DNA of 55,323 bases, filler included, from Sluysia triapertura (taxonomy: Eukaryota): the NCBI GenBank assembly GCA_046118255.1. It is 4 parts of 4 records of this genome, joined end to end, with 100 filler letters (N's around TTAATTAATTAA, not from the genome) between each part and the next. Parts side by side here need not be neighbours in the genome. Positions count along the whole stretch, not along the records: positions 1 to 18,069 come from JBJNIA010181915.1; positions 18,170 to 30,397 come from JBJNIA010127520.1; 2 more parts are not named here. The stretch is one strand, 5' to 3'. Below, in pieces: positions 1 through 55,323 of this stretch. Position 1 is the stretch's first letter. The number at the start of each line of letters is the position of its first letter. The notes under the pieces were generated by a model. It searched no databases. It had not been told where the DNA came from and saw only the letters and a program-made list of their open reading frames with translations. A program made the translations under genes and the position numbers.

Positions 1-560
1 AGTTAAAGTTAAGTTTCCTAATATATTAGAATGTACTAAACGTTCGTCTCACAACACCGAGATGAATAAACATCTCTCACATTTAATCGTATTACGGCCC
101 TCCATAGAAAGGTACACAATCCATACTTCTATAATTTTATTTTAATCCTTTAAAATGTTCGGACAGTGTATTTCAATGACATCTGTTTTGTGCTTGATGA
201 CATATGAAAAGGAGCAAATACAAAGCAGTTCATTGTGTGTGATTTAGATGACTCTAGCTTGTGGAGTAATATCGTTCAAAACCCAGTTAAACGTTGTGAA
301 ATTAATATTAATGATGTACGTGTAAATGATAATATCATTTTTGACAGATGATGTTAATTTGAATCAAGAATTATAATGGCATGTTTCTTTACAAAATATG
401 AATAAACCCAACAGAGAAAATCGTATAAGGAAAAATATCATGCAGGTGGTAGATATCATAGTTCAAGATATAATGAAAAGAGTTATCATAGTTCCGATTC
501 TTACAGATGTCATTCGCGAAGTAAAAGTCCATTTAAATCTACAAAATCGATTGGCAGCAC
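1..560 (+). pseudogene. Heavily decayed SR-protein (SRSF1/9-like) fragment: linker/RRM2 region plus RS-like tail
   Basis: Manual translation gives YGPP*KGT at 93-116 (cf. SRSF1 YGPPSRRS) and GGRYHSSRYNEKSYHSSDSYRCHSRSKSP at ~445-531; many stops and frameshifts. Confidence 0.35.
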
Positions 561-742
561 TGCCTTAAGAGCAATCGAATCGTTTATTTATATTTTGTAT
601 ATTATTATTATATATTTTATATTATTATTATAAAATAATATATAAAAATATAATATATATATTTGTTCCTCAAAATTACCTTTACTTATGTAGTATTGTA
701 GGGTTATACATAACACATATAAAATAATATCGTACCTCTTAA

Positions 743-760
743 ATATATATATATATATAT
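743..760. repeat. (TA)n microsatellite
   Basis: Direct reading. Confidence 0.9.
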
Positions 761-949
761 ACCCAATCAATCAAAACGATCCAATACACAATAAAAAACG
801 AACCAATTAATTAACAGCAAATACAAATTCAATTAATATCACTCTAATCAATCAGCACGAATAAACAAGTAAACCATGTATTCCTCTCCCGAGTGAGTTG
901 GAAGTGATTTACTCAATTCATTTGCGTTAAAATAAATACAAATTTTAGT

Positions 950-1650
950 AAAGTAGATTTAAAACTGATGTTTGTATGCATGAAGGAAATTTGTGATAAT
1001 CGATTGTAAATTCCTATAATACTTATCGTAAAAATTCGCAACATAGATGAAGAGGAATTCAAAAAAATTCTTTTTCACAGTTTCCAGATGTGGAACTATG
1101 AAACCGGTATCACCAGTCTCGTTCATTGTGAATATGAGTCATATTCGGAATTTTAGTAATATTACCCATAAACGAAAATATTCCGAGAAATCGATGAGAA
1201 ATAAATCAACAGAATCTCATAATTATGGTGGCGATTTATTTTAATAATCATAAATTATTTTGTTACAAATTTCCATTTACAATTCGTCAGTTTCGATTTG
1301 ATTGTATATTATTTTTATTTCGAAAAAAGAATGACTCACTAATTATACGATCCAATTTTATGTAAATATACAATAACTAACTGTCTATTACAAATCCTTT
1401 GTCAAATTCTATAAAAGTTTCATTTTTCGATTTATTTTTACCATATGCACCTCGCAAAAGATCTAAAACAAAGTAAAATTAAATTCAATTATCACAAGAT
1501 ACAAGATTTATTTAACCTTAAAAATGTTGGCCTTGTACAAATATTTATAATAAAAACTTTATCTGCTCGTGTCATTACTAATAAACAAAAAGTGCTCCAT
1601 ATCCTTATGTTAGATGGAAATTGATTGGATAAAAACACCCTATCAAAGTG
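950..1650 (+). pseudogene. Decayed CCCH-finger-like plus RRM-like coding remnant
   Basis: RFKTDVCMHEGN/CDN/DCKFL* at 955-1019 (with frameshifts) resembles a CCCH finger. PFT/FVSFD (~1274), PYAPRKRSK (1441) and QDLFNLKNVGLV...LDGN (1502-1621) resemble SR-type RRMs. Confidence 0.25.
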
Positions 1651-4600
1651 GTTCAAATAATTTTATAAACAATGATATCATAAAAGTTGAACTGTTACAG
1701 TAAAAATACTAAACTCCTTTTAATTACTGTGCTGAGTGTGAGAAATACTTCTCAAACAACTTAGCAAAAACATGTGAATCTACAAAATTAAATATTGATT
1801 TTAGCATTAATGCACATCAATGTTAATAGCTGAGGAGCACAATTTCATTGATGAAAAACTGTATCTTGAAACAGTAAATAAATAAAACAGACTACACAAA
1901 GTGGTTGTAGATTCATTACGATAAGATTTGCTACGTTTTCTTTTCGTACTCGACAATGAAATAAAGACTTTTTAAGAAATGAAATACATTTTTGTTGATA
2001 AAGAAAATTATTAAAATTATTATTATTATTATATTGAATAAAAACGAATAAATTACTGTACCATAATTTCAATGTTACTAAACATAAAATATCTTACAAA
2101 TCATCAAATAATGAGGCGCTTTTTCTATAACAATTTTTTGTTCGACATTTGGATGTTCACAACATTGAGAATTCTAAAATATTATATTGTGATTATTATT
2201 ATTAAATTGAATGAATAATTTAATCTGTTTTAAAACTTTTTAAAATTGATTGATGAAAATACATTCTCTGTTTTATTATTTGGGTTAACTTTACAAGGTC
2301 GCATTAAATTTCTTTATTTCATTACAATTAAATATCGTTTAGATCATTTAGATTGTTTGTCAACTATCATTTTGTGTAAGTTCTGTCAATCGAATGGGAT
2401 TATAATCAGTTTTTTAAATGGAAGTGCACATTTCAGTAGTTAAATAAGTTAAAATCTCAAATTCCTGTGCACGGAAATACACAAATACACAAAGGTATAT
2501 TTGAGAAGACAGTAAACTATACTTAATAACCAAAGAGAATGATTTTAAAATAATATTGAATTTTCTTTTAAATTTAATCAACATAGTAACAATTTAACTA
2601 AACTCAAGTAATAACTTCAATTGTAATAAAAGTCTCAAATTAATTTAAATAATAATTATATCAATTTTATTATAAGTGATAGAGTATTTTCCACTGCTAT
2701 TATACTATGGCCAATAAATTATTCAATTGTATTCTATAATAATTTTCTATTTTAAATTTCAATGATGAACTTTCAATTTACTTCTGTAGTTAAAATATTA
2801 TTTGTATTATCGCGATACTATGAACAATTTCATCGATATGTGGATTAATTTTCTTCTACAATAAATGTTTAGCTACATAATAATTGACTTATACTTACAT
2901 ATATAAATTCATCTACACATTTGTGTGTGTGCTTTTCAATTCTATTTTAACAAAATCATCGTACTTCTATCTAATCCGGAATATGCTAGGCTGATAATTA
3001 AGTGCGGTCTGTTTTTTGCATTCTATTTTTCCTTTCTTTAATTTACTTCTTAAATTAAGTTCATTTTTAAATAATTATTTTCTTAATTTCATAACTTTTA
3101 AGCTGTTATTTTTAAGCTACTCAGATACTAAGATACATTGTTTCGATTGTATAAAGATCTATTTAAATTATAAATTTATTCTGTTATTATTAATTAATTA
3201 ATTAATACTTCTATAAAAATGAAATTAAATATTATGAAAATAAATACAACGGTACACAAAGTATTTATGACATTAAGTTGTAAGATTAATTTAAACAATT
3301 ATTTATTAAATATTTATTAATTATTTATTAAATATTTATTAATTATTTATTAATTTTACCAAATTTATGATATATTTTAACGTTTAACATCTTTATTTAC
3401 TGATTTTAGTTTATAAAGTTAAGATAATCTATCACTCGAAAATCTGTCTCACAAAATTATCATCCGACTATAGTTTATCGTGCTTATTTTAAACTTGATT
3501 GTCAAAGAAATAAGTACTCAATCAGAGTATGAATCCGAGTTTTTTCTTTATAATGACAAAAGATAAATTAAATTTCATTTAAACGATCAAACAGCTTCAC
3601 ATTTGTCACACTGAACCTTTTTGTGTCTTAGTTTAATTATTAACTATGTGAAAATATTTTATTTGATATTATTTTAGTTTATATTGTAAAGTTATACTAA
3701 ACGTCGTATTCCTGAAAATGTTCACAAATAGGTGGAATTTGTAAATCATCAAAGAACTAAATATACAGAATTTATCAAAAGTGTGCATTAATGTGCAAAA
3801 TTCTGATGTTTTGTACTATTTTTCTGTTCAGATTCGTAGCTAATAAATATCCAATTTTATCATACAAGACCTTTTATATAGTCAATCTCCCATTACTCAA
3901 TATTTCACTCTCTAACCAATGCATTTCTAAGTTAAATCTTCTGTAATGAATTTTATACTGTGGTTACACGGCCAATTTTCTCTACATTATATTTTGGCAA
4001 TATATTTTTACCAAACATCATTTTTTCATGCTAATGTTTATTTATTCATATCCGCCTTGCTAGTTAGTACTTGTTTATGACTATTAGTATTCATTTTTTA
4101 CAGGATTTTTCACGATTTATTGACGTCTACATTTGATTCGTAATATTTTTTAAATGCTAATTAATTCTGCCTCTTTCTTCACATTGGTTTCTGGCTTCTG
4201 CTTCTATTTAGAGATGTTTCTTGATACTTTCTGATGCTTGTGAAGATATTTTTTGAAGATTTTTAACAACTTTACGGTTATAACAAATATTCGTGGATAT
4301 TTATGTATTATAAAGTGTAATATTAATATTTATATATAATTTATTTTAAAAATTTTCTTATATTTTATATTGTTATTTACAAAATTTACACTGTTTATTC
4401 TTACAAAATTATTAGCACTAAAAATTCAAGTGCAAACAATACACACAACTTCTTAGATTAATCTGTTTTACGATATGTTTAAACATTCGAATCTAAAGTT
4501 CATCAGTCTTAGTAATTCTGTTCTAAGAAATGATGTTCAAATAAATTTTTATCAGATGTATTTTCAAAAAATTTAATCAATGTTATTTTGAGAAAAGAAA

Positions 4601-4680
4601 TATTTACTTACAATTAAATGTCTTGAATATAAGTAATTACATACACAATCATCTAGAGTAGCGGATTTATTCTGCAATTA

Positions 4681-4684
<4 letters not shown>

Positions 4685-4733
<49 letters not shown>

Positions 4734-4745
4734 TAATAATAATAA
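4685..4745. repeat. (TAA)n microsatellite
   Basis: Direct reading. Confidence 0.9.
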
Positions 4746-5028
4746 CCCTTCTTATATGTAGATTATATAATTTATATTATGTATGATAATACTTATAATC
4801 ATACAAATTATAAGATTCATTTATTATAATTAAAAATCTATTTTAATATATCACTGTATGTGCGACGTTTTAAAATATCGTGATATTATAATTGAAATAT
4901 TAATAAAGAATGCACAGTAATAATAAAATTACGAAATACTTATGAAATCAAAGTTATTTTTTGGAAATAGTATAATGAATGTTGTATTTATAGCATGTTT
5001 TATCAATTACTATCATTATTATTATTAA

Positions 5029-5029
<1 letters not shown>

Positions 5030-5082
<53 letters not shown>

Positions 5083-5083
5083 T
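5030..5083. repeat. (ATT)n microsatellite
   Basis: Direct reading. Confidence 0.9.
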
Positions 5084-5959
5084 ATCAAAATAAATATACT
5101 ACTTTTAAATATCAATAAATAAAAATTTCAAAAGAACTTTTAAATTAAGCCACTTTGGAATATTTATTCATTTTTATAATATTTCAGAAAAAGAAATTAC
5201 AAAAATTAATTTATAAATAGTTCTAATAGTAATTATTTCGATTTTTATCCTCACTTTCTTCATTCTACCTTCGTGTTTTATCTAGTACAACTCAATATTT
5301 TGAATTTGTGGTTTACTTTCTGGTCGACCTCATAATATTATCAATGCGAGTCATAATAAAGGGAAAAGTTATATAGTAATCTGTGATCACCATTTTATCA
5401 AATGTATAATTTAGTATAATTAATATTTAATATAAATATCATTATAATATATAAAATTTCAATAATCATTTAATAATAGAAATAAACGATTTTAGTTTAT
5501 TTTCATTGGTAAATGATGCAATATGATGGATAAACTCCTGAGATATAAAAGTCATTTATGTTCGCATTAATACATTGTGTGCCTCTTGTAACAAAATTAC
5601 TGCTTTAGCCATCATTTCTCGACTTAAATCTAATCTTATTGTTTTATTACTCACATTAAGACTAGAATATGAAAATGAAGTACTCAGAAGCATAATGTCA
5701 TCATCGTATTCGCACAATGTGGTTAATTGCAAATTGTCCATAATTTCGTTATTAATAAATACCGTATTCGTCATAGCGTGTTCTCTAGTAACGGTGATGC
5801 CATTATATGGAAACCTTGATAATTTACTACAAATGGTTTGTGCATAGAGATCCATGACTACTGTGGAAAGAACGAGGATCTAATTAGAAAATCCAATTTT
5901 ATGTCAAGCATTTTGTCCAGATATTAGCTACATAAGCTTTATGGTTGCAGTAAATTAAA

Positions 5960-6740
5960 TTATCTTAATATCATTTATTGAAACAGAAAATAGTTTATCG
6001 CACTTCTGCAGTTAGACCAGATGTTAAACATTTCATATCTTTTCATTGGCTCATAATAATGACTTGCAAACTTGTTGAAAAACTGTCAATTTCGATTCCA
6101 TTAACATCTGTTCATCTATATCTTCGGCAACAGCCCAAATTAAACTTTGTTGAAACTCTGCAAGACTTTTAAATGATTGTGGATCCCTACGCGGAAAGTA
6201 TGAAAGATGACAAAGATTTGCACTGGCTCCAACACCAGAAGCACCATCAATTTATCGAACTTCTCACAGCAAATATGATAAAAACGTGACAATGCACAAC
6301 ATCAGTACAACAAGTTGACAAAATAGCAGTAGAAGGTAAAATAACACGAGATTTTATAGAAATGATAAGTCGACTTGTAAAGATTTTCATTTATCATAAC
6401 TGTTTGCTGGAATATTACTTGTAAACCTGTTAATTAGTGGTAATGTACTTTCTACAGCATCTTCCAGATTTTGATTAAGTACTGTAATCGCGGGACAACA
6501 TTCCATGACAATTCGTCTTTTAAATAACCCTTAAATACCGCCCATGTATCTCGTATACAAGTTATAATCAAATGTCATACATCCCACATAACTCGTGTTG
6601 CGCTGAAACTAACCGCAAAACCAGTGCCGCTTCTCATCAAATATAAACAAGAGTATTTAAATAAGAAATTTGTTTTTATCCATTAGATCAGCCGCGACTT
6701 TCCCAGAGTTAAAATGATGTCTTTCAATTCCATTAAAACA
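5960..6740 (-). pseudogene. PITRM1: Presequence protease (pitrilysin M16C, PreP) C-terminal pseudogene fragment
   Basis: Minus strand 6250-6055 reads IDGASGVGASANLCHLSYFPRRDPQSFKSLAEFQQSLIWAVAEDIDEQMLMESKLTVFQQV, matching PreP KGGAYGGGA...FYSYRDP...FGKAVDWA...IDEAKLSVFSTVD. It continues KDMKCLTSGLTAEVR (cf. KGMDHFLYGLSDEMK). Stops and frameshifts throughout. Confidence 0.7.
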
Positions 6741-8089
6741 TTCATTAAAATTTTATGAAATATTTTAAATACATTTTTTATGCTTACACAAACTGCGCAT
6801 AACTTTTCAGTGCTATTTATTGACCAAATAAATATTTTTTGAAAATACCTTTCCCAAATGTATTTTGCGAACCTTTATATTTAATAGTTAGATTAACTAA
6901 TGATTGAGTGCTTTGTATTACATAAATTAATTTAAATCACACTCAGTTAATTTAATTATGATTCTGATATAAAGATTTATTAACATTGTTATTATGGATA
7001 TATTTACTGAAATTTTGATTATTTATCGCATTTTCAAAACGATAATGTTAGAAAATGAAATATAAAATTTAAACAAACATTAATTATAGAAAGTGGTAAC
7101 GATAGAAATGATTGTGTTTCGTTTAAAATTATTTTTTCACACGAAGTACATTTAAACGAAAATGTTTGACGACCAAGAAATAGATCTAAAATAAAAAAGT
7201 ATAAATTGTTTAATTTATAAAAATTTAACTTATTACAAATATATCATAACAAAACAATTGCAAACAAATTGTCATTCATAAAGATGACTTTTATAATTCT
7301 GAAACACTTCAGATGCTGAAACGATCAGAATTGTTTAACAATGACAACTTTATATTTCCACTTAATTTAAATGTGATTGGATAACTTCATTTAACCAAAC
7401 ACATAAAATATGTTCTGTAGTAAAAATAAAATAAAAATTTTAAATTGATATCCGTGCAATACATGTAAACTAAATAATAATAATGATAATAATAATATAT
7501 TTATAATAATAATATCCAACAGTTGTGATAATATCGATGATGGTAGTAATAATAATGTAGATTCAAATGTAGTTATAATATCTAGTATAGAAATAATGTT
7601 TATTATAGAATTATGGATAGAAACAAGATTAAAAGAACAAAATTAATTTAAATTTCAATCGGCATTTCTATCTCTCATATCAGAGACAAGCAGACTCCGA
7701 TTTTCAGATAAAGATTGTTTATATTATTACATAAAGTATCGCGAAAGTTTATAATAAATTGAATTAAGTTTGAGTAATTCTAAAAGAATAAAAGTAAAAA
7801 ATTGTATTACAAATAATTTGAAAGTGAATTAGAGTTATTACTTATAAGCATTACGAGTTCAAATTAAGAAAAGATAAGCAGGTAGCAGTTTCATAACGTA
7901 ACAGTAAGTTTTTATTTCTAGTTATTTGAAATTTGTCCATTTTGTATTAAGATTAGGTTTCTTTAAATATTTAGTGATGTGCTCCAAAGAGACATTAGGA
8001 TAAAATAAACATTTTGTAAAAATCATTTAAAAAAGGATTACTTCATGAATTATAATTATCGTGGATTTTGACACTGATCTGTTTACATG

Positions 8090-8260
8090 ATTTTTAGTGA
8101 TATCTTTAAGTTCAGAAATGCTCTCTACTTTATTGATATATACTTGACTTTTCAAATAGTCACAAAAGTCCGATGAAGTCCAATCACAAGATCTTGCTGC
8201 TCAATCCAATCATACCTCTATTCATAAATATAAGACATGCCTTCTTTGCGACATATTTTT
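8090..8260 (-). mobile_element. Tc1/mariner transposase C-terminal fragment
   Basis: AARSCDWTSSDFCDYLKSQVYINKVESISELK matches the WPARSPDLTPLDFFLWGYLKSKVY...IEELK motif. Confidence 0.65.
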
Positions 8261-10916
8261 AATCATATCATTATATCGTTCTGCATTATTGACGAAAACA
8301 TCTTTAAAGAAAGATACCAATAATTCCTTCATGTTGCAAGCCACACCAAGTACATATTTACTACTGAAGTTATTACTCATCAATAATTTGAGTGTTTTCT
8401 TTAACCTATATAGAGTAATTGTGATGGTTAACACAATTTTAACAAAGCAAACGATGTTTCTTTGATAGAGCTTCGATTGTAGGTAGTATGTTTTAGTTAT
8501 TTCTATACGTGGTTAGAACAGAAATTATACGGCAGGGAACAATATTTAAAAATGCAGAAAAAGCTATAATAAGACATAATATCATTATCTTCATAATACA
8601 ATATATTATTTTAAAGTACAAACTATTATTTTGAATATTTTAATAACTATATTATCGACACAGATCTTTTTTATTCATTTTGTTCGAATTATCAGTTTAT
8701 CTCAAGAAACAAATGATATATTTCAAATTTTATTATATTATGCAGTCTTAGATATTATAACATCAATTCAAGTAAATTAGAAGAGTTTAGTTAAATTTAG
8801 TTTCACTTAAAAGCAGTTTAAAAATTGTTGACTGCATTTTTACATAAAAATTGTTTTAGTACCTATAGTGACGAAGAGAAAGCAATTTAGTGAAGAAGTA
8901 CATAAAGAATTCTTGTTTATAGTGAGAAGGATATTCGCAAGTCAAAATTGCTAAAAAGATGAAGTATTTCTTTACGATTTTTTTTAAAATTTATTGTGTT
9001 ATAAAATGTGTTATATTTTTAATTAATATTTTTGGCCTGTGAAGGAAAGATTTTTAAGAAATAATTTTGTAAATAATTTATGCAATTACATTAAATAATT
9101 TATTGAAATATTTATGTGAATAATTTTTATTAAGTATTTAAGTTTATAATATTTTTATTTGTACAAAAAATAATTAATTGTTTCAATTTAATTAAATGTT
9201 TAAATTAACTATATATAGACTATAAATATAAACTATAAATAAACTATAAATAGACTTCGCTTACAATAAATTATTTTAATGTCATTTGACTTAGTGACAA
9301 TGTAATTATTGATTAACTTGTTCTAATTAAATTCTGCGTACAAATTAGGTTGGTTGACAACATAAATATTTGATTTTGATCAAGGAAAAACACTCGTTAG
9401 CTTTGTATAATACGTTTTTTAGCAATATTTATTTGCACAGTAAATTACTACGTAAAATACTAAATTTAATTATTTGATTATCGTTTAATGGGATAACATT
9501 TATTAAAATTAAATTTATAAAAGATTATTAAGAGAGAATAATTATAAAATAATTTATTTATATTATTTGATTTCTGTTGTAAAATTTTACTTCTCTTTTA
9601 TTATTAATGCATCTCTCCAATTATTCAGTTTTTGTATATATATTCAGTTTATATGTATTCAGTTTAATTTTTAGAACTTAATCATTGATAAAGCAACAAT
9701 TGATAATAGAAATTCAGACAAACTAAATTAAAATATTTTCGACGATTCTGTTTAATAAAGAATCATTAAAAACTATTACATTAATAAAATCCGTACGTAA
9801 AATAGAATTCTTAGAGGTTCTGTTTACCAAAGAACCTTAGAAAAATCTCATTATAGTCCGGTTCTATTTAACATAATCGTAATAAACTTTGTTATTAAAA
9901 GTTAAATTTCCTTTAAAAGCGAAAATTTACTGAAATAACCTTTTTAAATTTTTTTGTACAAGTGACCTTGAATTTTTTATTAAGTACAGAATTAAATGAA
10001 TCTTCACGTTTCACTTATGTAGTATTAAGACATAAATGGCAAAAACAAATTTAAATTAACATTCAGTACGTTTCACGGCCTACTCTTCTTTAAAATCGTA
10101 ACTCGTAAGACTATGATCATTGCTGGACTCGCTCAATATTAAGCATTTTATTGTTCACTTTACTCCATACAATATATCCACAAATTTATACCCTGATACA
10201 AACGTTTTGCATTATTGTCGTTAAAAAACTTAAATCCTAGAAACACTTCTAAATATAATGTAGTATTATGAAAATATATATTTTATTATTTTTGCACATA
10301 CTTATCAGAAAATATTCAATATGTTGAATTTTATTCTAAAGTTTTAATGACTCTGGTGAATTTTGTGAATTATCTTTACTCCAATATATTATAAAACTTG
10401 ATTAACCTTTAGTGTACGAATGTTAGACATATCCTACATTTAAATTAATGGTCAAAATAGACTATCTAACATTTATAAATTTTTTTATTAATCACTATAG
10501 TAATATTTTTATGAATAAAAAATCGTCCCGGACACAGTAGAATTGTTCATAAAAATGATTTAAAATGGGTTTATAGCACACTTTGCAGTTTTTATAAATT
10601 TGTATAATTAGAAAAATTTATCAAAATTTATATTTTTTAATTTCTATTTATACAAATTCTGTGTGCATAATTAATTTTGTACTTTTTCATTACAATTAAT
10701 ATAGAAATATATTACAATATGAAATGTTTTTCATTAACAGTTTTAATTTCTCATTTTGTTTCGTCCAAAATGAAGAAAATTTATTTTCTGAATATGTTGA
10801 ATTCCAGACTTATTTTAGACACGATAAATAAATAAACAAATATTTACACATTTAATTAATTACTGAAATAATCATAACAATAAAATATATAAATAAATAA
10901 TTATCAAAACACTTAC

Positions 10917-10951
10917 CGCATGCTTTAAGATACTCGGGATTATTTTGATTC
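10917..10951 (-). pseudogene. Probable downstream exon of the USP (pseudo)gene
   Basis: 35-nt exon with TATAG acceptor and GTAAGT donor, reading NQNNPEYLKAC. Joined to the next AG at ~10809 it gives NPEYLKACVWNS, similar to the USP 'P..LL..VW' helix. Confidence 0.35.
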
Positions 10952-12599
10952 CTATAACATATATGAAAAATAATAACTTTTTTACATAACAGTTTTGCTA
11001 CATATTACTTATTGATTTTTAATGATTTTGGCTAATATATTGTTTTAATTAATTCAAGTAATTGTTCTGTCATTAGAGCATAATATTATCAACAAATTTA
11101 ATGAATTAAAAATTGTTAGTATAAATTAATTTGTAAAGAAAATTTTATTTTTTATTTATTTTTCGATATTTGTCATTTAAATTTAGATAATTTTGATAGG
11201 ACGGATGTGGTGAAAAACAAAGTAAGACAATTCTCGATAAATGAATTTGAATGAAGTCGTTTTAACCATTTGAATTAATTCATAGAAATTTCATCGTTTA
11301 TGAAACAATTTTTAAGCCTCTATGGGCCGAATTTTTTCAGGTGGATGGTGCTACCAATCGTCATCAATATTGTTAATGGTTATTTCAGAGGCATTATATT
11401 ATTAAGATGTATGCATCATCTTGTGAAAAAACTAAAACTATGTGGATGTATTAGCTTGTGACCCTAAAGTTACATGGATCCACAGAGAGTTAAAGTGAAT
11501 AGCGTGTTATTCAACTAGTTTAACAAATCGCTTATTTTTTGTCATGTATTTATAAATTTTCATTGCGAAATTGACACAAGTCGGAATTTTAATATTTAAT
11601 TGTTTTATTTAATAAGTTCTTTTATTAAGGTACTTACAAAGTCATCACTAATGTTTTCATTGTGATATTTCATTTAAAACGGTTACATTAAAATTTATAT
11701 TTGATTTGTGCATGTGTTAAAAAATTTCTGACATCCGTTTGTAATTTTAATACTACACTATGAAAAAGAGAACAAATTTGACATGACAGATTATATCTGG
11801 AATTATTTAAAGCCTTTTCTGATACACATTGAATGTGGATATAAAACTTAATTTTAAAGTATAATAATCAGCAGTAAAATATAAAATTAATTTTAAAGAA
11901 TTAAATAACAAAAAATAACTTATTTAAATGTCGAAATGACGAAGCTAGCATTTGGAGAATATTTAAAAAACATTCATGAGCATCTCGGCTAAAAAATAAA
12001 CAATATTAATAAATAATTATAGATATAAATCAATAAACTAATCCATCTATGATATAAAAATCATGGAGAGAAAACAAAATGCAAAGGTACATAAATGATG
12101 TCAAGAGTCAATAATTTTAATCACGCAGCAAATTCACATTAATGTCTAAAATAGGTGCAAATTTTCAAAAGTAAAAAATATTCGGATCCCAAATCAATAA
12201 ACAAAAAGTTGCATAAAAAAATCTAAAACACACTAAAGTAATATTATATTAAATTTAGTAATCAAAAAATTGTGTATTTCCAAATTAAAATCGTTGATAT
12301 TATTCAGATTATGAATAAATGCAGCATTGATATTTTTACTTTACTAAAACTTGGATCAAGATTGCATAATTCATTATTTCCCTTAATTGGATATTTATTT
12401 TTTCATAAATTTCGAGAAGGATCTAACAATAATAGTATTTGATTGTAATAATAAACAATCAAGTAGGTGCTGAACTTGTTGACATTGTTAAATACCATTC
12501 ATTTGAGTATTTAGAATTAAACATTATCATCAATAATTCAATTAAAGAATTTTTAGATGAATTTTATTATTTTTTGGATATTGTTTTAGATACAAACAG

Positions 12600-13256
12600 A
12601 AAAAACATCGCATCACTCCAGCTATTATTAAAGATTTTTATAAATGGAGTTGAAAATTTTGATATTCTTTCCTTAGTCATACACTTTATACTTTGCTTTA
12701 TTTTTTTGTTTTAAATTACGTTCTGCATATTTCCATAAAATTAGTTCAGCTAATAATTATAGATTTAAGTTAATCAATTACATTAGATAATACATTAATC
12801 CGTTTTTTTATTACTTTGTTTTGTAGAATATTCTTTAATTTGTCTCTTACAGTACGATCAAATCGTTCAACTAATGCTGCTTTGTACTGACTAATGATAA
12901 ATGTCATCTTCTCTAGTACTTTTTTAACATCTTTATTGTAAAACTCTTTACCTAAGTCAGTTTGAAAATGTATAAGTTTGTTGATTTTAATTAATGTCAA
13001 TACTGCGTCACTTGCACATTTATATTCTTTTACTTAACTGATACTGCTCTTGCAAATCTTGAAAACACATTAACACTATATAAAATATGCGTAACCGTTA
13101 TTAATTTTTGAATATGGAATCATTTTCATTAAATCATTTGGTGCTCCTGTTTTATATTTATATGATGACAACTGTTTTCTCAACTATTGCGTCTTTTGCT
13201 TGCTTTTCTAATCCTACATAACTAGATGGATCTTTTGGAATGAACCATATTTCCAT
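12600..13256 (-). pseudogene. Maverick c-integrase (rve), decayed
   Basis: DLMKMIPYSKINNGYAY..VNVFSRFARAVSVK; HFQTDLGKEFYNKDV; KAALVERFDRTVRDKL; KYKV.D..RISKFSTPF...SWSD. These are the successive Maverick integrase motifs. Confidence 0.85.
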
Positions 13257-13659
13257 CGAAATTGTATTCGTTTTTGATCTTCCATTAAAACAATCACAAT
13301 TTATACTTTAATTTTATATTAGGTAAAATAGATAATACTGAACCAATTTTTCACCATTTTGTTTATTACAACACGTGATGCCTAAATCCATTATTAGATA
13401 TTTTACCATTTTTAAATCAATAAGTGGATGTTTGACATCAATAATGTTCTTTAACTTTTACTTTACCAAAAGTTATATCAACTAAATGAAGGAAATGATT
13501 TAAGTCTAGGATATTTTTGTTTTTTCACTAATGCATTAAATAACACAGTAAACTACATCCATATTTCATCCTTTTGAATTGTTTAAAGGTTTTAGTGTAC
13601 TAGGTTAAAGCTAGCCTTAATTAATTAATATCTTATTTAGTACATTATTTATAGTGCAT

Positions 13660-14600
13660 TATGCCTTTTGAATTAAAAACATTAGTAGATGTACACATAT
13701 CACCAGGACATGCTTTTGTAATATCTAAAAACAGGTATCACTAAAGTATTTTTATTGCTTAAAAAGCATTTATTAAAAATAATTTGTTTTGCGTCCTTGA
13801 CATCCTAAATAATCTATTACAGTTTGATTTCTAGAATTTTTTAAAAATTACTAAATAATGTAGATTTAAACTTCGAGTTCGATGATTATTTCTTTAATGA
13901 AACAAATTTTGAGTAAAAATTAAGGTCACTACCCTATATCTAGCTAATTTAGTAATTTAATAGGGTTACCATTTTTTTCTCGCCAAACCGGGACGGTCAA
14001 ATTTTTTTCAACACCCCTCCCCCTTCCCCCTTCCCCCAAAAAATTTTTTTTGTGTTTTTCATTGTACATATATCATTAATTAATTACCTGTATACTAAAA
14101 AGTTCAAAGTTAGAGGCACACATATACGTATGCGTTTGAGTCATACAGTATGACGCATCAAATATGTTTTCAAAAGTTTTTTCGCAAGTTTATTGGCGCC
14201 GGATAAATATATTTTGAATCAGTTGAAGACATGGAAAAACCGAGACATTTTTAACAACCGGCCGGGACAAGTTCTTAAAACCTGGACGGTTGGAAACCCT
14301 ATAATTTAATAAAATCATCGTGTTTCTATAGTACGCTTGACCAATTTAAATCAAAACCTTTGATTGCTTTAATACTTTTTAATTTACAAAAAATCCACCC
14401 TGGTCCCAGTATATTTTATTAAAGTTATTGTGAAACTTATTATTTGTAGTAATTTATACATTAAATATATTTTATATATGAGATCCGTGTTACATTGTGT
14501 GTTTTAATTTTGAGATAACCACATAATTTAAGAGTAAAACTTCTTTTATCATAAATTTAGGTTAGTACCACATAACAAAAATTGTACTTCTATTTATCTT
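13660..14600 (-). pseudogene. Maverick packaging ATPase (A32-like), decayed, split by a hAT MITE
   Basis: KLARYRVVTLIFTQNLFH*RNNHRTRSLNLHYLVIFKN (13950-13840) and YLFLDITKACPGDMCTSTNVF (13736-13675) match ..SHHRNLSVIYIVQNLF..RTISLNAHYLVLFKNPRD..YLLIDL..RTNIF. Confidence 0.8.
13961..14301. mobile_element. Non-autonomous hAT (Blackjack-type) MITE, 341 bp
   Basis: TIRs TAGGGTTACCA / TGGAAACCCTA, internal CCGGGAC motifs, and a perfect 8-bp TSD TAATTTAA at 13953-13960 and 14302-14309. Confidence 0.9.
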
Positions 14601-14829
14601 TTACAATTATTATATTCATTAAAGTTTTTGTTATTTTACTAATTAAATTATGAAGATCAAACCCCATGGAATTTGTTTCAATGCAACATTGAATAATTGA
14701 CAAAGAATTATTGACTTGTTCTTGATTTTTCTTCATTAAACCGATGAACAAATTCTGCAATTCTAATACGAATTATAACATTGTAAGAAAATAAAAAGTA
14801 AATAAATTTACATTGTTGTTTGTTATCGT

Positions 14830-15280
14830 ACATCAAAATGAAATATATTCCTAAGGAAACAATAACTTCAACAATCAAACATTCATCTCAATACAATAGA
14901 TCTACCACCCAATTGTGTAGCCATATTGGAATAATTGAGTAAGAAAGATATTCTTATCTAACAGAAAATTATTTCTCTGACCTATTTTAGATTTGAAGCG
15001 TAAAGATTCTGTGCAATAATAAAATTTGTTTCGAGTTGTATCTATTTTCACTTGTGGTGTACGTATTTGCACAATTTTACACTAATTAGCAAATAAGTGG
15101 CATATTTTATCAAATGTTGTAGGTAAATTTAGAATTATAATAATAATTAAACATTCTAGGATCATTTTTCCGAAATTTGCGGCTAGACTAAATCATAAAA
15201 CTTTTATAAAGTGTAGAAATTTGCATACAAAAGCATGTTTCAACTATTCACACCTTTCTTTCAAAACGAAAATTCCATTT
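14830..15280 (-). pseudogene. Second A32-like ATPase remnant
   Basis: AANFGKM (degenerate Walker A, ~15182), TTFDKI, KYVHHK...FIIAQNLY (15070-15000), MATQL. Confidence 0.45.
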
Positions 15281-15877
15281 TCTTATATTCGACTAATATT
15301 TTATTTCATTATTATTACTAAAGAATTTCATTGGACATTATGTGAGTTAGTATGTCAAAGTTGTGTTTAAAATTAAAATTCAGATATTTTTATCAACATT
15401 TTTAGATAACCATAATAATTTAGATTTTTATAATCAATAAAAGCACACTGAATTAAAATGAAATTGGCATTCAAAATTTACAAATGCTTAAATGGTTTTG
15501 ATGTCACAAAATAATTTCCTGTTTTAGCTGGAAAAGCTATACTTATTCAACACGTTGTATTTTCAAGTGTCTTCTTTTGTGTATCATTATTTCGTTTGCG
15601 ATTTTTTAATTTTCGATAAGAATGGAAAAGTTAAATTTTTTCATTTTTATTTAATCTAAAGATAAATTTAATATTTTATGGATCTCTAATGAGTCATTTC
15701 AATTCATTATATAAAATTGCTATCATGGTTCAATTCATTCCGAGTAAGATAAACATTAGTCATTCATTCACTAAAGAATTGAATTTATAATAAAGTATTG
15801 AATAAATTAACTAAAATCATCATTGGTTCCAACAGAAAGTTTTACAGTAATAAAAGTAAATATAAATTAAATATTAC

Positions 15878-17560
15878 CTCGAGTAAAGTTGAAGTTTTTC
15901 ATCGAATTCATGCATAAGCCTTGTGATGGATTTTCATCAATTTCAAGCAATAAAACATATAATCGAAATCGCTCACAGTAATACAATGCTTGTAAGATGG
16001 AGTTTAGAAAACACTGAAATTATAAAAAATATTTATTGATTTTGAAATGTGAGACTATTCTTTAACTTTTAAATTACATATACAATGTAATATTATATCA
16101 AATCAACGTGACATAATAGAATTACTGATAAAATCAATTTTTTATTTGTTTTCACTCTTGAGATGACGAACATTATTTGAAAAATATCAATATGAACAAT
16201 AAATGTAGAATATTTAAATTACTCTTAATGTCGAGAGTATACAGACTACATGGAGAATTAACATGGGATGCTTCGGTTATAATGTCATTGCAAGAGTTTG
16301 GTGTTAAATCCATTCGTATTCAGCAAAGAGAAACTGACAATTAAGCACCAAGTTGATGGACACTTGGCTTCGTTTGAGGGAAGATGTCCATTCTCATACT
16401 ATATTCTCAGTAAACCAAATATATGTGGGTTCTCTGTGATTCTGAAAGATCATACTGATCATATAAAACAGATAAATTAGAAGCATAATACGCCTTTTGA
16501 TCATTATTTACTTAATAAAATTTTTCTTCTATATCTTTTTCTGAATGTTTGATTAAGCTATTTTCTTTTTTAAAGTTTTTCATAACTTACACTGCATCCC
16601 TTGATATTTGCTGTGCCAAAATAACGGAAAAAATAAGTTACATTAATTTAGCTCCTTTACAAAATCACGTCATGGAACTATTTATCAATGTTTTGGTCCA
16701 ATAAAGTCTTTTAGTACGAACAAAATAACTTATTTATAAAAATGGTTTCAGTAAATTCTCAAAAAATCAGATATTTTTAAATTGCAAATGAATATATTTT
16801 TGATATTGAAATATTGTATAATTGATTTTGATTAAATATAAAATTACATAAAATTTAACTAATTTAAGACTTAATAAATAATGTAAAAAATAGAAAGTTA
16901 CACAAATAAATTCAACTTACATATGTGTAAGGATTTGATAATCCAAGTGGGCGACTATTATCATCCTGTTGCTTATTTTCTGAGAAATTCTAATTCAGAA
17001 AATAATAAATTAATCCGATATTTAACAATTAATTTATATCAATAATTTATGTTACATTTTACATACAAAAACTATGTATTTTAATTATTTATTGAAATTA
17101 TTATATACACGTGGTGCGTGCAACAAAACATCGCAATGATAATTATTTTTATGCTTATAAGTATTAGAGTTAGTACATTTGTTCCAGCAAGTAACAATTC
17201 CATATATACTTTTCCATAAATATCCTACACTTATGGACAGCAAGCTTTAAATTTATTTTAGTTTGATCTCGAATAAACTTGTTGAGGTATATAAATATGA
17301 AATAGTCACTTACAACCGAGGCAGATAAATAAGGAAGGTGTGGAAAAACTTTGAAAACAGATTTGGCACTTGAAATAAAAATGAAATGATTTGTGCGTAT
17401 GAGTGCATGAAAGGTTTCAAATTCTATTTAAAAGTATACCTATTATTCGAAGTATTTAATTCACTACAAGGTTATCTAGTCGTTATTCTTCTGCGCCAAA
17501 TCAACTCGATTATCCGCTCTCCGTTGTCAAAATTCAAATAGTCTTGCAGGGATTTTTATC
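15878..17560 (-). pseudogene. Spliced ubiquitin-specific protease (ZnF-UBP + peptidase C19 Cys-box), probably decayed
   Basis: Exon 16989-16921 (..RPLGLSNPYTY, GTAAGT donor) splices in phase 0 to exon 16013-15878 (TTTCAG acceptor; CFLNSILQALYYCERFR), reconstituting the GLxNxxxxCxxNSxLQAL Cys-box. Upstream exon 17368-17314 reads CQICFQSFSTPSLFICLG (ZnF-UBP-like). Flanking exons contain stops. Confidence 0.75.
16220..16450 (+). mobile_element. piggyBac transposase fragment inside a USP intron
   Basis: MSLQEF..IR..RETDN*AP then VDGHLASFEGRCPFSYYILSKP..WVLCDSE (cf. [22 protein letters not shown]..WxLCDS). Confidence 0.75.
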
Positions 17561-17763
17561 AAGAACTGTTTTAATCAACAATTTCAGTAGTAAAATAAAC
17601 AATGATTTCTTCAAATATTTCTATATTATCGGATAAATTGTTCGCTAGTAAATTTATTATGCAAGTATTCTATTTCGTCATTCATAATTTTAAAAATACG
17701 AATACAAGTAAACAAACGACGTGGTTTATTATAAATATTTTATTTTATATATAGATAGTGGAC

Positions 17764-18047
17764 GAGGGAAGATCTCGTGTATTGGTTTACTCATTTATTC
17801 GCGCGCGCTTAATTTGAAAAATAGTTGTGCTGCATTGGTATCATATTAAATTTGGATTTGATGTTAATTAGTTTGTTTGTTTTTTATTAGATCGTTCTGA
17901 TAAGTTTAGTGTTTGTGCGCCTACAAACCTAACTAAATAAGAATAATTATAAAATAATAATAAAATAGTATATATCATATAATATGCACTAAACTGAGGT
18001 ATGTGAGCCATTTTTGTCTTAATATCAGTAATTCTGATAATAATACA
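17764..18047 (+). mobile_element. Putative PPT plus ~270-bp LTR
   Basis: GAGGGAAGA-TCTCG then TGTATT (17778) ... AATACA (18047), giving 6-bp inverted termini. The same junction motif occurs at 24512 and 51598. Confidence 0.5.
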
Positions 18048-18069
18048 GTAATATTGTAGACCAAATACT

Positions 18070-18169
18070 NNNNNNNNNNNNNNNNNNNNNNNNNNNNNNN
18101 NNNNNNNNNNNNNTTAATTAATTAANNNNNNNNNNNNNNNNNNNNNNNNNNNNNNNNNNNNNNNNNNNN
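18070..18169. other. Assembly gap with artificial TTAATTAATTAA linker
   Basis: N44 + 12-mer with stops in all six frames + N44; identical in all three gaps. Confidence 0.97.
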
Positions 18170-18219
18170 TAGTATATATATTGCATCTTAGTACATTAAT
18201 TTATTTTATTACCTTAATA

Positions 18220-18291
18220 CAGTGGTGTCAAAGTGGCGGCCCACGGAGGCAAATCATGCGGCCCGTAAAGCAAAAAAGTTTGACACCACTG
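18220..18291. mobile_element. 72-bp hAT (Charlie-like) MITE
   Basis: Perfect 13-bp TIR CAGTGGTGTCAAA / TTTGACACCACTG with two internal GCGGCCC motifs; TSD not well preserved. Confidence 0.75.
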
Positions 18292-19749
18292 CTTTATATC
18301 ATGGAAGTTGGTTATTTATTAAGACTTAAATCGTCATACTCAAATGATAAGTAGAACACCTAATTTATTAAAGTTCATTGAAAAAGTTTTAAAACTTTTT
18401 ATTATATATTTTGTGAGTCCTCTGTGATGTTGGTCTTACACAATTAAGTGCCAACTCATTGATGTCAGCATAAAGGATGAATAATGCAAGTTTGTGGAGG
18501 TCAAAGAATATCTTTTTATTGGATTATCTTTTCCGATATTAAGCGAGATTATTATTTGCTATTTTGTATCCGATCTGTTTTTATAAGGATCTTTTAAGCA
18601 AAATTTAAATTATTATATGTTTTATTATTATTTGTAAAAATTTAAATTTGTTTAAAACTACGTAATTTACTTTGTACATAAGATAAACAGTGCAACATGA
18701 TATGCACACATTTTTTCCAAGATTTGCGTCAAAAAATTATATACGTAAAATAAAATCGTAATTTATATTCACGTAACAAAAAATTTAATATACAATTAGG
18801 AATCATAAAATATATTCAATGGATAAAAGTTATAGTTTATGTTCAAATTACAGATAATAAAACTACGAGTTACATAAATTACACTTAAATTTATCAATAT
18901 TGCTATTTCGATATTTCTGTATAACTATGTTAATAACTATAATTTATTTATGTAATTAAATTTCTACTAAAAAAAGCCTTTTAAATGCTTGTTAAGTATC
19001 AAATTTAACTTTTTATTAAAATAAAAATTGCTTATAATAAATATCAACGAACTATCAATAAATATTTTCAAATTTCTGTGACAAATAGTATGTTCCAAAA
19101 ATTGATTGGTTAAAAATCTTTCTCAGGAATTAAATTATAAAATAAATATTTTCGAATATGTGACAACTTTTATAATCAAATTTGTTAAATCACTTTTTAA
19201 TTTGTATAACCTTTTTGTGTTAAACTTATTTTTTAGATGAATATTTATAGTCAAACTAGATGAATCATATTTAAGGTGATGAACTTGCATTATAATTTGA
19301 CTCATGCATTTATAAAATGACTACATAATACTAATTATATTCTAATTTTAAAGTACGCATAATTTGAATAATGATAAATAATAATAATAATAATACACTA
19401 TTTTCCTTGTATTTACTTATAAATTTTTAACAAATTATTACACAATTTATAACAATTGCATAATTTACAATAACTTCATTATAATTATTACAAGTATTAA
19501 ACATTTAATAACACATGTGAATTTAAGTATTGATAATTATAAAATAAAAACGAATGATTTTTATTGAGTCTGCTATTCCTATATTTAATTTTTCTTGGTT
19601 ACTTTTGAGGCAATGAACATTATTGGACCATTTCTTAAACTATTTGTTTTGCCTGATTTTATACATTCGGTTCTATTAAGTAGCCATCGTGGTTCTTCTA
19701 ATATAATATCATCATCATCTATTGGCCTATCAGCATAAGTATCCATCTA

Positions 19750-20103
19750 TCTTGATTTACTAAAATCGAGTGAAACTCCTTTTAGTTGTGAAAGTACGTC
19801 CGTACCTAATATCATATCTTCTGGGAATTTACTCATAACCCTGCATTTTATTTCGATTTTGTTTTGTCCAATCTCACATTATATTTTTAATACTCCTAAA
19901 ATTTCAATTTCGTCACCTTTTACTCCGGTAAGATATGAATTTTGTTTAGCTAAATTATTAAGTTCCTTTCTAGTTAATAATGATTCGCTTATTAATGATG
20001 CTACAACTCCAGTATTCACTAGTGCATATAACATTCTTCCGTTAACCCTCATATCTACCATGGGTATCCTTGCACTGTTATAGTTATTGTTTTCACATAT
20101 CAT
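19750..20103 (-). pseudogene. Retropepsin-type aspartic protease domain
   Basis: PMVDMRVNGRMLYALVNTGVVASLIS (DTG mutated to NTG), LTGVKGDEIEILG, and C-terminal MILGTDVL; one internal stop. Confidence 0.85.
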
Positions 20104-20219
20104 ATAAACTAAATTTCTTGAAGGAGGTTAGTATAGGATTTGTTTTTCTTATTCAGTATTACCAACTTATTCTATATTAACTGTTTGTAGAGCTATTTTT
20201 CTTCTTTTTTAAAGAATTT

Positions 20220-22035
20220 AATTGAGCATGAGCGTGATAATGTAATAAAATTTAGCTAAAAATGGGAAACAGCCAATTATTAATTTCCAAGTGAAGCCTA
20301 ATATTTTATAAATTCCTACTACAGAAAATATTTGAGATATTATTAGAGCAATGACTTTAATTATTACATATATGCCTGCTAGTCCTGAAAAATCTTGTCA
20401 TATTACTAAGAAATTTCCCCACATTTGTTTTAAAGTATTACGTGCCGCTTTCTTAACAAGATCAGGTCCTAATAATAATTCAAAATTCACTTTACCATCT
20501 TTTCTACTATTGTTTCATCAACTATTGTTTTATCATTGAGTAATTTTGATTTTTTAATATTTTGAATATTTGATTTGCTTGAATATTTTCTTTACAATAA
20601 ATGCCTGATCTTGGAATATTTAGCGTAGCTGAAAATTTTAATTTTGATTTTAATTCTGTTAAACCAATAGTTTCTGGAGTTTTAACTTGGATACGATATG
20701 GTAAAGATATCCATAAATTATCATCAATTTGATATTCTGGTGCCATTACATTAGAGCAGTGCAGTGTTTTCAGTTTGAATTTATTAGATGGAATAATTAT
20801 TCTTGTTACTGGTTCTAAATAAGTATTTTGATTTTTATACATTACAGGCAGTTAATTATTACATTCATTTTCTTGTCTGATTTGCGCTTCTACTTTTTTA
20901 CATTTATATGTATATAAAACCTCGCCTATTAAAATCTATCAAAGATTCCTTCTTCTAAAGGAAGTAATGATGCTACCAAATCTGGGTTTATTATTGCTAC
21001 TGCTAATTTAGTTCTCAGTATTTTTTTAATTTAATTGACAATCTCTAGCTATCATAGCTTGGTAAAATCTTTTTTGAGTGACAAATCCCAAATGATAATA
21101 GAAATCAATTTTATTGTTAAAATACTTATTTAATTTTAAATTTTTTTGTATCTATTCCTTTATTAGCTTGAAGTATTGTCTTTTCCGATAAATACATTCC
21201 TTGATAATTTGTCTGAATAATTTCTTATCCGCATCTGATGACCAACATTTCGATACAAATATTAGTCTACCTTCTTTATTTTGCATTAGGATTGTTGTAG
21301 TTTCTACTTCATTGAGTCTTTTTCTTTCTGGTGTATCTAAATTATCTTTATAAATTTGCTTTTTACTTATTTCCTCTACAGCTAAGTCATCTTCGTTTGA
21401 TACATAAATTAATATTAATATTAATACATATATTAATATAGATTCACCATTGTCACAACTTGTTTGATCACTTTTACAAAATTGTCTGGATATCATAGTA
21501 CCTTTTTCTAAGTTAAAACTTACATTAAATGATTTTAAACTTACTACATGGGTTTCATGCGCCACGACGTTATGATAAATTTTTCCTTCGTATTCTATTG
21601 AACCTCTTTCGCAAGTACCATCCATTAGTACATTACCAGCTGTTCTTACATTATAAATTATTTTCTCCTTGTTTTTAATTTTTAGTTTATCTCCTTTATT
21701 TAAACGTATTTATCTAGTTTCGAAGGCATTACGACAACTGTTAAGCGATATCTGGAATGGTTTCAACACATTTGATATATCTATGGTGTTCACAATACCA
21801 AATAACTACAGATCTTTTAACCAAGCATTTTTTAACCAGTGTCGTAACTAGATTCCCTTCTTGGTAAACATTTGGTGCTTTCACATTTGGACCCTATTTG
21901 GTCTTGATTATGGACAATCTTCGATATCCAATAAGAAAATTTTCTTCAGACTTGGGTTTGGATACAGTCAAAAGCCCTTATAGCATTGGTTTTATGAATT
22001 CCAAATAATACCAGTAAAACTATTATAGATAACAT
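20220..22035 (-). pseudogene. Chuvirus/Monjiviricetes-like fusion glycoprotein (env), decayed
   Basis: Signal peptide MLSIIVLLVLFGIHKTNA, then in the expected order: IRAFDC..LLDIEDCP, IWYCEHH, TAGNVLMDGTC, NVVA, GEVLYTYKC..RQENEC..LPV..YLEPVTRII, SGIY, and membrane region MWGNFLVI..FSGLAGIYVIIKVI..YKILGFTWKL. Confidence 0.75.
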
Positions 22036-22135
22036 ATTATTTATTGAAGTTTCAAATTATGGAAATGATTCACTTGAATTTCTCTTATTATTAATTAATT
22101 TTCGGTATCATATTAAGCGGTTCGTTTAAGGTATT

Positions 22136-22534
22136 CTAATATTCTTTTCCTTTAATAATATTCTTCCATCGACCTTGTTCATTTATCCAAGTATTAATTT
22201 TCTTATCAACGAAATTTATATTTCGATCTATTTTTTCACTGGTTATTAATACAGTTTTATTGCATTGAAATATTACGTACGCCATTATAATTTTATGACT
22301 TTTTCTATTAATTCCTGCATTAATTTGTTTGTTAATGATATTTTTGTATTGACTGTTATCTATATATTCGCCTATATCCACATCTTTATATTTTTCTTCC
22401 ATCGTTTTAATTATCTTAGTTAATATACTTTTATACTCTTTTAGTTCAGGAAATAATGTCTTATATTTGTTGAAATTAGAAAACGTATTAGATAATAAAG
22501 AATAAAATATATTTTTAGTTTTGTAGTGGTTCAC
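22136..22534 (-). CDS. Unknown 132-aa ORF immediately upstream of the glycoprotein
   Basis: Open frame, co-oriented with and ~100 bp before the env ATG; no recognisable motif; the ORF-track start is GTG. Confidence 0.3.
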   Translation of the reverse strand: MNHYKTKNIFYSLLSNTFSNFNKYKTLFPELKEYKSILTKIIKTMEEKYKDVDIGEYIDNSQYKNIINKQINAGINRKSHKIIMAYVIFQCNKTVLITSEKIDRNINFVDKKINTWINEQGRWKNIIKGKEY

Positions 22535-23679
22535 CTAATAATTCAAAATTTAATATTACCAAGTTATCTATCTACATAAAACAAAATTAATCATTTAAAC
22601 AATTGTTACATTAAATAACAATTAATGAAATGTTCAACACGCACACACACTAAATATGCATTTTATTCTGTCGTGTTTGAATTATGTCTGATGTTTCTTT
22701 TCATATAATTTTAACTTCTTACACTTTCTGAAGTAATAAGATGTGATATAATTGTGTCTTTGAAAGCACGTATGAATATGTTGTAGAAAAATATTGCATT
22801 GGTAAGAAATTATTTTTTCTACTTGGCTCGTTCATATATACAATATTATATACAATATTACAATATTACATTACATAATATTATAAATTATCGAATGTGT
22901 TATCAAAAATGCTACCTTTTACAAGCGCTTCTGCGCTTGAAAACAATAAGCATTATATTAAATAAGAAAACAATGCCACTGTGAGCACAATTTGAAACAT
23001 TCGATAAAATTTGTTTAAATTTACACTCAGTCGTAACAGTCTTGTGGTCCTGGAGCTAACAACAATGCAGTACTTCATTTACACTAAAGTATGTTAAATT
23101 AAACAATACTTGTAAACTCTGTAGTTTCACATTCTTAAGGTATTGAATCTTGTATGAAGCAGTTGCAAAAAAAGTACAAAGGGTTTATTTCCATTATGTC
23201 CATAATTAAAGTCGAATGGCAATAGAAATGGTGCCACCTTTACATATCTATTTTTATTTATTATTATTTCAGTTATTATTGTACTACTATATCGTACTTA
23301 TCCAACTTGTCGGTCTGATGAAGTTGAAGACTCATCACAAAGAGAAAGTTCATAAATCAAAAACTGCTCATCAAAAATAATTCATTGGAAATTTTTTTAC
23401 AAATGTATTTAATTTAGAAATTTATTTTTAAAATTGTTTAAAAAGTTTCACAAAATTTTTAATTGTGTTTTGTATCGATTCAATTATTTTTCATTAAGCT
23501 ACGTTACATGTTACAATGATGTTTTGAGTATTTACATGAAATTTTTTAAGGCTGAAAGATTATTTAATTCGTATAGAGTTTACATTCAAAGAGTTATTGA
23601 TTAAAAAATTAAATTACTTAAAAGGTTTGTAGTAGCCATTTTATTTAATGACTTCCAAAACAAGCAGTACATCAAATCA

Positions 23680-23940
23680 GAATCTACAAAAGACAGTTTC
23701 TAATTTCATCTCAACAGTTATCACGTCTTCATGTTAATAGATTGTTCGTTAAGAGAATTCAAGAAACATTTTTGGTTTTTTAATCATTAATGTATACAAT
23801 GATATCGATATTAAAATTCGTAATGGACTACCTTTTACTTTTTTTGTATTTGATGATAAACATGATGCTGAAAATGCTGTATGTGATCGTTATGGTTATG
23901 ATTTAGATGTATTTTCTCTACGAGTTGAATTTCCTCTAGA
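23680..23940 (+). pseudogene. SRSF1/9-like RRM1 fragment
   Basis: 23801-23938 reads [46 protein letters not shown] vs SRSF1 [47 protein letters not shown]. Confidence 0.85.
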
Positions 23941-24511
23941 TTTGATCACGATTCAGATAACAGATGTAGTATTAATATTAGTAATAGCGACCATTTAGTA
24001 CCATACGAAATCATTTAGATACTACCTATCCGATGGTATTTGTTACAATGATTATCGTAATATGGCTCGTTTTCATAATTATAATAACATTAATTCCAGC
24101 AATCAACATATTCATGATTCTATTCGTCATGTATTATCAACATATTCAGCTTTACTCGGCACGTCAAACATTGTTCATAAACATGAAAATTGACCAAATT
24201 TTGTCATTAGGAAGCTATTTTATACTCTTGATTTTTGTTCTGAAATTTTTATAACTCAATGTTTTGTTGTATATAATAAATTACCTAAAATTTATTGTGT
24301 TATTTATTAGTTTAATTTTGATAAAGTAAAGATCCTTAAGACCTATTTTTATATTAAAGAATCGAGTAATTTTGTAATTAAATTATCAAAAAATAAAAAT
24401 TTTATTAACTTGTAATGAAAATTATATGAATAAACATTGTTTTAATTTTAATAAACAATATTTTTTAACACAAACATTTCAACTTTATATACCAAAGATA
24501 CTATGTATTCC

Positions 24512-24856
24512 AAAAGGGAGATCTCAATGTTACATTAAATGATGTGAACACAAATGTAATTGATGGAGTAAGATGGCGTTGATTTATAAGTCTTGAATTT
24601 GTATGTAATTATACTCTCAGGTCATCGACATTAAAGACTATATGTGCGTGACAGGTATTTTATACTACAGTTTTGTGATATTCAACAACACAACAAGTCA
24701 CTGGAAGCATGTTTGGTACATAAGGAACATTTCTTGGTGACTGTAAATATCATATTTTTGTGTTGTTTTTATACTTTTGTGTTTTTTATAATAAAAGGTT
24801 CAATTTCATTTTTAAATTCTTTTGTGTTATATTAATTAAAAATCTAGTTAATAACC
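24512..24856 (+). mobile_element. Putative PPT plus ~330-bp 3' LTR
   Basis: AAAAGGGAGA-TCTCAA-TGTTAC (TG at 24528), AATAAA at ~24790, possible end ..TAACC at 24856. Confidence 0.45.
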
Positions 24857-25028
24857 TTAAGTTAATGTTTATTCAAATCAAACTAAAGTTCAAGAGAAAA
24901 TTTCTTAAGAAGTTAATAAAAGGTAAACTTTTTAATTTATATTCTAATACGCCCTCGCCAAAGTGATCAATCAATAATTTATTGCCAAAAAATTATATAT
25001 AAAATTTAGTAATTATAAAATATTAAAA

Positions 25029-25797
25029 TGCTGTGGTTTTCTAAATTTCTAACCTACAACAAAATCAAATTGAACTGTGTCCGGTTTCAGTAATCGTCTT
25101 ACATTGTAAATAGGGCGTTTCTGTAACTAGATCTAAGCTAAACTTAATGTAAAATTTATTGTCTTGGAGGGTCTTGCGCTTAATAACTTATTCTTTTAAT
25201 TTACAGTTAATCCAATCCTTGCCTTTTTATCTTTGTTACTCTAAAGTTGATTTTATTAAATTATATCAACAAATAAAACAATTAAAAACTTTATTGAAAA
25301 CTATAGTTAAGTGAATAAATAAATTGGTATTTTAAAACTTCCCCTCATTAGATCGGGGTAATGAAACTATTAAAACGAAATTTAAGTAGATTTTAATATT
25401 TCATTTGCGAGATCGAAACTCCTTAAATTAATAAACCTTACTAAATCAATGGAGTTCGCCTGAATTTTCTTAAATCTCTACTAAAAATGAGCTATCTAAA
25501 TCTACTAAAAATCCAAACTATGACCAATATTGCAAAGTTATATTGGCGACTGAAAAGATGGCGTAACAAAGTAGCTGCAAAATGATTATTAAAATCCAAT
25601 ATGGCTGACCACAAATGGCGATTTTCACTAAACTGATGCTAGTTTATATACAAGTCATCAGCCAATAGGAATCGAGGAATGTTTTAGAACATTCTAGAAG
25701 CTTCTATTCTATTTTTGGAAGCGAATTTTCTTTTTGAAAAATTTCTTTGGAAAATAAGATTTTTAAATGATATAGAGAGTTGTGATAACAATCTACA
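25029..25797 (-). mobile_element. LTR-like repeat copy 1 (HSE-bearing)
   Basis: TG...CA ends. Shares TGCTGTGGTTTTCT, TTCCCCTCATTAGATCGGGG, CTGATGCTAGTTTATATAC.AGTCATCAGCCAATAG and TTGTGAT..CAA.CTA with 27350-28150. Confidence 0.7.
25643..25705 (-). promoter_or_regulatory. Heat-shock promoter module (HSE array, CCAAT, TATA)
   Basis: gGAAt gTTTt aGAAc aTTCt aGAAg cTTCt (25676-25705), CCAAT at 25662, TATATAAA on the minus strand at 25650-25643. Confidence 0.75.
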
Positions 25798-27349
25798 AAA
25801 ATATTAAATTTTGTTTTTTTAGTAGAATAACTTAAGTGTAGCAAGCCAATTTTTAAAGTAATTTATTTTGATAATTTCTTAAAAACTTTATTTATTGCCA
25901 TTTTATTTTTAATTCCATAAAATGCGAAAGACGAAAGATGTCATTAAATCGATATTTACATGGGAATTTAAAATTCCAAAAGTAGTGATGCGGTTCTCGA
26001 AATCAAGAAAACCTGGTGACATTGTGGTGTCCAACTTCCCACAAAATTTTAATATATCACAATACACTAAAAATCATATTTTTTACAGCACTTAAACCAT
26101 TCATTACATCAGAAATCATTAAATTTGTATTTTAAATTTAAAAATAACCATAAACTATATGAAATTTCTTTTAACACCTTTAACATTGTTAATACTCTCT
26201 ATTACACTCCTTTATAATTTTTCTGTATCTTTTTAACAATAATCAGAAGGAAAACTGAGTGAATTCAAATGCCTTTTAGTAAAAGTGAGTTGAACATGTA
26301 GTAAAAGAACCAGCATTAGAACAACTCTTTGAACGAGAATTAGATAATAAGTCTCACGAAGACAATGAAGGAGAACTTTCACAAGATATGGGAATATTAA
26401 AATAATTAAGTTAAACTTACAATTCAACAATGTAATACCAACTTTAATATCATCAGAATTTCTTAGAACGTATTCATTGTTCTCGGAAAGTAATGATCAA
26501 ATTATTAAGATGGATGAAAAAGCCATTATTCCTGCGGAATGTTTAAAATTGTATAAAAAAGAACTAAGTGATACTAAGATTACCATTTTCTATCATTCAC
26601 TTAATACAAAATCTGTCGGAGATTTGGAGACAGAAGAAATTCCAAGTTAAAGATTTAGATCAAGAGAGTCAAGAAAGTTTAATAATGAATTTGATATCTC
26701 AGTCATTTCTTACAGCATTAAATAGATAGTCCGAGTATGAATTGTGCAAGCACTCTCTGGATCTTAATCCTTACCTTATTAATACAACGTTCAGTGTAAA
26801 TGATATCTTAGACATTAATTCTAATTTTGTTAATAGTTTCGATATTAATTGTTATTCAACCATTGTTACTAATTGTTTTCGTATTTTTAGATATATTAAG
26901 TATCCGTCATAATCGATTAGTAATGTGTTATTTGATCATTACAGTTATCATTATTGATAATAAAAAGCATAAATTCTGTACTGACAATAATCCATTTATT
27001 GATGTCATCAATCATTATATTAATGATAATCAAATACATGATTTAAAACTATACTTTAAAAATAAATTAATTATTAGTTATAATTACAATCGCCGTAATG
27101 TCTTATAACTAAAGATCAATTTGTCCATGCAGTAACAATCTTGATAAATTTCTTTGTTACTAAACTAAAGGTTAAATACATCATCTCATTAACTTATCAA
27201 CAATTCAAAATTCATAATGTTCGTTCAACGACACAAACATAAACTACAAATATCGAAGTAGTAAAATCTACATGAGTAATTATATAATTAACAACTCATT
27301 TCAACTCAATACTATGATTCATACCTCAACATTTCATGAACTATTCTAT

Positions 27350-28150
27350 TGCTGTGGTTTTCTTATGAATTAAACCGGCAAAATAAAATTGAGCAGGGTC
27401 CGGCTACAGTAAGTGTCTTACAACTAATAGTTGGCGTCTCTGTAGCTTGTAGTATAATCTAGTATCTCAAAAACCTTATTAACTAATGGTAACATCGAAA
27501 TATCCAACAAAAATAACAAAAAATGTGAATGTATATTATTAAAATTTTATATTAAATACAGATTATAAAAAGAAAAAATAATTGAATTTAAAATTGAAAC
27601 CTTTGAGGGTCTTCAATTTACTGATTAAAATTTATAATTTATAAGTTCCCCTCATTAGATCGGGGCGGTAAAATCCTTAAAAAATGAAAATTAAGTATAT
27701 TTTACGTTTTAATTAAAAATTAAAACAGACTTATAATTAATAAAACTTACCAATACAGAACTTAATTCCTAAATTAAACAATATTGTTTTGTGTCCGTTA
27801 CTGTCTTCGCTAATTGTCCAAAATGCTGAGATAATTGTGATGAATAAATCACGTGCCAAATAATTTGTATCAAATAAATAACATCAAATAAATTGTGTCA
27901 ACTAAATTGTGAAAACTATTGAGCTGATGCTAGTTTATATACTAGTCATCAGCCAATAGAAATCGATAGAATGTTCTATAACATTCTATAACATTATAGA
28001 AGCTTCTATTCTATTTTTAGAAGCTTATTTTCTTTTTTGGAAAATAAATGTCTTATAGTCGTTTAAAGGTTTTTAAATATTTCTTAAGTAATTTTTAAAA
28101 TTTTTAATGATAGTTTAGACATTTTAAAGGGTTGTGATGGCAACCTAACA
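27350..28150 (-). mobile_element. LTR-like repeat copy 2 (HSE-bearing)
   Basis: Diverged direct repeat of 25029-25797 with TG...CA ends. Confidence 0.7.
27934..28007 (-). promoter_or_regulatory. Heat-shock promoter module (HSE array, CCAAT, TATA)
   Basis: Eight in-register pentamers at 27968-28007 (five perfect nGAAn/nTTCn), CCAAT at 27953, TATATAAA on the minus strand. Confidence 0.7.
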
Positions 28151-30397
28151 TAAGTTAAAATTTTAATAAATTAATCTGTTAATCTCATTTTATGTTTAAA
28201 GGTTTTATTAAGGTTTTAAAGTTATTTAGTATTTAGTAGGGCATTCAAGAGGCTCTAGATGTTTTCATCTTCCCCACTCTGATTCCTTTTCCTACTTCTT
28301 CACGTTAATTACTACCATGTTAAATTTACCCTTAATATTAGAAAGAATGATTATATTTCAAATATTTTAAATATTTCAGATACTTTATAAGGTTACTTAA
28401 ATGTTTTAAATACTTATAAGGGTCTCAACGTTTCATAGAGATTAATAAGATGATTTCAAAATTCACAAGTTCAAATGCCTTGAAAGGTTTTTTCAAATTC
28501 ATCCAAATCCTCCACAAGGTCTAAATACCTTATGTAGGCCTTTGGAACAGCTGTCAACAGGTTCTCTCATTTTCAAAATTCTTATTCTAAGAATATTTCT
28601 ACTTAGTATCCAATATATCTACTTGGTATCCATTTTTCCTTCATTTTATAGTGCCCCATTTTTGCCATTAATCTCCCGATCCACAGTGTGGCCTTCCAAA
28701 CTTATCTCATTCCCGAAGCAAAAGTCTGACCTCATCATTAAAAAAATTACTCTATAAAGTCAGACGTATAAAGCCAACAGTTTGTACTCCTGATAAATCA
28801 TACTGATTACCAATAAAAGATAGAGTGGAATTCAAAATTATCACTATAATTTAACAAACATCATGACGACCTCTTTGAAATTACAAGAATTGTCACTTAA
28901 GTGGTTAAAGTACTGATTGTTAATTCAGTGGTTAAAGTTTTATTGCTGTTCAAGAAAATGAGCATCTATTGTCAATTAAGTGGTTAAAACTTTGGACATC
29001 AATTGGTTTAGGCCAGACAATACTTTTTCAAAATATTTAAAGGTTCTAGAAATACAATTATATTATTTATTTATTTAATCTTGGTTATCATGTTTTCATT
29101 CTTTGTTTATTAAGCATTATTTATTACAGTTGTTTTTAATAAAACTTAGTTTTTTTGTATATTATTCTTAAGATTAAATGTTAAAGAATATAAGAAATTT
29201 TTAAGTATTTATAAAGTTATAAAAGAAGTCGACATTTAGTTCTAAGTTAATATTTAACAGAAATAAAATATTGAGGAATTGTTCAGAATTACAAGGAAAG
29301 TTTGTTATCAAGAAATAAGTTAAATCTTTAAAAGATTGAAATAAACTTAATTTCATAGTTAGAATTTAATTAAAGGTCCAAATATTAAAAAAAATAAAAG
29401 AGAAAGGTATATGATATTAAAGAACTGTTTAAAAATATATACGATTCAATAGTAAGAGAAAAGAATTTTTTAAAGAAATAGTAAATGTATTTATACTTAT
29501 AAGAATAAGGTATTTTAAAGTACAACTGCTCGAGCTGAACTCATATTTAAACGAATAGTTAAAAAGAAATAAACAAAGTTTTATTAAACGATAACATAAC
29601 TATTACGTATTAGAATATAAATTGCTTTAACAGACTAATTTAATAGAAAACCCTCAGACGTTTTATAAGAATAAGATACAACTGGTTTGATAATCCTTTA
29701 CAATAAATATTGCTGTAGGAAGTTTTATATATATATATATATATACCGAGATATTTTCAGAGAATAATCTTAAGGTTATAAATGCTGTTACTAACGAATA
29801 CATCGCCTTAGGTTTATATCGTATAACGTAAACGGACCATTATAAATTATAAACAATTTGAAGGAATAAATAACAAAGAAAAAATCGTAGCATAATAATG
29901 TAAAGTTTAATTAGTAAAGTTTAATCAATCTAAAGTTCAATATCAATTGTTTAATGTTTATAATAAAGTTTATGTTTAAGTTTATAAATATGCATAATTC
30001 ACATTAAAATTCAACTAAATATTTTATTTTAAAATTTTTTGGAATTAACTAAATATTTTATTTTAAAGAAATTTTTTGGAAATTAATAATCAAACCATTA
30101 TTATTTGGAAAATTAACAATAAATCATCGTTCGAAATGTAGGTTTATAGTTGTTATTTTAATTATATATTGTTATTTTTATTAAAATTATATTTAAATTT
30201 TGATAAATGATTTATATTATTATATTTAAATTTTATATTTAAATTTTATATTTAAATTTTATATTTAACTTTTATATTGAAAAATTACAAAAAATATTGA
30301 AATTTACATATGCAAAAATTAAATAATTTAATAAAAATTTTGTTTTAAACAAATGAAACAGATATAAATAAACTAACAAAAATTGAAACACTCACAA

Positions 30398-30497
30398 NNN
30401 NNNNNNNNNNNNNNNNNNNNNNNNNNNNNNNNNNNNNNNNNTTAATTAATTAANNNNNNNNNNNNNNNNNNNNNNNNNNNNNNNNNNNNNNNNNNNN
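30398..30497. other. Assembly gap with artificial linker
   Basis: N44-TTAATTAATTAA-N44. Confidence 0.97.
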
Positions 30498-32449
30498 TTA
30501 TTTTTATGGTAACAACATTTATGTTGTGTGACCCCTGAGATATTATAAAGGAATTAATTTATTGCAGAGTTTAACTAACTAGATAAAAGGTTTTATTGTT
30601 ATATCTATAATTGTGATATAAAGATTTGTATTATAACATTTGATTTATAAAATATATAGAGATTCGGTTTTGTTTGATTTGAGTTTTTATAAAGAAGAGT
30701 TAATAATTTTATTGAAAAACACAACATTTCCAATTACTCACACCTTAACTATGCTTTCTATTTCATCACGCCTAAATTTCCAATTTACTCCTTTAATTGA
30801 AATATTTTTATTACTGTATTAGAATAATAATTATTATTATTGAATGTATAATTTTATAACAATTATATAATTTTCTAACAGTTAGTCGTAATGCAAAATA
30901 TAATTGAATAATTAATTTTGTCCAAAAGAATTCGAATTGTGTAGATGAAAAGTATCATTTTGATAATCCCTTCTATTTATACCTTGTGTTTTGAGAATAA
31001 ATTGTAATAAATCTTATGTTTTTTCCTCTAAAAGTTATGATTGTACAACCGCGTAATTTGTATGTCTCCTTTTCCTATTATTAAATTTTACTATGTAGTA
31101 TAGCCAATACGTTTTACTGCATGTATTTTCAATTTCTATAATATAATCTTGCTGTAGCCAGTTATTGTGTACTTTCTACATTATAGATTTTCTATACTAT
31201 AACTTGTTACTATAGCTAAGATTTTTCTGCCCTTTCTATATGTTTATTATAGTCAATACTTTTCTATACATATTTTTTAGCTGTAATCGATTCTTGTTTA
31301 TGTTGTTTCCATGGTGGTTTAATACTGTTATTTCTCCTGTGGGTTGGTTATTGTGGATTTAATTATTACTTTATTATTAATTATTTTAATAACTCTAATA
31401 TATAATGGGTGTAAACGGAATAAATTAATATGTTGATTATTTTATTTATTAAAAAATATGATAAATACGATTATGATGAGTTATTGATTAAGATTGTCAT
31501 TAAGTTAATTTCAATATATTTGGATACTTGTGTTGATTTAATCATATCTGAGAACTGTGTTTCATAATTATATTTTTGAAAATCGCTCGACCGTTTCATG
31601 TTAATCTTATTTATTTTGTTTCTGAACCACAAATTTTTTTCATAAAAATATAAATACATTTAAGAATAGTTGTATCTTTAAACATGCATAATCTAAACCA
31701 TGTCTAGATGTTATACATGTAAACAAGAAGAATCTTTTTTAAATGTTATGTATTAAGGTAACATAACAACCAATTACAAATGCATACACAATCAAAGTAT
31801 GCAGGAATAAATAAATAAAACTTATGGATTTATTACTTTAAATTTGTAAAATGTTAACTCTTCACTGTTTGTACAAATTTAATAAATTAATAGTGCAAAA
31901 ACGATAAAACTTTACTAGATCAATTGATTAACAATAATTTATAAGTAAGTCCATACTTTCAAAATATTCCTTAAAACTTTCTGAAAGTTCAAAATTTTAA
32001 TATCTTGGCAGAATTTCTAAATTCATTTCTGCGGAAGTTCAAAATCCATAAATTTATAATTTTATGGTGGCACGATTTTATTAATCCTACATCACAAAAT
32101 AGATAACAAAATCTATAATCTTAATCATTTTAAATTACAATTTAATTCATCAAACTCCACATTTTACATAATCGAATATTTCTTTACATATTTTTTAAAA
32201 ACCTTATTAAAATATTTTGATCAAGTCAGTTAAGTACAATGTTTGTATTGAATAAATCTTATTAAACAAAGATTATTTTTAATTGCAAAAACAATATTTC
32301 ACTCACGCCATTCGAGATCATTTTATATCTCAAACTATCACAGCTTTAGAACTTCTAAGTATATTATTACTTAATATTAAATAAATACAAGCTAATAATC
32401 TTGAAAACAAAGAATTTGAAAGAACTCTGTTTCTGTTACAATAAAAATT

Positions 32450-33400
32450 CACTTTAGCATAATTATATTAAAGTGCAAATTTTATAAACTCATTTTGTAA
32501 TTCTTCAAGATATGATGTTACAGGCTGTTTTAGTTTACCTTATATTAATTCAATCAAAATAATGACATAAAATAATATATCCCTCATCACCTGTGTGACA
32601 CATTTACGAATAATGTGAAATTTATGTTTAGGTATACTTTAAAACATTTGTCTGTATATCTAATGCAGTTTATTTGCCTTTTGGTCTATGATTACGGTCA
32701 TATTTATCTTCGAATTGCACCTTAAATCCAATTCCAATTTTATGTTCATTACGTTGCAGTTTAGTTTCCACTCCATATTTATCAACTTTAAGTCAGATCC
32801 TAGCCATGCATTCTAAAATATCTGAATTAGCTATCTTATTAACAAAATTCGACAACACATCAATGTCACTATTTGGTCTAATATTTTCCAATTAATTCCA
32901 GTTCTCTGACCAATCAGTAAAATAAAACTGTATACTTGATGTTATTACTTATGGTTTAGAAATGAACAAATTACCATTAAATACATCAAAAATGCTATAC
33001 AGTCATTCAACTCCTAAACAATATATACTTATTGTTTCACTAGCTCGACCGATTTTTAAATATTTGATGGCCACAATAATATTTGTCAAAATTATGTTTT
33101 TGAAAAAGACATTATAAAGAGTAGTACGCATTCAATGAGTTCGATAATCTTAAAATCAGAAAACAGAGTAGTATCACGAGTCATTAACATTCTTTCTTTA
33201 TCCAATGAAATTTTAATCAAACCTTTTCGTAAACATTTCGTAAGCTTTTCATGTTTAAAAATCCACTTGGTTCAATTGTTACTCATTCGAAACATCAACA
33301 TTAATATATTATTCTATTGCGTTGAACATAATTTCTGAATGTTATATGTATCGTCACATAATAAATGTCCATTCACATTAATCTCATAACATCAGAAAAA
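32450..33400 (-). pseudogene. Decayed long ORF of unknown family, apparently homologous to ORF 49515-50183
   Basis: About 200 codons, mostly in one frame with scattered stops. VITSSIQFYFTD..SNFVNKIAN..ARI*LKVDKYGVE aligns by eye with IRTSSTERFYTTQ..SLYIKMTN..CRLNMQTDDQGLE. Confidence 0.4.
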
Positions 33401-35949
33401 TTATTGTAAAACTTCTACTCCGTTTAAGACTGAACTTAAATTACTGAACAATATATAGATAAATGTATTTATAAAACGCTATTAACAATGATCTTATTTC
33501 GAAAGAAGTTGAAACTTTAAACTTGCATTAATTAATTAGTTTATTTAAGTACTTAAATTGCTTAGGAATAAATACTAAGACTCTTGCTTGATATCTGTTC
33601 AACTTTACATACGTCGAAATATTCCTGTTTTTTTAAATCGGGATAAATTCAATTCGAGTATCTTTTGGTTTAAAATCGAGTCAGTAAACTATAATATTAT
33701 ATTGATTTCGTAGAAGCAAATACTGAACCAATGAAATTACAAATATTTATATATTTTGTGTTCTTATAATTTCTACAACAAAATTTTATATTTTAATAAT
33801 TGATTGTTATTACTTTATGACAATTAAACTCATATTGAAAATTATTTGTTGTAAGTTATTCTAGTTTTGAATTAAACTTGTAATTCTTAGATTATTTTTT
33901 ATTAAAGATTAATGATTCTTATTCGTAAACTTTAACTGAAAATTATTTGTTCTATCAATTTTTACTTTTAACTTTCTTAAAATTAGCTGAATGTAAAGCA
34001 CTTACTTTTAATTATTCAAACTTTCTTAATAACTCTAGTAATTTTAAAACTTCAGTGACGAACAGTTTGTATCTGAAAAATCGTAGTTTTACTTGTACCT
34101 GATGTAAAAGAAAGAATTGCCATAACATTTGAATTTCCTTTCAATGCCTGGAAAAAGGAAAATTTATTATAATAACAGTAATGTAAAATTAATTACATGA
34201 ATAGCGACATAAACAATAAAATTTTGAAAGCACACATAATATAATAAATTTTTTATAATTAAGAATAAGTTAGGATATTGTATCTACGATTAATCAAACA
34301 AAATTAAAAACTGGATTAACTCAAGAGTAAAATAAAATGTTCCAGCGATCAATAAAATGACTAATAAATTATCATTCCGAGAGTCCAGCAAAATTTCGAT
34401 TCCAATGATCATGTAGCCAAATAAATCGCATGAACCTAGCACTGATAAAAATGTCCTAACGATCAATAAGCCAAATAATTTCACAAATATATTAGTGTTT
34501 GTGTGTGTAATATCTTTAAAGTTTATTCCTTCTTGTGTGGGTCTTTGTAAATATACATCTTTTTGTTGATGCTATATTCTAGCCCAAAATTTGTTTAGTT
34601 TCTATGATAATTTCTTCAAAATCACTTTCTTTCTACAATCAATCTCGTTGTTTGACTAACTTGTTCTATAATATAGTACACTGTTAAAATGTTATTTTAT
34701 ATGTTTCTAAATATTCATAGTAGAGTTCTGGCTATTAATATTTTCTATCATATAAATTTAGATTCGCCTATGTTTTTAGATTAGCTGTGTTTTTAGATAA
34801 ACACATTTTATAGGACAAATTGTATAATTAGCACATTCATTTCTATCTTATGTCTATTTAAATTTCTCAAAGTCTCTTAATAAAGCGAATATCTTCATAT
34901 GTTTAATTATCTATGTTTAATAACGAAAATTGATATCAATTTGTGCAGAAGGTTTTTGAAATTTTCAAGTGTTTTTTGCAAATAATTTTGTGCCCTTGTT
35001 TGAAGCAGGACTCGAAAAATGATTTTACCAGCTTTTTAAATAATATAACAACCGATATTCTATAGTTAAACTATGAAATTTAAATATCTTTCTTAAGTTT
35101 ACGAGCTTCTTTAAAGTAGGAGTACTATGAACTATTATTTTTATAAGTTAGTGAAACAAAAATTTATATAATAATGTGCAAAAACAATTAAAGAGCTATT
35201 TCTTAATTTCAATTTTATTAAAGTTTTACTCGGAGCTTATCGGCTTTTTGAAAATAGTTATTAAATATTTTAGGTAAATTTTACACACTGCTTAAAGTAT
35301 GTGGATCTAATGTAAAAATGATGTACAATAAATGTAATAGCTTTAAAAAATATCATGTAATCGAAACAATCCGTTTGTTGTCAAATTCCTTAGAGAGAAG
35401 GGAATTTCTGTGTTAGAATTGTTGAATATGATAAGTTTCCAGATGAGAATATATTATTTGTTCAAAATAAATTATTAATCAAGTGTCTTGTTAAAAGATT
35501 GAAATAATTGGGAATCGTTATTTTAAGAATAAATTACAACTGTTATGCATTTTTTATTAACTTAAACTATTTGTACTTTTGTGCATTAAAAACTATGTAT
35601 TGTATTCAAGGTTCGAGGCCTTTTAAAAGTGCGTATTTTTAGTATTTTAGAATTATTACCATTATATTTTTCTTGGCATTATTTTAAAAGTACTATTGTC
35701 TATTATGTGCTTGTTTGTAATGGATCCTAACAGATACACACAATGTGTTACGTATTTTGTATTATGTATTGAATAATCATTTGAGTCAGTAAAAATAGTA
35801 ACATGTACAATGCCTTTTAAGAACATACAATTCATGCACATACACTTTCACTTAATTAACTAATAAAAATGGTAAACTTGATAATAGTATAATTGAAACA
35901 GACCACACACGATTAATGGAGTTCGATATTTTTATTTATTATTATAAAA

Positions 35950-36400
35950 TTACTTATTCATCCCTGTTAGATGATTTTTATGCATTCGTCACAAATTTTT
36001 CTTGAATTATTGATTTTGAAATTATTCGTGAAATTTATAATAATTTAAGTCGGATTACGTTTTCAACTTTTGATGTAGTATCTCTTTTAACTTATATTTC
36101 TTGGTTGGATTAAAAAGGACAAAAATTATTTAGGACTTATAACTATTTGAAGTTTCAAACTGTGTTACTACAAAAAATCAATAAAGGTGTATATTTATCA
36201 AAAATTTAAATAACTCAGTGTATTATATAAAATATCGTTTGATATAATAATTACCACATTTAATACTAATTTAAAACAAACTTAGTAGATTTAATGATAA
36301 TTTTAAAAATTTTATTAATTGTAGTGTTTATACTTGTATGTTTTGTTTAATTTATTCGCTATACATCCACAACTTCAAGAATGACAATAAAAAGAGTATT
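35950..36400 (+). mobile_element. Penelope-like RT fragment
   Basis: FSTFDVVSLLTYI (~36060-36098; cf. LVSFDVVSLFTNIP) and LNLFAIHPQLQ (~36347-36379; cf. NSIHPKIQFT). Confidence 0.5.
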
Positions 36401-36532
36401 CATAAAAATGAATCAATTCATTTACAATGAATTAATAATTTAATTAGTGACTTTGTTATTGGAGTAGTATTATTTCAACAAATTCGCTATTTTTGCGTAT
36501 AGCGAATTATCTCCAGAACTGATATTAATTAT

Positions 36533-36731
36533 ATATTGTGTTTCTTGTTTCTACATAGTATTTTCTACCATTATTATATTATGGCCAATTAATTTTTTAA
36601 TTCTATTCTATAATAATTATTCTACAATTAATATTGTGTTTCTTGTTTCTACATAGTATTTTCTACAATTATTATATTATGGCCAATTAATTTTTTAATT
36701 CTATTATATAATAATAATTATTCTACAATTA
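36533..36731. repeat. Recent tandem duplication, ~98-bp unit x2
   Basis: Near-identical units starting ATATTGTGTTTCTTGTTTCTAC at 36533 and 36631. Confidence 0.9.
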
Positions 36732-39700
36732 ATTCTATTATATGCCAATTTTCTCTACAATAACTAATTTTATTCTTTATTATTCATGATAATATGATCA
36801 TTTTCATCTCTAAATTATTTAGTATTTGCTACTTATATTATAATTCATGCATAAATTTATTTCTCATTTTTCATTAATTTGTTGACTTGCGATAGTTTGT
36901 GTTTAGTCATTTCTTCACTTGCATTTTATTAAAATTATGGATTTTTTATCCTTGTCCCGATTCTAACATATGGTCCAAAATCTTTTCGGCTTGTTAACTA
37001 AGTATGGCAAATTCTTGTTTTCCGTTTCAGGCTCGGCATGCATTTCAATTTCAGGACATTTGTAAATGTTGGTTTTGAAGTTTTAGTTTCATTTATAATT
37101 TTATTTTAATATTAAAATATTTCTTGATTTATTTAAAAATTATTACAATTATAAAATGCAAGTTAATTAATAGTACGAAATCTAAATTCATTAAGCTTCA
37201 ATATTATGAGAACAAATTCATTTTAAACGGAGATTATACCAAAAAAATAATACGAAATCGAAATTTATAAATATTAAAACCATTTTAAATTGAGATTATA
37301 TAGGAATAGTATGAAATCTAAATTTACAAACGTTAAAAATTTGCTTATTATGCTAAATAATACAAAATTTGTAAATCGTAAAAATTTTAAATTTTATGAA
37401 TTTACTTTATTTAATATTTTAATTTCGTACATGAATAATTGTGAATTTATAACCGAGCGCTTTAATTTAAATCATTGAATGATTTATATGAATAGTTGTG
37501 AAATTATAACTGAATATTTCAATTATTAATGTGTTGTATTTATTACATGAAAAATTGTGAATTACTGATTTATTATATAAGTAATTGTGAATCTATATCG
37601 ACTATAAAAGTCAAGAAATTTAAAAAATAACCACAGTAATAATCATCGATAATCAAACAAAAAATTTGAGGATAAATAATTTCAATGATTCAAGTTACCA
37701 GAGTTTTACAGCAATATTCGAGTCGGTCTAATCCACCACAAAAGTCACCATCATCGTCAATCGAATCAAAAGTGCTATTTCAAAAAACCTTTTAATTGAT
37801 CTAAGGTAAAATAAATTCTTCAGTTTAAAATAATTCAAGTAAATTTAACGGACATAAATAAAAAAATTAAAGTTTGATATTATTATATTCGAAACATATA
37901 CCTTAATAAAAACTGTATTTATCAAATGTTTTTACTTATATAATAATTAAGAGTGATCAATTAATTTATAGATGTAAGAAGATGTTTTATTAAAGATAAT
38001 AAATCGTCGCTTTACCGAGAGAATCCATTAAATTGTTATTCTTTTGTTTGATATTTTGAATGGTGAAGTATTTCATAACACATATATATGTGGTTCTTGA
38101 TCTTAATCTCAGGGAATGTTGTACTTGGTCTATTACTATACATACGAACTCACTGAATAGAAAAAAATGTTAAATAATGTCAATATTTAACCAAAATAAT
38201 AATAAGTAAAAAGGTAAAATAATAATGTAAAATGTAATGTTTCTAAATAATAGTAGTAATAATCAATGTAATGTGTGTCTTTAATAATGAACAAAATGAA
38301 ATGTGTTAATGAACAGCAAAATAATAAATAATAATAATAATAATTTAATGTCTGAGAAATAATAATAACAATAGTATTTATTGACCATATAATCTGAAAA
38401 TTTTATATTGTTGAATAACAGCATTATGTTTGATAATAATGACCATTAATGAATGATAAATGTAGTAAAATTCTATATTGTCTACATTGCTAATAATGAC
38501 AAAAGAAATAACAAGGAATGAAATTAACTATAGAAAAAACTATATAAGGTGTTTCTCACTGAACAATGACAATAGTGAATAGACTATTTTTGGATAATGT
38601 TGCTGATTAAATTTTTTGGATAATATCATTGATTAACTTACTTGAAGATTCTGATTCGAGTTTACGGGTAATTTGTACAATATCCTAATTAATGTAAATT
38701 TGTAAAATTATATTAAGATTTAAAATGTGTTTTTAAAGAAAAAAGAAAATTGCGAGTGGTTTGTTTTATCTACTATCATAAATACGTTGTTGCCTTGTGA
38801 GACTAAAAAGGGAATTCAAGTAAAAATTCTAGATTTGAAAAATTAAAATTCTAATAAGGTACTTCTATTTCTTACATGAGAGACTAGTATAACTCTGACT
38901 TCCACATAAAATTAATAAACAAATAGTTTGTAGCTGCAATAACATAAGCTTTTATTATTATTTAATGAAAATTGTTTGTTACTTTGTTTCTCTAAGTTTA
39001 AGCCAGGCTTGCTAAAAATTAAAAGATTGTAAATGCTCATTTTAGTTTAATATAGTATTTCAAATAATCATAATGTTTTTGTTTAAAATAACTAACTTAA
39101 ATTGAGATTACGTAGAGGTAATACATATTCAAAATTTAGTAACAAATAACAATCATTTTAAATCGAAATTGTAGTAGTAATCATTTTAAATTGAGATTTT
39201 ATAAAGACAACATGAAATCAAAATTTATAAACATTAAATTCTACTATTACAGTTGATTAAATTAAATTAAATTACTATAAATTGAGATTAAATAAGAAAC
39301 AATATGAAATCAAAATTTAATAGCGAAATATTCGATCACAATCAACTTTAAAACAAGATTTATGTTAAAAATAATAAAATCATGTTAAAGTTAGATTAAA
39401 TAGAGGTATTGCGTAATCAAAATTTAATAACGTATTCGATTAAAATTATTTTAAGTCAAAGATTAGATAGAACAGAGAGAAGTAATATGATATTAAAATT
39501 TAAAAACATTATGATCGATAAAAAATATGTTAAATTAAAATTGCATAAAACGAACATAAAAATAAAATTAAAAAGCTAATAATAATAGCAATAATCAGAA
39601 AATTAGTGATTGTTGAATGATTTAATAGTATAAATCAAATATAATTCCTATTGACTAAACTAATGCTATTATCGACTGTTATTGTTATAATCACTTTACA

Positions 39701-40130
39701 TGATTCGTTAAATTAATCATTTGCTATTATAAACTAATTATTGTATTAATCTTGCTATTGTTATTCAACCAAAAAACAAAAATAAAAGTATTAGATAAAT
39801 CATTAATCTGTATCAAGATAATTCGTATCGAAATAATTTAGTAATTCAGGTCGAGATAATTCTGTAATTTGCATCGAGATAATTCACATCAAGATAGTTA
39901 CTGAAACAATTTAATAAACTGATAGGTCTTAATTGATAATTTCATTGATATAAGGTAAGAATTTTTAGCTTTTCGGTGAAAAAATTAAATTATTTTGTCA
40001 ATTTTAAAATAAAACCTAATATTAAATAAATTAACAAGAAATTTTTTGCTATTAAAACTTTACCTATTGTGTAAACATAGGTACATAATTTAATTGTATT
40101 TATAGATTAGAAAATAATCCCTTTTGTATT

Positions 40131-40160
40131 TTAACACGTTCGCTGCCGAGCGACACAAAC
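40131..40160 (+). mobile_element. Single piggyBac-like terminus
   Basis: TTAA followed by CACGTTCGCTGCC; partner TIR not found. Confidence 0.4.
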
Positions 40161-42731
40161 TAACTTTGACCTACGAGATAACTCGTTTTAAATATAGTTA
40201 TTTTAGGGTGTTTTCGTTTTCAAGTAATGAATCTAAAGAATTCTTATTTCTTTCTGAATAGAAAGTCTCTAATCTTATTCCTAATTTCTTTGTATAGTAA
40301 TAATATCTATGTGATGATACTTTAACTTGGCTCATTAAATTGTAAACTCTAAATCTTACTATTAGATTATTAATGGCAACATAAAGTATCAGTTCTTTTT
40401 CTATTTCGTCATACTCAAACTTCCAGTTATTATGTAAACATTTATTAGTTAAAAAATAAATAAATATTTATTTATTTTAATATTTATTAAAATGTTAAAA
40501 ACTTTGAAAACATCCCTAATAAATTTTAAAATTATATGAACAATTGTATTCTTTATCGACATGCTTTGTACTGCATCATCGAGTATTGCGTTGGACCTAG
40601 AGCTGGAACAAAATTCTAAAAAAAATTATGCAGTTAAAATAACAATGAAAATAAATAAAATAAAATTTTACTGTTAATAACGTTCTGCAGGAACTTTATC
40701 AATGTTGATCTACTTTAGATGGTACTAATTCCCTTGATATTGAAACTTTTAGTTATTGGTTCCATGTTGTTTGTGATGTTTGTCGATTTGAATCTATGTG
40801 TGAATGTAATAAATGAAAGTGCTCAATTAGATTCAGTGTCATCGCTAGTTAAATTTCATTTCAATAAAACTAGGTCCAATTTAGATACATCATATAGATT
40901 TTTAGCTTTACTTTTGAATTCAGTGGATAATATTGTGATTTGCCGTTAGAAACATAAAAGTCACTATTTCAAGATTGTACCTTTTATGGAAATTGTATAT
41001 ATCATGGAAATTGTATATATCATGAAATATCACCCAGAATTTAGATCCTAATAAAAGTAGGTGGAACTGATATGATATATCTATTTTACCTGGAAACGTC
41101 GTCAAGTATTACTCGTATAATGAAAGTTTCTAGCGTCACTCGGTATTTGAAAGATCGGCGAACTCTACTATATGAATTTAAAGTTCATGTTGTAGTATCA
41201 CGTAAATTAATGTTTTAATGATGTTTTGTACTTTCTAATTTTACTACCCAAGTTATATATTATGTATCGTTTTAAGGTTTTTAAACTTCATATAAGTAAA
41301 ATTTTTAGAAATAAGAATATATCTTACTTTTCTACAATCTTTAGAGTTATTTATTTGAAAGATGTCAATGACTGAAAATGTTAAATATAAAAATTACCTA
41401 CCGGAATTTTAAAATCAAGTTTTTGTTACAGAGTTTAAATGATAATGAATAATAATGAATAATTGTTCGTGTGTCAGCATTGGATAGCACAGTAATGTAC
41501 TGTTCAATTGATGTACTTTAAGTGGCCGATTCACCCAATGACGACATTATGACTAAATAATTACTTCAATTACTTCCAAAGTTAATTTTCATGATACAGC
41601 CAAATTTACAGTATAATCACATGAACATATGCGACCTTATTTTATATATTTTTATAATTACGCAGCCAATTTTCTTCATCTAACAGCTAATTTGTTCTTT
41701 AGTTCTACTCTTTTTCACATTTACATCCGCTTTTAATTCCTACAGTGGTTCTTTTCGATTACTCTCTTCAGGCTTCTAAGTTTAAGCGCATTCTTTGGGC
41801 ATTTTTAATCGTAATAATTTATCTATTTTATTTACTTTATTTTAAGTTTAAAATAATAAAAAATAAACCAGCTTTGTTACTTCAATTTTTTATTATTATT
41901 GTTTTGCTGATAATACTTAATCAAAATCTACCTTATTAGTGAGATAATTTTTTATAACATGACCTTATTGATGTATTGTTGGTAGTTCTGCTAATTCTAA
42001 TAAAGTTAATTCAACTTGTAATTGGCTTATTGCACTTAATATTACATAAATATAATGTTTTAATAATAATAATAATAATTTTTTAATTAAAATAATATTC
42101 GAATTCAGCACCTTCTAATTCTTCAGCATCCTCTTCGTCTTCGACCTCCTCAGTATCATCTGCAAGTTCTGTAACTTCACCGACCACTTCTTTGACTACT
42201 AGTCAAAATCAGAAAAAGAATCCCACATCAGCCATAAAGAACACTGTGTCTAGTACCACGACCACATCAACAACTACAAATATTGTTCCAGATAAATCCA
42301 ATGACAAATCCAGTAAAACACCCAATAATAAATACGATCAGAATTTAACGAAGCAAGTTTACTTCTATTCAAATTAATTAATAACTCTAAATAATTCTTT
42401 CGAATTGGACACAATTTAACCCTATTGTGTATTTTATGAATTAATTTATTTTAATAAAGAACTATGGTATTCCAGAAATAATTCTTAAAGCAAAAATAAA
42501 TTATCTAATTTAATATTTGTTTCAGCAGAATTGATTTGTATCAAGTAAAGTTTGAACTTTTTTTCCAATGTTTGTGATATTAAAATATTTAAATTATTTT
42601 CAATTATATATCTTACATTAAAATGCTAATTAAAATATGTGATAGGTTTATTTATCTAAAAACACATATCATATCTTATCTAAAATGTTTTTATTTAACA
42701 GTTATTTCATTTTTATGAAGCCGTACGTTTA

Positions 42732-42732
<1 letters not shown>

Positions 42733-42803
<71 letters not shown>
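42733..42803. repeat. (TAA)n microsatellite at contig end
   Basis: Direct reading. Confidence 0.9.
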
Positions 42804-42903
42804 NNNNNNNNNNNNNNNNNNNNNNNNNNNNNNNNNNNNNNNNNNNNTTAATTAATTAANNNNNNNNNNNNNNNNNNNNNNNNNNNNNNNNNNNNNNNNN
42901 NNN
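42804..42903. other. Assembly gap with artificial linker
   Basis: N44-TTAATTAATTAA-N44. Confidence 0.97.
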
Positions 42904-44161
42904 GTGTGTGTGTGTGTATTGGTATGGCCATATTATGTGCTAGTTTGTATTAGTTTCTGTTTGCCAGTATTCTTTATTTAATTTGTGCTTTTTCCAGGTC
43001 TGATCTGTATTTTCTATTTTTTGATTAACTTGGTGCATTCTACTCCATGTTTTTTCTAGATTTCAAAAAATTTAAGATTTCTCTTTTTAAACTACTGGGA
43101 TATATTCTTTTAAAATTATTACCAAATACTAGTTTTTATTTTACTTGAAATTTTATTTCAAGATTTTGCGATACCTTTAAAAATATAAAATTTTTCTTAC
43201 CTTATTATTAATATCATTATTTTATTTTTATTTTGGAATTCCAAATAAAATACCTTCAAATTTCAATGGAAACTTGTTCTGCTACATTGTTCTATTATTA
43301 TAATGTTAATCATGTTTATAATCCGATATTTTTCAAAAATTGTCATATTTAAGCAAGTTGATCAATTTGTAATTATTTTAATTCTGAAATATTTATTTAG
43401 TATTAAATATAGAAAAAAACCAATTAAATGTATATGTAAATATTTTTTTCATTTAAATTAATGTAAAAACATTAATTTGTTAAAAAATAACCTCAGGAAT
43501 ATTAAATTGATTTATAATGGATTTATAAATAAATATGAAAATCAAATGAATATTTTACTTTCATGCAAATAAATCTTGGTATTGTTTTTTGCTAATTTAT
43601 TTTATTTATCTTTTGTATAGATTTATTTAATTTGAAAATAATTAAATGATCTATAAAAATATTTCTACATAATATCATGGTTGTGGTTAGTTATTGATTT
43701 TATGTTGAATGTGTGAACCACAAGTACTATCTCTGACCTTTAGCTTTCATGAAATTAGTTTGTCTTTAAATAAAAAGCATTTAACCTTTAAGATTGTTGA
43801 ATTTACTCATAAGCTTATCTATTATATTATTTGTGGTGTAAGCATTATAATTATATTACAACTTTTAATAATTATTACATTTATTATTTGTTTATCAGAG
43901 ATATTTACCTAAAGTCATCTTTTATCTGAGTTAAATATACGTTTCTTTAATATTTATTGATTAAATTTACGTCACTTTGTGAATGCATGTAAGGCTTTTG
44001 GTATACTTAATTCATCGGCACACCGGATATATTTTGATTTCTACTTTTTTGTTAAGTAATTTATACATCCAATAACTGATAGTAAGTAACAAGTGTTAGT
44101 AAATTGGAAATGCACACTTGATGCGTTATACCATTCATGCTAATAATAATAGTTTTTGGTG

Positions 44162-44240
<79 letters not shown>
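44162..44240. repeat. (TAA)n microsatellite
   Basis: Direct reading; explains the poly-Tyr run in ORF 44135-44473. Confidence 0.95.
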
Positions 44241-44241
<1 letters not shown>

Positions 44242-46357
44242 CGATCACAATGATGTTAATAATGACAATAATGACATTAGCAATAATGACTACATTATAA
44301 AGTTTTATTTTTTGGAGGGAGATTAATAAGAAATGCATTGAGTCTTTTGTGGTTAAGTGAAAACTTGAAAAGGTATTATAGAGATTATGTAGTAGTTTGT
44401 GTTGAATGTGATTCGATGTATGTCTCTGATACAATAAAATTGTCAACAATGTTTGGGCCACTAACGTGGGCATAATTTCTTAAAGAAACTCTCTTTCTTT
44501 AAACTGCTTCAAGAACTTTTGAGATTTAATCACTTTTAATTTCTTGCTAAAATAGAAATATTCAACTTTTAATTTATATTAAGACATAAGTAGAAATTAC
44601 CTAATAACGTATAAAGTTTAAACTAATGTTTATTTGCTTTTATTAGGTTTTACAAAGAATAGTTAAGCCAAATTTATAGTTTTAACAGTCTAAAAAGATG
44701 TTTAAATGCGATTAGGATTTATGTGCAGTTAGGATTGATTGTACATAAGTAGCTGTGTTGTATTGCACATAAAAATTAAAATAAATATCCATTGTCAATT
44801 TTATTCAATTGAATATAAAGCAAGATTAAAAAATAATCAACAGGAAAATAATTACATGTGCACCTTATAAACAGGACAAGTTATTAGTAAGCTTTCAATA
44901 ATTGTGAATGCATCTAACGAAACACAAATCATGAACTCTATTTGTCAGAATTAATTAATGTTTGTCGGTATGCGCATTTAGACATCAAATATCGAATAAC
45001 TGCTAACTATTGGTTGTATTTTTAAACTAACTTTGCATACTTGTTTTCATTCAAGACTAGACATTTTCAATATTGTTCATATCTGAACTGGAAGCTGGTC
45101 ATTTACATTTAATATTCTTTTTTTGTATTACGAATAATGTTTCTACATGGATGTAATTAATCTATAATTTATTTTAATATAAGTCATATTTTGTTAGAAT
45201 AAACAATCATTGAAATTTGATTTATGAAAAAATATTTATAATATCCATCACTTTTCATTCTATAATATATTATTAATATAGCAATTTCTCGAAAATCATG
45301 CTATTAAAAATGATATCAGTTTCTTATTGACTGAAAATTATGATACATTAAATTGAAACATTAAAGATATTGTACATTATAATAATAAGCTTTAAAGATT
45401 TTAAGACTTAAATCTCTTTGACAGTTTCTGTCTCAAAGTTGTACTTTACCTTCTACAGCTTTATCAAGATGTTTTTTATTAAATTTTATTTTAAGGCAGT
45501 TCAAAAATACAATAAAATTATTTTAAAAAAGTAATAATCCAGTACATTTTAGGGTTTAAATTGAGTTTATAAAAACTTAATGAAATTCAACCTTCTCATA
45601 AACCTTTATATGATTATGATGATTACGTAAATGATTAGTGATTTTAGTCAAATAATACTTAGAATATTAACTATATTTTTCACACTTTCAATATAAAATC
45701 CATGTTAAATTATTTGTACAAATCTGGTTAATGTATATGTTAACATATATATTGAAATAAAACTATAAATTAAAAATTATTGTATGTCGATATTGTAATT
45801 AAACAATTTTATGAATTAATATAAAATTAGAAATTTAATATCTTTAGAATTTGAGTAAGTCAATATATAACCACCTGTTTGGGCAACACCTGACATTTAC
45901 ATGATAATTAAAATTAAAATTTAGAAAATCGCATAATAATAAATAATATATTAATTTATAGAGCGCCATTATCTATTATAAAAGCGCTTAAAATTAACCA
46001 TTCATCAGAATATTTCTTAAATAGAAAAAATTTTGCCTTAATAAACATATCACAATCTTCTAATGATATGGCATTCTCTGGTAGAGTATTCATATCGTTC
46101 ATATTTAAAAAAACAATAATTTTTGTACAATACATTTCAATATAATTTCTATTTCAATAGTACAATTTTAAATTACATTAAAAATTTTAAACACATTTTG
46201 TAAATTTGTTTTAGTATTTTATTGAATTATTGTTTTATGTAATTAAACTTAATTTTTGAAAAATTCAAGTAGTTATAAGTATTTTGTAAAATAGAAGTAG
46301 ATTGTTATACATAAAATCGTATTAAATTTTGAATTCACTTTGTGTTTTATATTTACT

Positions 46358-47222
46358 TGTTGTGACTTAACTCATGGATTTTAACTCGCAATTTTTCCGA
46401 TAAGTGAATATTAATCATTAATTAAAACGACTTTATTTTTGGACTTGTGCATTTATCCATATTTTCTGATAGTCGATGAATGCAGCATTTTAAATAATTT
46501 CAATTAATGTGCAAGAACTTATTCTCAACCTACGGCAAGGTTCGGTTACAATATGCAACGTTAGTGGACTTACCCCTAACTGCAAGTGATAATTTTTAAT
46601 GTGAAAGTTAGCCCTATATCTTTGAATCTTCTAACTGCCTCATTAAGTTTATGCAGAGTAATTCAAAAAGTACTTTGTCTTTAACGGAGAGTCCATTCTT
46701 TAATTTATAAGCGTTAGAATCTTGATACTTTTGCAATTAATTTACAATAAATTGTTTCATAATCAACGCTTTTACTAATGTTTATTAAATAAAAATCGTA
46801 AAAATGAGTAAATATAAAAATATAAATGAGCTACAATATAAACAAGAAGCAAATATCAATTACACCAAATACGATTTTAAAATTTAAACATGTTAGGTAT
46901 TTAATTTGAACAACTTGAAATTTAAATAATAAATTTTATCCTCACTAAATCTGGTTGTAAAAATATTATGAAAAAGATTTTATGTGAAATTTATTGCTTA
47001 ACTTTGGCGAGCAAAACCATCTTAATATTGAAAAACTTACTAATTCGTTTTTCTGATTGAAAGAATTTCAAAATAGCATTAAAGGCATTCAACATATAAT
47101 TGTAATTCAAAAATTGTGTTTGAGATTCATCGGAAGCTAGTATTTATATTGACCAATCCGAATCAATTAGAATTCAAGAATCTTCCAGAATGTTCGAAAC
47201 GGATTGTGATTGCAATCTAATA
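46358..47222 (-). mobile_element. LTR-like repeat copy 3 (distant relative, HSE-bearing)
   Basis: Starts TGTTGTGACTT, contains CCTCACTAAATCTGG (~46940) and GCTAGTATTTATATTGACCAAT, five perfect HSE pentamers at 47172-47196, and ends TTGTGATTGCAATCTAATA. Confidence 0.6.
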
Positions 47223-48491
47223 ATAATAGTAATAATAATTAATAAATTAATTTATTACTTTAAAATGGGGTTCAAAATGTATCCTTGTTCACTATATTAA
47301 TAAATAAGAAACATTCTTTTATTTTAAAATATTTCATGATCTTCCAGTATGTAACCAATCACTTATCTTACTTTTAATCTACATTCTGTAAAAATTGTTA
47401 TATCGCATTTTTATTATTTCCAAGAAATAATCCAATTTAAAAATTACCGTTATGATTTTGAATTCTAGTGTTCTTTTTTACTTGTAAGCAGTGTAGTTCT
47501 TTACGTTAAGTTTATATATGAAATCTCTTTTTTAATTGGAAAATTATTCTTCTTGATTGGTTACATTATTCCCACTTTGTCATTATTAAAATCTATATTA
47601 TTGGTTATCAGTGAATGAACAATAGTTTTGTGGTGCCCATATTAATAAATTTTCTAATATTTGATAATCTTTTTTATTGGTGTTTACATCGTTTTACAAT
47701 ACTATTAAAATTTTTTTCCATTTTCATTTTTGAATTCAAATAGCACCTGATTTGAAACAATAATATGTATTATTTTTAAAATAGCTGATAGCTTAGTATT
47801 TACTTGTGCTTGTATTTGAGATTATTTTCAAAATATATTATCCTTTTGTGGTATATTTATTAAAACTTAATAATAGCCTTTGATCTTTATTTTAATTTTA
47901 ATAGTATAATTTAATTGTGCTCTTTTGAATGATTAAACATTAAAAGATAATAAATATCATTTAAACTTAAGCCATATATTTTAGAAATTCATACAATTTT
48001 GAAAAATTCAACTTATAATTTTCCATTAATTGAAATCTTTATATGATTTAAATTTTTTGTACGCTGACGGTAAGTAATGCGATCATGCATTTAGTTCACG
48101 TGTTAGATTAGCACTATTTTTGCTGCTTGATGATCAGATGATTAATTGAAATATTTCTTGTAATTGATAAACAACACCTGAAAAATTAATGTCCATTATA
48201 AGATAGTTGTACTTTCTCAAAAGAATTTCAATTATTAAGATTTTTAACATTTCATAGAAATACAATTTTGTACATTAAAATCTCTATTCAATATAGAGTT
48301 ATCTAAAACAACTTATACCTTAATTTAATTGCAATGATTAAATTTCAAATCTATATAGAATATAAATACCTACATTTGCAAATCTGTTTTTTATAAAAAT
48401 TATAAAATTGATTTAAATCAAATAGTAAATTTGACAGCTATAAATATAAACAATATATTGTAGTTCTAAAAGTGAATCTACAAATAATGAC

Positions 48492-48495
<4 letters not shown>

Positions 48496-48536
<41 letters not shown>
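48496..48536. repeat. (TA)n microsatellite
   Basis: Direct reading. Confidence 0.95.
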
Positions 48537-48539
<3 letters not shown>

Positions 48540-48953
48540 CTTAAATCAATAAATTGTACATATATATTTTAAATTTCAATTTATAAACAGTAAATTTTTC
48601 ATTTACACAATCAAATTTTAATTAACCAATCAAATTCATCATTCGACAGAAAGAGTTATGATATTTTAAATAGTTTTAATTGTAATGAATGTTTTTTATT
48701 GTTTTTTTTAGTAAACTACCTTTGATTCAGCGGATTATGATGTGTTACTTCATGATCTTCATGTGTTACTTCATGCAAAGAATGTGTCTCATTTAATATA
48801 ATAAAATGGTTTGAATTATATTTAAGACAAAGAAAACTACTAGCAAGGATTTTAAATTTCGAAATTCGAGAATGATTTAAATTTTAGAAATTTTCATGAA
48901 GACATGATATAAAATATTAAGATGACGCTTAAAGGGTTTAAAATGTGGTAATG

Positions 48954-48987
<34 letters not shown>

Positions 48988-49329
48988 CATATTATATTAT
49001 ATTTTATGTTTATAAGAAATAAATGTCTTAATTAACAAAATTGTGTTACTTGATTTAAGTACAATTGGGAAAAATTTAAAGTTCAATTATAATTATGCTT
49101 TATTATTATTTTAATTACTAAAATCGACTTAATTTCATAAAGCATAAAACGAAAATAAAAACAGCTACTTAATAGATTTATTTTACTAAATTTAACATCA
49201 AAAAAGGATAATTTTAGTGTCTAAGTTATACATTTCTTGGATATGCCACCAAGTAGATTTCATTAGAATCCTAGAAAAATATAAGTAAAAGTTTTGATTC
49301 ATGATAAAACAAATAAAAATATATAGAGT

Positions 49330-50183
49330 ATTTCCTTTCAAGTCATTCTGGAACACCGGTCCAAGTGATGCTAAATTTGATACAATAGAATGGAATCTGT
49401 CGTAGAGATCACTAAAGTTGGCTGTAGAACTAAAATGTGTCTAAATTCGTAAATTCCATGACTGTATTTACAATTTCTACCATACCGAGTACATTTCCTA
49501 GTATTTGAAGTTCTTTATAAACACGCATTCTTATAGTATTTGGCGTAAGTTTGAACATTTATATTGAAAGGTTTGCTGCTTTTATAGAACAATTTTGAAC
49601 AGATATTTCTCGATTTTAATTTGGACATGTCCTTCATTATTGATGTTGCTTTATCTGCCATGACACAATAATCAATATCTACTATATTTGTACTAACTAA
49701 TTTGTAAAGAGCTAACCATATATCAATATCAATCTCTAAACCTTGATCATCTGTTTGCATGTTTAATCTGCAGACACTTTTATTTTTATTTGTCATTTTT
49801 ATATACAATGAATAAATGTGATTCGTACTAAACTGTTTGACTTGAGTTGTATAAAATCGTTCAGTCGAACTTGTTCTAATGATGTTTTGTGGTTGAACAA
49901 ATTTGTTTAAAATTAACGTTTTATTTATAATTATCATTGCCTTAAGAAATTTTATATTTAGTGAATATTTATTCTGGTCTTTGAAATACTGAAATAAATC
50001 ATATCCTTCTTCAAATCTAACATCTTCTATTTGCTTGCCATTAAGAAAATAAATAACATTGCTAAATTTCAAATTATCATTAATTTGAAGGTCGAGTACA
50101 ATATTTCCATCAACATATTTGGATGAAATATATGATATAAGACTAAATATTTTTCGTAAACCAAATTCATTTAACGTTAGCAC
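49330..50183 (-). pseudogene. Unknown-domain protein with C-terminal CCCH zinc finger, interrupted by a stop
   Basis: The 222-aa ORF continues in frame past the TAA at 49517-49515 as RTSNTRKCTRYGRNCKYSHGIYEFR (cf. TIS11-type GxCxYGxxCxFAHGxxELR). Confidence 0.6.
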
Positions 50184-50535
50184 GAGAATTATTTAAATAA
50201 AACAAAACATTTTTATTGAGTTTTACTAAGAGCAAGTTTTTACACAATTATTTGTAAAAGTTTTTAGTTTTTAAAATAATTTTTACTATGTTTGAATATA
50301 TTGTGTTAATGATTAAACTAATTTAATTCTGGTTATCCAATCCAAAGAGGTTACATTAGAATGCAACAATATACTCAGTAACGTTAACGTTAATCAAACT
50401 GTTAGCTGACAGGCCTAACACAAAATTTGTTGGCTGGCAATATAGATAAACTGTCTCTCTGTGCGAAAGACCTGTATGAATCAACAGATTTGCAATAATT
50501 AAAATTCAATGATAATTATGAAAATAATAACAATA

Positions 50536-50537
<2 letters not shown>

Positions 50538-50586
<49 letters not shown>

Positions 50587-50600
50587 TAATAATAATAATA
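50538..50600. repeat. (TAA)n microsatellite
   Basis: Direct reading. Confidence 0.9.
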
Positions 50601-50849
50601 ACAATATTAGTAATAGAAAATAATAATAAAATAGTATAATAACATTAAATAATAATAATAATACTAGTAATAATAATATAAAATAAAATAAAGAAATTAC
50701 ATAAATCTCTTCTTGTTATCTTTCATTCTTAACATGATTATTTATCTAATTAATATAAATATCTTTAAAAGTGTAAGAGGTTAAATATTGAAAGATTGAA
50801 AACTTCTAGTGCTTCTAATTAATGTTACGCATTTTCAATAAAAAATTTA

Positions 50850-51598
50850 AGATGTAATTGTGATTCTAATGTTATAAGACAATGAGAAAAAGCCTTCAAT
50901 GAAAGTTTAAATATAAATTGGTGGTTTTGAATGTCATTATGGTTTGGATGTTGTAAGCATATGGATTAAAATGTTCTGATGGGTTTAGATGCATCTGCAG
51001 TTCTGATGTTATGAATTATAGGTAAAAATGTTTTAAATAAAATTTAAAATGCGTTAATGGTTTGGAATAAAGAAGTGATTTTAAGATTGTAACTTAAAAT
51101 GTATTAAAATGAGAATAGTTCTAGTGGATGTGATGCAATAAAGTATGATGCATTGTATAATGTTAATTGATATAATTATTATTGTGATGTTATGGAATTG
51201 TGAGTAGAGAATATATTGAAGTATAAAATGGTTTTAGTGGATCTGAAAGAAATACAAAATGAAAAGGGTTCTGATAGAAAAATAGGTGAAATGTTAATGA
51301 ATGTACGATATGTTGAATTCATTTGAAATGTTTCGATTAATTTTTTAAGGTAATCTTTGATTATTTCTGATGCTGAGTATGATCTTGATGCTCTGACATT
51401 TTATGTCTAAAGTATATGCAAGTATTAAGAATTGTAAAATGTTCTGGAGTGATTTTGTTATGTCGTGATAAAATAGAATTTTTAAAAGTGGTATGTTGGC
51501 CACCACAATTGTCATGATTTTTAATTCTATTCTTGTTTTTATTGGCAACCAATGTAATTATTTAAGATAAGGTATTACATGAGATCTTCTTCCCCCTT
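50850..51598 (-). mobile_element. Putative PPT plus LTR start (minus strand); left boundary uncertain
   Basis: Minus strand reads CCAAGGGGAAGAAGATCTCA-TGTAATA (TG at 51579), followed by ~0.7 kb of strongly strand-asymmetric sequence. Confidence 0.45.
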
Positions 51599-54464
51599 GG
51601 AGAATTAGTTTTGCTGCTTGATTAATTATTAATTGTAATTTTTTTTACATGAAATGGAGTACAATAAACTATTGTTAAAATATATGTTATTATTTATCAA
51701 TGAATGAACAATATTCATTAATTGTTTATTCTTTATTTACAAATTTTAGAAAAATTCATATTTTTATTAATTCATATTTACACTTTCTAATAATAAAATA
51801 TTTTAACTAAATTACTAAGTACTACATTTCGCAAATCAGTTATACTTAGTTTTGAAACTTGTCGTAAATATTCACAAACAAAATTATTAAAGATATTAAT
51901 CAAATATTTTATTTAAAAATATGAACTGTTTTTTATTTAAATCGCGCACTTTATTAATTTATATAGCAAGTTTAATTTTATAGCAAATTAAACAAAATTA
52001 TAAATAAAATAAAACTAATAATCTGAGTAATTTAAAAAAATTAGAATAAAAATATTAATAAAAAAAATAAAAATAGAATATATAGGAGATAGAATGGATA
52101 ATAGAATCGAATGAAACTCACCGAATTTAATTAGCAAATGGAATTAAATAAAATTAAAATGAAAAATGAATACTAGGAATCACAAACTAGTACTAAATTG
52201 CGGCCAAATCAATGTAATAAAATAAATAAATTAAAATATTTAATATATTTATCACTGTAATAAATATACTAAATATACTAATAAATCATTTATACGTTTT
52301 TAATTGGTCATGAAATAAAACTTTAGTGTAAGAAGAAACTAGCCATAATTAGCCACAGGTGGACAATAAGAGATAAAATTGCGTTTTCTAGAGATATTAT
52401 CGGAAATATTATTAATTTCACAATTATAGAAATTTGAATTTGAATTAACAATCAAATTTAAATTATATTAAAATTCTAGACAAAAATGTACTTTTAATTA
52501 GTCGTGGTACATTTTGTTATGCAGTATATTTATATTAATATATGATTTGTTAAGAAATACATTAGTGCATTAAGCCTTTAATTTATTACTGATTAAAGTG
52601 ATACAAAATTCGGAAGTATAAAGAAATAATTAATAATGTTAATAAAAACAAGTAACGCAATTGATTAAATTTATAAAAAAAGAAAATCTTTGGTACATAT
52701 TTAAAGCTAAATGTTTTTGTTAACAATAATTCGATTCTAGTAAAACTGCAGTTTAATAATAGTCGAAAATAAATAATTTTGCTAAAGCTAATAAATATAA
52801 AACTTTAAAAACAAAAATACAAAATATTTTAACGTAAAGTAATTAAAATAATAAATTATAAAATTGTTATTGCAGATTATTCAAAAAATACACTGAATAT
52901 TATTAATAATTAATATTAATTATTAAAAAAATGTTATAAAATCTATATTCCCAATCCATTTAATATTATTAATAATAAATAATAATCTCACATTTTATAA
53001 ATAAATGGTAGATCATTTAATTCTTCATTAAATATTGCATAAAATATAATCTAAAAATTATTTTATTTATTAAAATTAAGATAAAATTAAAAATAAAATT
53101 TCTAAAATAAATTCATTGGATTTAAATTAATTAAATAATATACAAATGTTATAAATAATTATATTACTTATAATATTATTACTTATAATTGTATTAACAC
53201 TAATATCTACTATATAATAACTTTTCAAATGTGCTTAAAATAAATCATTCATTATAATATTTCTGAAATAAAAGAACTGCTTTTTCTTAAATATTTCATA
53301 ACCTTCCAGTAATTAACTTAACTCTTGCGAAATCTGCTATCATAAAGACTCTCATTGTGGTTTTTCAATTTTTATTATTTCCAATAGATATTTAGGACTT
53401 CAATATTTAGGATTTAAAAATTTATGTCAATTTTTTATTGGACTCTTGATTTTAATGATAACATATGCACTTTTTTAAAAGAGGGTGTTATACTGTGAGA
53501 AAAGTAAAGCAAATAGAATAAAAACTTATCTTAAAGTGAGCTCACCAACGTACTGGGCTTACCAGTTAGGGCAAGCCATTGGATATTATAAATCAAGATA
53601 AGTCTCAAAAATATTCTAATAGAGCCTTAATGCTTAATCCTATCTGGAGGTAAACTTTGTTAATGTATATTGTAGTGCTAAGATCCTCTAATAATTGTCA
53701 AATTGAGGTTTTTTCTTATCAAAAATATAAGTAAATTTGAAAGTTTTGCGTCGTAATATTTAAAAGAATTTCTAGAAAACTTTGATTCTTAAAATATAAA
53801 TGAAAATTGAAATTTATTTAGTAATTTTACGTAGATTCCGATATAACAGTTTAAATATTCATTGTTTAATTTCAATAATAACAATGTTTCATTTTCAGTA
53901 AAGATATTTTTAGGAAATAATTTACCAAAGTATCCAATGATTGTAAAGTTTGTTTGCAAGACATATGTAAGCTATTAGGATACACAGTGTGAATTTTTAA
54001 TATTCTATCTAAAAGCCATCTACTTAAAACCTTGCTTAGTATATAAAATTTAACCTTTACTAATCATTGTTCTCGTTATTCTTTTTTTATTATCAGTTGT
54101 TTCAAATCCTTTTTTCGATCACTTACCGATTTATGAATATATTGGAAGTTTTGACAAAAAATATTTATTTTATTTTCAGCAAATCGAAAACTTTTATTTC
54201 TTTTTATATTTATTTCTATAAAAGTAATTAATTTTTCTTTTATACATTTTCAATTTTTTTTATTTCGTGTTTTCTTTAGTAAAGTTATTAACTAAATAAG
54301 TAGTAAATTTAAATAATCTTTTTTTAATCTGTTGATTTTTTCATGAAAATTTTTTTCTTTTTCAATCTTTATCTAATATTATTATTATTATTTAGATACG
54401 TAAATTTAAATAATTTTAACTACATAACTTAAATTAAAACAATAAATTAGTTTTTTCTTTCCAG

Positions 54465-54699
54465 ATCCGTTATGTATGAAATCGGTGCTGTTAGTTCTCA
54501 TGCTCGTTCTCTTTGGCGGCTTGAACTGATTAAAACAAAATGGTCAAGTAGTTTTATTTCATGGGGTAGTAAATGCCGCTTACGTCACGTGACTTCTGGA
54601 AGGTATTTATGTGTACCAGGTACCGGACAAGAAGTAACTACAATACATAGATCTGAAGCAGGTGAAGCAACTACTGCGTTTTATATTCGACAATCGAAG
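54465..54699 (+). CDS. RyR: Ryanodine receptor internal exon (N-terminal MIR/beta-trefoil region)
   Basis: SVMYEIGAVSSHARSLWRLELIKTKWSSSFISWGSKCRLRHVTSGRYL..TTAFYIRQSK matches RyR YEGGAV..HARSLWRLE...W.G..I.WG...R.RHVTTG.YL. Polypyrimidine-CCAG acceptor (54464) and AAG|GTATTA donor (54700); no disablements. Confidence 0.93.
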
Positions 54700-54853
54700 G
54701 TATTATTTATTTAAATTCTTTTAATATTCTATTTAAACTTCTAATTACATTCAATAATAATAACTGAACAATAAAAATTTCTATAATTCGTGTGTGTTGG
54801 AAATATAGGCCTAGTGTGCCATTTGGTATGGTTGACTATAATAATCTAAAAAT

Positions 54854-54948
54854 TGTTAGACGGGGTTGATAGCTCAGTGGGGCTGATTATTATAGTCATC
54901 GAACTGCGCAGCGAGAGGTCCCGGTTCGATCCCCCGGTCAGTCTAACA
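54854..54948 (+). ncRNA. tRNA-derived element (SINE head or tRNA pseudogene)
   Basis: A-box TAGCTCAGTGG (54870-54880), B-box GGTTCGATCCC (54923-54933), pairable acceptor stem; D/anticodon region over-long and non-canonical. Confidence 0.7.
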
Positions 54949-55323
54949 TATATGCTATGTAAAATTAATGAAATGATAAAAAATTATTTGTCAAATCCCA
55001 AATCGATGCATATTTAACACTATTATTAGAAAAATGTGGTTGTAACTATTTGTTTAGTGTGTATTTTTGATTTGAACAGAAAAATTAAATAGTTTGATTA
55101 TTTTCAATTTATCCTTTTGAAAATATGAATGGGTAAAGATTTTCACTAAAATGAATTTAATTTACCTTAGTTCCAGTAACAATGATAAAAAATTAAAGTT
55201 GGAAATTGTTACAATTTTTATAAGTTAAAATTAAAGTTTTCTTTTAAAATTAATGAAATTACAAAATCCTAAAGCGGTATTAAAAAGTTACTAGAATAAC
55301 AATATTATTATAAAAATTTCTAC

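Follow-up and report, generated by a model that had tools for sequence, protein, structure and literature searches.

The sequence at 19563–22534 on the minus strand of the 55,323-nucleotide stretch of Sluysia triapertura DNA analyzed here (assembly GCA_046118255.1; hereafter the window) is probably, at roughly 80%, an internal fragment, dead and truncated at both ends, of a Burro-type Ty3/Gypsy retrotransposon with high copy number. Its recognizable parts are a BCL2-like domain, a chuvirus-type fusion glycoprotein (Env) and an aspartic protease (PR), lying on one strand in the order in which they occur in relatives. They are collinear with single polyproteins, the frame now being broken by stops and shifts. 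An initial annotation of this DNA had proposed a giant LTR retroelement with a fusogen, in which Env-PR formed an antisense accessory cassette near the 3' LTR. The trace of a Burro-like element stands, while the orientation and role given to Env-PR do not: because relatives carry this run inside a gag-env-pol polyprotein, what was taken for an antisense cassette is the core of a truncated element on the minus strand, read in its sense direction. If there were a plus-strand polypurine tract and 3' LTR at 24515, they would be those of an oppositely oriented element.

Features of the window (strand relative to the sequence as given)
Feature	Position	Strand	Remarks
USP deubiquitinase pseudogene, 5' fragment	15450..17684	-	introns kept, one of them splitting the Cys-box; first exon with stops and frameshifts
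Motif site 1 with short dispersed repeat of ~110 bp	17765..17895	+	look-alike at ~770-880
Assembly gap	18070..18169	.	12-base palindromic spacer with 44 N on either side; true size not given by the N's
Start of post-protease pol region	19563..19779	-	copy ends here, ahead of RT
Retroviral-type aspartic protease	19780..20076	-	directly after Env; catalytic aspartate lost; stop in frame
Chuvirus-type (Monjiviricetes) fusion glycoprotein	20248..22035	-	signal-peptide-like stretch to transmembrane region; stops and frameshifts
BCL2-like domain (BH1-BH2 region) of polyprotein	22136..22534	-	132-codon open stretch; similarity to relatives starts here
Decayed SRSF1-like RRM1	23789..23938	+	antisense to retroelement fragment, 1.2 kb upstream of it
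Motif site 2	24515..24530	+	GGGA(N)GATCTC-N1-2-TGT match at 24516
Repeat enclosing motif site 3 (51577-51587)	51511..51630	-	second copy at 47449-47570

Composition and decay of the fragment

The minus-strand Env and protease reported initially were both recovered. Env matched Pfam PF24664 (Monjiviricetes_fusion) in two frames (E 8e-32 and 8e-9) and was found in several pieces by tblastn with relatives as queries (E 1e-52 to 2e-75); its main frame spans 426 codons with 8 stops inside. The protease matched gag-asp_proteas (E 3e-7) and RVP (E 6e-5) in Pfam, as well as the proteases of two long polyproteins, P0153 and P0156. The BCL2-like segment aligned with residues 636-749 of another relative, P0040 (E 1e-5), and more weakly with P0003 and P0006, the latter of which has a Pfam Bcl-2 match of its own (E 1e-3). 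A profile built from five such segments matched Bcl-xL with a modest E of 6e-4. A Foldseek search with the AlphaFold model of this ORF, which is poor (pLDDT 54), gave no match at E 0.001, and its weak rows include many Bcl-2 proteins.

Beyond the protease, P0156 (1419-1569) and P0153 (2185-2345) could be aligned as far as 19612. A search of sequencing runs returned one matching run, here X1, which shares half the words, and no RNA runs were among the matches listed. Two X1 contigs diverge from the window at 19563, where the match ends and other sequence continues. At 12 of 16 listed positions between 19658 and 22239 the fragment is covered by 36-100 distinct X1 contigs, a depth that is not equal to copy number. 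As initially noted, no gag-pol is visible: comparison with relatives turned up no gag, RT, RNase H or gypsy integrase anywhere in the window, and the fragment has no LTR there either. Gag and RT-RH-IN are missing because the copy is truncated, both being present in the closest relatives. Since LTR, gag and RT are lacking, the size and superfamily of the element are taken from relatives with only ~30% identity.

Intact relatives have a single long ORF for gag, accessory domains (ubiquitin-like and BCL2-like), a chuvirus-type fusogen, at least one aspartic protease, RT, RNase H and integrase. The polyprotein would presumably be cleaved by its own protease, Env may let particles move from cell to cell, and apoptosis of the host cell could be damped by the BCL2-like domain. 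The fragment itself performs none of these functions because of its stops, frameshifts and dead protease and its loss of gag and RT.

Relatives and comparison with known elements

Relatives were sought among 1.84 billion representatives, where the best ones were mostly long polyproteins; 17 chosen from the 150 matches listed were scanned for domains. A protease follows Env in 11 of these 17, five continue into RT and RNase H, and three have a gag or CCHC knuckle before Env. P0153 (4844 aa, with additional ankyrin repeats) and P0156 (3003 aa) both run Env-PR-RT-RH-IN. Searches of metagenomes for loci gave at least one, L001 (12.9 kb), in which the corresponding ORF is seen on DNA and is followed by a sense-strand exonuclease ORF, the locus stopping short of where an LTR pair would show; locus searches of viral_contigs and genome_contigs gave no match, nor did a word-index protein search with Env. 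The relatives carry the Pfam set RT_RNaseH plus Integrase_H2C2, which looks Gypsy-like, and in them Env is fused ahead of the protease.

A tree built from 38 Env rows, P0014, P0030 and P0039 being left out, places the window Env in a group of 11 rows with support of 95/96, on a long branch and with unusual composition. Eight of these 11 rows are fused to PR or pol, and the group lies apart from free-standing glycoproteins of 540-860 aa. This placement bears on whether the window holds an endogenized chuvirus glycoprotein gene that came to lie beside a protease remnant by chance. The Pfam family is indeed one of viral glycoproteins, and insertions of this kind commonly have Gypsy fragments beside them, according to the accessible part of PMC10084718. 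The collinearity of BCL2-like domain, Env and PR with single polyproteins largely refutes this account, however, and together with the tree makes it highly improbable.

Burro carries an exonuclease ORF, and the relatives resemble Burro in the ankyrin repeats of P0153 and the downstream exonuclease ORF of L001. In the available portion of PMC6431247, Burro/GYPSM1, a giant Gypsy element of planarians, has, like the window, a BCL2-like domain, an Env related to mononegavirus fusion proteins and a protease in one frame, placed there between gag and pol. The same portion describes Burro fragments that are decaying in the genome of a planarian, with stops and frameshifts as seen here. Unlike Burro, which was compared by its description, the fragment retains 3 kb and has no gag, MATH, BIR, RT, integrase or LTR; Burro-like giant elements exceed 30 kb and have long paired LTRs. 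The Ty3/gypsy 'errantiviruses' with GAG-ENV-POL order are similar in having Env ahead of pol and a gB-like, chuvirus-related fusogen; the sections available of PMC13524379 place those whose Env is of the HSV/gB type among Platyhelminthes, Nematoda and Bryozoa and list six Schmidtea elements with 1-215 intact copies each. The window copy differs in not being intact and in having no RT for placement in an RT tree. Anakin is likewise an LTR retrotransposon that captured this glycoprotein family, but it belongs to the BEL/Pao superfamily and to mosquitoes, whereas the relatives found here look Gypsy-like by Pfam set (PMC7642597, PMC10084718 and PMC12440569, as far as their text was available). Plant Ogre elements are also large Gypsy elements with extra ORFs, although long LTRs account for most of their size and an in-frame Env is not described for them in the portion of PMC6431247 at hand. 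Troyka elements were rejected as the identity of the fragment, none of them encoding an envelope in the part of PMC12440569 available.

As found, the fragment is one more example of a known element type and matters little. The polyproteins with BCL2-like domain, Env and multiple proteases, up to 4844 aa, are unannotated in public assemblies, and they are useful for mapping the host range of Burro-type elements.

The junction motif and the host-gene remnants

A junction motif had been reported at three sites, within a candidate family of elements with cargo next to the 3' LTR. The pattern GGGA(N)GATCTC-N1-2-TGT has two matches in the window, at 17766 and 24516, so that two sites stand; the site near 51596 has only the core AGATCTC-N-TGT in common with them. 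The core has three matches, compared with a shuffle mean of 0.10, and 0 of 100 shuffles reached three, which by itself looks significant. The recurrence is not significant once it is considered that the pattern was chosen afterwards, equally rare ones being as frequent in simulations: the window has 42 such patterns that recur in at least three dispersed places, as against 28-53 in 15 Markov-simulated windows. GC-rich 13-letter patterns resembling the full motif, at two dispersed places, numbered 0-7 per simulated window (20 windows). The flanks of the three sites gave best local scores of 18-47 against shuffle maxima of 29-52, two of six comparisons being marginal (reached in 2-3 of 200 shuffles), and neither blastn nor local alignment within the window found LTR-like downstream sequence common to all three. 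A shared junction as family signature is not supported, and the three-site motif is probably a coincidence.

Each site has its own surroundings. The site-1 look-alike lies on the minus strand (blastn E 2e-7; local score 84, next-best 51 among 728 tiles); it retains the purine tract without GATCTC-N-TGT. As judged from sequence, the site-1 repeat may be the end of a mobile element or a promoter-region repeat. The sequence behind site 2 has no look-alike in the window (best tile score 61 vs 59 and 55; 542 tiles), and 24893-25606 is covered by a single 714-bp X1 contig with one difference, a low contig cover that is not evidence. The second copy of the site-3 repeat is 71% identical over 122 bp and has no motif. 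Translated, the site-3 repeat presumably resembles the ORF2 C terminus of an L2/CR1-type LINE; several searches, including a word-index protein search, found no relatives of this peptide, the atlas searches, including those for its relatives, gave no match, and searching the literature with the LINE peptide motif returned nothing relevant. A tRNA primer site was rejected as the nature of the motif, there being no TGG start at any site; tRNA and Rfam searches gave no matches. A flatworm primer site does contain the identical six letters, in the portion available of the PMC13524379 supplement.

The USP remnant, described initially as antisense, intron-containing and ~200 bp from the motif, has the strand and introns claimed, and its probable start codon lies closer, ~80 bp from site 1. 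It gives a weak UCH match (E 0.007-0.014) under the Pfam cut-off. Two introns with GT..AG borders (16920-16014 and 15877-15528) were read from the sequence; no downstream His-box was found, and 14300-15530 gave no UCH match. The best PDB rows are USP46/12 (E 0.07-0.2) and USP35 (E 0.66); the subfamily may be USP35/38. The sense SRSF1-like RRM was recovered with E 3e-10 to SRSF1 structure 1x4a in a PDB search. The CCCH finger gave a sub-threshold Pfam match (E 0.03). A second SRSF1-like copy at 1-560, suspected by eye, was not supported by sequence comparison. Five listed positions across the RRM region (23738-24171) have 8-22 distinct X1 contigs each, so the stretch is probably repeated. Between it and the BCL2-like domain, 22747-23233 has 1-4 contigs at listed positions, with low summed depth. 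This low cover and the single contig behind site 2 fit the absence of a linked cassette or high-copy LTR and are not evidence for it. The reported gap between the two cassettes is present and separates the USP pseudogene from the retroelement fragment; its layout is identical at 30398 and 42804.

The USP and SRSF1 remnants appear to be debris of host genes, independent of the element, in a region rich in repeats, and DNA-level duplication would be the simplest origin of the intron-bearing USP. By the comparisons made here there seems to be no sign that they are element cargo. UCH, RRM and CCCH domains occur in none of the 17 scanned relatives, L001 had no match to the USP, RRM and CCCH pieces of the window, and across the whole comparison, which consists of polyproteins encoded on 6-31 kb contigs and one 12.9-kb locus, the cargo domains are absent from all 21 proteins of relatives and from all 3 L001 ORFs. 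That comparison weighs against a family of perhaps non-autonomous LTR elements that would carry host-gene fragments (USP, SRSF1 RRM), antisense or sense, beside a polypurine tract and LTR. Sites 1 and 2 do show a purine run followed by TGT, but so do six further sites in the window. The site-1 downstream sequence does recur with its purine tract at 770-880, but that copy is without the motif, no Pfam family lies beside it (900-2150), and no extended flank is common to the three sites. The repeated RRM and the ubiquitin- and apoptosis-related accessory domains of Burro (in the part of PMC6431247 accessible) would suit such a family; Env-PR is on the wrong strand for its layout, and overall it is quite unlikely. 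The RRM could otherwise have traveled with Env-PR in an internally deleted Burro derivative, in the upstream accessory-ORF region that the same source describes for Burro-like elements. It lies on one contig with the BCL2-like domain and looks repeated, yet it is antisense to the element and in no relative examined, and between the two there is neither gag nor the stretch of at least 1000 residues found ahead of BCL2 in relatives such as P0040 and P0014, which leaves this derivative very unlikely.

A broader proposal, unlikely as it stands, is that in this genome a family of non-autonomous LTR derivatives mobilized by Burro-type elements would capture and amplify USP, with introns, and SRSF1 RRM beside an LTR end. 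The 17782-17895/770-880 repeat would then be that LTR end and the repeated RRM the amplified cargo. If true, enveloped giant retroelements would move host regulatory genes, a case of gene capture by such elements in an animal that would extend the ubiquitin- and apoptosis-related repertoire of Burro. No report of USP or SRSF1 in planarian elements was found in the literature, mostly that outside subscription journals. The preferred reading as a decayed Burro-type fragment leaves the site-1 look-alike and the repeated RRM without an explanation.

Other contents of the region are a Polinton integrase remnant, MITEs and a LINE-like piece. The integrase remnant (12770-13300) was rejected as the missing pol of the element: its match to a Polinton-like contig has E 4e-13, compared with E 0.011 for the gypsy integrase of L001. 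A 225-aa ORF at 49515-50192 had no match in a word-index protein search. A ryanodine receptor exon shows that the host is an animal.

Env-protease stretch and its relatives

A Monjiviricetes fusion glycoprotein (Env) and a retroviral protease (PR) were both recovered by Pfam on the minus strand, as the initial annotation had described; the role it gave them, part of an antisense cassette, was not borne out, since they form a sense core. A protein search among 1.84 billion representatives gave 430 matches, the best of which were mostly polyproteins of 1250–2855 aa with ~30% identity. Domain scans were performed on 17 of the 150 listed matches, picked mainly by length. Protease followed Env in 11 of the 17, five continued into RT and RNase H, and three had a gag or zinc knuckle ahead of Env. 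Two cluster members, P0153 (4844 aa) and P0156 (3003 aa), are Env-PR-RT-RH-IN polyproteins. In L001, a DNA locus from the relatives, a 3426-codon frame encodes Env, proteases, RT, RNase H and integrase and is followed by a sense-strand exonuclease ORF. A tree of 38 Env rows grouped the window Env with fused forms (95/96), with a long-branch warning for the window Env.

The ORF immediately upstream of Env matched segments of four relatives, and a joint profile of these sequences gave a Bcl-xL match across BH1-BH2 (E 6e-4). The predicted fold of this BCL2-like ORF was too poor to lend support. The passages on planarian Burro, a giant Gypsy retrotransposon type, in PMC6431247 place Env in frame between BCL2 and PR, with gag before and pol after, relate Burro Env to mononegavirus glycoproteins, and mention decaying Burro fragments in one planarian genome; the order of BCL2-like, Env and protease is alike in Burro and the window. 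GAG-ENV-POL elements are catalogued from flatworms, nematodes and bryozoans in the part of PMC13524379 drawn on here. The relatives' architecture, together with the Burro description, marks the stretch as the sense-strand core of an element on the minus strand, truncated short of gag on one side and short of RT on the other. It is very probably a decayed example of the Burro-type element already described. The window is collinear with the relatives' polyproteins from 22495 to 19612, and these matched nothing in the rest of the window. At the lower cut, two contigs of sequencing run X1 part from the window sequence at 19563; many distinct X1 contigs cover the Env region. The plus-strand polypurine tract and 3' LTR proposed at 24515 cannot be the 3' end of this minus-strand element.

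The domains, their order, strand and decay, and the relatives' architecture are the observed part of the mechanism. Judging from LTR retroelements generally, the polyprotein would cleave itself, Env could mediate cell-to-cell spread, and the BCL2-like domain may suppress apoptosis.

Several aspartic protease domains per polyprotein occur in P0153 (up to four Pfam stretches) and L001 2-10282, and both have long C-terminal tails with hydrophobic, membrane-anchor-like ends. Another relative, P0007 (HBK71150.1), is a gag-env-pol retroelement polyprotein recorded under a Flavobacteriaceae MAG, a filing that is probably eukaryotic contamination.

The junction motif and the supposed cargo

The motif AGGGA(A)GATCTC-N1-2-TGT, reported at three sites, was found in full at 17766 and 24516 only; the third site (51577–51587, minus strand) has the core alone. 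No shuffle of 100 reached three occurrences of the core, a significance to be read knowing that the core was chosen post hoc. In the window, 42 patterns with this shape and an expectation no higher occurred at least three times, compared with 28–53 in simulated windows. Two-place coincidences resembling the full motif numbered 0–7 per simulated window. A true LTR junction should have the same LTR behind each site. No long stretch of similarity joined the flanks: of six comparisons, four stayed at shuffle level and two were marginal, which speaks against a shared LTR junction. The third site is internal to a repeat, and the second copy of that repeat (47449–47570) is without the motif. The translation of the third-site repeat resembles the terminal part of an L2/CR1 LINE ORF2; searches for relatives of this peptide did not confirm a LINE identity. 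Sequence downstream of the second site had no look-alike within the window.

That LTR elements carry pieces of USP, RRM and CCCH host genes appears improbable. The sole result favouring this model comes from the first site, where ~110 bp (17782–17895, plus) recur at 770–880 (minus; score 84, next-best 51 among 728 tiles). Both copies start at a purine tract, and the motif is absent from the second; the repeat is a candidate element end or promoter-region repeat. Against the model, UCH, RRM and CCCH domains were absent from the 17 relative proteins scanned, and the USP, RRM and CCCH pieces matched neither L001 nor the relatives' proteins compared. The initial annotation is partly confirmed in its observation and partly supported in its interpretation.

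The RRM was confirmed as SRSF1 RRM1 and runs antisense to the Env-PR element. This remnant and its downstream part (23474–24450) were matched by 8–22 distinct contigs, which suggests an amplified pseudogene family. The reported intron-containing USP retained a weak UCH match and, on reading the sequence, two GT..AG introns, but its first exon is broken, and no His-box was detectable in the remnant. It adjoins the Polinton-type integrase remnant and is separated from the Env-PR stretch by a gap of indefinite size. DNA-level duplication would explain its retained introns more simply than antisense packaging.

Other repeats and remnants

Further repeats and remnants in the window
Feature	Position	Strand	Remarks
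Weak PreP_C (presequence protease) match, decayed	5900–6600	-	E 0.024
Polinton/Maverick-type integrase, decayed	12770–13800	-	one viral_contigs relative, L002
340-bp stretch, short inverted ends	13961–14300		
MITE-like element, 73 bp	18220–18292		terminal inverted repeats; its bin has a very high summed contig depth
One repeat, two diverged copies	25015–25770 and 27336–28121		GC hairpin; top contig depth among contig-compared sequence
DUF7428 match, below cut-off	26812–27108	+	E 6e-5
CCCH ORF: 225-codon open frame, stop, weak CCCH-finger match	49390–50192	-	E 0.03; no relatives found by searches run

The 340-bp stretch is presumably hAT-like. In the DNA locus L002, the integrase relative adjoins ORFs that, judged by eye, resemble a packaging ATPase and a minor capsid protein. 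An RS-rich decayed frame at 1–560 (plus) was considered as a second SR-protein remnant, and searches gave it no support. An intact-looking ryanodine receptor exon at 54451–54714 (plus; E 5e-21) identifies the host as an animal; analogy with the Burro-type element alone makes a flatworm plausible. The window has a base composition of 24% G+C and three identical 100-base assembly gaps.
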